This document shows, in pieces, positions 1 through 64,000 of a stretch of DNA of 64,000 bases (position 1 is the stretch's first letter; each line of letters starts with the position of its first letter). A model generated the notes under the pieces. It had not been told where the DNA came from. It saw nothing but the letters and a program-made list of their open reading frames with translations, and searched no databases. The position numbers and the translations under genes were made by a program. The DNA comes from Flectonema sp. DT1601 (lineage: Eukaryota): NCBI GenBank assembly GCA_964019425.1, contig OZ025794.1:62001-126000 (forward strand), written 5' to 3'.

Positions 1-1801
1 TGTTAAAATGAAGTGATTTGATTAATTTATTTTCTTCTTTCAATCGAGAACGAGTAGTGGATCTAATAACAGCTTTCTTATCCAACAAATCGAAATCTAA
101 AATACCAACTCTATTATCAGCTGAAGTGATGTTTTCCATTTCATCTCTTGAAATCCTTCTTTCACTTATTACGCTCGATCTCCGAGAATTGTAAACGCTA
201 CTCTTTCTCCTCCTTAAGAAGTCTTCTTGATATGTCACACGGGGGTTCAGAGGATCACTTATTCGAATCTTCGATCCTCCGCTGTTATCTAAAAAAGTTA
301 CAAAAGGTGTAAACAGACCACTACTACTCACAACAGGTGTTATTTTAAACATCTCTGTTGCTTCAACAGGTTCACAGAATTCTGTTGTTGTTGGGGGTTG
401 TAGTCTGGCGGTAAGAGTTTTGGATGATAAGTGATATTTGAATATAATTTTATCTCCAGTTTTGATCGTTGGGAGCGTCGTCTCTCGGAGAAGAGCACCG
501 TAGCTGATGACTTGATTGCAAGAAGCGTTAAAACCCCAAGACTCGTGAATGTCATTATGTGGGTTTAGCGTTCCGCATAAGAACGTTCTACAACCAGCAT
601 CGAGAATGTGGATTTCCCACTCATGTGATTTCCTCAGTTGTTGAGATGTGACAGCTGTGAATTGACAAGTAACAGATTCACTCTTTGGAGTTACCCAACA
701 AGTATCACTTAACCAATTCATATCAACTGTTGAACTAGTCCATTCTAAAGGTTGTTCATCCCAAGTAGACTTCATCACTTCAAGCCTGTCTTGTCTTTCA
801 GACATTATTATTGAGTTCCTATTACTCTTTTCATTAGAAGTTAGTATTTCCCATTCTTCATTATCGATACTTCCTTCAAGAAGTACTATTGAAACTCTGC
901 GAGTTCTGAAATGATAATCGGCGATACCATCTTCCTGTTGAATTGTTATTTTTGACTTCGATGAGGATCTGCGACGTCTTTTAACAATCGAAGAACATCG
1001 ACGGGTTGGATGTGAAACTGATTTTCGATGAGACGTTACTTCCCGTTCAGGCTCAGGTTCAGGTTCAGGTTCCGTTGGTGTCAGAGAGACAGACGATGAT
1101 TGGTTTTGATAACAAATTAAAGAAACTAAATACTCATAATAATCAAGGGAAGTCTTGAATGGGTTGTGTAACGCCACTTCTAATACTCCAGAATGAAGGT
1201 CATCTATGAAAGTCGAGTAGATCTCAGCTCCGATTTCTTCTGTCCAAGAATCAGCCATCATAAAGATGCTGTCGAAGAACACTTGTTGATCTATTTCTTT
1301 ACGACCTCGGCTGTCGTAGTTCCAATCTGCTAGTATACGAAGAGCACATTCCTTGACTTCTAATTCAGGTAATAATATTTTAATTAATATGGTCGACATC
1401 CATATGTAGTAGTCTCGAGAGATTACCTTTCGAGTTGTTTCATTGTTGTGTTCTATCGAGTCCCACCAACGGCTTATCGCAGAGACGACTTTTTCATTAT
1501 TACGAAGTTTTCTTCTTCTTATCAAAGCATCCGGTTGTAACATCGTTAAGTCAATTGTAAAAGTACCATCACTTAATTCCAATTGTCGTTTGAATTCTTC
1601 AGATAAATGACAAAATCTTTTCATTCCGACAGCTTGTCTCGCAGAGTCTATCCATCTGACTATCGAACAAGCCATGTCTGGTGATAGAGACAAGCAATCA
1701 ATCATCTTTAATTGTCTTCTCTGAATCTCTGCTAATGTCTCTCTCCATTTAGTTGTCGTTTCGGATCTCTTCAAAACACTTCCTTTTACAGCTGACCACA
1801 T
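1..1801 (-). CDS. Large hypothetical protein (at least 600 aa, 3' end outside window); N-terminal helical conserved-looking region and a possible SPRY-like beta domain
   Basis: Hand translation from ATG 1801 (MWSAVKGSVLKRSE...) stays open to the window edge, with an in-frame TAA just upstream. Absent from the ORF track because it has no stop in the window. Motifs: ILADWNYDSRG..FFDSIFMMADSWTEEI; WEIHIL..SWGF..IKTGDKIIFKY..LFTPFVTF. Confidence 0.85.
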   Translation of the reverse strand, partial: MWSAVKGSVLKRSETTTKWRETLAEIQRRQLKMIDCLSLSPDMACSIVRWIDSARQAVGMKRFCHLSEEFKRQLELSDGTFTIDLTMLQPDALIRRRKLRNNEKVVSAISRWWDSIEHNNETTRKVISRDYYIWMSTILIKILLPELEVKECALRILADWNYDSRGRKEIDQQVFFDSIFMMADSWTEEIGAEIYSTFIDDLHSGVLEVALHNPFKTSLDYYEYLVSLICYQNQSSSVSLTPTEPEPEPEPEREVTSHRKSVSHPTRRCSSIVKRRRRSSSKSKITIQQEDGIADYHFRTRRVSIVLLEGSIDNEEWEILTSNEKSNRNSIIMSERQDRLEVMKSTWDEQPLEWTSSTVDMNWLSDTCWVTPKSESVTCQFTAVTSQQLRKSHEWEIHILDAGCRTFLCGTLNPHNDIHESWGFNASCNQVISYGALLRETTLPTIKTGDKIIFKYHLSSKTLTARLQPPTTTEFCEPVEATEMFKITPVVSSSGLFTPFVTFLDNSGGSKIRISDPLNPRVTYQEDFLRRRKSSVYNSRRSSVISERRISRDEMENITSADNRVGILDFDLLDKKAVIRSTTRSRLKEENKLIKSLHFN

Positions 1802-1961
1802 CAGGTTGGTAATTTCATAACTTTTAGTGGATTAATACTGATGGGTGTGAAATTAAAAATAATTATTATTTTGTGATGGTGTTGTGAGTAGGTTACAGAA
1901 CAATTTTATTATTATTTTTTTTTTTTTTTAAATCTAAAAAAAAAAATGTAAAAAAAGTCCG

Positions 1962-2830
1962 CTACAATAGTTCAATGATGATCTGGTTGCCAAAAAGCAA
2001 CGATCGATCCTTCTTTTGAGCTCTCCAGGCTGCGTTTCTCAGAGAGAATGTTACCAACGCATACCTGTGTTGGGTAAGTTTTTTTATGTCAATTAAATCA
2101 CGGAATCGTCGGATAAACAAAAGATTTCGTTAACATACTTTTCATATATTTTAATATCTGTGATCGAATCCTGTCCAAGAAAGTTAGACAAGTCCGAAGG
2201 TCCAACACCAGCAGGAAGACTTTTTATGAGAATTCGTTTTCCCGACAAGCCAGTCGTAGTTTGTGACTGAAGTGGAGCTTCCAATCTCATCCAAGTGAAG
2301 TCTGTTGATGTAATTGAATCACTCGAGCTGGCTGTATCATGTCGAGGTCTTCGAATAACCCGTCGAGGTGAACGAGCTGAACGACGCTTTGATTTCCTCA
2401 ACTGCTCTGAATTTGATGAGCAGCTTGCCGAGTCATTTCTTTGCTGAGGTCCCTCTGGCGATGGTGTCAGGGATCTCCTCCTCCTCCTCCTCCTCCTTTC
2501 GATATTTCTCTTTGAAGAAATCCTTTCCTTTCTATAAGACAATGAGGAATCTGACTGAGATGAACTTCGCGGTCTTCGATGACGAGATTTAGATTTTCGT
2601 TTTGATGACCTCCGTCGATCTCTTTCGGTAGACGAATTGGATGAAATAGAACGACGTCGTGAAGATTTTTTGATAATTTTCTTATCTCGGGATACTCTCC
2701 CGGTTTTCTTCTCTTTCTTCTTCTTTCGAACCTTCTTCTCCAATTCACGCAGCTCCCGTAACAGTCGCGTTCGCTCTTTCAAAATTTCATCCTGCCGCTG
2801 AGGGAGGCATTCTGCTCTCCGTTCTCTCAT
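1962..2830 (-). CDS. Ser/Arg-rich protein with C-terminal RRM (2 exons: 2830-2139, 2064-1962; 264 aa)
   Basis: RS-rich ORF with RNP2-like ILIKSLP. Removing the 74-nt intron 2138-2065 (GTATGT...ACACAG) restores RNP1-like KYALVTF and the RRM end (LFGNQIIIELL*). First ATG is at 2830; the track start 2833 is GTG. Confidence 0.8.
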
Positions 2831-4697
2831 CACTTTAAATTACATGTAAATAGTTTATTACAGAGTTCTGGGATGTGAAGAAGAAGTTGAATTAGTTTTT
2901 TATTAAAATCATCGATCGCAAGATTTCATAGTCGGAGCTCAACCTGATATGAAAAAGAACATCACTAAAAGAAGATTCAGATATGATCGCAGTCGACCAT
3001 ATTACACAACGCTACATGGTGGGATGGGGGAGACGTCTTCGTCACTTTAGTCAAACTGTGACACCAGCAGCATCATTAAAGCTGCCTACTGGCTCATCAG
3101 TTAACCACACGTGTTGATGTTGACAAGGCAGTTTGCTACTGATTTGGAGAAATACACAACACAGTGTGGTCAACTGTTGCAACTCTTTATCTGCGAACTG
3201 CTTTGCTAGCATACCGCGGGAGCGTTGCTTCAGTTGAAGACCTACTCCTCATCGCATCACACCTCAATAAGAGAAGACAAAGGGGAAAAAAAAAGGGTTG
3301 CTAGAAAATTCGGCACAAAAAAAAAAGTTGTGAAAATTGTTTTTTTTTTCCAACCTCTAGAGTGATGACAAAAATGAAGGGGAACAAAAAAAAAAGAAAG
3401 AAAAAAACATACAAAACCCGAACCTAACCAACCCTCAACACAAATTCCAAGCAACTGATACCCACTGTGGGAATGAAGTATTCCTGTGATCAAAGTACAG
3501 CTTAGAATTGTAGGGTTTTATGTCACTAATCACTCTTAAACGCAATCATCATCTGAGACCGATATTGAAGCTGTGCAACGACTCCCTACTTGCCAACTTC
3601 ACAACCTAACAGTGATGTGATGTGATTCAGATCGTGTTAGTGTTTGTCGTAATATCAAATAATGTTTTAAAATAATGAAAAAAATGTTTTTAAAACCTTT
3701 CTTCTTTCTTCTTCTTATTCTTTTTTTTTTTTTTTTTTTTTTTTGAAAAGTGAGGGTGTGAATGGGGAAAGAGACATTAAAGAAATAACGAGCTAACTGC
3801 GCTTAAAACAGTTGTCAATAAAAATGAAATTTTAAGGAGAAAAGAAAAACAACGAGAAGAACAAACAAAACGAACGAAGAACGAAAAAGAAGATACCAAC
3901 ACCTAGACACGACACTTCTATACCATACTCGGTGATCATCTTCAACAGGGTGATAGAAGCAACAAAGGGGTTTTTTTTGTTCTTTTTTTTTTCATTTTTG
4001 GAAAAACACCAAAAAAAAAAACGACCAAATAAAACCATTAAGTATGCGTACCGAGAGGTAAGATAGTTTTGCAGGAAAAATCAATTAATTCGATGAATAA
4101 TATTAAAAAAGTATTTTTTTATTTGTTTTTCACACGAAACTTAGAAACCGTGAAACTGCTAACCCGGTTCCTCTTCAGAGGAACACTTCGGAACACTTCC
4201 TTTTGTTAATGTTGGTTGTTATTATTATTTTTTTTTTTTGATTTTTTTTTCTCTATTTTTATTGTGATTTTTTTAATGATTTAGCGGAAATCCCTGACCT
4301 GTGGTATTGACAACAGCTGACTTAGAAGGGGCCGTCTTACCACATAGTCAGGAAAACAAAAGTGAAGATTCAAAACAAAAAGAACGTAACGTAACCAAAA
4401 GAAATAGATAGCCATAAGTGAGATTTATTTTCTTGCAGCCAAAAAAAAAAAAAAAAAAAAAAAAACATCTTGAGATGGCACATTGTGTGCGCCCTCACAA
4501 GAGTCGTTCCTTGCGATTGTTTTTGCAAGGAGAATTTTCTTCTTTTTTTTTTTTCTTTTTTTCTTTATTTACTTAGAAATCCTTACAGGACTTTGAACCC
4601 CATGGTTCACCCATTGTGGATGACGGGTTTATTTATTTATTTTATTTTCTTCTTTTTTTAAAATACCTTCATGCCTTCAAAAGTAAGAGACATAACG

Positions 4698-4730
<33 letters not shown>

Positions 4731-5606
4731 AACTCTTCTCTACTACAACAGTACACTACAATAAAAGTAAAGGGGATAACAAAGTGAGCAGCACGCCTTG
4801 CGATTTAATAACATGATACGTGCGAGATCCATCAACATTAACAAAGACCATCACATACATAAATAAAACTTCAGATTAATTACTAATTGCAATAAATTAG
4901 TTTAGATAAACAAAACAATTTTTTTTTTTTTACTCTTCTTTCTGTTTTATAGTTAGGAGTTACATAACAACTTTCTAAACAAAAACAAAAATAATAATAA
5001 TAATAATAATAATAATTTAAAAAGCCTCAGTAGTTTCATTACTCCTTTGAACTACATCTTAACATCGAAAAAAAGTATTGTAGTTCTATTTTTTCTTTTA
5101 TATTTTTTTTTTTTTAAAAAACCTAACGCCATCTAAAAAAAGAAGTTGAACTACATAAATAGAGAAAGTAAGTTGACTAAAGCCGTTGGATTCCAATAAA
5201 CTTAACGCTAAATAGCTACTCAGGGATCTCTATGTGCTGAGAGGCAGTGCAATATGAATTTAATCACAGATCACATATCGGATCCTATATTACGACCATG
5301 AGACTCTAAATTCTTCTTGTAGTTATTTAAATAGAAATAGACAATCAACACAAACTGATAATAATGACTATTGTAAAATTAGTATGTACAACACATTACC
5401 AGTTTAGTTGTTTAGATTTGACGGGTGTTTAAGAGATTTTCCTAACAAAATAAAAATGTTGGACCTGAAGAACAAAAACAGAATACAAAAAAAAAAAAAA
5501 AAAAAAAAAATTTAACCAACCACTACAAGTAGGGAAGGTAGTAAAAGTAAGTTGATGTTTGGTTCACACATGGCAGTAATTCCATGTGCGACGCACACCG
5601 AGGAGG

Positions 5607-6179
5607 TTATTTTAAAATACTTAACAGTGAGCAGAGGATTGCACTAATCCAAACTGCCGATGCTGTTGCCACGGAAACAGTTTCGGTAGTATTTGGATCT
5701 GCTGTCGGTACAGTCCAACATGCTGGAGGTACTTGAATTGAATTTTTTAAACAAGAAGAAATAATTGTTGTATTCGACAAACAAACTGTCGAACCTTTCC
5801 CAGCAGGAGTGTGATACCGAGTATGTAATGGCAGGTAGGCTTCTTTTCCTTTTTGTCCTCCACTCACATTGTGGATTGCTACGTTAAATTCATGTTCTTG
5901 CATACTATCGATGGAACGTTCTAAGTATTGGTCATCTTTGAGTATTTGGTGATCATCGTTCTTTATTTCAAAATTCAAACCAATCCTACGCAACTCATAC
6001 TTGTCGATAATAACACCCGCTGGGATCTTTTCTTCGATTGTTGCCAAACAACCGTCTGCTACTCCAGCACTTTCTAATAAACTTCCTAATTTTATCTTTA
6101 CATGAAATCCTTCGACACTCACATCCCGTCTGGCCATCACACCATGACAGACGCTGTGTAGTAGAATCCCAAGCAGCAT
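5607..6179 (-). CDS. PIGX: PIG-X/PBN1-like GPI-mannosyltransferase I subunit
   Basis: Signal-peptide-like start MLLGILLHSV; motifs EGFH, IPAGVIIDKYEL, LPLHTRYH, VPTAD; C-terminal TM helix. ATG at 6179. Confidence 0.7.
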   Translation of the reverse strand: MLLGILLHSVCHGVMARRDVSVEGFHVKIKLGSLLESAGVADGCLATIEEKIPAGVIIDKYELRRIGLNFEIKNDDHQILKDDQYLERSIDSMQEHEFNVAIHNVSGGQKGKEAYLPLHTRYHTPAGKGSTVCLSNTTIISSCLKNSIQVPPACWTVPTADPNTTETVSVATASAVWISAILCSLLSILK

Positions 6180-6601
6180 TAGTTGTTGTTGTTGTGATAC
6201 TCCTGGTGGTTTGGTAATGGAGAATAATCCTTTTTTATTTAATAAAAAACATTTCAATTATAATTTAGTTATTCAAAACGCTCATCATCAGAGTCTTTGG
6301 TATTATAATACCTGTGTGAGTTCGGTTATAGAAATATATTGAATTCAATAAAAAAAAAAACACAACTTCTTTCTGAAGTAGTAATCAAACAACAAAAAAT
6401 ATTCTAACCTCTTTTTCTCAAATGTGATTTCTTTTTTTTTTTTTTTTTTTTTTTTTTTTCGTTTATTAACTATTATTATATAAGAAGCAAGGGTAGTGTT
6501 GGGTTGTTGTGATCTAAAAAAAAAAAAATAAAAAGAAAAAAAAAAGTTTCGCATACTCATCGCGAATTCCAAAAATGATGATTTAGAAACACGATGAAGT
6601 A

Positions 6602-7471
6602 CTACTTAACTTCATCACCACTCTCACCATCAAAGTGAAGCGGACTGGTATTTAAAAACCAATTAGGAGATTGTTGAGACTTGAGCCACTTGAAATCGTT
6701 AACTAAATTCCACTTATCCGTCTCCGCTGTTAGTGTCGTCGATGCGAACAATTCAGATTTATTTTCAAAGTTCCAGTTGTATGGAGCAAATGATACTTCA
6801 GAACAATCTTCAATAATAGGTTCTGAAGAGCAATGAAGATAAAAAGATGACAATTTGGTGTTGTGAACTCGAAGCTGACGAGCAGCAACAACAAAAGTAC
6901 ATGAGGTGCAGGATTTGATAAAAACACTTCCGTCAAGAGGTTTGATAAGAACTTTACAGTCAGTGAGATCTGATAAAAATATCGATGACGATGGTTTAAT
7001 AGAAATCGTCTCTCCCGTTCTTCCACTTATTCTAGATTGATTCTTCTCATCAGCGACATCCACTTCGATATCGACTTTGATGTTGTCATTGCCGCTGGCA
7101 GCAACTTTTTCACTTACCGATTTCTTTTTTCGTGAGAATGCAAATTTTTTTTTCCCCTTACTCTTCTTTTCATCAATAAGTGTTAGAAGTTCCTGCAGCG
7201 TCTTATTAGCTCTCTGTTTATCCCATTGTGGTAAGAATGTACATCCTTCATGTAAATATGATTGCATTTCTCGGTAAATAGTTAAGGCGGTATCACTGTT
7301 ACCGTCTTTTAAATTAGTCTCAACCTGTTCTTTCATGTCTCCGTAGAATTTTGAATCAAACTTCTCAACGTCATCACACAACTTACTCGTTCCATCTTTT
7401 TTAGAAGCCGCAACATTCGCAGAGCGTTCTTCCATTCGCTTTTTCATTCTCTCAGCCATGTCTTCAGACAT
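6602..7471 (-). CDS. TBCC: Tubulin-folding cofactor C
   Basis: N-terminal helical domain (FLPQWD), KKKFAFSRK, and C-CAP/cofactor C beta-helix (RQLRVHNT, SEPIIEDCS, FAPY, WNLVNDFKWLK..SPNW). First ATG at 7471. Confidence 0.92.
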   Translation of the reverse strand: MSEDMAERMKKRMEERSANVAASKKDGTSKLCDDVEKFDSKFYGDMKEQVETNLKDGNSDTALTIYREMQSYLHEGCTFLPQWDKQRANKTLQELLTLIDEKKSKGKKKFAFSRKKKSVSEKVAASGNDNIKVDIEVDVADEKNQSRISGRTGETISIKPSSSIFLSDLTDCKVLIKPLDGSVFIKSCTSCTFVVAARQLRVHNTKLSSFYLHCSSEPIIEDCSEVSFAPYNWNFENKSELFASTTLTAETDKWNLVNDFKWLKSQQSPNWFLNTSPLHFDGESGDEVK

Positions 7472-8219
7472 TTCTTTATGAATGCTGTCTGTGTGAAACA
7501 GTAACAAACTTCAGGGTATTAAAAAAATAAAAAATTAATATCAAGTACTTGACTGAAAAAATATCTTGTCTTCATACATTATCATGAATACTGTCTGTGT
7601 GGGGGGAAACAATTCGTTAAAATACTCGTTTCTAAAGGTCAATCTTATTTGTGAATGCTGTTTTTAAAAAGGAAACACATCAAAGTTGACAAATAGCTGT
7701 CACAAAAAAAAAAAAAAAAAAAAAAAAACGAAAACTCAGCAAAATGAAATCAGGTTTTCATGTACTGTAAAAGATTCCAGTTGATTACACACCCGTAGAG
7801 TGTCCCAAATGGATATTGAAGTTAGTAAGGAATATTATTATACTTTTTTAAAATTGTGTAACTTACAAACGAAAGGTATCTGGAAAAAGAAAACTCAACC
7901 AAAAACCGTTTTGTGATTCTTCACATTGTTACTAAAGCAACTACAAAGAAAACACAAATAAATAAAATAAAATAAAAAAACTGGGGAACATTACCCGGAG
8001 CAACTTGAGGTGTTGCCAAGGGACGGGGCCCTGTTTAAATAGTGAAGAAAAAGAAAAAAGAAAACAGGATGGAATGAGAAGCTAGTCTGATCTATTAGAT
8101 TTATCAAACTCATCACATTCATTATCTGAATAACACACTTAAAACTGTGCAAAAAAGAACAATAGGCCAGGAGCGAGAGGTAAAAAAAAAAAAAAAAAGA
8201 CCTCCTCAGCACACTCAGC

Positions 8220-9821
<1,602 letters not shown>

Positions 9822-10601
9822 TTAAGAAGCTTTAAAATTAATACGGAGGAGTTTCTGACCCACAAAAGATAAACTTCCAATCCCATTCTACTTCACAACA
9901 ACTAAGATAAGAACATGTTATTGTGTCACTACTGTTGTTAGTAATTAAAATAATATTATCAAGTTTTTAATAAAAAAAACCTACCTTCCAAAAAAACAAT
10001 AAGAAATTAAAATATAAACGGAGCTACGAGCACCGTGTTAAGCAGTTGTTGTTGTTGTTGTTGTTAGTTTTTTTCTTTTTTTTTTTTTTCTTTCCCATCC
10101 ACAATTATAATATAAGCAATTCATTGGGATAAACACAATTCATGTAATGGAAACAAGGAGAACAACAAACAAAAAAAAAAAGAGACAAAAAGAGAATAAA
10201 AATAAAATATAAAAAAAACGTATGCGATGTGCCCGATTGTCAAAACGGTGGTGTTACAGAAAAAAGCTTAGTTAGTATTAGCTTTATTTGCGGGAGTTAT
10301 CACAAATAAATAATTTAAAAAAAAATAACCCTAGTTTTGCTAGTGACTCTCATTAACGCAATCTTTCGACCACAACAAGTTGCTGGTCGACTACTACTTG
10401 TAATGGCTCTAAGACAATATCAGACCCCCTTTATTTTTTTTTTTTTTTTCTCCTTCTTGACGAGGAGAATTGTTACATTCCACTGTGACGCAAGTGAAAT
10501 CCAATCCAGGAGAGTGAAAAAAGAATAAAATAAGGAAAAATAAAATAAAGGAAACTGGTTTAAGTTTTTTTTTTTTTTTTTTTTTAATAAATCATCCTCC
10601 C

Positions 10602-12902
10602 CTACTTCGAATACTTTGTAAAGACCTCGTTGTGATCCCTCGCGTGTCTAAGCCAGTTGAATTTGTCTCCACGAGTACCAAGTTCCAGAGAGCTGGTGAT
10701 GTTGGCTAGCTGTTTATCAAAAGACGCATGAATCAGGTTACTGTAAACGTTGATAATACACGCAATTGGAACAAACGACCAACAGTCTGAAATAAAATCC
10801 GACAATTCAGATTTTTTTCCTTCTTCAGAAAGTCCCTTAAACGCACCAATCTCATTCAGATAGGCCTCAGCAACATTAGCAATTACGTCTTTAGCCGTTT
10901 CCATTGTGATGTTTATTTCATTGCGTTGAATCTGTAGTTCCAAACTAGATATTAATTTGGCAAAATCATAAACAGCAAGAGAAGGACCGCTCCACTCGAT
11001 ATCAATAAGTGTTACCTTCGTAGGGTTCACACTATCATCTACGATTGCGTTACTTAAATTAACATCAAAGTGAGTGTAGACTATTTTGGTGCTGTATTTT
11101 GATTTTAATTTATCGTGGACCTTCTTCTTAACATCTTCAATGGTGGTGCTAGTTTCGATAACGGAGTGGTAAAATTTTGACCAAATCTCATGAGATGATA
11201 ATTTACTCTTTTCAATAACAATAATAGAATATCTTCTCCAGATCTCTAACAAAGTGTAGCAGAGTGGTTCTCCGTTTAGCTTTCCGAAGTGATGATCGAC
11301 AACATTCTTTTTAAACTGTTCATTTTCCATAGTCTGGTGGAACCGTGCTATGCTACTACCAAGACAACGAAACACCGCTGGGATGTTTGTTTTTGGATTC
11401 TTCAACGACTTGAGAAGGGTTGCTCCAGATATCCACTCTTCGATTCTCCCTAAGTGACGATCACATCCATAGTACCTCGCTTTAATGACGCAGAATTGCT
11501 TTGGACCAACACCTGCTTCTTGAAGTCCTTGAGAAACATTTCCAATAAAGTTAATTTCATCATGAATAATCCTTCTCGGTTTTTCCCAACTGTAGAACGC
11601 CATTAAAACTTTACGACAATCAGTTTGGTCTTTGCGATTCTCTTTTGAAAGTTTTACTTTGAAAACTCTCTTATCCACTAGTCTCGTCACGCACAAGTCC
11701 TCAGCTTTAACTAAACCTGTTCTCCAAGATTCAATTTTTTCAGCACAGAATGACTTTACTGCCATGTCATCTTCATTTAGCTTTGCAATATCAAGTTTTA
11801 GTCCTCGACTGATGCCGTGTCTGATGAAGAGCTTGTTCATATGACCTAAGAAGTCAGGTGTTCCTTTATATCCAGGAAGGACATTGCAGTCGACGACGTA
11901 GTGGGTTTTGTTATTTTTATCAACCAGAACATCGAACCCAAACAACTCAATATTCCATTCCAGTTCGATTGCCATTCTAAAAGTGTCAACTGTTGTCGGG
12001 TCTAAGTGTGCAGCTCCCAGTTCTGGATCGTGAATTCTCTTACAAGCAATAGCACCTTCTCTGTTTGTTATAACATCTGAATAAAATATGATGTATCCTT
12101 TACCACCAGTGTCCTTCTCATTTACGTGTTCCCCTTTTATCTCAACAGCAAAACGATCGAGCTCTTCTGGGTCCGGCGTGTCAATATCTGGAAGTGACGG
12201 ACGACCTCCAACAAATATGTGTCTCGCGATAACATAAATCTTATAAACAACACCTGAGTGAGGGATGTACTGTTCTAAAGAGTAGTGTTCACATCCAGAA
12301 TTGTCACAGAAATGTTTGAGTCCAGCGATGTCAAAAACGAGTCCCATCTTCTTAATTGCAGTTGACTTAGGTTTTACAACAATTGGAAATGGAGGCAAGT
12401 CTGAAGGGTCAGCTGGTGTTGATCTTGAGTAGTTTAACCAACTAGGAACAGCACATGCAACACCTGAGTTTGCTTTGTGAACCATAGTTGCTATTTTACG
12501 TAATAAAGCAACCATATTGTATCGATCAACAAGACAATGTTCACTCTCAATTGGAATGATGTTCAGTTCATCAAATTCAGATTTGTGTTTGGACATCAAC
12601 TCATCATATCTTCGCATTGTAGTGTCGTGAACTTCTTCTCCTCGAGAACCAAGAGCCTTATGTAATTTGCTAACAATTACGTCAGGTTTTGGATCCATCT
12701 TCTCCCACTGCTCAAGTAAGGAGTGCTGAACGTCAAGAGTCAAGACATCGACACGTCCTTCTAAGTTTTCCGCATCACCATCTTTGTACTTTTGTAGTAA
12801 CATTAATTTCCGATTTCTGTCAACAGCAAAACATGTGCACAGCCTCAGTGCACGGTCTCGTCCAAATTGACTTTTCCATGCATGCCTCGGGGATTCTGGC
12901 AT
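10602..12902 (-). CDS. ITPK1-like ATP-grasp kinase fused to choline/ethanolamine kinase-like domain, copy 1 (766 aa)
   Basis: N-half: FPIVVKP, EQYIPHSGVVYKIYV, RPSLPD, LFGFDVL, VVDCNVLPGY (ITPK1 motifs). C-half: GVGP, GRIEEWISG, IARFH, HFDVNLSN, LIDIEWS (choline kinase motifs). ATG at 12902; the track's extension runs through poly-A. Confidence 0.85.
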   Translation of the reverse strand: MPESPRHAWKSQFGRDRALRLCTCFAVDRNRKLMLLQKYKDGDAENLEGRVDVLTLDVQHSLLEQWEKMDPKPDVIVSKLHKALGSRGEEVHDTTMRRYDELMSKHKSEFDELNIIPIESEHCLVDRYNMVALLRKIATMVHKANSGVACAVPSWLNYSRSTPADPSDLPPFPIVVKPKSTAIKKMGLVFDIAGLKHFCDNSGCEHYSLEQYIPHSGVVYKIYVIARHIFVGGRPSLPDIDTPDPEELDRFAVEIKGEHVNEKDTGGKGYIIFYSDVITNREGAIACKRIHDPELGAAHLDPTTVDTFRMAIELEWNIELFGFDVLVDKNNKTHYVVDCNVLPGYKGTPDFLGHMNKLFIRHGISRGLKLDIAKLNEDDMAVKSFCAEKIESWRTGLVKAEDLCVTRLVDKRVFKVKLSKENRKDQTDCRKVLMAFYSWEKPRRIIHDEINFIGNVSQGLQEAGVGPKQFCVIKARYYGCDRHLGRIEEWISGATLLKSLKNPKTNIPAVFRCLGSSIARFHQTMENEQFKKNVVDHHFGKLNGEPLCYTLLEIWRRYSIIVIEKSKLSSHEIWSKFYHSVIETSTTIEDVKKKVHDKLKSKYSTKIVYTHFDVNLSNAIVDDSVNPTKVTLIDIEWSGPSLAVYDFAKLISSLELQIQRNEINITMETAKDVIANVAEAYLNEIGAFKGLSEEGKKSELSDFISDCWSFVPIACIINVYSNLIHASFDKQLANITSSLELGTRGDKFNWLRHARDHNEVFTKYSK

Positions 12903-12909
12903 CCTTAGT

Positions 12910-12940
<31 letters not shown>

Positions 12941-13490
12941 TGTTGTTGTATTTCCTGCCAATGAGATCAAAATAGAGAAATTTCACTAAAAAAAAAAAAC
13001 CACCAGCTAAACTACTTCACTACAACTCTTACTATCAACAGTCATACTGCAAGCTGTGATAAAAATAATACTTTCGATTGTATTTAAGAAGACCAAATGA
13101 AGAAACTCAAATCCTCACAGAAGTACAAAGCACGGATTCCAATCCCTCTTTGGTTCGAAACGTTAGACTTTCAAGCATTGAAAGAAAAAAAAACGAATTT
13201 TGAAATAATTGTTTTTAAAAGAGAAAACAACAACAACAACAAAATAGGAATTCCCCGCAACCCATATTTCTACCTTTCTTGGCTCGGACATGTTACCTGA
13301 ACAACCTTTCAAATGCAACAGAGTAACAAGCAATCGTATTGTCTAACAATCAAACTGAAGCGGTAATACGTCACAGAAATATATAATCCTAACAAAGAAA
13401 GACAAACTCAAAGATGACATAGAAGCACAAGGAAAAACGATTTCTTTAAACACAAATTTATATTCTTATTATTGAAAGCATAGCTTCGGG

Positions 13491-13668
13491 AGGGGGTGAG
13501 ACTTTGATAATGTAAAAACAGTAACAACTTTAGGGGTATTAAAAACAAAAACTAATATCAAGTACTTTGACTAAAAAAAAATATTTGTAGTTGTTAATCA
13601 AAGAAAGGTTCGTTTAAAAAAAAAAAGAAAACACAAAAAAGGGAAATTTTTTTTTTTTTGTCTTATAA
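13491..13668. repeat. Dispersed repeat family A (about 150-180 bp)
   Basis: Core ATATCAAGTACTTGACTGAAAAAATATTTGTAGTTGTTAATCAAAGAAA, also at ~13868-13990, ~40924-41066 and partially at ~7493-7570. Confidence 0.85.
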
Positions 13669-15179
13669 CTTTTTTTTTTTTTCATGTTGTAAAAGTCAGC
13701 CAGTCAACTATTGTGACTGAATCACTCCTCAGTTAACAAGTTGGGAGTGTAGTTTTTATGTTCGTAGCGAACTACAACTCTTCCACTTTTTAGATTTTTT
13801 TTTTTTTTTTTTGTTTGAAGCAGTTATCAATTTTCTGACCTGCTAACTCTATCCTTTATAAGAGGGAGTGAAACAGTAACAATTTTAGGTACAACAGGAG
13901 CAAAAAAATATCAAAGTACTTGACTGAAAAAAATATTTGTAGTTGTCAATCAAGAAAAGGTTCGTTTTAAAAAAAAAGAAAATATAAAAAGGAAAGAAAA
14001 GAGCTACAATCTCCATTCGCTAATAAGAAGAAAAAAAAAGTACAAAAAACAATAAAAGACTGGCAGGTCTCGGGAAAGCTTGGCTGAAAGAAAGAAAAAA
14101 ACAAAAAAAAAAAAAAAAAAACATGAGATAAAACATAAATACAGCTATCGCAGCATCTTTTATATTAATGCATCTTCTTTATTGTGATGACATTTTTTCC
14201 TATTGAGGTGTTAGTTTGGAATAAGAACTTCATATGATGAGAAAACACTTTCAGTCAATTTTTGAGAATAATTTGAGAAAAAGACGCGAGAGTACCCTGA
14301 TAATATATCTTTGATGTGAATATATCTTTGTTCTGGTTTGAGTTTTAATCTGCTTGCCTCTTCTTCCACTTTAATATCAACGGTTTGAATGATTCAGTTT
14401 GTGTGCGAAAACCGAAAACAAAGTGTGTTAACGTTTACCGCTCGAAAAACAGGGAAATTATCAAAAAAAATAAAATTAAAAAACAGTTATGGGTTAACTT
14501 GGCATCGATTAAAAAAAAAGGAAACGAAAATACGATTCCTTCGATCGAAAAAGGGGCACCAGTTCGCTGCAGCAGAATACGTATCTGTTTATCGTAAGAC
14601 TTCGAGCAACGGGAATAAAAGTTTTGGGGTATATATATTTTTATTTTTTTCCCTTTCATGAGAGAAAGGATATTTTTTTAAATAAAAAAAAATAAAGTAA
14701 AATACAAAAAAAAAAACTGAGACGTGATAGAAGTACATTACTATTTTTGTTAGGAGGAAAAAGTAACATTCAACCAGAATTTCACTTCTAATTTTTTTTT
14801 TTTTTTTTTTGTCAATTCGAAAACGACAATACAGTACCTAGTAATACAACAAGGGGGAATTAGGAGAGCTAAGGCAAGGTCAATAGCACAAAGCATCACA
14901 CGGAAAGGAGAGTCTTACAAGACAACAAATAAAACAATATTTCAATTGTGTTGAGGTTGTGATATGCAAGAGGGAACTGTGGTATAAAAAGAAAATAAGA
15001 AAATAATGAAATAAGTGAAAGCTACCACAGTTGACATCTTTATAAGGTCAACCGATTAGTGCTTGGTGTAGATTCGTTTTGGAATAGGAACTCTGGTCAA
15101 TACAATACAAAAGGTATTCAAAAAAAAAGAAGGCAATCAAATAATAATTTTAAAAAAAAAACGCTCTGGAGGTAATTAC

Positions 15180-17504
15180 TTAACCACTTCTGGGAACATT
15201 ATTTAACTTTGTGAAGTGCTTCTTAAATCCCGCGTAGTGATCACTCGCGTGTCTAAGCCAGTTGAAGTTCTCTCCTCTCTTCCCGAGGACTCTGTTCTCT
15301 GAGATGTCAGTGAGTTGTCCATCGAAGGATGCGTGGATGAGGTTGCTGTAGACGTTCAGAATGCAGGCGATCGGAACAAACGCCCAGCAGTCCGACAGGA
15401 AGTCAGACACCTCCGCTCCCCGCTCCTCCTCGCTCGCCCCCTCAAACGCTCCAATCTCACACAAGTAAGCCTCCACCACGTTCGTCAGCATCTCCTTCAC
15501 AGTCTCCATCGTGATGTCGATCTCCTGACGTTCGATCTGTAGCTCCAGACTCGAAATCAGCTTCGCGAAGTCGTACACCGCCAGACTCGGTCCGCTCCAC
15601 TCGATGTCGATCAGAGTCACCTTCGAAGGGTCGCAGTTGTTGTCTACGATCGCGTTGCTCAGGTTCACATCGAAGTGCGAGTACACCGTCTTCATGCTGT
15701 ACTTCGACCTCAATTTCACGTGAACCTGCTTCTTCACTTCCTCGAACGTCGTCGCAGTCTCCATGAACTCCCCACAGAACCCGCCCCACATCGGACTGTT
15801 CTTCAGCTCGCTCTTCTCCACGCTGATGATCGAACACCGACGCCAGATCTCCAACAGGCTGTAGCACAGCGGCACTCCCTCCAACTTCTGAAAGTGGTGG
15901 TCCAGAACGTCCTTCTTGAACTGCTCGTTCTCGATCGCCTTGTGGAATCGCGCTATGCTCGTCCCCAGGCAGCTGAACATCTTCCCCCGTTGCGTCGTCG
16001 GCTTCTTCAGCGCCTTCAACAGCGTCATCCCTTCCACCCACTCCTCCAACCTCCCCAGGTAACGATCACAACCGTAGTACTTCGCGTGGATGTCGCAGTA
16101 CTGGTCAGGTCCCAGTCCGGCATCGAACAGTCCCTGCGCAACGTTCCCAATGAAGTTGATCTCGTCGTGGATGATTCGACGAGGCTTCTCCCAGTTGTAG
16201 AACGCCACCAACGTCTTCCTCACCGCCAGGTCCCTCCTCGCGTCCTTCCGACACTTCACTTGGAAGATCCGACTGTCTACCAACCGACGAACCATCAGGT
16301 CCTCAACCTTCACACCCCCTTCCTTCCAAGCAGCCATCTTCTCAATGCAGAACGACCTGATCGCGTCGTCGTCTCGGTTCACCCGCGCGATGTCCTCCTG
16401 CAGTCCCTTTCGGATCCCGTGTCTGATGAAGAGCTTGTTCATGTGTCCCAGGAAGTTGGGAACTCCCTTGTACCCTGGCAGAGCATTGCAGTCGACGACG
16501 TAGTGCGTTTGGTTGTCCTTGTCAACCAGAACATCGAACCCAAACAATTCAATATTCCATTCCAGTTCGATTGCCAGTCGTAAAGTGTCTACGGTTACAG
16601 CACGCAAATTAGCGGCAGAGAGCTCCGGGTCGTTTATCCTTTTGCAGCCAATCTCTCCGTCTCTTCTTGTGATTACATCTGAGTAGAATATAATATAACC
16701 TTTACCACCTGATTGTGATTTGAGTACGTGTTGTCCTTTTATTTCTTCTGAGAATCTATCGAGTTCTGCGGGGTCAGGGTTGACGTCAATGTCTGGAAGT
16801 GAAGGACGGCCTCCGACGAAAATATGTTTTGCGATAACATAAATCTTATAAACAATACCCGAGTGAGGGATGTACTGTTCTAATGAAAAGTGTTCACAGG
16901 CAGAATTATCACAGAAATGATCCAATCCAGAAGTATCAAATACCAATCCCATCTTCTTAATTGCAGTTGACTTAGGTTTTACAACTATCGGAAATGGAGG
17001 AAGATCTGCTGGATCGAATGTCACAGATTTTGAGTATGTCATCCATTTTGGAGTAGAACACTTAATGTTACTATCACTAGCTAGAGATACTACTCTCGCC
17101 ATCCTTTGAAGAAATGTCGTCATCGAGTATCGATCAACAAGAATATGTTCGCTCTCGACAGGAATGATATTTAGTTTGTTAAAATCTGATTTATAACTTC
17201 CCATCAGTTCATTAAACTTTCTTAACGTCGTAGCGTGAACTTCTTCTTGAGGAGAACCGAGTGCCTTGTGAAGTTTACTAATAATAACATCAGGTTTTAG
17301 ATCCATCTTCTCCCACTGTTCTACTAAAGAAGACTCTGACTGACTATCGAGAGCAACGATGTCAACTCGTCCTTCTAAGTCTCTCGCATTGTTACTTTTA
17401 TATTCCTGCTGAAGCATCATTTTCCTGTTCCTATCAACAGCGAAACATGTGACCAGCTGCAGGTTTCGGTTGCGACCGAAACGACTATCCCAATTACTTA
17501 GCAT
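15180..17504 (-). CDS. ITPK1-like / choline kinase-like fusion, copy 2 (774 aa)
   Basis: Same motif set as copy 1; pyrimidine-rich AG (17528-17527) just upstream of the ATG. Confidence 0.85.
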   Translation of the reverse strand: MLSNWDSRFGRNRNLQLVTCFAVDRNRKMMLQQEYKSNNARDLEGRVDIVALDSQSESSLVEQWEKMDLKPDVIISKLHKALGSPQEEVHATTLRKFNELMGSYKSDFNKLNIIPVESEHILVDRYSMTTFLQRMARVVSLASDSNIKCSTPKWMTYSKSVTFDPADLPPFPIVVKPKSTAIKKMGLVFDTSGLDHFCDNSACEHFSLEQYIPHSGIVYKIYVIAKHIFVGGRPSLPDIDVNPDPAELDRFSEEIKGQHVLKSQSGGKGYIIFYSDVITRRDGEIGCKRINDPELSAANLRAVTVDTLRLAIELEWNIELFGFDVLVDKDNQTHYVVDCNALPGYKGVPNFLGHMNKLFIRHGIRKGLQEDIARVNRDDDAIRSFCIEKMAAWKEGGVKVEDLMVRRLVDSRIFQVKCRKDARRDLAVRKTLVAFYNWEKPRRIIHDEINFIGNVAQGLFDAGLGPDQYCDIHAKYYGCDRYLGRLEEWVEGMTLLKALKKPTTQRGKMFSCLGTSIARFHKAIENEQFKKDVLDHHFQKLEGVPLCYSLLEIWRRCSIISVEKSELKNSPMWGGFCGEFMETATTFEEVKKQVHVKLRSKYSMKTVYSHFDVNLSNAIVDNNCDPSKVTLIDIEWSGPSLAVYDFAKLISSLELQIERQEIDITMETVKEMLTNVVEAYLCEIGAFEGASEEERGAEVSDFLSDCWAFVPIACILNVYSNLIHASFDGQLTDISENRVLGKRGENFNWLRHASDHYAGFKKHFTKLNNVPRSG
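15200..16576. repeat. Near-identical 1.38 kb duplicated tract (partner 20202-21578)
   Basis: Constant offset of 5002 nt; only three substitutions noticed by eye (near 15806, 15869, 16554), none changing the protein. Confidence 0.95.
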
Positions 17505-18931
17505 TTCTATCCTTTTATAATTATATCTGGAAAGGAGAAAAGAAGGAAGTCAGAAAAGTGGAATCATCGTGTGGTCACATTTTCGACAGCAAAAATAAAA
17601 TTGCGGGTAGAGTGAAAGGTGGCGGGGGGTGAGAGATGTGGTACGTGCTGAAAATAATAAGAAACCAAAACGTGGTAAAACTAAATGAAATATTTTCACG
17701 AATGGTTTTTTTTTTTGCTTTTTTTTTTTTTTTTTTTTTCTTCTTGAGAGAATACATTACAGGCACACATAAAGCAAGCTGCTATTTTTTTCAATTCTAA
17801 TTATTTCAGTACTTTTTCTTCTTTTTTTTTTTCTTCTTTCGTTCTTTTCTTCGCTTTTTTATTTTCTTAATGGTGCTATGCCGAGGCTTGAGTTTCTTAC
17901 ATACTTTTTGTCCTAATGGTTTTTAGAAACCATCGGGAAATGCAGTTTTCACTATTACCAACTCCATCTGATAAGGAGTAATGTAGCAATCACGAGAAGG
18001 GGAAAAAAGAAAGAAAGGAAAACAATGGCAATGGGGAGCAGTGAACTATCAATTAAAATCATAAGCAATATTTTTTTTTTTTTTTTTTTTTCATTCTTTT
18101 TTTTGTTTACATGCAAAAGCAAAAATATACAGCTTTTGGTACGTTTTACAGCAAAATCATCACACCGAAAGGCGCATTTTAAAAAAAAAAAAAAAAAAAA
18201 ACAGTAAGAAAAAAGAATTCTCTCTCGTGTCAGGATATCGTTTACAGCAAAAATCCAACGGAACAATGCTCAATAACTTTATGCTATTTTCTGCTGTCCA
18301 AAATAACCAGATTGGATAACAAAAAGCCAACCAAATGAATGATGCTACTTTTATTTTATTTCAATTTTTTTTTTCTTTTTTTTTTTTTTTTTCATTCAAA
18401 GTTTGACAAAAACAACGAAAACATAAGCTCGTCCCCCTCTCCCTCCTGGAGACTCCACGAGAGGATTGAGGTAAAAGATGACCGACAATACGTTCTAATT
18501 TTAACCGGAATTGAAAGAAAAAAAAAAGAAAAAAAATCAAACCAACAATATTCAGACTTGAAGAGAAAAAAATTAAAAAGACCCCCCCCTCATGTGTTTT
18601 TCACACAGGAAAATTTTTTTTATCGAAACAAAGATCTTGGCTTGGTAACCTTCAGACATTTTGCTTCTTTTTTTCATTTTTTTTTTTTTTTTTATTTCAA
18701 AAAAAAAAAAAAAAAAAACGACACTGTCACTGCCTCATGTTAGAATGGTTGAAACAAGAAAACGTGTCGTACATATTGAGGAGAAAATAAAACCAAAATT
18801 GCTTTCCAGATGAAGAGGGGCGAGAAGCCCACCTATTTGGTTCAAGGTGACCATAAATCACAATGGATCAAACCATCAGAAAATACAAATTTGATTTTTT
18901 TAAAAAAGCTGATAGTTCATGCGAGCGACGA

Positions 18932-18972
<41 letters not shown>

Positions 18973-20181
18973 AAGGCGGAAATTTTTTCATGTGCTGCAA
19001 TTAAACTTGAATGTACACCATCCAACAACCACGACAATCGTCAAAAAAGCCTGTTGATCATTTCCGAACAATGAGCGCATCTGAGGAATAACAAATAAAA
19101 TCGGTGCGATAAACCTAAACTCAATACAATTGGAGAGGTTCAATTAAATTGATTCATAATGCCCTTTGTGCTTCTTACTCAGACAAGTCAACATCCAACA
19201 AGTCAAGGACCAGTTAAAGTAGACGTAGTTTCATTGAACTCCAATCCCAAAAGATTATTTTTGTTTCAGCAGGTAATAATTCAGCAGGTAATAAACACCA
19301 CACAGTTAGTTGAAACACAACAAAAAAACAAAACAAAAAATCGAGTTTTTTTTATAACATAAAAAAAGGTGTGCCAAAAGTTTGTTAGCAATCGTATTAG
19401 AGATACGAGGCGTGAAAGCAACAAGCAAGTAAGAAAAAAAAAAATACTACTTTTCTTCTTTCTCAAAAAAAAGTAAAAAGAAAAACATAACAAGAAACTC
19501 GCAGGTGGAAATTTGATTCATTCATATTATTGGTACTTTTAGGGGAGATTTTTTTTTGTTATGGAAAATGAAAAAAAAAGGGAAAAAAGCGAAACGGGAA
19601 TGCCTTCTTGATGCCTTGTCAACAAGTCATCAAAGCCCAAAAAAAAAAAAAAAAAAAAAAAAAAACGGGGGAAATGCATAAAGAAGTTAATATAAAGGGA
19701 ACAAGTATCGGGGAAGTTTTTTTTTTTTTTTTTTCTATATTCCAGAAAGACCACAAGGGTTGTGATCCATACACAGCAAGACTTAGCAGGAGAGGAGGCA
19801 GTATGGTGAATACACGTACAAAGACAACACAATGTAAACACAAAGTTCCAATACTACTTTTGTATCAGTTTTATTAGTTACTTTGTTCGACAACGGGAGT
19901 CGCTAAAACTTGTGTACTGCGACTCCACCCTATGTTATTTTTTTTTTTTTTTTTTTTTAAATTTTCAAAAATAAAAGGAACGAAAAGAAAAATGTAAACA
20001 AAAACAACAACAATTTGTGTGTGGGACGAAACAAACAAACCAAAAGTGAAGATGAAACTTAATTGTTAGAAACAAAAAATCAAACAGGAGTACGTAAGGC
20101 GATATTTTGCGAGGGAACAACTCACTAAGTGGTTATCATTTAAACGGATGAATTTGGAACCAACGATTGTAACGTTGGCTT

Positions 20182-22527
20182 TCATCCATTTCTGGGCATC
20201 GTATTTAACTTTGTGAAGTGCTTCTTAAATCCCGCGTAGTGATCACTCGCGTGTCTAAGCCAGTTGAAGTTCTCTCCTCTCTTCCCGAGGACTCTGTTCT
20301 CTGAGATGTCAGTGAGTTGTCCATCGAAGGATGCGTGGATGAGGTTGCTGTAGACGTTCAGAATGCAGGCGATCGGAACAAACGCCCAGCAGTCCGACAG
20401 GAAGTCAGACACCTCCGCTCCCCGCTCCTCCTCGCTCGCCCCCTCAAACGCTCCAATCTCACACAAGTAAGCCTCCACCACGTTCGTCAGCATCTCCTTC
20501 ACAGTCTCCATCGTGATGTCGATCTCCTGACGTTCGATCTGTAGCTCCAGACTCGAAATCAGCTTCGCGAAGTCGTACACCGCCAGACTCGGTCCGCTCC
20601 ACTCGATGTCGATCAGAGTCACCTTCGAAGGGTCGCAGTTGTTGTCTACGATCGCGTTGCTCAGGTTCACATCGAAGTGCGAGTACACCGTCTTCATGCT
20701 GTACTTCGACCTCAATTTCACGTGAACCTGCTTCTTCACTTCCTCGAACGTCGTCGCAGTCTCCATGAACTCCCCACAGAACCCGCCCCACATCGGACTG
20801 TTCTTCAACTCGCTCTTCTCCACGCTGATGATCGAACACCGACGCCAGATCTCCAACAGGCTGTAGCACAACGGCACTCCCTCCAACTTCTGAAAGTGGT
20901 GGTCCAGAACGTCCTTCTTGAACTGCTCGTTCTCGATCGCCTTGTGGAATCGCGCTATGCTCGTCCCCAGGCAGCTGAACATCTTCCCCCGTTGCGTCGT
21001 CGGCTTCTTCAGCGCCTTCAACAGCGTCATCCCTTCCACCCACTCCTCCAACCTCCCCAGGTAACGATCACAACCGTAGTACTTCGCGTGGATGTCGCAG
21101 TACTGGTCAGGTCCCAGTCCGGCATCGAACAGTCCCTGCGCAACGTTCCCAATGAAGTTGATCTCGTCGTGGATGATTCGACGAGGCTTCTCCCAGTTGT
21201 AGAACGCCACCAACGTCTTCCTCACCGCCAGGTCCCTCCTCGCGTCCTTCCGACACTTCACTTGGAAGATCCGACTGTCTACCAACCGACGAACCATCAG
21301 GTCCTCAACCTTCACACCCCCTTCCTTCCAAGCAGCCATCTTCTCAATGCAGAACGACCTGATCGCGTCGTCGTCTCGGTTCACCCGCGCGATGTCCTCC
21401 TGCAGTCCCTTTCGGATCCCGTGTCTGATGAAGAGCTTGTTCATGTGTCCCAGGAAGTTGGGAACTCCCTTGTACCCTGGCAGAGCATTGCAGTCGACGA
21501 CGTAGTGCGTTTGGTTGTCCTTGTCAACCAGAACATCGAACCCAAACAATTCAATGTTCCATTCCAGTTCGATTGCCATTCTAAAAGTATCGACTATAGC
21601 AGCATGGAGGTCCGGGAGGTTAAGATCTGGATCAGTAATTCTCTTTGCTTCAATATTACCCGCTCTGTTTGTAATAACATTAGATAAGAATGTAACATAA
21701 CCCAACCCCTCTGATTCAGATCCAGAGATGTATTCTCCCTTAATTTCAGTTGCAAATTCACTAAGAACCTGCGGAGTTGGTGTTCCGATGTCTGGAAGTG
21801 AAGGACGACTACCAACAAATATGTGTCTCGCGATAACATAAATTTTATAAACAACACCTGAGTGAGGGATGTACTGTTCCAATGAGAAATCATTGCATTC
21901 AGATTTATCGCAAAAGTTCTTAAGTCCGTTGACGTCAAAGACGACTCCCATCATCTTTATCGCAGTTGATTTTGGTTTTACAACAATTGGAAATGGAGGA
22001 AGATCACTTGACTTCGCAGGGTTACTTTTTGAGTAAGTCAACCATTGAGGTGTAGAGCATCCAATCGCTTCCGTGTTTCCAACTAAATTAACAACTCTTG
22101 CGATTCTCTTTAGGAATTCTGCCATCTTATATCTATCATGAAGAACGTACTCGCACTCAATTGGGATAATGTTTAATTTTTTGAATTCACTGCTCTGATC
22201 AGACTGTGCTAAACCATCGTAGTGGTGCATCGAAGTTGAATGGACCTCGTCTTCGATACTTCCGAGTGCGTTGTGCATTTTACTCACAACTAAATCTGGT
22301 TTAACGCTGAGGTCACACCACTGAGTTTTGAGGTTATTCGTTACATCTAATGAAACGACATCAATACCACCTTCGTACTCACCTTGCTTGTCTTTGTATT
22401 CTTCGTTTGTTAGCAATAATTTTCTATTTTTATCAACTGCAAAAACTGTACACAACTGCAAGTTACGACTTCTTCCAAACTGACTATCCCACGTTGAGGT
22501 GTGTGAATTAGAGGAGATTGAGGACAT
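20182..22527 (-). CDS. ITPK1-like / choline kinase-like fusion, copy 3 (781 aa)
   Basis: Same motif set. About 455 aa in the C-terminal part are identical to copy 2; the N-terminal part is diverged. Confidence 0.85.
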   Translation of the reverse strand: MSSISSNSHTSTWDSQFGRSRNLQLCTVFAVDKNRKLLLTNEEYKDKQGEYEGGIDVVSLDVTNNLKTQWCDLSVKPDLVVSKMHNALGSIEDEVHSTSMHHYDGLAQSDQSSEFKKLNIIPIECEYVLHDRYKMAEFLKRIARVVNLVGNTEAIGCSTPQWLTYSKSNPAKSSDLPPFPIVVKPKSTAIKMMGVVFDVNGLKNFCDKSECNDFSLEQYIPHSGVVYKIYVIARHIFVGSRPSLPDIGTPTPQVLSEFATEIKGEYISGSESEGLGYVTFLSNVITNRAGNIEAKRITDPDLNLPDLHAAIVDTFRMAIELEWNIELFGFDVLVDKDNQTHYVVDCNALPGYKGVPNFLGHMNKLFIRHGIRKGLQEDIARVNRDDDAIRSFCIEKMAAWKEGGVKVEDLMVRRLVDSRIFQVKCRKDARRDLAVRKTLVAFYNWEKPRRIIHDEINFIGNVAQGLFDAGLGPDQYCDIHAKYYGCDRYLGRLEEWVEGMTLLKALKKPTTQRGKMFSCLGTSIARFHKAIENEQFKKDVLDHHFQKLEGVPLCYSLLEIWRRCSIISVEKSELKNSPMWGGFCGEFMETATTFEEVKKQVHVKLRSKYSMKTVYSHFDVNLSNAIVDNNCDPSKVTLIDIEWSGPSLAVYDFAKLISSLELQIERQEIDITMETVKEMLTNVVEAYLCEIGAFEGASEEERGAEVSDFLSDCWAFVPIACILNVYSNLIHASFDGQLTDISENRVLGKRGENFNWLRHASDHYAGFKKHFTKLNTMPRNG
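20202..21578. repeat. Near-identical 1.38 kb duplicated tract (partner 15200-16576)
   Basis: Direct comparison with copy 2; identity ends at ...GATTGCCA (21578). Confidence 0.95.
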
Positions 22528-24042
22528 TTTAATATTTAGATTATTATTATTATTATTATTTTCTCTCTTCTTCTTTTTTTTAATACTCCTATACCAATCC
22601 TATGAGAAAAGAGATGATTATTTATTCTTTTTAGAAAAAAAGAAGAAAAGGTGATGGTCCACTAAATAAAACAACTCATCTATATAACGACATGTAAATT
22701 TGTTAACAACTGGAGAAATGTGGAGATACTAATTGATTAGTTTTTTTTTCGAAATTAAAAAAAAAAAAAAACCAGAACGTTATTAAGCGGCATGACTAAA
22801 AAAAAAAAAAAAAAAAAAAAAGAAAAAAATTTAAAAAAAACAGCGTTTGTGTTAATGGCGAACGAAACACGGAAAGGTCCACACATCCAATGAGACTTTT
22901 TTTTTTTCAAAAAAAAAATTTTTTTTTATATCAGTAGAACAGGCCTCACAAGTCTAACCAACATTAGAAACAAACAAAAACAAAAACAAAACCATTCAGA
23001 TTAGCCATATTTCGTTGAACGCAGCCCCTTCCGGCTCCAGCCGACAAGTGCAGCACAGTGTTCGGGTTGACACTTGGCATAGTTTGCCGTTGAATGCTGT
23101 CGCACGTGGGAATAAATCAAGACCATAAGCCCATAAGAAATAACAGCTTTCAATCTGAATAGTTTACAAAAAAAAAAAAAAAAAAAAAAAAAATTGAACA
23201 TCTGACAAAACAGGCAGAATATATACTCGCAAAAAAAAGGAAAAAATAAAAACTAACCACTAACGTAACTAACCGACATGAAGGAAGAACACATCATGAT
23301 AACGAGCGAGTGAAATATAGATATATATGTTGAGTTGCAATACTTTTTTCTGTTGCACTTTTCGTTTCTACTGTGTTCTTCGTTTCACAACCAGCCTGAT
23401 ACTAAAAGTAACAGCAAAAGACTGTTACAGTAAAAAATAACTTACGGGAGGGAGAGAGAGAGAGAGAGAGAGAATGAAGACATAGATTAAATTAAATCGA
23501 AACAAACTATTCATTCTATTTTATTTTTATTTACGAAGCCTAGGAAGTCAAAAAAAAAAAAAAATCAAAAGCTCAACACAGATTACAAACATATCAACAG
23601 CAGCAATAAAAAAATAATTAGTTTTAATATGACAATGTTGATGGTTTTATTTAATTAAAACAACGATCACGCCTTAAACTTACTTTTTTTTAGACTTTTT
23701 TATCCATCGTTTCCAATAACAGTAATTGATAAACACCTCACAGGCCTCCTTCCAGTGTTGAAAGTCACCTTAGTAACTTTTGATGTTTTTTTTATTTAAG
23801 TTTTTAGACGGGGTGATACTCACGCGGAGAAGAGGGGGAAAAGAAGAAGAAAAGGCATCACACTAACCTTATTTTTATCATCTGTGGAACATTTGGAGGT
23901 GTTTTTTTTTTTTTTTTTTTTCTCTTAACACCCCTTCAAAGTCCTACAGCAATACATAAAATGCTACTTATCCAACGGAAGAGTTTTGCGTGACGTAATA
24001 AAAAAAATAAAATAAACAAATTTAAAAAAAAAAAAGGAAAAA

Positions 24043-24205
24043 AGAACGGCTTTAACTTAAACATTACAGAAAATAGTAACATAACGCTTTTTGATGTTTT
24101 GTTTGTGTCACGAAACTTGTGAACCGACTTAAACTGATAAAGCTAAAGGAGGTTTACGTGCGCTGCCCAACATTCTTTTTCGTTCTTACAATACTTGTTA
24201 AATGC
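24043..24205 (-). repeat. Dispersed repeat family D, inverted copy
   Basis: Reverse complement matches 40494-40655 and 60441-60590 (GTATTGTAAGAACGAAAAAGAATGTT..CACGTAAACCTCCTTTAGCTTTA). Confidence 0.9.
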
Positions 24206-25105
24206 AAAAAAAAATTAAAAAAACCGGCTGCAGGAGATGAAAACCGCTTAACCGAAACATAAGATAATTCTCACAAATATTAGATCATAGAAACCAATCA
24301 ATGAACAGAACGAAGAGAAAAAAAAGTAAGATAGCCACCCTTTTTTATCTTTTTTTTTTTTTTTAAAGCGCGAATAATCGCGCTTATTTTTACCTACAAA
24401 ATCTATAAAAAAAAAGAATTATCACGTGCACCTCCCTCTCAGAATGCAAAAAAAAAAAAAAAAAAATTGTAATTCAAATTCAAATCAATATGAGAACATA
24501 GTTCGAGAGACGCTGAAACACACATTCCAAACACCAGTCTGATGATGGAGTACTGCTCTAATCATTCTCTCAACTAAATTCTACTACGGTTCAAAAAGAA
24601 TTTATTTTCTTCGAAACAGGTTAATAAACTTTACAATAACACCCAACAAAGATAACAAACTAAGATGGTTAACCGTTTGAGGTCGTTCTCATCATAAGTT
24701 GTAAAAAACTTATCAGGTTTCGAATAATTCATAAAACCTATTTTACCTCTAACGAAACTAAGGTGACAGGTTAAATTAAAAGGAGAAATATTCATTCAGA
24801 CCGTAGCTGTATTGCATTATCATAAAAATAATAATAAAATAAAAACGTCGTTTAAATCAATCCATGTTAAGGAGGATGAGGAAGTCTACACTACTACTTA
24901 AATGGTGTAGTAAAAAAATATGAGTTCTGAAGGGTGGATCGTGCCCACAGGGAGAAAAAATAAAATAAAAAATAAATAAATAATAATGGTACCTGCAGCC
25001 GACAATTCAACGCAGGCTGATTTAAAAAATTAAAAAAATAAAAAAACAAATATCATTTGTGTGATGCACAAATAAATAATAATTGATTGACGTCAATAAA
25101 GACTG

Positions 25106-25999
25106 CTATATACTTGAATATTCTCGTACTGCGCGAGACTCCCAATACTGAACGAAGGACAACCAATCATTATTTGTTGCTTTCTCTACGCTATTCTTAC
25201 GAGGTGGAAGATCAAGCTGATGAAGACCACGACGCGGTTGAGGATGCTGTCGTGGTGGCGGCAACATCCTTGAAGGAGGTAACTGCTGAATAGCTGGTGA
25301 ACCCCAACCCGGAAACGAATATTTTTCACTTTTTGACGACGCGAAAGACGTAGCAGGCAGAGAGCTTCTCTCTGATGAGCTGTCATCTGCAAACCTTCTA
25401 ACGGGGAGTTGTGGAGCAGCTGTTTTTAAAGGCTTCGTGTTGCTATCATTACTTACATTAGTACTGCCAGTGTCTTTACGGTTTCTTTTAACTGTTTTCG
25501 GAGGTAAGTTTGGTAGCCACATAGCCTTCCTGTCTGAAATACTTAAATATGGATCATCTTTTTCAAAAGGTCCATATTCCAAAGGGAACTTATGATAATC
25601 AATATGTCTGTTGAAGGATTCTATTTTCGTATTCTCACAAAACATTTTCAAAACTTCAATTATTTTCGTCGTTTTATTATCCCTCGTTAAAGTCTTACAA
25701 ACCACACTGGGATCAGTGTGGTATTGTAGTAAGAATTTAATCATCCTTCCTTCTGGTTCTACTCCGTTATTTATTATGTGAATTCGACTGATGTCACTTA
25801 ATTGACAAATCCTTTTTATATTACCAGACAGTTCGCATAGCAGCAGTAGTTTTCTAACAACAATTAAAATTCGACGTTGTTCTCTGCCGTGTCTCGTAAT
25901 TTTTTGAACGAATCCAAAATAATAAACATCGGAGTTAAGCCAACTAAATTTTGAACGAAACTGTGAAGGAATCGATATTGGTGGTACTTCTGGACCCAT
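25106..25999 (-). CDS. Protein with myosin-TH1/PH-like N-terminal domain and Pro/Ser-rich tail
   Basis: VYYFGFVQKITRHGREQRRILIV..LKRI-like pattern typical of TH1-type PH folds. Likely start MGPEV at 25999, downstream of a TTTTTACAG acceptor-like site. Confidence 0.6.
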   Translation of the reverse strand: MGPEVPPISIPSQFRSKFSWLNSDVYYFGFVQKITRHGREQRRILIVVRKLLLLCELSGNIKRICQLSDISRIHIINNGVEPEGRMIKFLLQYHTDPSVVCKTLTRDNKTTKIIEVLKMFCENTKIESFNRHIDYHKFPLEYGPFEKDDPYLSISDRKAMWLPNLPPKTVKRNRKDTGSTNVSNDSNTKPLKTAAPQLPVRRFADDSSSERSSLPATSFASSKSEKYSFPGWGSPAIQQLPPSRMLPPPRQHPQPRRGLHQLDLPPRKNSVEKATNNDWLSFVQYWESRAVREYSSI

Positions 26000-26324
26000 G
26001 TGACGTCCCCCTCTCGCCCTACTGTAAAAATAATAATAATTTTTTAGTTTTTTTAATATCAAAAGCACATTTGAAATGCAATGGCATGCCATGTCTTATT
26101 TGTGACTACAGGCTCTCTTTGAAAGGAAAATACTTCACTCGTTACTTAACAATATTTTTTTTTTACTTTTTTTTACTTTTTCTTAATTCATTTTAGACAA
26201 AAGAAACGCAGCAAACAACAACAGACATTGCCACTAAACTGTCAGAGACTGAATGATTGAAAATATTTGAGACCATTCCACCATCTTCTCAATAGTAGTG
26301 AATAATGATAGTCTTGTTGATCAT

Positions 26325-26867
26325 TTATTTTTTTCTCAGAGACGTAGCGATGGCAGACAATAAAACAACTAACGTAACGGTTGATATAACTTTTACAACA
26401 TTACCCGACTTCCCCTTTATGAGAGAAGAGTTCATGAATTCAGCGTTTCGTTTCCAATCGGGAGCACCTTCTGCGTAGATTTCCTTTTTCCATATCGGTA
26501 CAGATTTCTTAAGTGTGTTAATAGCAAAGTGTACTGCTTCGATAGAAGTCCCACGATGAGGAGATGAAATACAAATTACAACCGACGACTCACACACAGG
26601 AACGATACCAGTCCTGTGTGAGATTGCAATAGCTCCAACGTCTTTCCATTTCTTACGAGTTTCCAATGCTATTCTTTTCATTTCTTTATAAGCCATTTCA
26701 TCATATGACTCGTAGTGCAATTCTATAACATCCTTTCCTTCAAAATTATCTCTCGTAGTTCCACAGAATGTTGTAACTGCTCCACAAGATGGGAGTGTTA
26801 CCTTAGCGATTAGCTCCTCTACGTCTAACTTTTTATCCGTTATATTAAAATAATCAACTTCACTCAT
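26325..26867 (-). CDS. MOCS2: Molybdopterin synthase catalytic subunit (MoaE/MOCS2B) with C-terminal hydrophobic extension
   Basis: CGAVTTFCGTTRDNF, LHYESY..MA, IAISHRTG, SSPHR, LKKSVPIWKKE. Confidence 0.93.
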   Translation of the reverse strand: MSEVDYFNITDKKLDVEELIAKVTLPSCGAVTTFCGTTRDNFEGKDVIELHYESYDEMAYKEMKRIALETRKKWKDVGAIAISHRTGIVPVCESSVVICISSPHRGTSIEAVHFAINTLKKSVPIWKKEIYAEGAPDWKRNAEFMNSSLIKGKSGNVVKVISTVTLVVLLSAIATSLRKK

Positions 26868-27171
26868 AATAAAGAATCAATCTGGTGAGAGAGGGGGAAA
26901 ATATAATAATAATACAGCTGAGAGAGGGTCAATTAGAATAATAAATCACATATCGTGATTTGTGTATTGTTATCAAACAATAATTAAACCTTGATGCCAA
27001 GTTGAAGATAGGTTTTTTTTTTTTTTTTTTTTTTTTTGTTCAAAACATAGATGATAGAAAGGGGTTTTTTATGAACGATTCGAGCAGGTCAGGTGGATTT
27101 ACTCATTACAAGGTCTACGTTTTTTTTAGTAGACAAAAAAAAAGAAGAAAAAGAAAATTCACTTCTTGAGA

Positions 27172-28308
27172 CTAAGACGAGGTTAACTTATTCTCAAATT
27201 GTAAACTCTGAACCGAATCATCGATCCAAACATCAATAGCTCTGTGGAGTTCTTTTTGTGTTCTATTAAACCATTCCTCTTTAGCAGAGTAAACAGTTTC
27301 TTGAACGTCTTTTTCAAAATTCGATCGAGACAGCAATTCAGTTCCTTTATTAAGAAGCATATCAATACCAACACCAACACCAGCTCCAACTATAGCTCCA
27401 CCAGGACCAAGCATCAGTCCTGAGATTCCTCCAGAGCCAGCTGCTGTTATAAAAGGAGACGCTAATTTAGATGCAAGTCCCCCAGCAGCACCTTTTGATA
27501 CTGCCATACTTCCAAATGCTTTTCCTACTATAGTTCCACCAGCGACTAGTCCGACTGATGCTTCGGGTGATTTTTCAAAAGTACTTTTTAAGTGTTGAGC
27601 TTTTGATGCTTGGGCACTCCAATCTAAAATAATTGACATCGTTTGTTGTTCGAAAACGTGAGGGGAATTAGACTCGATTATTGATTGGAGTTTTCTATCA
27701 CATAATGACACCACCGACATGTATTCTTTATGACTCGCTTCTAAACTTGATATAAAGGCTCGTGAGAGAATAGGATCAAGCATCTCAGGTCTAAGGACTA
27801 AGTGTTTGTATTGATTTTCAATATACTTCTCTATGTCTTTCTGAACCTCTTCAGATATACTTTTTGACCTGGTGAGACTTATTGTGTTAGAGGCAGTTGA
27901 GGTAATTATTCTTGTTAATATCGCATAGCCAGTTGTGTAGCTGAAATACCAATCTGCAAAACGGTTAATTCTTAAGCAAGTCGATTCAAAAGGTTCTTTT
28001 AGTTCCTCTGCGAGAGTTGTAGTCGCCATGTCCTTTAGGTTTTCTCTCTTTGATTCGAATGCGAGAATTTGATTATTTATTTCTTTTGAATAGAGATGGG
28101 AATCTAATACTCCGATTTTAATTTCTCCATTTTCAGTTTTATACTCAAGTTTTATTTTGTTTGGTAGGCGTCGTCTAATGTTGACTGATATGTCAGAAGT
28201 ATCCCTGTCGTCTTTTCCGACGATACCGTCAATCCAACTCCTACCAAAGTAACTTGCTCCTACAACAGCACCTGCTGTACCAGCTATTCTAAACACCGTT
28301 GATATCAT
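27172..28308 (-). CDS. Hypothetical membrane-associated helical protein with glycine-zipper-like region
   Basis: 378-aa ORF; N-terminal hydrophobic segment; FADWYFSY motif; Gly-rich GGISGLMLGPGGAIVGAGVGVG. Confidence 0.75.
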   Translation of the reverse strand: MISTVFRIAGTAGAVVGASYFGRSWIDGIVGKDDRDTSDISVNIRRRLPNKIKLEYKTENGEIKIGVLDSHLYSKEINNQILAFESKRENLKDMATTTLAEELKEPFESTCLRINRFADWYFSYTTGYAILTRIITSTASNTISLTRSKSISEEVQKDIEKYIENQYKHLVLRPEMLDPILSRAFISSLEASHKEYMSVVSLCDRKLQSIIESNSPHVFEQQTMSIILDWSAQASKAQHLKSTFEKSPEASVGLVAGGTIVGKAFGSMAVSKGAAGGLASKLASPFITAAGSGGISGLMLGPGGAIVGAGVGVGIDMLLNKGTELLSRSNFEKDVQETVYSAKEEWFNRTQKELHRAIDVWIDDSVQSLQFENKLTSS

Positions 28309-28489
28309 TCTTTATGTCCTTGTCGAGAGATTAAAATTAATTATTCAAACCTCATAAAACAATTTCTCTCAGAGCTGCTCGGCCTTTATAAAAAAAAAAA
28401 AAAAAAAAAAAATGAATTCCGGATGTGTTGAACAACAGGTAATTCAGGAGACCCTGTCGTAGGTGACGAGAGAGGACTTAATAATTAAA

Positions 28490-29839
28490 TTACTTTAATA
28501 CGATTTCATCCAATTTTTTAATAAAATCATTTGAGACTTCGTCTTCAGGTTGTACTTCATTCGACTGCTGTTTTCTGATGTCGTTTTGATTAATAGAATC
28601 TTCCCAATCTGATGACTGAGACCAATCTGTAGCTGTTGGTGTGATCTCTGTTGTTTTCACTTTTTCTTTTTTATTGTCTTGGATTCTAACTAACTTGCTC
28701 CTCGATGACTTTTCATTATTCGAAATCTTTTCAAACAACTGTTCCCATCCCTCGTAAGCAATAATCTGATCAGCTAGTCGAAATCTGTTCAGCTGATCGG
28801 CTTTCTTGAAAGAGATTTTCGAATTCGGTTCCAGAGACAAGATTCGCAAATATGAGAATAAGAAATATGAATTCCACCTCGTCCTCGATATTGACTTAAA
28901 CATCAAAGCAGACATTTGTTGAACATCAGGTAATTCAGGAGAACCTGTCTTAGGTGACAACACCCATTTGTATATGTTTGTAAGTCGTTCGCTAACAGAA
29001 CGAGTGCAATTTGGTTTCATACTTCTCCAAAGCTTTTCAGCTTCTTCATACTTTAAGGCACTGCGAAGTGTTTTCGATGATTCTGATAAATGTTGTGGAG
29101 AGAGTAGACTATTTCTTTTACCTACAGAAATATATGTCATCATTCTCTTACACAAGTCATCATTATCGATCTCTTTACGGTTTAATTCCTCTCTAACTGA
29201 ATTAGTTATTCTCATAAACGACAACAGAGTATTGCCTTGTAAGATGAGGTTTTCTTTTTTAATAATATTCCACCAATAATCGATATCGACTAGAGTCTTA
29301 CTACACAAGATTGCCTGATTGTAAATACGAACATCAACTTCTATTGCGTGATTGACAGCATTCTCTAAAACGTCGATTGCTAATGACTGAGAAGCTGAAG
29401 ACCAAACTCTCGCAATATTTTTGAGTTTTGCGTAAACATAAACCCTCGTAACAGGATAATTCATTGATTGTCTTTCAATCTCAATTTCAGTAAATATTTT
29501 CGGTTCCCTCGCTGAAATATTTAACATCGAATCAATCAATCTAATATCTGGTATTATGTCGCATTGTTTCATTAGTTTCCTTATTTCCATCGCAGCAGAC
29601 GTGTTGTGGTATCCAACAATAGAAATGGCTGTAGTAAATGTCATCGTGCCTATTGGAGCACCCTTTTTAACAAGTTGTTTTAGTATCCAAGGTATTTCCT
29701 TTAATACTGCTTTTCTGTCTGTTAATTTTGCGTATGAATCTCCCAACATCCTGGAAGTTAATCCGTCAACCGGATGAAGTGAAGCGGTTTTGGAGTACCC
29801 TATCCTTCCGTATAGGAGGGACTTTGTTTTCCAAAACAT
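28490..29839 (-). CDS. Putative mitochondrial helical-repeat (PPR-like) protein
   Basis: 449-aa ORF; basic presequence-like N-terminus; degenerate PPR-like segments (TFTTAISIVG..MKQCDIIPD, VDVRIYNQAI). Confidence 0.55.
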   Translation of the reverse strand: MFWKTKSLLYGRIGYSKTASLHPVDGLTSRMLGDSYAKLTDRKAVLKEIPWILKQLVKKGAPIGTMTFTTAISIVGYHNTSAAMEIRKLMKQCDIIPDIRLIDSMLNISAREPKIFTEIEIERQSMNYPVTRVYVYAKLKNIARVWSSASQSLAIDVLENAVNHAIEVDVRIYNQAILCSKTLVDIDYWWNIIKKENLILQGNTLLSFMRITNSVREELNRKEIDNDDLCKRMMTYISVGKRNSLLSPQHLSESSKTLRSALKYEEAEKLWRSMKPNCTRSVSERLTNIYKWVLSPKTGSPELPDVQQMSALMFKSISRTRWNSYFLFSYLRILSLEPNSKISFKKADQLNRFRLADQIIAYEGWEQLFEKISNNEKSSRSKLVRIQDNKKEKVKTTEITPTATDWSQSSDWEDSINQNDIRKQQSNEVQPEDEVSNDFIKKLDEIVLK

Positions 29840-30042
29840 CGTTTTGTATTTGGCTGTTTAGCACAGATGTCGTTTCCTCATTCGCAATAAGTGTTGACTG
29901 TTGAAAAGAAAAAGGTTTAAAAACCCTCCTTTGGCCGAGAATCTAATTAAAAAAAAAAAAAACGCCAGTTGAAACCTCCTCAGAGGATAGGCACACACAC
30001 TCACAAAAAAAGAAAAATGAACTAATCTAAGCTGATGTGCTA

Positions 30043-31980
30043 CTACAATGTGCTGATGTCAATCTTTTCTCTAAGTAACTCAGTTGGATCAGTGTGCTCA
30101 AAGAAAGTATTCTTAAGCATGTTGGCAGGATGATCACTGGCACCCATCGACATCAGGGATCGAAGTTTTGCTCCAGACTGAGAGTTGAAAGGATCGTCTT
30201 TAAAATATGTGTTCCAAATAGCTGCTGCGATAACCTTTGAATATGTGTATGAGTAGTATGCTGCTGGGTAGTTACTCATGTGAGCAAGAGAGTAAGCTTT
30301 TCTAGATGTACGCTTTGTTGTTTTAATTGGGACATGCATCCCAACAAGAACTTCCATTACATCAGCCGAGTCTACTGCGATGCTCTCATTTCCTTTCATA
30401 ACTCTCATGGGTCTCTCACCGTGATACGCTAAGTCAGTTGCGCATAGAATAAGTTGATCAAGTTTATCGATAGCACCAAAGCTTCTCTCAGCATTTTTAA
30501 AATCTTCGACGATATCTCTTGGGACTGGTTCACCTGTCTTATGATGAAAAGCAAACTCCTTAACAACTCTGTAGTCACGTGCGAGGTATTCAAAGAATTG
30601 AGATAAAGCCTCAACGTAATCCATACTAGAACGTGTTCCTGATAAGTTATGGTATTCAGTATTACCAAACATTGTGTGAAGAGCGTGACCGAATTCATGA
30701 AAGATAGTAACCATCTCATCAGGCGAGAGTAGAATATCATTCCAATCACTTGATGATGATCCACTCCCATTACAGCTGAATATAACAACTGGTTTTTGTT
30801 CATAACCTTCAGGATGATTAACTCCTAACTCGTCAATTACCGAAGAGTGTAATTTAGTTCCAAGTTGAACAGTAAAGTGACTGGCTGATCTCATTTTCCC
30901 CGGCCTGTCTAATAAATCAGCATAGATCTTTCCAATTACCTTTTTATTCTCATCATAGAGAACGTACTTTTCAATGCTCGGATGATATTTCTCAAAACTC
31001 TGCATCTCTTCTTTCACGACAAAAACTCCGAACAACCTTTCGCAGATTATCTGAAGACCCCTCCAAACATTCGCAACTGACAGATAGTTTCTAAATTCTG
31101 TTTGAGATAATCCATACTTTCGGTGTTTGTACAAATGAACAAGTTTCGACTGTTCATAGTCAGTAACAAAATTAGAATCCTCGATATGTAAATGCTGTCC
31201 CTTAAGCTGAAGCAACGTATTAATTTCCTCCTTTGCCTTTTCCTGTAACATATCACTCATGCTATTGATAAACCGCCAGGCATTTTCAGGAGTCTCAGCC
31301 ATGGTTGGTTCCAGAGTCATGTGCGCGAAACTTTTAAAACCGAGAAGTTCTGCAGACTGGTGTCGAACTTTTAATAACTCCTCGAGAATCTGATTTTGAA
31401 CATCAGGACTTTGTTCACTTACTAAGTAGTGAGCTAATTCTTCACGTCTTGCTGTGTAGTGAACGACCATATCACGTTTGTCTCTCGGAAGATGAATTCC
31501 GTTAGTGTCCATGTCTGCTTTCATTACGAGTGTATTCCTTTGTTGAATCGGAGTAAGCGCCTTCCAAACTTCCGGTTTAAGGGCATTTTCTAAAACAGCA
31601 TACAACTCTCTGGATGTATTCAGTTCACTCATAAATCTGTAGACGTTATTAAAAGCATCTGTTGCGCTGTTTCTGTATTCTTCGTTTGGATGAGTTGATC
31701 TGGTTGCTTCTGCCGGATCAAGTAACAAACACATGGTGTTACTCATGGTGTCAAGAACATTAAGAGCTTCTATCTCATCATTGCTGTTTAGCATTATCTC
31801 CTTTAAATCATGAGCCATCTCAACACAGATCTCTGATCTATCAGTCAAGGTTGTTGGTGAGTATAAGTATGTCAGATCATCAATTGTTCTGAAGTACTCT
31901 TTGTAATCTCTCACGATCGAATTTAAGTTTGGCGATGTACTGATTCTACTGCAACAACGGAACGAACCCTGTCGTAACAT
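30043..31980 (-). CDS. MIPEP: Mitochondrial intermediate peptidase (M3A metallopeptidase)
   Basis: Arg-rich presequence; LDTMSNTMC..LDPAE..R; ELNT; IYADL..RPGK..ASHFT; HEFGHALH zinc motif; SGTR..DYVE; AAYYSY. Confidence 0.92.
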   Translation of the reverse strand: MLRQGSFRCCSRISTSPNLNSIVRDYKEYFRTIDDLTYLYSPTTLTDRSEICVEMAHDLKEIMLNSNDEIEALNVLDTMSNTMCLLLDPAEATRSTHPNEEYRNSATDAFNNVYRFMSELNTSRELYAVLENALKPEVWKALTPIQQRNTLVMKADMDTNGIHLPRDKRDMVVHYTARREELAHYLVSEQSPDVQNQILEELLKVRHQSAELLGFKSFAHMTLEPTMAETPENAWRFINSMSDMLQEKAKEEINTLLQLKGQHLHIEDSNFVTDYEQSKLVHLYKHRKYGLSQTEFRNYLSVANVWRGLQIICERLFGVFVVKEEMQSFEKYHPSIEKYVLYDENKKVIGKIYADLLDRPGKMRSASHFTVQLGTKLHSSVIDELGVNHPEGYEQKPVVIFSCNGSGSSSSDWNDILLSPDEMVTIFHEFGHALHTMFGNTEYHNLSGTRSSMDYVEALSQFFEYLARDYRVVKEFAFHHKTGEPVPRDIVEDFKNAERSFGAIDKLDQLILCATDLAYHGERPMRVMKGNESIAVDSADVMEVLVGMHVPIKTTKRTSRKAYSLAHMSNYPAAYYSYTYSKVIAAAIWNTYFKDDPFNSQSGAKLRSLMSMGASDHPANMLKNTFFEHTDPTELLREKIDISTL

Positions 31981-32355
31981 TTTTTTTTTTTTTCCCCCTT
32001 CCTCTTCTTCTTGATGAAACTAATGACTGAGGAAGGGGAATTAAAAATTAAAAATATCAATTTCTTGACTGAAGGGGAAAAACTCTCCGAGCACTTTAAG
32101 GATTTACGGGATGCTTACTTATTGAAGTAAACATTCGTGTTTTTTTTTTTTTCTTACCACCTGTTTTCAATTTTAAGAACAAAGTAAAAAAATATCATTT
32201 CAAAATTATCTGCTTTTAGAGTACATTAAGTTGGTATTTTTTTTTTTTTTTTTTTTTCCCCCCAATTCTTGTTAAAGAATGGGAAAAAAGAAAAAAAAAA
32301 GAAGAGAAGGAAAAGAAACTAAACAAAAGAAGGGCTTTAAAAAAAAATGGATTTC

Positions 32356-34587
32356 TTACTTACTATCTCTGAGAGAACATTGGAGGTGATATGCAGGTAC
32401 GGTAGTCTGTCGCTCGATTCCGATAGATTTCACATCGTCACTGTCACTGTCACTGTTGCATAATCGAGGGAAGGGAACTTGAGCACTGTAAGTAACACTT
32501 TCCTTTCTACTGTTCAGAGATGTTATTGAACATCTCTCTGGTAACATGAGACCTCCTGAGAATACTTTCGGTTCAGGAGCAATCAAATCGATAGTAACAA
32601 CAACTGTACCGTCAGCAGCTGATGTTAAGTTCGTCTTCACAATATCAGTTTGTTCCTCATCACCGATGTCATCACCTAATTCTCGTAGAGATCTTAAAAA
32701 ACCCCCTTTGTTATCATTTTGTATTATTTGAGCATGGCATTGATGTTCTACTGTAGTCATTTTTCCAAAAGGGTTTTCGTTTTGCTCTTGTTTATCACGC
32801 TGATCTGTAGCTACTGTCCTTTTGTCTGCTTCATGTACTTTGTGAAACAGATTATCACCGTGACGGGCTTCACTGTGTTGGTTCTCAGTTGTGGGCATCT
32901 CTCGTGTATCGGATTGATCTTCAGCTACTTCTTTATTTGTTGTTGTTGTTGTTGTTGTTGGTGGTGTCGGTTTGTCACTTTGAGCATTGCCTTCTGTAGT
33001 GCCTTCCAGCTCAGGTGTGGGAGCCTCTCGCGGATCAGATTGCTCTGCAATTACTTCACGTTCACTTTGAGCATTTCCTTCTGTAGTACCTTCGTATTCA
33101 GTTGTGGGTGCCTCTCGCGGATCAGATTGCTCTGCAATTACTTCACGTTCACTTTGAGCATTTCCTTCTGTAGTACCTTCGTATTCAGTTGTGGGTGCCT
33201 CTCGCGGATCAGATTGCTCTGCAATTACTTCACGTTCACTTTGAGCATTTCCTTCTGTAGTACCTTCGTATTCAGTTGTGGGTGCCTCTCGCGCATCAGA
33301 TGGCTTAGCGAGTTCCTCGGGTTGTTCAACCATTCCGTCGTCTGCTTTTACCTCCTCAGGTAGCACATGATAGTCGTCGCTGTTGTTCGTGCCTTGTTGT
33401 TCAGTTGTTAATACTTCTCCCTGATCAGATTGGACTTCAGTCATTTCTTGCAGGCAGGCGGTGGTATCTTCACGTTTCTCAGTTGTGTGTTGTACTTCAG
33501 ATATTATTTGTTCTCCCCTTGTGGATATTTCATTATCGTTTTGTATTTCAGCGGCTCCCTCCTCTTCATTAGTTTTTGAAACGGATTGGAGTTGACTTTC
33601 TTGAGGTTCGTTGGCAACAACCACTTCGTTGTTTTCATGAGAAGTAGGTGTCACTTGTTGTTGTTGCTGTTGTTGTTGTTGTTGGTGCTCTTCGTTTGTT
33701 TTGATTTCTGTTGATGAGGTCGATTGATTTTTTTCTTCTGTCGGTTGTTCAAAAGAAAGTGATTCGGTTGTTTGACTGTTCTGAATGTTGTTTGGTTTAA
33801 CAAGAGCATCGTTCTCGTTTAATAGTTTCTCCTCGAGTGAATTCGATTGAGTGTATTCATCAGGTTGTTGTGATGTAATAACATCGCGTTGTGTCTCAAT
33901 GTCATTCATCACTTTGATGTGATCCGTCGACTCTTCTCTGACAATAATCTCTCTCTTCTCATCTTCTTCTTCTCCAAAGGCGTTGGTTGCCGCACTGAAA
34001 TTCTCTTTAGTAATTCTAAGTATTTCTGCTTCTCCTAATTGAGCTTTAAATGATAAACTGATTCTCTTTGCAGTTGCTGTCTTAAAAGCGTTTGTTATAG
34101 TACAAGAAGCCCGTTGATGAACGCAATGAATAGATTCGGAAGAAACTGAAACTGCAATAGCAGCAGAGAGTGTGATTAGTGTGATTATTGTGATCGCGTC
34201 TTTGGAGTTACTTTCTCTTAACCTTTTCGCTTTCGGCGCCACAGTTGACCTGTAACAACTTTCTGAACCCTCCCTCAGCTCTGCAATCATTGTTTTGAGA
34301 ATAGTAATTTGCTGTGCCATTTCTTGTTTTTTTGGAAATTCGCAATCGCATTTACATTTTTCACAATGAATATTTACCTGTTCGTATTCTGCTGCTTGTC
34401 TTAGCTCTCTCATGAGTGTATCTCGTCTCCCGGATCTGCGGGCATGTTGTGCCATTCTGGAAATCTTTATTCGAAGACGCTGTTCTTCTCTCATGCTGCT
34501 GAAACGGATTTCACTTCCTCCGACTAAGTCACGCCCAGAGGGTGGTATCACGGGAGGTGTTGGGATCACTACTCCATCATGTCGCAT
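32356..34587 (-). CDS. Hypothetical low-complexity E/Q/T-rich protein with 29-aa tandem repeats
   Basis: 743-aa ORF; one hydrophobic stretch (AITIITLITLSAAIAVSV); poly-Q; pyrimidine-rich AG at 34594-34593 before the ATG. Confidence 0.8.
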   Translation of the reverse strand: MRHDGVVIPTPPVIPPSGRDLVGGSEIRFSSMREEQRLRIKISRMAQHARRSGRRDTLMRELRQAAEYEQVNIHCEKCKCDCEFPKKQEMAQQITILKTMIAELREGSESCYRSTVAPKAKRLRESNSKDAITIITLITLSAAIAVSVSSESIHCVHQRASCTITNAFKTATAKRISLSFKAQLGEAEILRITKENFSAATNAFGEEEDEKREIIVREESTDHIKVMNDIETQRDVITSQQPDEYTQSNSLEEKLLNENDALVKPNNIQNSQTTESLSFEQPTEEKNQSTSSTEIKTNEEHQQQQQQQQQQVTPTSHENNEVVVANEPQESQLQSVSKTNEEEGAAEIQNDNEISTRGEQIISEVQHTTEKREDTTACLQEMTEVQSDQGEVLTTEQQGTNNSDDYHVLPEEVKADDGMVEQPEELAKPSDAREAPTTEYEGTTEGNAQSEREVIAEQSDPREAPTTEYEGTTEGNAQSEREVIAEQSDPREAPTTEYEGTTEGNAQSEREVIAEQSDPREAPTPELEGTTEGNAQSDKPTPPTTTTTTTNKEVAEDQSDTREMPTTENQHSEARHGDNLFHKVHEADKRTVATDQRDKQEQNENPFGKMTTVEHQCHAQIIQNDNKGGFLRSLRELGDDIGDEEQTDIVKTNLTSAADGTVVVTIDLIAPEPKVFSGGLMLPERCSITSLNSRKESVTYSAQVPFPRLCNSDSDSDDVKSIGIERQTTVPAYHLQCSLRDSK
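32975..33301. repeat. 87-bp coding tandem repeat, about 3.8 copies
   Basis: GCCTCTCGCG recurs at 33023, 33110, 33197 and 33284; encodes PREAPTTEYEGTTEGNAQSEREVIAEQSD. Confidence 0.95.
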
Positions 34588-37500
34588 TGCTTCTGGTTAA
34601 GGAACAAATATGAAATGAAATAAACACAAGCAGCCAGTCTTTCCGATTTAACATATTCATAATGTTGTTGTTTTCTGTATTTAAAAAAAAAAAATGTAAA
34701 ACTGAATTATTACTTATTTCTTGAAATAATGAAAAGAACACGTTTTTTTTTTTTTTTTTTTTTCGTATTAAAAAAAAAAAAAAAAAGAAAGAAAGAAAAA
34801 ACGATGATACTGCCGAATGGCGATTCTTCGTTCGTGGTCTTGTGTGTGGAGCGACATACAGCACATAACTGAGATAACCCTTCCATTATATTGTTATGTT
34901 AACGCAAATAAAGGATGGTGTGTTCAGATACCGTCTATCAGACTAGGTAAGAATTAAAATGAAGGGGAAAAAACCGTGGGGGAAAAAAGAAGCAAAAAAA
35001 AGTGAAGAAACAGAGTGGAGAGGTATAGAAAAGTTCCAAAAAAGGAATAAAATTCTTTTTTTTTTTTTTTTTTTTTTTTTTCCCCGTTCATTTCTTTTTG
35101 TTGTAATAATTTGTACTTTTTTTAAAAAAAAAAAAAAACAATAGCTTACTAAGGCAGACCTCCATCAGAGTAGAGGAAAGCTTAATAGAGCTCAATTTTT
35201 TTTTTTTTTTTTTTTGAATCTGAAATAAATCATAGAAAGGGAGAGACAAGACAAAAAACTAATTCGACCTAACATGCAAGCAAAGGGGTTGAAGGCTTTG
35301 GAACTCTACTAGAGACTTGTAAGGCTATAGGGACAGAATTTGACCAAGGAACCAATATTACAGATGTTTTTTTAGTCCGCCTTCCTTTTTTTTTTTTTTT
35401 TTTTTTTCGTAGAAATTTGCAGTGATCAGTACATAGCAAAGTACATCACAAACAAAAAACAAATACAAAAAAAAAGCGAATTCTCATAACCTTAATTAAT
35501 ATAACAAAGCTGTAATAACCGTGCGATTTAAACCACACAAGGTTTAGAGAAGAAATAGACAGGGGAAATTCAGACCTACCCGAAAAAAAAGTGATGTACC
35601 ACGATTTCATTATCGTCCCAAACCAAAAGGGACGACTACAACTACAAGTTGCAAAAAGGGTAAACAAATAGGGTTAAGCGTAATTAGTAAACGTATTAAG
35701 ATGAATCCTCAAAAAAAAAAAAAACTATAACACTCGCGACAACTGGACATGCAGCACAAAATATTGTTTTGTTTTGTTTTTTTTTTTCCCTCCCATCTTT
35801 CATCCCAACACGAAAAGTTTATTACCCTTTTTTTTTTTTTTTTTTTTTTTTTTCCCGCCTTAACAAGGAAGTTTTAGTGCCAAATTGTGATTGAATTGTT
35901 TTTCATAGAAACAGAAATAATCATAAGAGGTACGTGTGATCTCACAACAAGAAATGGTGATGCCGTTACTCAACAAACACCGTTAGCTCAGTAATAGAAT
36001 AAAATAGAGACAGAGAAAACAGATAAAACTTGTACTTGAAAAAAACTAAATGGGAGAAGGGGGAAAAAAAAAATTTAAAAAAATACACGTTTTCCCTTCG
36101 CAACATAAAAACGCTCAGCTATACAACTTGCCTTGGCGATGCCAGGTGTCCTAAGGCAGCTCAGTGAGAGCTAAGTGTAAAAACCTGTTCGAAACGTCAG
36201 TACCGACCCACGTTAGTCATACACTACTATGCAGACGCCTGTCGGCTACAAGAGGGAGGACTAAAATGCAAGAAAGCGTATTAATAGCGTTCACATCATT
36301 TTCTTGAAACTCAACCGTTATAGCTGACAAGGCACACTACCAGTAAGGGGGGTGAAAAAAAAAAAAAGTGCAAGAGAAAAAAACACCTAGGGTAACAAGG
36401 ACAAGAAAAACCCATCGCCTAACCACAAACTCACAAAAGTTAGTTGCGGTCCATACCCTATATATCTAGCTAGATATTTTGGTAAAGTTGGATGGCAGTC
36501 GACTTAATTAGTTCAGGGTACCTCTTGCACCCTCTCCATGAGATTTTTATAATCCAATTAAATAAAATAAAATAAAAAGAGGAATCGTCAGTAGTAACCC
36601 AACAGTCAAGCTGGGATAAACAACGAAGCCAATTTGCTATGAAAAAGTAATTATTTTTTTTTTTTTTTTTTTCCCCTTCCGGGACTTCACATTTTGTTTG
36701 CTTCTGCTTTACTTTTTTTTTTTTTTTTTTTCTTGGTTGTATTTTTTTTGTTATTGTCAACATAAACATAACTAAAAAAAGAAAACTCTGCAGAGAAAAA
36801 AAAAGAAAAAAAAAAGAGAAATAAAATTTTGCGGGTTCAAATATTCATACTACTCACGCATACCTAATTATTGCCGTCTTCAACAACAATGCTGGTCATT
36901 CCGCTGTTATACTTCTTGTTTTTTTTTTTTCTTTTTTCCCATGCCGCAGGAAAGCTCTAAGGGGTACTAGAGAAAATGTATCACAAAAAAAGTGTTATCC
37001 GTGCATGGTGACCAAGCAGGTATTATTGGTTGATTGAGAATTGTGTTTAAAAAACATATTAAGGAAAGTAAAATGATAAATAAAAAAGAAACTTTAGAAA
37101 TAGTTAATATTTTGGTTTTTCTTTTTTTTTTTTTTTAAAAAATGGATTTCATTATTTTTTACCAATTATACCTTTTTTTTTTTTTTTTTTTTTTTCACCT
37201 CATATATTTTGGTTTTTTTTTTTTGTTCGATTTAAAAAAAAAAAAAAAAAATAGATAGTATACTGCTTGAGTTGCCCCTTAACTTAACAAAAAAAAGACA
37301 AAAGTAAGTGGGGAAAGTAACTGAAAGACACAGTGAAAAGAGCCGTGAAAAGAGCCCTTCCTTAAAAGCGAGTGAGCCATAGATGTTCATTTTATTTATT
37401 TTTTTCATTTATGATCAAATCCCAACCAAATTAAAAAAAAAACACCAACGTGGACAAAAGTGATAACAAAACAAAACATGAAACCAAGAAAATACAAAAT

Positions 37501-37591
37501 AGGCATGAAAACGTTGGGCCTTTTTTTTTTTTTTTTTTAAATGATTTTTTAGGAAAGAAAATTCGCTTTTAGAATCGTGAAACTTACGGGA

Positions 37592-37750
37592 TTAATTGTT
37601 TGATTTCGTACGTAAAAATACAAATGTATTGTATCATAAACAAGATAAACAATAATTTAACATTAGTTTTAGATACAGTCGACTAAAGACAATGCTAGCG
37701 TAGGCACGTTTTACGGAATCGGGTTATTCAATTACGAATTAATCCCGAGC
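37592..37750. repeat. Dispersed repeat family C (about 160 bp)
   Basis: Aligns with ~41488-41724 (which has an extra internal segment): GTACGTAAAATACAAA..ATAATTTAACATTAGTT..TACGGAATCG.GTTATTCAATTAC. A 5' fragment lies at ~41946-41976. Confidence 0.85.
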
Positions 37751-38337
37751 CCTGGCTTACGGGGGAATTATTTTCTTTCTTTCTTTTTTTTTTTTTTTTT
37801 TTTTAGTTGAAGTCAGGGAAGTCAAAATCTCTGGGAAGCTCACGGGGGTAACAGTAATTCAGCTGAGACTCTCACAAGCGAGAAGTTAGTCAGAAGTAAG
37901 TGACGACCCTAACCTAACTCAATATTACACAGCCGTAAAACTGTTTTTTTTTTTTTTAAAGATTTTTTCCTGCTCAAAATAGTTAGTATTAAAAGTTATC
38001 AGTCAATCGAAAAAACCGTTAGTTAGTTAAATAGCAACAACGGATTAATAAAAGACAACCCCACCTAACTAACGGTGCATACCAAAATAAAAAAGAGAGA
38101 CAAGTTTGAGATTTAGAGGATGGCAAATATTTTCTTATAGACGTGGCATCGAGCTCATCGTGAATATTATTATCATTACTCAGTTTTTACTTTTTCGTCT
38201 CTTAGGAAAATTGAAATACACAAAAATGTAAAACAACCTTTCCATTCTTCAGACTCTGAATGTTGTCTCTACACAGCAACAGGGAAGACCCGGAGAGCTG
38301 GAGAGAGTATTTCTTTTTTCGGTGTGATTTTTTATTT

Positions 38338-38408
38338 ACTTATTTACGAAGCCTAGGAAGCCAAAAATTAGGAAACGCTCAACAGAGGAAACAGTCAGAT
38401 CGCTACCA
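38338..38408. repeat. Dispersed repeat family B (about 70-110 bp)
   Basis: TATTTACGAAGCCTAGGAAGCCAAAAA..GCTCAACAG also at ~23526-23590 and ~39682-39750; related variants at ~37806-37916 and ~59426-59497. Confidence 0.8.
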
Positions 38409-40493
38409 GTCAACTGGTGACGGATGGCACTCCCTCGCTAATAACTAAAACCCGTTTTTGATAAGAAATGCTTTAAAAGAAAATGAAAAAAATAATATTA
38501 ATAATAAATAACAATAGGCGACTAAACCTACCAGCTGACAACAACAAAAGCAACGTTGCGCAGCGAACTGTATACACAAATAGAAGAAAGAAGGAACCAA
38601 CGAATATAAAACACTCGTCAGAATACCCTTAGTTGGTACCAACAGAGGAAGCCTAGTAGGTGAATTCTCCTGTGACTACAAAGTCTATGAATGTGTGTAG
38701 CAAGTTGAGAAAACATAAATAGGTTTTTAAATACAGGGAAAAAATGTGTTTAAAAAAATTGCACCCAAGCTGTTTAGAAAGATATGCAACACTCTTAAGT
38801 AGGACTTAAACGATAATTGAAGCGTGCTAGCGTCACTTGCAGAAGAAGTCGAGTCCTCCACACCAATACAGAACTGGGAAGGGAAACAATTTTTTTTGTT
38901 TTTTTTTTCTCCCACACGGATGATGCCACTGCTTTCAGACAACATGAACAAAAAACAGTGAAAAATAAAATAAAAGACTCTTTGAAATTCCAACCAAGGA
39001 ATAAGTTGTCGATCCGTAGTTTACCTCGTTGCCCACCAGACAGACTGTGGACAAGTATTATGGAGACGTAATTGCGAAGCATAAGATGAGGAAAGATGAA
39101 ATTACAGGTCGCATAAGATAAATGTAAAACAGAATTAGTTGAAAGTTCTATAGGAAGACACATCAGCATAATACTCTATTGTTAACATAATATTGTCAAA
39201 AGAGAGAGGGGGACTTGGTGGGATAAATAAATCAAGGTTAACACGCAACAAATCAAAATCACATGCTTCAAACTACTAAAGAGAGGGGGGTTTGTGTTGT
39301 GAGTCACGCAGCTACATTATGAATTTATCAAAACACATCCCCAACCAAACATAAACAGCATGAGAGCATTACTGATAATACTTTTAGTGACCTTGATGAA
39401 AGACGACCACAGCAATATTGATGTACCACTCGCATTCATGACCCAGAATAGACAACGCTAAGAGTCATTAAAGACAAAGGAATACATGTATTTCTTATTA
39501 TAAAAAAGCACGTCATAGATGACATAAGATGTTCACCTACAACATAATTCAGCCGTGCCTCAATTTTAGCGAAGTATTAGACCCTTGTTTTATTTCCTTT
39601 TTTTCCTTTTTTTTTTTTTTTTTTTTTCTCGATTTATTGGGAGGTACAAGACATAAACTGTCTCATTCACTCATTTATTGATTTATTTACGAAACCTAGG
39701 AAGCCAAAAATCAGGAAAAGCTCAACAGGGTAACAGTTTGATAGTTACCAACCGTCAGTATTATACACATTGTCGTAATACATAATAAAACAAAATTTAA
39801 TAACACTCTCCAAAGCTGGTTCCTTTGCGAGTCTACGGGGTGAGTAGTTAAAATAAGCATTAAGTTTAAACTGAAAAAATGAAGATAAAGCTTCATTTTT
39901 AGAATAGCAGCATTTTGTGAGTCTACAGGGAAGAGGAGAGGGCGGAAAAAAAAAAAAAAAAAAAAAATGTGACTCTGCACACTTTAGTTCTCGCAGTTTT
40001 AAAAAAAAAAAAAAACTTTTTTTTTTTTTCGAATAAAGTTTCAAATGCAGAGAGCAATAAAAGTAACACAAGGAAACACGGCAAAACACGAACATCAGCA
40101 AGATAGATCAGTCACCCTTTCTACATGAAGAGGGTTACGTAAACCAACACTGCGAAGTCATCTCACTTCAACCCGTCACAAACAAACAGACACACATGTA
40201 TGAGGCAACTAGCCGATGAAATCACAACTTCCTTATCGCTAAAACAACACGGATTTCTTCGAAAGAAAGCTGCAGTTGGGGGGCTAAGCCAACGCAAAGA
40301 ACGACATCTGAGCAAGTAGTTGGTTATGTAATCCAACGTTGCTACGATATTATGAATTGCAATACCCCCCCACATGTGACGGGAGAAAAGAACACTAGTT
40401 TAATTCCCCCCAAAAAAAAAAAAAAAATTTGTACTAGATAAACTTATTGATATTGTCAAAACACTGAAAGTCGGTTGTTGTTTTTTTTTTTTT

Positions 40494-40655
40494 GCATTCA
40501 ACAAGTATTGTAAGAACGAAAAAGAATGTTAGCAGCACACGTAAACCTCCTTTAGCTTTACCAGTAAGTCGGTTCACGGTTTCCTGCACAAACTCACAGA
40601 AAAATCACAGTGTTATATTACTATTTTCTGTATAGTTGAAGATAAAGCCAATTCT
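40494..40655 (+). repeat. Dispersed repeat family D copy
   Basis: Direct match to 60441-60590; flanked by T-runs. Confidence 0.9.
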
Positions 40656-40923
40656 TTTTTTACAAATTTATGTAATCATCGTTAACAAAAAAAAAAAAAA
40701 AAAAGTCCATAAGTTATAAAAAGATTTAGTACAATAAAAAAAAAAAAAATAACATCAATTTGGTTACTAGGAGAGAGAATTTTTTTTTTTGGAAACGTGG
40801 AGCCTGCTTTCACTAACAGAAGCAAAATGAAAGATTAAATAAATAACATGATAACCCTTTAATAAAGGGCAACGTGAACTACTAATTACTTTCCAACTGG
40901 GCCGTCTGCGCAGTGCGCAGTCG

Positions 40924-41066
40924 AAGGGGTGAAACTTTGACAATGTAAAAACAAAATTAATACCAAGTACTTGATTGAAAAATATTTGTAGTTGTTAATC
41001 AAAGAAAAATTACGTTTAGAAAAATGAAAACATAAAAGAGAAAACTATATTTTTTTTGTCTTATTG
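40924..41066. repeat. Dispersed repeat family A copy
   Basis: Shares the GGGGTGAAACTTTGACAATGTAAAAACA start and the core with the 13491 copy. Confidence 0.85.
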
Positions 41067-44000
41067 ACCAGAAGAAGTTGTCGAATCTGGTAATTTTGGA
41101 CCACGTTCTATCAAGTTGAGCGTACCATGCCCCGTAGTCCACACTTAACCGAAGTTAAAAGAACAAAAAAAAAAAAAAAAAAAAAAAAAGGAAAAGGAAA
41201 AGGAAAAAAGAAAAAAAAAACTATCTGGTGGAAATAGAAGAAAATATACAAAAACGCAAGAGGAGCTTATTAAAGAAAACTCACAAAACAATTACAGTTC
41301 TAATTATATTGTTTTGTAATTTTAAACTTTTTCTTTTTTTTTTTTTTGTGAGAGTGAAAACACCGTATTAAAACGAACATAATTATCGTTAATCCAGCTC
41401 CCCATCTCAGTGGAGTATTCATGTACTTCTGTTAAAAAAAAGTTTTACTTTTTGAAGGGAAACAACAAGGGGGGAAAAAAAAAGGGGGTTAACTGTTTGA
41501 TTTTGTACGTAAAATACAAACGTTTTGTATCGTAAACAACATAACGATAATTTAACATTAGTTCTGAGATACAGTGACTAAAGGCAATGTTAGTGTAGGT
41601 ATACACTCTGCAATTGACGTAAATACTTTACATTATAATAAATTCTAACTTAACTGACACATCTCTGTGCAGTGCAGGTACGGAATCGAGTTATTCAATT
41701 ACTTAAATAGCCGTGAGCCTTGGGAAACCAAAACCAGAGGTATAATGTAATACGACGGAGAGTAGGTTTCACCTATTTAATTACTTGTCAATACATAAAT
41801 AATTCTTTTAAAACAATGAACTAGCTTATATTGCCAGTTCGTAGCGCACCACTAGCGGAGTACTCACCTTAAATAAAGTAAGGCAGTGTTATCCAGAATT
41901 CAGTTGGTAAACATGAGGACCGCTGAAACTTAAAAAAAAGTCAAAGGGGTTAACTGCTTGATTTTGTACGCGAAAACAAGAGGGGGATGTATGTTCGATT
42001 TTGTAAAAATAACAAAATAAAAATAACAAGAGGGGGGTCAAAAACGCAATATTTTTTCTTCTCTTTTTTTTTTTTTTTTTTTTTCCCAAAACGCAAGGTT
42101 TATAGCACTAGAAAAGAAGAAAAAAAAAAAAAAGGCCATCTCACAGATTAAAAAAAAGAAAATACTCAACAAACTGGCATCAAGGCGTATTCAGACGCAG
42201 GCTGATATTCGGTTCACCTTTTTTTACTCCCTTACGCGAGTAGTTGAAAAAAAGAAACAACTCCGTTAGTACACCAATACTCATCGGGTTACATTGTTGT
42301 CTACCAAATCAAACTGCAACGACCTATAAGGAAATAATCGCAAAAACAGCTGCAAACAACGACGATCAACGGAATTAATCCAAAGGGAAAAAAGAAAGAA
42401 AGAAAACTCGCAAAGTTTGCATTTTGGGCAAGCGCGGCGGTGGTTCAACAGCGCTGCTGTATTGTAAGGGGGTGGGGAATAAATATATGTGCGAGGGACA
42501 GCCTGCCATCTTATAATGTGCAGTGCGCTACTTAATATAAAACATAAAATATAATTGCAAAAAGGAGAATAATTTGTGTTGTTTTTTTTTTTTTTTTTTT
42601 TTTCCTCTCCCCTCATCTTGAGTGTTTGAATTTGATAGTTTATGCATAAACCAAAAACACAAGAGAACCAGATAGAACATACCACCTTGGAAGCATAAGA
42701 AACAACGGACAGATAAAACAGATTTCTTTTTTTTTTTTTTAACGGAATTCAGTTAGATCCGATACTTACTTTCCTAACAGAGCCAGACTGTAAAAACTGT
42801 GTGGTGGTGAAACACGAGATTAAAATATGACAGAACTGGTGATCTGCAGAAACATGAGACAAGGGTTAGATGATGTTTTTTTTTATTTTTATTTTTATTT
42901 TTTTTATAAACATTCCACAAAGTAATCAGTTAACGATAAATATAAAAAAAAAAAAAAATAAAAAACTTATTTTCTCAAAAAAAAAAAAAAAAAAAGCAAA
43001 GCAAAGCAAACTCTTTACGATAGAAGAAATATAAATAAGAATACCCAAAGCCATCCCAAAGGTGAAAGCAAGGTAACTCTTTTGGTCTTGACTCTTCCTC
43101 CATCTTTCATTGTAGCTAAAGAGTTTTTTTTTTTTTTTTAAATTTAATAAAGAACGTAATTTTAGCAACAACAAAGTGTTTTGAGACAAAAACTCACAAT
43201 CGACACTATGTCAACGTTTAGTGACTACTAGATTTATATTTTTTGAATTCGGAAGGGGGGAAAAAAAAAAAAAAAAAATAGGACTTGTTACTCACATTTA
43301 TCAATAGAAGACAGGTATAGAAGGATATAGGGGGAGAAAATATAGAATTAGCTTTTGTGTTTTTTTTTTTAATCGTCACTATGTAAGAAAAAGTTATTCT
43401 GTTCCATTTTGTTTTTATTTTTTTTTTTACATCCAAAAAAAAAAGAGGAAAAAAAAACGAAACTTTTACCTTAAAATTGACAGGAGTGAATATTATTTTA
43501 GAGTATATATATCGAGATCGGCAAGGCTGGAGAGAGGGGGAAAAAAAGAAAAAGAAAACTAGTTTTTCTCTGCAAAAATTTTGTTGCTGTTTTTGTAAAA
43601 CAGAACTAAGCAAATCAAATGTAAAGCAGTGATACCTTGAGAGAGGGGAGGAGGAGGCCGGTCATACTTTTTGTGTTTGGAAGTCAGTTTAGTCATACGT
43701 TGTCCTCCCATTTCAGCTACTCCCTAATATTGCATTTGGGAAAAAACAGGAATATTTTTTTTTTTTTTTGAGAGGGTTGCTTTAATCAACTTTTCGAAAA
43801 ATTATTAGCGTTTTCAATGCCCTTGGTTGATTTTAGTAATAAAAAAAAAAAAAAAAAAGACCGTTAAAACTCTTGACAGTACAGTGCTTTACTTCATTAT
43901 GCAGTAAATTTCATGAATGCTCTGTGATATCCCTCGCCTAGAAAAAAGAAAAAAAAATCACATCACTCTTTCGTAGAGCAGTCTAGGAGACTCTTGTTCC

Positions 44001-44502
44001 TCCGGAAATACAACACCGAAAAAAGTTTTGATTAGGTAGGGTTGTTACGTATTACCGTCCACAACTAAGGGGACATTTTTCAATCTTTCAAGCATACTTT
44101 CAATAATAAATAAATTTATTATACCAAAAGTTTACTAAAAAGGGTTATATAGTTAGCAAATCCAACAAACCACCGAAGCATCGGTTAAGTAATGTTAGTA
44201 TAGGTAAGGTAAACAGTTTGCAAATGTCGTCAAGACTCTACATTTTAATAAATGTTTCTAACTTATTTGCGTACATGGTTCATCTTCCGCGTGTTGATGT
44301 CCATTGCAGTGAAATAGGGGGGTGATAAAACAAGTAATAAGGCTAAACCTACATATATGACAGAACATTTAGCTAGCTAAAAACACTAGACAAAAAGAAA
44401 AATAAATAAATAATAATGTCAATTTTTTGGCATCCAGAAATTGAATGAAGGGGTCCGGGACCTACGTCAACCCCACATACTTAAACCCGCAGAGCAATAA
44501 TA

Positions 44503-44537
<35 letters not shown>

Positions 44538-47491
44538 CCCTTTCGTGTTCTTGCTAGATAGAACAGTCGTTGTGCAGGTCTTTTGCAGATAAAGCAAAAG
44601 AGAGAAAGAAAAAAAAAAAAGGAACCAAAAATAATTTGTAGCGCCCCTGCAAATCAGCCCTTTTTATGGAATCTTTCACAAACGGGGTCGGGATGAAAAA
44701 AGATATATGGCTGTTTATGCGTAAACAGCTTTTTGGTGTGTGGGAAAAGAAGAATTTAACATGCGCTACAACTAGGAAGAAATTTTTTTAAAAAAAAAAA
44801 AAGATTCTCCTATTTTGTGTTTTTTGAGGTCGTGCGACACATCCATCCAAAAAGTATAAAGTGTAAAAACTACATACTTGGAAGTATATTGCTTTTATCA
44901 TTCTTGATTTTACGACAATGATGACTTTATTTCCACGGTAGGATAACCACACCCGATTAGTAATGTTGTTTTAAAAGACAATATTCGTAAAAGAGAATTC
45001 TACGGTCACTGTTTTTGACTATATGTATTTATTAAGAAAACTCCCCCGAATTACTTCTTTTCAATTTGACTTCAGAAAAAAAGGGGGCAAAAAACATAAA
45101 CGAGGCCAAGGCACTAGTTCAAGAAAACAAGAAATAACGTGTTTTTGTTGTTGATTGCGATGAAATGACTTTGGGGGAAAGGGAGAGTTTTGGAAGAATG
45201 TCAAAGCGTGAAGGGGAACAGAGTTACCAATTCTCGAGACCAACAACGAACTAAAACAGACATAGTAACAGGGTAACTTGAAGGGGGGAAAAAGAAAAAA
45301 AAAATCCATTTTTTTTTTAATAAACTAAATAATTGAAAAAACAGCTTTATGAAGTAACCATATTATGCATGTGGCATGATTCACAACGAGTAGTCAAGTA
45401 CGCTCCAACAGGAGCATCTTAAGCCACTAACGGGGTAAAGGAGATAACTTTTTGAAGAAGAAGGTAGAAACGAATAAAATCAAGGAAAGCAGCAGATGAA
45501 AAAAGTAACAAAAAAAGAAAAACATAAAAAATGGGGAGAAAAAAAAACCGGAGTTTTTTATTCGATGTAAGCAGTGATTAATTAAGCATTGGAGGGATCG
45601 AGATTAGAATTATTGGGGAAAAAACATTTCCCGAGAGAATTTTTTTTTTATTTTTTTTATATAACTATTTTTTAGGAGAAAAATAAACTAAAACACTAAC
45701 ACACCCAACTGCATTACTTATTACAGAGGACCCATGCCAAGGAGACAGTTTTTGATTTTTTTTGGTTATTTTTTTTTTTAAATTCATTCACGCAACACGA
45801 GGAACGAAAGCCCTATTCTAATAACCAAAAAGAGAACAAACAGGGCTTTAAAAAAAAAAAAAAGAAGGCGATAAAGAAAAAAAAGGGGGGCAACCAGTAA
45901 GTAGAGGCACTTTCACCGTAAAGAACAGTCTTTCGGTAACAGCGCAAAATCATCAAATAAATAAGAGAGGAAAAGAGTACGGTGACCGAATAAAAAAAGC
46001 AAAAGCTTTCCAGTAATCATTTAAGCGGCAGCAGATACCTAAATTTCAGTTAAACGCCGCAACTGGAGGTACAGTCGATGTTGGCAACTCGTGGCGTCAC
46101 ACCATTGCAATCTGACGCAATCTAAATAATCTTTTTTAAGGAAAAAAAAAAAAAAGGTAAATAAGAAATAATAAAAATAAAACAATTCGTGCTGAGAGAC
46201 GGGAAAAAAAAAAGAATTAGTTGGCCCTCGAAGAGAGATCCTACCACTTATTTCAGTATGGTAAACACCGAAAGACAGTACTTTTATAAAAAAGAAAGGG
46301 GAGAAGAGAGAAAAAAAAAGAGACATAGCCAACATTCCTTTTGTTTTTTTTTTTTTTTGTTCCCTAATTTCGCACTATAAAAAGTTTGGAGGGGGAAAAA
46401 AAAGAGAAAAAAAAAGAACTATGAAACCACTCGTTTATATAAACAAGGCTCGAAAAAGGCCTGTCGTTTTACAACTAGATTTTCAAGAAACTTGCTTTGC
46501 TTCCTCTCTCCAGGTAAAAACAGTGCTCCTAAGAGACGAGCAATCGAACTCATCAACTGGGCTAGCACCGAATTCAGTTTTTTTTGCGATTAGAGAAGAT
46601 ACACCAGTATAGTAATTTTAAAAAAAAAAAAAAAAAAAAGAAGAAAAAATGTGCAATTGTGGTTCATGTTCGAGAGTGGTTAAATCTACCTTCTCCCTTT
46701 TTTTTTTTTTTTTTAATTAACTTGGACCCACACAGAGATACATTCCTCTCAAAAACAAAAAAATTAGTAAGGAAGAAAAAAAAAAAAAAAAAAGAAAAAA
46801 AAAAGACGACAAGAGGAGTACAAAATTAAAATAAATTAACATAAGATAATAAGTAATAAAAGTATTGTACATCCATCTCCGTAAAGAAAAGAGGAAATCT
46901 CCTACATAAGTCAAGGCTTACATGTGGTTATCAATAAAACCAGTAATTAATTCAAACGAACGACAGAGGACCACAGCCGTAATAGAGGACTCACTCACTT
47001 GTGTGACGACAATAATGTTATCAGTGTGCTGTTAGTTTTTATATTGGACCCTTTTGACAATAAAACATTATCTTAAACCTAATATTGAAAAACACACTCA
47101 CTGATAACAATAAGTTTTCGTGTCATTTGTTTTTTTCGGGAGAGAGAAGAAAAAAAACAGCCTGGTATTCCCTCCTTGAACATGTGGTAAGGACGCCGTA
47201 AAGCTTAGAGAGAGATGACTAAACACGTACCGTCGCTTTATCACAGTCCGTTCGAACTACTGAGAAGAAGGAAAAAAAAATAATAATAACGAAGAATAAT
47301 TTAAACCCCAAAAATAAGTTATAAAATAAAATAAAATAAAAAAAGTGCTGAGAAAGGTAAACACAATAGCTGAATGCAAACACCTCAAAAAAAGAAATCA
47401 TCAATTTTTTTTTGATTTGCAAAACAGCGAGACAATAACAGTGTTCCTGCTATTCTTTATAACACAACCTCGCTAAGGTATCTTAAGGAGA

Positions 47492-47540
47492 GAAGAAGAG
47501 GACGAAGAAGAGGACGAAGAAGAGGACGAAGAAGAAGAGG
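47492..47540. repeat. 12-bp tandem repeat (GAAGAAGAGGAC)n, about 4 copies
   Basis: Visible directly; non-coding context. Confidence 0.85.
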
Positions 47541-47987
47541 AAAAATAAAAACGAAAAATAACAACAATAAGTACTGTGTGCAAGCACAACATTCATTACC
47601 TGGATACTCAAAACATAAAAATATAGCGTGGTAACGAACGGAAGATGCGTTAATGCATACGACGACAGAATGACTATGGAAAAAAAAAATTGAGGCAGAA
47701 ATAAAAAAACATAGTAAAACGCAAACGAAAAAAAAGAGGCTACATGCAAGGACAAAAAAATAAATAGCTCAAAAGATTCGGACCAGTTTTCCCTTTTTTT
47801 TGTTAAAAAGAAAAGAAAGGGAATGATTTAAAAAGATTTTTTTTGTGGAAGGTCCATTGGAAAGAACGATCACGTGAAGGATTCTAACTATTCTTTTTTT
47901 TTTTTTTTTTTTTCATTTCTCATATTAAAAAAAAGTTTCCACAAGAGACCCAAACTGATTGGCTCTTGAAGAAGAAAAAAACAAAAT

Positions 47988-48018
<31 letters not shown>

Positions 48019-48278
48019 CAGATCAAGAGGTTTTTGATTGATGGTCCAAAAATATGCAAGACAAGTTAAATCACAATAAAAAAAAACTAAATAAACATAA
48101 TATTGGGGGGAAAAGAAAAAAAAGACTTTTTTCCGATGCGTTCTTAGAGAACACACGCAGACAAGAAAAACAGTTTTTTTTTTTCCCACAAGATTGCAAG
48201 TCACAATAACAATCAAGTTCAGTCCAACTGCTGAACAACAGGCAAGAAGTACACAAATGACTGCCACCAAACAACAGA

Positions 48279-51023
48279 CTAATGGTATAAAATTGTATCC
48301 CAATGTGTTGTTCGTGTTTGATAAATCTTCGCTAAGTTATCCATAGCCATAGTGGTCACACCACCCGGCACGTCACTTGGCTCAATAAAGTATTGTTCTG
48401 CCATTGTAAAGTTACCATCAACAACAGCCTTAACGAATTTATTCCATCCTGAATAAGGATCGGCGTTAGTGCCTTCCTCAAGTTGGTACATCCATTCCGT
48501 GTCTCTGATTGTTTTTGCCTCTCTCAGTTCAAAAATTTGAAGAGGTCGTTGACTCCGTTTAGTGTAGTGAACGCATCCCATTGCTCTGCAGTAGAATCTG
48601 TGTTCAGCTTCGCTATTGACCTGATTGTCAAGTAAAGTATCAATACCGATACTTCTTGCATACCTTTCTAAAGCATTAACCCATGTGACTGCAGGTCCAA
48701 GGTGAGTAAACTTCTTCATTCCAGGACAACCCATGTTTCCAATTCTAACTTCACCAGCACAAACAGCTGTCGATGCTCTGAGCTGTACCTGGTCAGAACC
48801 AAACTTTATTCCTAACAATTTTAATTGAAAATCACTAACACAAGCAGCTCCATTTGCCTGGTGAGACGCACACGGTACGACTGCATTAAAACAAGCCATC
48901 ATTCGATCACCGCTAAATGTTTCTGGTACACCTTTCATAGAATTGACACACGACAACAGTAAAGCCATGAGATCACTGTGAACCCAAAGAACTTCTTGTT
49001 CAGTTGTTGTTGTTGTTAGTGTGTGCCAATTTTTCATGTTGAATACAGCAAAGGTACAATTCTTACGTCTGAGAGTATCAGTCGATGTCGCCAAAGCTGT
49101 TCTCTTATTTATACCTCCTTGGCGATGTGTTTTCATATATTTTCCTAAAGCAGAAGCCTTTGACATTGAACCCGTTACAATGTTATTACTACCTGATGTG
49201 GCGCTTAATCTCTCACTTGTTCTGGTTGTTTGTGTTTGATCATCGTTGGAAAACTGGTCTGCGGTATCGAGATTACGAACCCTGTCTGTGAGATCTTCAC
49301 CCTCACTTTCTTCAACGTCACTCTCAACAAGAACACTTTGAGGCATATAATTTCGGTATTCAACCAAATTTCTTACAAGAGATAAGAAAGAAACCTGCAT
49401 TGCTGCTACCTCACAGAGTACTGAGAAAGGTCTTGTTGAGTCGATTGCTTCCAAATGCATATGAGCGACTTCAGCCATATCTCTTTGAAGTTGGTACAGA
49501 GGAGAGACAATCGCAAATGAAAATACAATTGATAAGCTGACAAGACCTAATGAACATCCAATTAAGACGTAAAGAGTGACCAGCCTGTCATCAGTTTGTT
49601 TATCTTCAGTTTGTTGATACTCTTTGTCAATTTGACTTTTAATTGTAAGAGTTGCTTCATCAATAGTTTTCATCACAATCTCTCTTTCAACCAATAGCGT
49701 TACATACCAATGAAGAGAATGTATTCTTAATTCAGATATACGAGTCCAGTACAACACATCAGGTTTTGCAACCGAAGCATTCGTATTATTTGGTGAATAT
49801 ATAAACGGATTTAAGTTATCTCTGTTTGTCTCAGCAGCTGTAGCAGCATATGATGATGTGTTTTTAACATGTGCGGCATGGGCTTGAATAACTGGATTTG
49901 GGTAAGCTTCAATCTTATATGGAAATGAAAATCTATATATCTCACCACCAGGACCTGGGAATTCTATTGTGTAGTATTGAGGTCCTTCGTTAATAACAGT
50001 AAGTTGATCAGTTTTTTGTTCATATGCGTACAGTAACGATCCTTTAGGAAGGTCTTGCTGTTTAAAGATATCAGCGATGTAATTCATAGTTAGAATGATA
50101 GCAACTCCACCGACTCTGTTATCACCATACCCGGAGAGATCTGGCATGTCAGGATGTCCATATGCTCCGTAAATCATGATCCCCGTCTCAACCGAAATTG
50201 ACAACACATCTGAGACGAACACTTGACCAATTGGTCTCTCATCTTTGTATTCAGGTTTGTACAGTAATTGGTCAACAAATTTCCAGTATGGTGTCGCGTG
50301 TACAACACTGCTGTGGTAGTAGCAGGTTCCACTCTTTTCACCTGCGGTATAATTAGGATAAGTAACACAAGGACCAGGTTCGACATAACCAGATGAATTA
50401 GCTCTGCCGTACTCAATATGTGTAGCGTTTGTTGAGACTCTTCCGTCTCGTCTTGTGGTTGCAGCAACGTAAACAGATGGCCTGCCTGGGGGAGTATACT
50501 CATCAATGACTACCTGTTGTATTACTACTAAGCCTCCCCAATCACCATTTCCTCCAGTCTTTTCAGTGTCTCCTCTTCCAAGAGCAATAGCCTTTTTACT
50601 CCATGGGTATGTCAAGTACCAAATCTGAACAGCTCCACGAGGTCCAAATGCACGACCCTTTGACATCAACCTGGGTAGCATACTATTCTCAAGATATTCT
50701 GGGTCTGTTGTAATGTCTGGGTCAGTGACTGTAGACTCGAAAATAATTTCCTCTACGAGGGTTACGGGTGATTGAATGATTCCTTTAACTGTTGTTATAA
50801 CACCGTCAAGTACTTTTGATAAGTATCTTCCTGTTACCAGTTCGGTGTTCTCAGTTCCAAAAGAGAAACTATTATTAACACCTATTCTACCAGTGTTTTT
50901 AATTGCGGATACCGCCTGATCACCCTGACGTACTAAGAGACCTCCTACAACACCTGCCGTAATTAAAACCATTGCTATGGATAACGTTAGGGTTAACACC
51001 CGAATTCCAACCCATCCGAGCAT
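48279..51023 (-). CDS. Receptor-type class III nucleotidyl cyclase-like protein (2 TM, extracellular domain, HAMP-like linker, degenerate cyclase domain)
   Basis: TM near the N-terminus and at ~aa 485-507; PLYQLQRDMAEVAHM..EVAAMQVSF (HAMP-like); FSGDRMMACFN, GEVRIGNMG, LGPAV, EWMYQLEE. Confidence 0.85.
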   Translation of the reverse strand: MLGWVGIRVLTLTLSIAMVLITAGVVGGLLVRQGDQAVSAIKNTGRIGVNNSFSFGTENTELVTGRYLSKVLDGVITTVKGIIQSPVTLVEEIIFESTVTDPDITTDPEYLENSMLPRLMSKGRAFGPRGAVQIWYLTYPWSKKAIALGRGDTEKTGGNGDWGGLVVIQQVVIDEYTPPGRPSVYVAATTRRDGRVSTNATHIEYGRANSSGYVEPGPCVTYPNYTAGEKSGTCYYHSSVVHATPYWKFVDQLLYKPEYKDERPIGQVFVSDVLSISVETGIMIYGAYGHPDMPDLSGYGDNRVGGVAIILTMNYIADIFKQQDLPKGSLLYAYEQKTDQLTVINEGPQYYTIEFPGPGGEIYRFSFPYKIEAYPNPVIQAHAAHVKNTSSYAATAAETNRDNLNPFIYSPNNTNASVAKPDVLYWTRISELRIHSLHWYVTLLVEREIVMKTIDEATLTIKSQIDKEYQQTEDKQTDDRLVTLYVLIGCSLGLVSLSIVFSFAIVSPLYQLQRDMAEVAHMHLEAIDSTRPFSVLCEVAAMQVSFLSLVRNLVEYRNYMPQSVLVESDVEESEGEDLTDRVRNLDTADQFSNDDQTQTTRTSERLSATSGSNNIVTGSMSKASALGKYMKTHRQGGINKRTALATSTDTLRRKNCTFAVFNMKNWHTLTTTTTEQEVLWVHSDLMALLLSCVNSMKGVPETFSGDRMMACFNAVVPCASHQANGAACVSDFQLKLLGIKFGSDQVQLRASTAVCAGEVRIGNMGCPGMKKFTHLGPAVTWVNALERYARSIGIDTLLDNQVNSEAEHRFYCRAMGCVHYTKRSQRPLQIFELREAKTIRDTEWMYQLEEGTNADPYSGWNKFVKAVVDGNFTMAEQYFIEPSDVPGGVTTMAMDNLAKIYQTRTTHWDTILYH

Positions 51024-51719
51024 TTTTTTTTTTTTTTTTCAACTGGATTTTATACTGTGTGGGGAAAAAAAAAATTTAATCTTGTTTTACAGCCGAATGA
51101 TTATAATCGTCGCGTAGTTCTTGGCGGCGTTTGTTTGTTTTTTTTTTTTTTCCAACTACTTCAGTTTGGGGAGGGGGAATCGCCATTGAAATTGCGACTT
51201 TCAAAAAAAAAGAAAAAAAGCCTACTGCACATCTAACAGAGGGGAATTATAATAATAATAATAATCAAAAAAAAAAAAACGCACTCAGCTACCTTATAGA
51301 TTGGAAGGTAAGGTACCTCCGGTAATTTTTACTGTTGCCTTTTTTTTTTTTTTTTTTTTTTCCCGGGCAAAATAAAATAGAAAACTCTTTCTTTGTCACT
51401 TAGAAAATTAGTATAAGTAATTATCTCTTTCTTCTGACTCCGATCGTTGTCTCGAAAAACAGCGGCAGGGAAGACCCGACGAGCTGAGGGAACGACTGGG
51501 AATAGTCGTTTTTGCATCTAAGCATTTCGAATTGAAAGACATGACATTCAAGATTTCTGTTTGGTATTTCCACATGAAGCACTTCAACAAGAAGAAGAAA
51601 AAAAAGTATGGCAAAAAATAAAAAAGGAAATCACTGCTATGGCATTATAATAATACAAACAGGAAAAGAAAGGCTAGGCAGTTATATTTTTGTTATTATG
51701 GGGCAGTTGTTAGGGATGG

Positions 51720-51752
<33 letters not shown>

Positions 51753-52079
51753 GAGTCTGACAAGTCAGGAGAGGCACTTATAAGAAACATTGCGTATGTA
51801 CGTAGACCGCTTGAGGAATAAGGCGCTAAGAAATCTAATCTAAAAATAAGGCTTAGAAACCCAAAAAAAAATATTTAAAAAAAAAAAAAAAAAAAAAAAC
51901 TATGTTGTCTTCGTTCGTTCGTTCGCTTGTATCTCAGAAAAAGTAAGCAACGGACACAAAAGACAAGTGTAGGCATCCATCACATTTACTCTGTATATAT
52001 AACAACAGGCAAACAATAACTTTTCCCAAATGGCTAACAGCGGAGAGAGCTCATTTTTTTTTTTTATTAAAAAAAGACG

Positions 52080-54461
52080 CTATTTGCTTTCCGTCTTTAC
52101 TTCAGTCTTATCATCCACGTGCTCATCCTTATCGAAATCTTCTCCTGTGGTGAGAGGTTGTTTTTAATTTAATAAATTTAAATAACCTACCCCAGGCTTA
52201 CTGAGGATAAAAAATATTAAAAAAACAATCATACCGCTGCCAGGGTACCTCAGTCCCAATGACTCAGGCCCATAAAACCAACAAGCGAATGCAACACGAG
52301 GAGCGAATGTCGGAGCAACTTCGTGAGATGTGTGAGACTGAAATATGCAAACAGAATTACCAGTTGGTGAGATTCGGATTGGTTCTGAATTTTGAACTTC
52401 ATTTTTTGCGTCTTTCTGAGCCTCAGTATCTCCAGCGCGAATATTATAACGAGGATCACGTGATTTCGGATAAAGTATGAAATCTCCTCCATATTCAGAT
52501 TTCCAATCGGAGTTACAGTAATACGTAATTGTGATTCGACGACGTTCCGGATCTTTTTGACCTAGTTTGACGTCCCTGTGTTTGACGTATCCTTTTCCAT
52601 CTCCGGGATACCGTGCGAGTTGAATTGAGGTTTTGTATAAAGGTTTTTCAAGTAAAAATGAAATAGCTTTTCTTAATCGATGCATCTTACACAAGAGTTC
52701 ATCAATGCCGTCTGGAAGAATGTTATCGTAGCCATCGAGAGAAGTCTGTTTTGGTAGCCATCTAATTGCATCTCCTCTTAGGTTACCTTCTCTTTTAATG
52801 CTACCAGTTTGACCAGTACCACCGATGATCATTTTGTCTTCTTCTCCGCACATTTCATGTGCTTGTTGACATGCTTTCTTAGCAATATCTTCCGGTAAGA
52901 AGCTATCTGATTTCCAATAGCCTGCTTCACTTCGTAGAGCGTTTACGACTTCCTCTGCCCACTTTAACTCCTCGATTGAGGAATCGATCATTCCGCGAAC
53001 TGGTCCGCAGTATAATTTGAGAGCGTTTGGTGGGAATTTCATCCTCTTGTCAAGTCCCTTAAATTTAACTGAAACACAACCTGATGGATGGGTTGCAGTC
53101 ACTACACCCACCTTACCACGGGTTTCCTCAAGAGCATTTTGGTAGCAATTTACTCTCCATTTCCCGCAGGCATCCTTTAGAGGCTTTGTTTCCAATACCA
53201 TTGTCACTACAGCACTTTTTCTAAAGTATCCCATGCCTGGAGTTCTTGCTTTGACGACAGTTTTTGGAGCTTTCTTTTCTTTTTTTTGGGTGTCGTCTGA
53301 GTCCGAATCCCTCGGAGGAGGAACTGCTGCGACATCAGATTTTGATTTTGAAAAACTTTTTTTCTTTTGTGGTCGTTGTTTATCAGGAGTGTGATCTGTT
53401 GGAGTTCCACTACTAAGTATGACATTAAGATCTTCTGGTCTGTCAGCACCAGGTAGTGCGTCAGGTACGTCATCACTATCTATTTCTAACTGGTCAGGGA
53501 TTTCTCTTCCCGCTGATATTTCAGGAAGTGACTCATCGTCCTCTTCGTCATCTCCGCAGAGCTTTCGCAGAGCAGAACTGTCTCGAAGTGCCCACAGAGA
53601 TCTGATCTCCTCTTGAAGTTCTGCTGGTGAATTAGTAAAGTTCTCAGCTAGTGATGGATACGTAGAGAGGATCATATCAAAAGGAAGTGACATCAGAGTC
53701 TCGTCGTCGAATTCTGAATCGGTCCATTCTTCACTTTGATGTCCACATCCGTGTGAATGACCGTGTGAATGACTATGGCTGTGACTATGGCTGTGACTGT
53801 GACTGTGACTGTGACTATGCCCATGTGCATTACCTCCGTGTTGCTTAACAAGATCTCCCCAGTTTACCATATCTGGAGCGTCATCACTATCATCGTCAGG
53901 GAGTTGAATAGTAACTTTCTTGTCTTCGTTCTTGCGCTTTTCCGCTTCTTCCTTTTCCTCCATTTTCCTCGCCTCTTCGTCCTCCTTCTCCTGGTTGCGT
54001 TTGCGAATTTCCTCTGCTTTGCGCTGAACATCAAGCATTTCTCTGTTGTAGGCTTCCCAACCAGCTAGTTTCTGACCTGGGGTCATAGTGGAGCGTTCTT
54101 CTGGAGGGTCATCAGCACCGGTTCCAGTGCGGCCGATGTTCATTCCGAATGATTGATCGGTTCCAAAAGTTTCAGGGAAAGGATTTATTGCAGTAGCCAT
54201 TGAAGGTTTGATTCCCTGTTGAGGACTGACTTGATCATTTTCATCAATACTTCCGAATATTGGCCTGTTTCCTGGATTTACAACCGGTTCTCCAACACTA
54301 CTCTTTCCTGACCATCCAACTCTCGCTGTTACATTCTCTTTCTCGTCGTCTTTTAACGATGGCTCACTAGCAGCCTGCTCTGGTTTGCTGCTTTCTTTTG
54401 ATTCTGTCTGTGGATGTCCCTCCCACCAGGTGCTCATCCATGAGGGTGCTGAGCCTGCCAT
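52080..54461 (-). CDS. EGLN/PHD-like 2OG-Fe(II) prolyl hydroxylase with long disordered, His-rich N-terminus (exons 54461-52235, 52144-52080)
   Basis: LRGDAIRWL, QLARYPGDGKGYVKHRD (HxD), RRITITYYCN..W, HEVAP..RVAFACWF. A probable 90-nt intron 52234-52145 (GTATGA...CCACAG) gives an open terminal exon GEDFDKDEHV...SK*. Confidence 0.8.
53750..53825. repeat. Coding hexanucleotide repeat encoding (His-Ser/Gly)n
   Basis: (GTGACT/ATGGCT)n on + strand; translates HGHSHSHSHSHSHSHSHSHGHSHG. Confidence 0.9.
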
Positions 54462-54631
54462 CGCCTGCTTTGAAGAAAAATAAAAGTAGTTAAAAACAGT
54501 CCATACCACTGGCTTTGAATAATAAATATAAATAATAAGTTTCCTGTTTTGATAGAATATTATAAATAAATATCCATAATTTTTTTAAAAACAGTAATAA
54601 TCTAAAGTCTAAGTACACACAGTAAACTAAT

Positions 54632-56086
54632 TTACGTAATCGACGGTGTTGGTGTCGTCATTGGTCTCACAGATCCTTCAATACCACTTTCAGCAATTTT
54701 CATAATATCTGAATTTGATCTAAAAGAACGAGTAGAACCTGGAGCTGACCATCCACCACCTAATCGAGCTGGTGACTGGTCTATTGGTTGGGGAAGAGAA
54801 GCTGGAAAAACACTTATGCCACCAGGTCCTGAAAGTGTCTTTAGTAATGTCGGTGTTATTGATGAGTTAGGGAGTTCATTCTTTGACATGCTTGTGACAT
54901 GTTTCGTAAAAGTGGGTTTTGAAGACTCCAAGTTCCGTACAAACTCATCAACTTCTGATAACAGCGCCTCTTCACTCGCCCAACTCGGAGATGGATTCTC
55001 AGCTTCTCGTTTTAATGCTGCAGCTTCTTGGCGTTGTTGGTTTTCCGTACTTTCTTGATTGTCACTAACTTTGAGATCTGATGAATTAGTTTGCTCTTCT
55101 TTATATATTGAAACCGGAGGTTCTGATATACTACCAAAATTACTAACAGCGAAGGGTGTTGGTGTCGGAGGAGGTTCAGGTTTCGGAGGTATCTCTGAGG
55201 GTCGATCTTCTTGTCGCTCCTTTCTCAGTTGTTCAACTTCTTCTTTTGTTGATCTCAACTCTAATCGAAGCTGTCGCAATTCATCAACAACTTGTTGATC
55301 GAGAGATGAAACTGCTGTTGGCTGTGGCATTGGAATGGGAGGTGCTCTTGGCTGTGGCTCGTTTACTGGCAATGCATCGCGTGTCGGAGAAAGCCTTCTA
55401 TTATTCTCATGATGTTCTCCTTCTGAAGTAACGGGTCTGAAAGTATTCACAGCTGCCCATGGAGAGTGTGAAGTATCTCTTGGAGACGATCGAATATTCG
55501 ATGGATGAGAAAGAGGAGGAGGAGGCATATTAACGATAAGCGACGTCGTATCAATAAAACGAGGAACAGGCAGAGCAGGCTGCCTATCTCCAACTGTTAC
55601 TGGCTTTCCTCCAGTGGCAATTCGTTCGATTTCCTGCCAAGTACCGAATGCTTGAGGTTGTGTTGGTGGTGGAGCTTCTTGTTGAGGATGGACTATCTGA
55701 ACTACTTCATTTCTTACGAATGTACCCAATTCATTTCTAAGTTGTGTAGTCGCTGCTGACAGTCGTTCTATTTGCTGTCGTAGGTTACTATGCTCTGATT
55801 CAATTATTTGTTTTTGTTGTTGTAGATTCTGCATTCGAGTTATCTTTTCTTTGACAACAATACTTTGATGATCACTTGGTGTTGGATCTGACCATGGTTG
55901 TAACACGTAGTCAACAGCTGTTCTAAAATCACGATCTCTAATCAAAGGTTCATTTCGATTTACTCTACGAGGACTTATCTTACCAATCATATCCGATGGC
56001 GGAGGTCCTTGTTTATCTCTTTTTAGTAAATTAATCGCGAGTCTCCTAGCATCATCAATATTACGAACAGCATCCAAGTTCAACAT
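54632..56086 (-). CDS. Hypothetical Pro/Ser-rich protein with two coiled-coil segments
   Basis: 484-aa ORF with coding-like composition; no recognisable family. Confidence 0.75.
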   Translation of the reverse strand: MLNLDAVRNIDDARRLAINLLKRDKQGPPPSDMIGKISPRRVNRNEPLIRDRDFRTAVDYVLQPWSDPTPSDHQSIVVKEKITRMQNLQQQKQIIESEHSNLRQQIERLSAATTQLRNELGTFVRNEVVQIVHPQQEAPPPTQPQAFGTWQEIERIATGGKPVTVGDRQPALPVPRFIDTTSLIVNMPPPPLSHPSNIRSSPRDTSHSPWAAVNTFRPVTSEGEHHENNRRLSPTRDALPVNEPQPRAPPIPMPQPTAVSSLDQQVVDELRQLRLELRSTKEEVEQLRKERQEDRPSEIPPKPEPPPTPTPFAVSNFGSISEPPVSIYKEEQTNSSDLKVSDNQESTENQQRQEAAALKREAENPSPSWASEEALLSEVDEFVRNLESSKPTFTKHVTSMSKNELPNSSITPTLLKTLSGPGGISVFPASLPQPIDQSPARLGGGWSAPGSTRSFRSNSDIMKIAESGIEGSVRPMTTPTPSIT

Positions 56087-56476
56087 TATTTAGTTAGTGT
56101 CGTAATCACCCATGTTCCTGAAGTGAAATGAAGAACTGGTTGTTTGTTTGTTTGTTTGTTTGTTTGTTTTTTTTTTTTTGAAATCTCTTTTTCAAAACAT
56201 TGATAACTCAGGAACTTAAATAACGGAAAAAGTCAAAAATGGGGGAAATCTTCAGTTTCTTACAAAGTCTCTTGATCGTAAAGTAGATGGGAAATGGGGG
56301 ATATGATTTGTGATTTTGTCGTTCATTCATTCTTTACAAAAAAAAAACTGGAACAGCCTCTCCCTTTAAGAGGACATCCTTCGTCCTCTCCCCCACGTCA
56401 GTAATGTGTTGTTGTAACACAAAAGTCGGTTAACCGACCTGATACAAGATCCTAAAATAACACAACCAGCTGACAC

Positions 56477-58669
56477 TTATGTCGCATATTGCTTACGCCA
56501 GAATGATGGAGGTGTGTGTTGCAGTAATTTCTCTAAAGGACAACTGACTAAGTGAATAGAACTTCCTGAATCTGATAAATGTGCTCCCTGAAGAGCTGTT
56601 GAGATCAAAGTTAAGGAGCCTGCCTTGCGTTTGTTGCTAACCTTACAGGCTTCTTGAAAGCGAGATGTTTGAATGGTTTGGTAGCCATCAGTCGATAAGT
56701 CAAGTAGAGTGAACCATCTGTTTGTTTATTATGTTTTTACTAACTCAGAAGACTTATTCTGGTGAATGAAATACCAAATATCACATACTCATTGCAGCTT
56801 AATAGGACACATGGCCCACACCCAACACACCACATCGCTGAACTACTTGTCTTTGAGTCAACTAAACGAGGCGGCATGTTCTTTTGTCCCCAAATTGTAG
56901 ATCCAGTTTCAGCATCGAAACCAGCGACTGTTCCATCAGTCAGAAGTGTGAATAGGATATTCTTTCTCTGTGTGTTTGTGTGGTGAGTGAAACAATTGAC
57001 TTTTCTTTTTTTTTTTAGACGTCGAAGCAACAATAATAAACGATACCTTAGCTTCACAAAAAGTAATATCCTTAACAGCTGTGTTGAGTTTCTTAGTTTG
57101 AGTTACTGAGAATGAGAGGGGGGCTTCTCCGGCATCAGCCTTCCGTTTTTTTGACTGATGTTTGAGAATTGTCAAAAGAGAGTCTTCAGACACCACAGCG
57201 AGGTAGGTGTTTTTTGATGAAACAGCAACAATTGAAGGGGACTTCGGTTCAGCAGCAACAAGAAGTAACTTTAAATCACCTGAGTCAATATCTATCGATA
57301 TGGTTGTTATTCCCTCACTGTGACCAATAACTAAATCAGAACAACCAGCAAACGCCAATGACGTTGCTGCTGGTAACTCCTCAGACTGTGGAATCACATC
57401 AGCTTCACTACAATCTTTAGCCAGTGCAATAATACAAGTTTTTTCCAATGTAGAGTAAGCCATACAAGTACCACTGCTGTTAATCGCAAAGGAACTAATG
57501 GCGTGTTCTCCACCGACTTCGTATCTCAGTTCAGCAATTATCTCCTTTGTTTCACCTTCTGGAATTCTATGAAGGGTAATTGCATAGTCTTCAACAGATG
57601 CTACCATTTTACTTTTTTTAAATGGAAAGGTGTGTTGTTTGAAAGGTTGATGAACATGTAAGACGGATGCTGCTCCAGTTCCTACTAACGATGGAAACAT
57701 TTTACGAGTCTCACATGCGATGATAAAACCGTCTAAAGATCCCGTGAGTAGGATTCCTCCTTGGATAGATACCATGCAGGTGACATCACCCATCGCCCAG
57801 ATACGTCCTTCAGACTTAACCCAATCACCTTCCATTTGGTTTAGAGTCGCTAGAATGTTATCAACACCGCAGATGAAGACGGTTTCATCAATTTGATGAA
57901 TAGAAAGAAGATCTGCTTTGTGAGTTCGAATTGACTGTCTGAGAACACCTGTTGATACATCAATGATTTTAACTTCACCAGTACTTGTTACACATATAAC
58001 ACTGTCATCTACTTCAAGTATATCCCACGCCATTGATATTATTGGTCCTTCTTTTACTTTGTGTTTTGATACGTGTGTTTGAAGTCTTGTCGTGAGAGAT
58101 GATTCCCAAATAGTTTTACCACTTCTCCATTGAGATGATACAACCATTCCATTGCTATCACTGTAGTATATCGTATTTCCGTTTTGACTAAACTTAACAG
58201 ACAGAAGTCTATCAGAATCTGGTCTGATCATTGTAGTGTAACGAGTAGTGACAGATAAATATTCATCTTCAGAATACTCAAAGAATCGAACTCTACAGTC
58301 TTGACATGCTACAGCTATGATTGGTTCTGTTGGGTGGTGAGTCATCGACCAGATACTTCCTCCTCCACTTCCGAGGACTTCAATTGCTTCTAATGTATTG
58401 GAATTGTATGTTATCAACTGACCTCCAAGTGTTCCCACAACAAATAAATTTTTAGAAATCCATATCACACCTCTCATCGTGTGATTCTTTCTTCCTATGG
58501 TAGCTTTTTCTCTTTTGATGTAAGGTCTACCTTGCTTAACACTCCAAACTTCAACACTTCCATTATTTCTACAAACTGCGATATTCTCAGTCGCCTTATC
58601 GACTGCCATGGCTGATACACCGACTGGTGCTTTCGGGACGAACCCGAGATCGTAGACTGCGCGTTTCAT
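56477..58669 (-). CDS. UTP4: WD40 protein UTP4/cirhin-like (exons 58669-57047, 56967-56789, 56717-56477; 680 aa)
   Basis: IAVCRNNGSVEVW, GGSIWSM, HKADLL..CGVD. Two introns (57046-56968, 56788-56718) restore a C-terminus ..PLEKLLQHTPPSFWRKQYAT* resembling the UTP4 end. Confidence 0.82.
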
Positions 58670-58799
58670 TTTTTTTTTTTTCTCTTTTCACACTTCTTTT
58701 TGTTGTTTTTTTTTGTTGTTTAAAAATACAACACTCTTTGGAAAAATTAATAATAATAAATGAAATTGTAATTAGAGGACTTACAACTCAGAAAGGATG

Positions 58800-59369
58800 T
58801 TACTCTGGGTACCAAAATATAGATTTCGGTTCTTGCATATCAGTCACAGACGGTCGCGGTATTCTGGTAACTGGAGTGAACAACTGATACGAGAAGACAG
58901 CTATAACAATAGCAATAGCCATGTACAGTCTAAGAACCGAAGGAGGGGTTTGTTCAAAGATTGGAAGCTCCCGGGATAAGTTAGAAAAATGGGATTGAAA
59001 CATTTTCGATAAATTTAAAATACACTGATACTGAATCGTTTGTTGTTGTTGGACATCACTTCTATCAATTGTTTCATTAAAGCTAACAGTTATTAACTGT
59101 CTCACGTGTAATTCATTTCGTTCAATTGTACCCGAGCGAAGTAACCAAAAGTGATGCCATAAGAATAACCCAAACTGATGATCCTTTTCACAAAGTTTAT
59201 TCCTCGACCATGAGAACAGCGATGCTCGTTGTCGAAGAATCACCCAACCTAACTTATGATCTTCATTTTGACAATTACAGTTACTCTCTCCTCGTAATCT
59301 GGAGACGAGTTCGTCATCAACTCGTTTTCTTATAATGTCTTCAATATGTAATTTATTATTGGTGTCCAT
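58800..59369 (-). CDS. Hypothetical protein with C-terminal TM helix (possibly a 3' part of the upstream coiled-coil gene)
   Basis: 189-aa ORF free of homopolymer artefacts; TM-like LYMAIAIVIAVFSYQLF; A/C-rich acceptor-like CATCACAACAG near 59380. Confidence 0.5.
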   Translation of the reverse strand: MDTNNKLHIEDIIRKRVDDELVSRLRGESNCNCQNEDHKLGWVILRQRASLFSWSRNKLCEKDHQFGLFLWHHFWLLRSGTIERNELHVRQLITVSFNETIDRSDVQQQQTIQYQCILNLSKMFQSHFSNLSRELPIFEQTPPSVLRLYMAIAIVIAVFSYQLFTPVTRIPRPSVTDMQEPKSIFWYPE

Positions 59370-60440
59370 TACTTACCAACCTGTTGTGATGATAATTAAA
59401 ATAAATATTTTGCTTTTTTTTTCTTGTTGAAGTCAGGTTTTGACTTCCTAGAGAAGCCACGGGGGTACCAGTAGTAGTAAGTGGCTACCCAGACCCACCA
59501 CATGCACGAAGCAGACAGTGTAAGAGACGGCGGATAATGTTCCTTATGTCTACCTCAATGATCTTAGTGTGTAAGACAAACCTGTAGAGATGAATTAATA
59601 ACAACCAAGAACACAACAAGTAATATAATTCATTTCTAATATTATCTAAATTGGGTTACAAGTTATGAGGAATAGGAGGATTGGGAAACCCATCTCATCA
59701 CTAAGAAAGACACGACCACTTTGGTGACAATAACAATTAACAAACCCATCTATGCGAAGTAGATGGGGACGAGTAAACCTGCTCTTGAGATGAGTTGGCT
59801 GTCTAACAGAATTTGACATCCGCACTATCAACTTACAGACCCTCCATCCCCCCCTCCCACCCCAAGTACAAAACTCCTTAAGGTATTGGCTGGGGAAGTT
59901 GGTTGAGAATACAGTGGAAGAGTGGAAGGAAAATGCCACAAAATTCAACCTCGTTACGACTCTTGCTTCCCTCTAGCTGAGAAATATTGTGGAATCGAAA
60001 TGCTCCAGTGGTTGTCCCAGAGACCTTCCTCTCAGAGACTAGAACAAAACAAAAGTGTCAACAGTCACAGGCTACTTATTTACGATCACAAATGATTAAT
60101 TCAAAAAAAAAAAAAAAAAAAAAAAAACCATTCAGATTATTTAAGCTGCCTCATATTTTATTAATCGCAGACAGTACTGACGACGCAGAAGGGAAATAGA
60201 AATAAACGGTTCTTAATCAGAATAAAGAATGGAAAAAGGAAAACTTAATAGATTTCTTCCTCACAAGATTGCTTCGTTGGGAAGCAAGAAACATTTCTCG
60301 TGAACAGAGATTCTCTTGAAATTAGATTCCTCGATTTTTCCTCATAAGAATATTTCCCACTAATATAAAATAATTGCAAGTAAAAACGTAAGTTCACCCA
60401 AACATGGAAAAGATTTTTTCCCTTCCCTTTTTTCTTTTTT

Positions 60441-60590
60441 GCATTTAACACGTATTGTAAGAACGAAAAAAGAATGTTGGCAGCACACGTAAACCTCCTT
60501 TAGCTTTATCAGTTTAAGTTGGTTCACGGTTCGTGCACAAACAAAAACATCTACTATTTTCTGTATAGTTTAAGATAAAGCCCATTTCTT
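60441..60590 (+). repeat. Dispersed repeat family D copy
   Basis: Direct match to 40494-40655; flanked by T-runs. Confidence 0.9.
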
Positions 60591-60812
60591 TTTTATTTAT
60601 TTATTTATTTATATCACCTCTATTTAAACACGAAAGATAGGGGGAAAATAAAAGTTATTTGACACGCAATAAAAAAAGACTTTTTGCAGAGACAAATAAA
60701 CCTCGACGCGTAAACATAAGTTCGCAGCGATAAATTAAATAAACGCGTAGACCAATACAGACGAAACAGATTAAGAAATATAAAATATAATAATAAATAA
60801 TCCTTCGCTTCA

Positions 60813-62351
60813 TCACCTATTTAGTGTTTGCAACACGTTGTGTAATTCTGCCGATAATTTTGTTGTTGTCGCCCTCTCATCATTTAGCTGATTGTATATC
60901 GTGGCTTCACGTTTTTCAGCAAATTTAAGCTTCTCAGAATCCTGTTGCGTATTTTGAGATAGCTCGTTGAGTGTTTTACGAGCAGAAGAAGCTTTCTCAC
61001 GTTCAACAGCAATTTGATGCATCAAATCAGAGATTCGTTGTTTTGCGTTAGAACGAGTCTGATCAAGCTCGCTCTGTATGAGTTGCATCTGGTCACGATA
61101 ATATATATTTTCATCAGTGACGTCAGTCCTCGAAGAATTGACTGCTGCTGCTTGTTGTTGTTGTTGTTGTTGACTGTTAGACTCGAGTATTAGATTCCTG
61201 TCTTGTGCCTCACCCAAGGAGGCCACCATTGTTTGAATCCTGTCGTTTAGTTTTGTATTTGATGCACTCGTTTCTTTTTCCAACGCAGTTACATCAGACA
61301 AGTGCATTTCCAATTGCTGTTTTTCAGTCTGCAAACATTCTTGCCTAACGGTCAAGGATCTAACCATTGATTTGAAATCGCTTGCTTCGATTCTGGATGT
61401 CGTTAATTTTTCTTTTATAGAATGAAAATCTTCTTTTAATCGATGCATATCATCTTGTAGTCTCTGTACTTTCGAAGTCTTGTCAGCTACTTGAGAAGTA
61501 AGTTCTCTGTTTTGATGTGTTGTTTGAGAGTAGTCGTCTTTCATTTCACGGAGACTCTCTTCGAGAGAATCTTTAATCTCTTTTATGTCAATGAATCTGG
61601 TTTGGAGATCAGCATACGAACCTTTAGTCGCTTGAAGATCTGCCTTAACTTCAATCAGTTCTTTTTGCACTTTCTCAGAAGCAATCGTTGACGTTGTTTC
61701 TAATTTCAAATGAGCCTTTTCATAAGCTTTTGCTTGACTTCTTGCCTCAGCAAGTGCGATTTTTGTCTCGGAAAACTCTGTTCTAATTGAGTTTAATTCA
61801 ATGGTTTCTTGTCTTTGTTTAAGAAGTTCAGTGTTTGATGCTTCCAGTTCGATTATTTTGCTGGTTTTTGTTGTTGATTCTTCTGCAAGACCTTGAATTC
61901 TAGATTCATATAAGGCTCTGGCCTGACTTACTGTCTCGTATTGTTGTTCCAGTTCGGAACATCTTTCCGTCGCTTCTCTGTATTTTCCTTCGTACATTGC
62001 CTGTGTCTGTTCTGCTTTTCTATAGCAATTCCATGCTTCTTTCTCACTAGCAGCACTTAGTAGTAGGTTATCTTGTAGAAGTTTTGTTTTTTCGTTGTTG
62101 TCTTTCGTCTGTCTTTGAAGTTCTTGTTGCTGTCCTCTCGCTTGATGAAATGCAATTTTTCTTTTACTTCCTATAAAACCTCTTAATTTCCAATAGTACG
62201 GTAATAATAACAGAACGTGTGACATCTTACGTTGTGTCGATGCTCGCTGTCGTTGGTCGATTCTAAAATCACAAAGAGGTTGTCGTGGGGGTGGAACAGC
62301 TCTCTTTGGGCTGACATCTCTACCAGCCCATTGACGATTCATACTTAACAT
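60813..62351 (-). CDS. Long coiled-coil protein
   Basis: 512-aa ORF rich in E/K/Q/L heptads; pyrimidine-rich AG at 62356-62355. The 3' end may be spliced (AG|GTGATG near 60816). Confidence 0.8.
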   Translation of the reverse strand: MLSMNRQWAGRDVSPKRAVPPPRQPLCDFRIDQRQRASTQRKMSHVLLLLPYYWKLRGFIGSKRKIAFHQARGQQQELQRQTKDNNEKTKLLQDNLLLSAASEKEAWNCYRKAEQTQAMYEGKYREATERCSELEQQYETVSQARALYESRIQGLAEESTTKTSKIIELEASNTELLKQRQETIELNSIRTEFSETKIALAEARSQAKAYEKAHLKLETTSTIASEKVQKELIEVKADLQATKGSYADLQTRFIDIKEIKDSLEESLREMKDDYSQTTHQNRELTSQVADKTSKVQRLQDDMHRLKEDFHSIKEKLTTSRIEASDFKSMVRSLTVRQECLQTEKQQLEMHLSDVTALEKETSASNTKLNDRIQTMVASLGEAQDRNLILESNSQQQQQQQAAAVNSSRTDVTDENIYYRDQMQLIQSELDQTRSNAKQRISDLMHQIAVEREKASSARKTLNELSQNTQQDSEKLKFAEKREATIYNQLNDERATTTKLSAELHNVLQTLNR

Positions 62352-63015
62352 GTTCTGTGAAGGAATTAAAAAATTTTAACTAAGTTGAAATTTTGCAGAG
62401 ACTCCAACAAAGCAAAAGAATAAGAGTTTTTTTTTTTTTTTTGTTTTTTTTGTTTGCCCCTCTTGTTGAACATAACTAATGAATTAAACTACAACACAAG
62501 TCTATTCTCGTTTGTTTGTTTTCTTTGTTAGTTTGTATTGTCTGTAATACAACACACTGCTGCTCGATATAAACGGTGGCAGCAACTCAAGGCGTTTCCA
62601 ACAAATAAAAGAAAGGGAAACCCTACATACTACGGTCGCGCCCAAAACCGTGACCTTCTATTCCAGAGTACAATGTGTGTCAGGTGGCATGGCTGTTGCC
62701 CGAGTAGACAGATAGCTGAAGTATATCAAAATAAAGCTAATCAGAAAAGCTGCCGCCCTCACCCCTCAACATGATTGACGAATAATCGCAAGCAGTTCTT
62801 ATTCAGAACTACTGTGTGATCGAATAGTCAACGTAAACAGCCAATAGCCGCCTATAAAAAAAAAAAATAAAGAAAAATCATTTTCAAGGATAGTATGGGA
62901 AGATAACAAAAACACAAAACAAAATATCGGCTCAGCTGTGCGCAAAAGAAAAAACAAGAAGGTATATAATAATATTATAAAACAGAAAGTACGCAAGCAG
63001 ACAAAACAGAGCTGA

Positions 63016-64000
63016 TCACTGCCAGAATGTGTCTGCCACGGCAGGAAGAAGTTGCGTATTGACAGCGATAGCTGATTCAGAGATGCAAGAAATATCCTGG
63101 TTTTTATTTAATTATTAATGTTGTCATCGTGTGTGTGTTGTCAACTTTGTTATAAAAAAACATAAGACTACATACCTGACAAAGAATAGTAATCACATCG
63201 TATGACTTATACTTATCAATATTATCACCAGTCGCGTCCATCGTTAGCTGGACAGTCGCTGGTACAAGTGGGACCTTAAATGTGCTGGCCTTAGCAGGTG
63301 TTACAGAACTACGGCAGTTAGGACACTGTGTTGGGGTTGTGTTGGAGTTGTGTTGTAACACATGTAGTGAATTTACAAAAAATAAAGATACACACCTCAC
63401 TAGCACCAGTGCCTCCATCTACACCTCGAAGAAGAGTTCTAAGGCAAAGGGAATGGAACTGTTTTGGTTTATTTTATTTTTTAAATTATTTCATTTTCAC
63501 AAAACCAATTCCCAACCAGTAGAGAAGTCATACCAAATGTCTACAAGGAGTCATGATTGGTGGTCCTCTATTCTCACAATCATACATCAGAGATTCCATA
63601 CAGATTGAACAACACGTATCAGAACAGTCTTCGAACTTAACACTCTCATAGTAGCCATGCCGTAGAGCTGGTCGGAGAAGATTGAGTTTACTTTGCTCTA
63701 ATACAACAATTACACCATACAATCCAGGAGTACCTCTTAACTGTAGTATATTATCAATAGGAACAGTTGTGTCTACGAGACCTTGAGCTCTAATTCTTTT
63801 TGTCTTACCATAAGGACATGATTTTATTCGTTTTCGCAACTGTCCTCTCGCCGTATGTATTAATAAGGTTACACACTGAGTACAAACATCAAGTCCTGAC
63901 TCATTCATTGTAAAAGTACCTCTATCTCGTTCACTATCAGTATTTATTGCTTGATAGGCTGAAGTGATTGAATCATTACCGCAGATAACACAGACATAGC
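63016..64000 (-). CDS. RING-H2 zinc-finger protein, 5' end outside window (exons >64000-63534, 63458-63396, 63325-63176, 63096-63016)
   Basis: Splicing three introns (75, 70, 79 nt) assembles CSIC..TPCRHL|FHSLC..|CPNCR, a complete C3H2C3 RING. The frame is open to the window edge with additional CxxC motifs (CVIC, CTQC). Confidence 0.85.

Follow-up and report, generated by a model that had tools for sequence, protein, structure and literature searches.

Within the 64,000-nucleotide window of Flectonema sp. DT1601 DNA that was analysed (contig OZ025794.1, positions 62,001 to 126,000), three genes, designated g1, g2 and g3, each join an ITPK1-type domain (N-half) to a domain of choline kinase fold (C-domain). 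The genes, and the domains as placed in g2, are as follows, in positions of the window.

10602..12902, minus strand: g1, fusion of ITPK1 and choline-kinase-fold domains, 766 aa, orthologous to ORF P0003 of the Flectonema neradi transcriptome
15180..17504, minus strand: g2, fusion, 774 aa, N-part clustering with g1 and C-part common to g3
20182..22527, minus strand: g3, fusion, 781 aa, N-part most divergent
16410..17504, minus strand: ITPK1-type ATP-grasp domain of g2, residues ~1-365, placed by alignment to human ITPK1
15210..16379, minus strand: choline-kinase-fold domain of g2, residues 376-765, placed by structure model and by profile and structure matches

Both domains scored above the curated Pfam cut-offs in all three genes, PF05770 (ITPK1) at 55.9-59.5 bits against a cut-off of 23 over residues ~171-362 and PF01633 (choline/ethanolamine kinase) at 39.8-52.7 bits against a cut-off of 29 over residues ~413-733. 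The three intact ORFs of 766-781 aa, each joining two kinases, that had been described in an earlier note on this DNA were found, and a complete ORF from the F. neradi transcriptome, 82% identical to g1 with no gaps across 766 aa, supported the single reading frame. Because g1 matches this transcript ORF without gaps, the intronless ORF is not the product of two genes having been joined in error. A pyrimidine tract followed by AG, located 22-83 nt 5' of the ATG in each of g1, g2 and g3, is likely from its sequence to be a trans-splice acceptor. No further copy of the fusion was detected by tblastn in the 64-kb window. The minus strand carries 19 of the 20 window ORFs of at least 150 aa. Neighbours of the fusion genes were alpha-tubulin, tubulin cofactor C, PIG-X, MoaE and peptidase M3, and no pathway link with these was seen.

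The earlier note had treated the genes as three paralogues. Three genes are indeed present, but they are not independent, as three synonymous changes are all that separates g2 from g3 over a stretch of 1377 bp. The two copies of this homogenised tract, for which no strand is assigned, are located as follows.

15200..16576: 1377-bp tract in g2, differing from g3 at 3 synonymous sites
20202..21578: matching tract in g3 (the g2 stretch +5002)

The tract, which spans the last catalytic strands of the ITPK domain and the entire C-domain, was 99.8% identical between g2 and g3 over 1.4 kb, as opposed to merely ~50-75% identity (50-column windows) over the first ~310 codons. Its GC3 was ~0.6-0.9 compared with 0.24-0.37 in 16 other window ORFs, including g1; alpha-tubulin in the same window had a GC3 of 0.60. 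Outside the tract, g2 clustered in a tree with g1 and Flectonema while g3 fell outside. These patterns suggest that the tract is likely a product of long-running GC-biased gene conversion, and the triplet would represent ordinary tandem duplication with concerted evolution between g2 and g3. There was no support for g2 having arisen by a recent unequal crossover, since the two intergenic spacers were without similarity and g1 and g2 were well diverged in their N-parts; an old crossover is possible.

The near identity of g2 and g3 across the tract is also what might be expected if the fusion or the triplet were an artefact of assembly. Against this, the fusion occurs in several transcriptomes, the shift in GC3 is confined to the tract, and contigs of run X1 stop right beside the three synonymous differences (15805, 15870 and 21555). 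Three of the eight X1 contig pieces displayed fall in the tract, are free of mismatches and end next to these differences, as expected if both variants of the tract are present in the reads, although X1 possibly derives from the sample that was sequenced and allelic variants would give the same picture. An assembly artefact is therefore barely conceivable.

Distribution of the fusion

A domain-architecture search, suggested in the earlier note, revealed a family across diplonemids and Picozoa that the note had not foreseen. Four further diplonemids, F. neradi, D. ambulator, D. japonicum and R. humris, had complete fusion ORFs in their transcriptomes, and Diplonema papillatum has two fusion proteins, each encoded by a contig of 387,829 nt, which are named at NCBI as inositol-tetrakisphosphate 1-kinase only. 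The first search, of 7,997 candidates, yielded nine proteins, of which two belong to the window and the other seven are relatives that come from F. neradi, D. ambulator (two), D. japonicum (two), D. papillatum and a cluster that includes R. humris. The full HMMER search gave 348 matches at E <=0.001, and more distant two-domain members were noted among the best 150 of these 348. These included full-length fusions from Picozoa COSAG02 (P0014) and COSAG01 (P0181), two adjacent gene models in Picozoa SAG31, and metagenomic members without a taxon, i.e., P0012 (a cluster of 88 members), P0013, P0015, P0018, P0019 and P0032. HMMs built from the family and run on 197 collected proteins identified both domains in 39 (many of them near-copies of P0012), the C-domain only in 20 (mostly fragments) and the ITPK domain only in 137. 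Profile searches of a large protein collection, with ~8,000 candidates scored, added little beyond the first matches.

In a FastTree of 107 ITPK domains, from which near-copies and rows outside 230-700 aa, P0012 included, were left out, 19 rows of the fusion family were separated from the 88 others by a branch with support of 94. Separate trees of the N-half and of the C-half (the latter a quick version) both recovered the diplonemids, a P0012/P0013 group and a Picozoa group. Because the ITPK halves group together and the two trees give the same main groups, a single origin of the fusion is tenable, and these sequences may all descend from one such event. The sharing of the fusion between diplonemids and Picozoa may reflect transfer between eukaryotes or many losses. 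Linkage of the two domains is not obligatory, since relatives that look stand-alone were also noted (P0024, 376 aa, ITPK only; P0182, 423 aa, C-domain only), either of which is possibly truncated.

Scans elsewhere confirmed no relative among viral contigs (0/8 pattern matches with a P0012 query and 0/31 with a C-lobe alignment), prokaryote genomes (0/38) or JGI metagenome contigs (0/82 and 0/48), and the best E values on plasmids were 2 and 4; because these scans required near-exact motifs, such absence is weak evidence. A viral fold search returned only ordinary choline-kinase-like proteins. In the full-text literature searched, which was mostly non-subscription and came without supplements, so that an entry in a genome-paper table could be missed, no description was found of this ITPK1/choline-kinase fusion, and choline is unmentioned in the available portions of PMC7052976 and PMC8024741. 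The fusion is real, conserved and, as the earlier note had supposed, apparently undescribed.

Catalytic machinery of the two halves

The best PDB matches of the N-half were to ITPK1 (human 2Q7D, 2QB5 and 2ODT), in agreement with the earlier assignment from motifs. By alignment, human K59, R106, K157, H193 and K199 correspond to K77, R125, K176, H214 and K220 of g2, and human R212, D281, D295, N297 and G301 to R233, D324, D338, N340 and G344. The metal and ATP ligands (human K157, D281, D295, N297 and R106) were kept in all three copies. Also kept were the inositol-phosphate contacts K199, R212, K59 and G301 from the residue list in PMC6900528, but not H167, which is replaced by another basic residue (K183) in all diplonemid rows. 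TcITPK1, the ITPK1 of T. cruzi and a stand-alone protein of 419 aa, is reported to be functional though it lacks another of the three contacts (PMC12077091). Compared with human ITPK1 and TcITPK1, the fusion shares the ATP-grasp domain, the metal ligands and most inositol-phosphate contacts but differs by Lys in place of H167, a shortened H162 loop and the addition of a 390-aa kinase domain. From the residues retained, we infer that the N-half is an active ITPK1-type kinase.

Modelling of the C-domain (g2 residues 376-765) from a 36-row alignment gave a pLDDT of 94 and a pTM of 0.92, compared with a pLDDT of 35 for a single-sequence fold of the full-length fusion. Structure prediction and Foldseek, also suggested in the earlier note, identified a choline kinase fold, the best match being choline kinase 6YXS (Z 31.1, rmsd 2.9, 331 residues aligned; Foldseek E 7e-12). 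The top structural matches were eukaryotic choline kinases (Z 31.1, 29.6 and 27.8), followed by homoserine kinase, and matches were also noted to N-acetylhexosamine kinase (Z 20.5, rmsd 3.8, 306 aligned) and APH-type enzymes. Sequence profiles of the C-domain ranked apicomplexan choline kinases first (E 3e-19), NCBIfam contained no match to it, and an Atlas search returned generic choline-kinase/APH clusters. Thus, the C-domain has the same whole-domain fold as choline/ethanolamine kinases (Plasmodium 6YXS/3C5I, Cryptosporidium 3MES and human CKalpha/beta; Z 26-31) and shares with them an N-terminal helix, the Brenner motif and the Mg ligands, but differs in having only 14-17% sequence identity, a polar amine pocket and a 9-residue insert before the hinge strand. 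The motifs quoted in the earlier note were present, except that GRIEE occurs in g1 whereas g2 and g3 have GRLEE.

Human choline kinase residues D306, N311, D330 and E332 correspond to D612, N617, D633 and E635 of g2. Among 32 rows, from which the decayed paralogues, g3 and P0003 were excluded, these catalytic residues were kept in 25/25, 24/25, 26/26 and 26/26, respectively. The strand-3 basic residue (human Arg146), which contacts the alpha-phosphate in human choline kinase and is reported to be conserved to a very high degree throughout the superfamily (PMC1261164), is missing from diplonemid C-domains, being A, T or S in 9/9 intact diplonemid rows (A434 in g2), as opposed to K or R in 13/14 non-diplonemid rows; Picozoa retain both the Arg and the loop Asn. 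The glycine-rich loop is three residues shorter in the diplonemid and P0012-type proteins, and the positions of human Ser121, which is reported to be essential (PMC4364537), and Asn122 are D410 and S411 in g2. Judging by these substitutions, the ATP-binding N-lobe is altered in the diplonemid copies. The strand-3 basic residue and the glycine-rich loop are important to catalysis, both in choline kinase and in the superfamily at large, and their changes in diplonemids count against a reading of the C-domain as an inositol kinase. A conserved residue adjoining the loop, R412, may compensate for the missing strand-3 basic residue.

Evidence of separate constraint on the two halves was obtained from decayed members of the family. 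Decayed paralogues from D. ambulator and D. japonicum, both of which were excluded when the C-site was defined, kept 3 of the 18 C-site residues and lost 15, whereas 67/115 and 58/115 of the other invariant C columns were kept (Fisher p 0.002 and 0.01, respectively), as were 88-92 of 100 invariant N columns. The opposite decay was seen in P0032, from which the ITPK metal ligands are gone while the C-site is largely retained. Because these proteins degrade opposite halves, each half bears its own selected site. All 18 site residues were invariant in intact copies, but family conservation had been used to choose the site, which makes this result partly circular, and it is given no weight here.

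These observations bear on whether the diplonemid C-domain could instead be a weak or inactive kinase that binds ligand and nucleotide and thereby regulates or dimerises the ITPK domain. The loss of the strand-3 basic residue from all nine intact diplonemid rows and the shortened glycine-rich loop are consistent with such a role, for which the probably inactive HAD domain of plant ITPK4 provides a precedent (PMC7614388). However, the 8 intact copies tested showed no variation in the Mg ligands and catalytic Asp, in contrast to the decayed paralogues, and both the Arg and loop Asn of the Picozoa proteins and the conserved R412 beside the loop argue for catalysis. We consider a regulatory C-domain improbable.

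The substrate pocket of the C-domain

Differences from choline kinase were noted in the residues of the substrate pocket. In printed alignments, human E349, the equivalent of the LicA residue E213 that forms a pair with the ammonium of choline (PMC4364537), is replaced by S652 in 27/29 rows, such that the carboxylate for ammonium is absent. Human N345 is replaced by K648 in 26/29 rows, the position of human Y354 (657) is variable and non-aromatic in 29/29, and human Y333 and N305 are W636 and F611, respectively. The rest of the pocket consists of a conserved polar set (N717 in 25/27 rows, S720 in 27/28, N721 in 28/28, H724 in 27/28, H752 in 24/26 and H756 in 26/26), and N748 and W749 are likewise nearly invariant in the family. 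Given an FVPV/FVPI anchor to 1NW1, Pfam coordinates and published spacing, we take N717, S720 and H752 to be the putative counterparts of human W420, W423 and Y440, in a register that is provisional. The latter three residues are part of the aromatic cage for choline (PMC4814829), and the Trp420/Trp423/Tyr440 cage appears to have been lost. Thus, the choline pocket is predicted to have been rebuilt from acidic and aromatic to polar, for a sugar-like substrate. A variant pocket, with K648 replaced by N and N717 by H, occurs in P0016 and P0030.

Because a conserved polar set takes the place of the Glu that binds ammonium and, probably, of the aromatic cage, the C-domain is not filed here as a choline/ethanolamine kinase. 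The earlier assignment to that family stands with respect to the PF01633 score and the fold (Z 31.1) but not with respect to amine binding, for which the residues are replaced family-wide. The same replacement, across the whole family, speaks against the earlier suggestion that the fusion couples inositol-phosphate output to lipid synthesis by the Kennedy pathway. Such coupling by a domain that is still a choline/ethanolamine kinase would fit with the nearest solved folds, the Pfam family and the Trp at the position of Tyr333, but it is quite improbable given the Ser in place of the amine-pairing Glu in 27/29 rows, the entry of Lys into the pocket in 26/29 and the polar residues at the positions provisionally mapped to the aromatic cage.

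Proposed function and alternatives

Recombinant ITPK1 was reported to have no activity on inositol, and an inositol kinase together with ITPK1 produced IP5 in vitro (PMC6900528; also PMC8024741) and rescued plc1 isc1 yeast (PMC6900528). Plant ITPK1 was reported to convert Ins3P or Ins1P to InsP5 (PMC7618535). Because ITPK1 cannot phosphorylate free inositol, phosphorylation of myo-inositol is the likeliest job of the C-domain. In the mechanism proposed, each gene would encode one two-domain protein, a bifunctional kinase, the C-domain of which would first phosphorylate free myo-inositol, or a close cyclitol, after which the ITPK1 domain would carry the product on to InsP4/InsP5, with no need of lipids or phospholipase C. 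This agrees with the first mechanism suggested in the earlier note, in which a polyol phosphorylated by the C-half is then extended by the ATP-grasp half. This combination of priming by a retooled C-domain and extension by the ITPK1 domain is our preferred reading, with a chance of being correct that falls slightly short of even. The substrate of the C-domain, its activity in diplonemids and the hand-over between the two sites are predictions from the features described above.

The pocket also has a bearing on two other possible substrates. A site for InsP5 is expected to bear several Lys or Arg residues, and only one conserved Lys is present at the pocket. This argues against the C-domain as an alternative InsP5 2-kinase that finishes the pathway, with one protein making InsP6 from InsP1, and renders it highly improbable, even though ITPK1 is reported to halt at Ins(1,3,4,5,6)P5 such that IPK1 is needed (PMC7618535), and loss of IPPK is reported to be frequent, with another route having been postulated (PMC8024741). 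A more serious, though still unlikely, alternative is that the C-domain actively phosphorylates a different hydroxyl-rich compound, such as a sugar or another polyol, or a lightly phosphorylated one, such as InsP1-InsP3 at a ring position beyond those of ITPK, and works alongside the ITPK domain rather than priming it. The fold is used by many sugar and alcohol kinases, the polar pocket suits many sugars and polyols and not inositol alone, one Lys and three His in this pocket could hold a phosphate, and the variant pocket of P0016/P0030 hints at more than one substrate. On the other hand, the main clades of the family retain the fusion to ITPK, and priming is the very step that ITPK1 lacks (PMC6900528).

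Comparison with other kinases places the proposed myo-inositol kinase in an unrelated fold from those already described. The activity proposed for the C-domain is that of maize MIK/lpa3 and Thermococcus TK2285, which prime ITPK1, but these known inositol kinases are separate proteins of the ribokinase family (PMC6900528) whereas the C-domain is protein-kinase-like over its whole length. This fold lowers the case for membership of the C-domain in the ribokinase family but not the claim that it works like such an enzyme. N-acetylhexosamine 1-kinase (4OCJ) and other sugar and alcohol kinases of APH/ChoK fold use the same fold for a hydroxyl-rich substrate (Z 20.5), although they are more distant (8% identity) and the likeness is at the level of fold. 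An ATP-grasp inositol kinase with a second domain is also found in plant ITPK4 (HAD plus ATP-grasp) and, according to the accounts consulted, in PPIP5K/VIH (ATP-grasp plus phosphatase), but the second domain of these proteins has a phosphatase-type fold while that of the fusion is a second kinase.

In its fullest form, the proposal is that the C-domain would be the first myo-inositol kinase on a choline kinase fold and that one polypeptide would carry free, scavenged inositol to InsP5, a route common to diplonemids and Picozoa, which are far-apart lineages of marine heterotrophic protists, probably by gene transfer between eukaryotes; this is put forward tentatively, as doubt outweighs belief. 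The lipid-independent inositol-phosphate pathway needs a priming step, since free inositol is no substrate for ITPK1, and the conserved fusion singles out a particular candidate for a new enzyme of this kind. If the proposal is true, the cation cage of a choline kinase scaffold has been converted into a site for polyols, and a single enzyme could lead all the way to InsP5. Should the substrate be different, the C-domain, with its clearly delimited pocket, would still represent a kinase subfamily not described before.

Composition of the tandem genes

Within two of the tandem fusion genes, g2 and g3, GC3 jumped sharply from approximately 0.3 to approximately 0.8 (at 15200-16576 and 20202-21578), and this step coincided with the homogenised tract common to both genes. 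Step and tract together are a candidate for a clean diplonemid case of GC-biased gene conversion. In the spacer between g2 and g1, a stretch of about 130 bp was duplicated locally (13516-13646 and 13871-13995, 82% identical).

Other features of the window

8511-9806, minus strand: alpha-tubulin, late GT-AG intron followed by C-terminal exon
32356-34587, minus strand: 743-aa low-complexity protein, acidic repeat
34600-48200, minus-strand genes on both sides: ORF-poor stretch, 13.6 kb
48279-51023, minus strand: 914-aa protein, two hydrophobic segments

GC3 of alpha-tubulin was 0.60, far higher than in its neighbours, and the intron of this gene, upstream of the C-terminal exon, ran from about 8572 to 8340. 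The acidic repeat unit of the 743-aa protein, for which a Pfam search returned no match, was approximately 30 aa long and present in about four copies. No ATG-started ORF of at least 150 aa was found in the ORF-poor stretch. The 914-aa protein had no Pfam match at E 0.1; its C-terminal part may be similar to receptor-type nucleotide cyclases.

Domain decay and pocket variants in the family

Abundant intronless, lineage-unassigned relatives formed the P0012 (88 members) and P0024 (34 members) clusters; the contigs that carried them were in many cases about 5 kb long. P0024 consisted of ITPK alone, the protein ending at the domain boundary, and P0182, a 423-aa MMETSP transcript product, may be a stand-alone C-domain (the choline-kinase-fold half). 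A variant C-domain pocket was noted in P0016 and P0030 (K648 to N and N717 to H, g2 numbering).

In the D. ambulator and D. japonicum paralogues (P0008 and P0009), the C-domain was predicted to be dead and ITPK live, while in P0032 ITPK was degenerate and the C-domain site mostly intact. Decay in the fusion family is predicted to be reciprocal.
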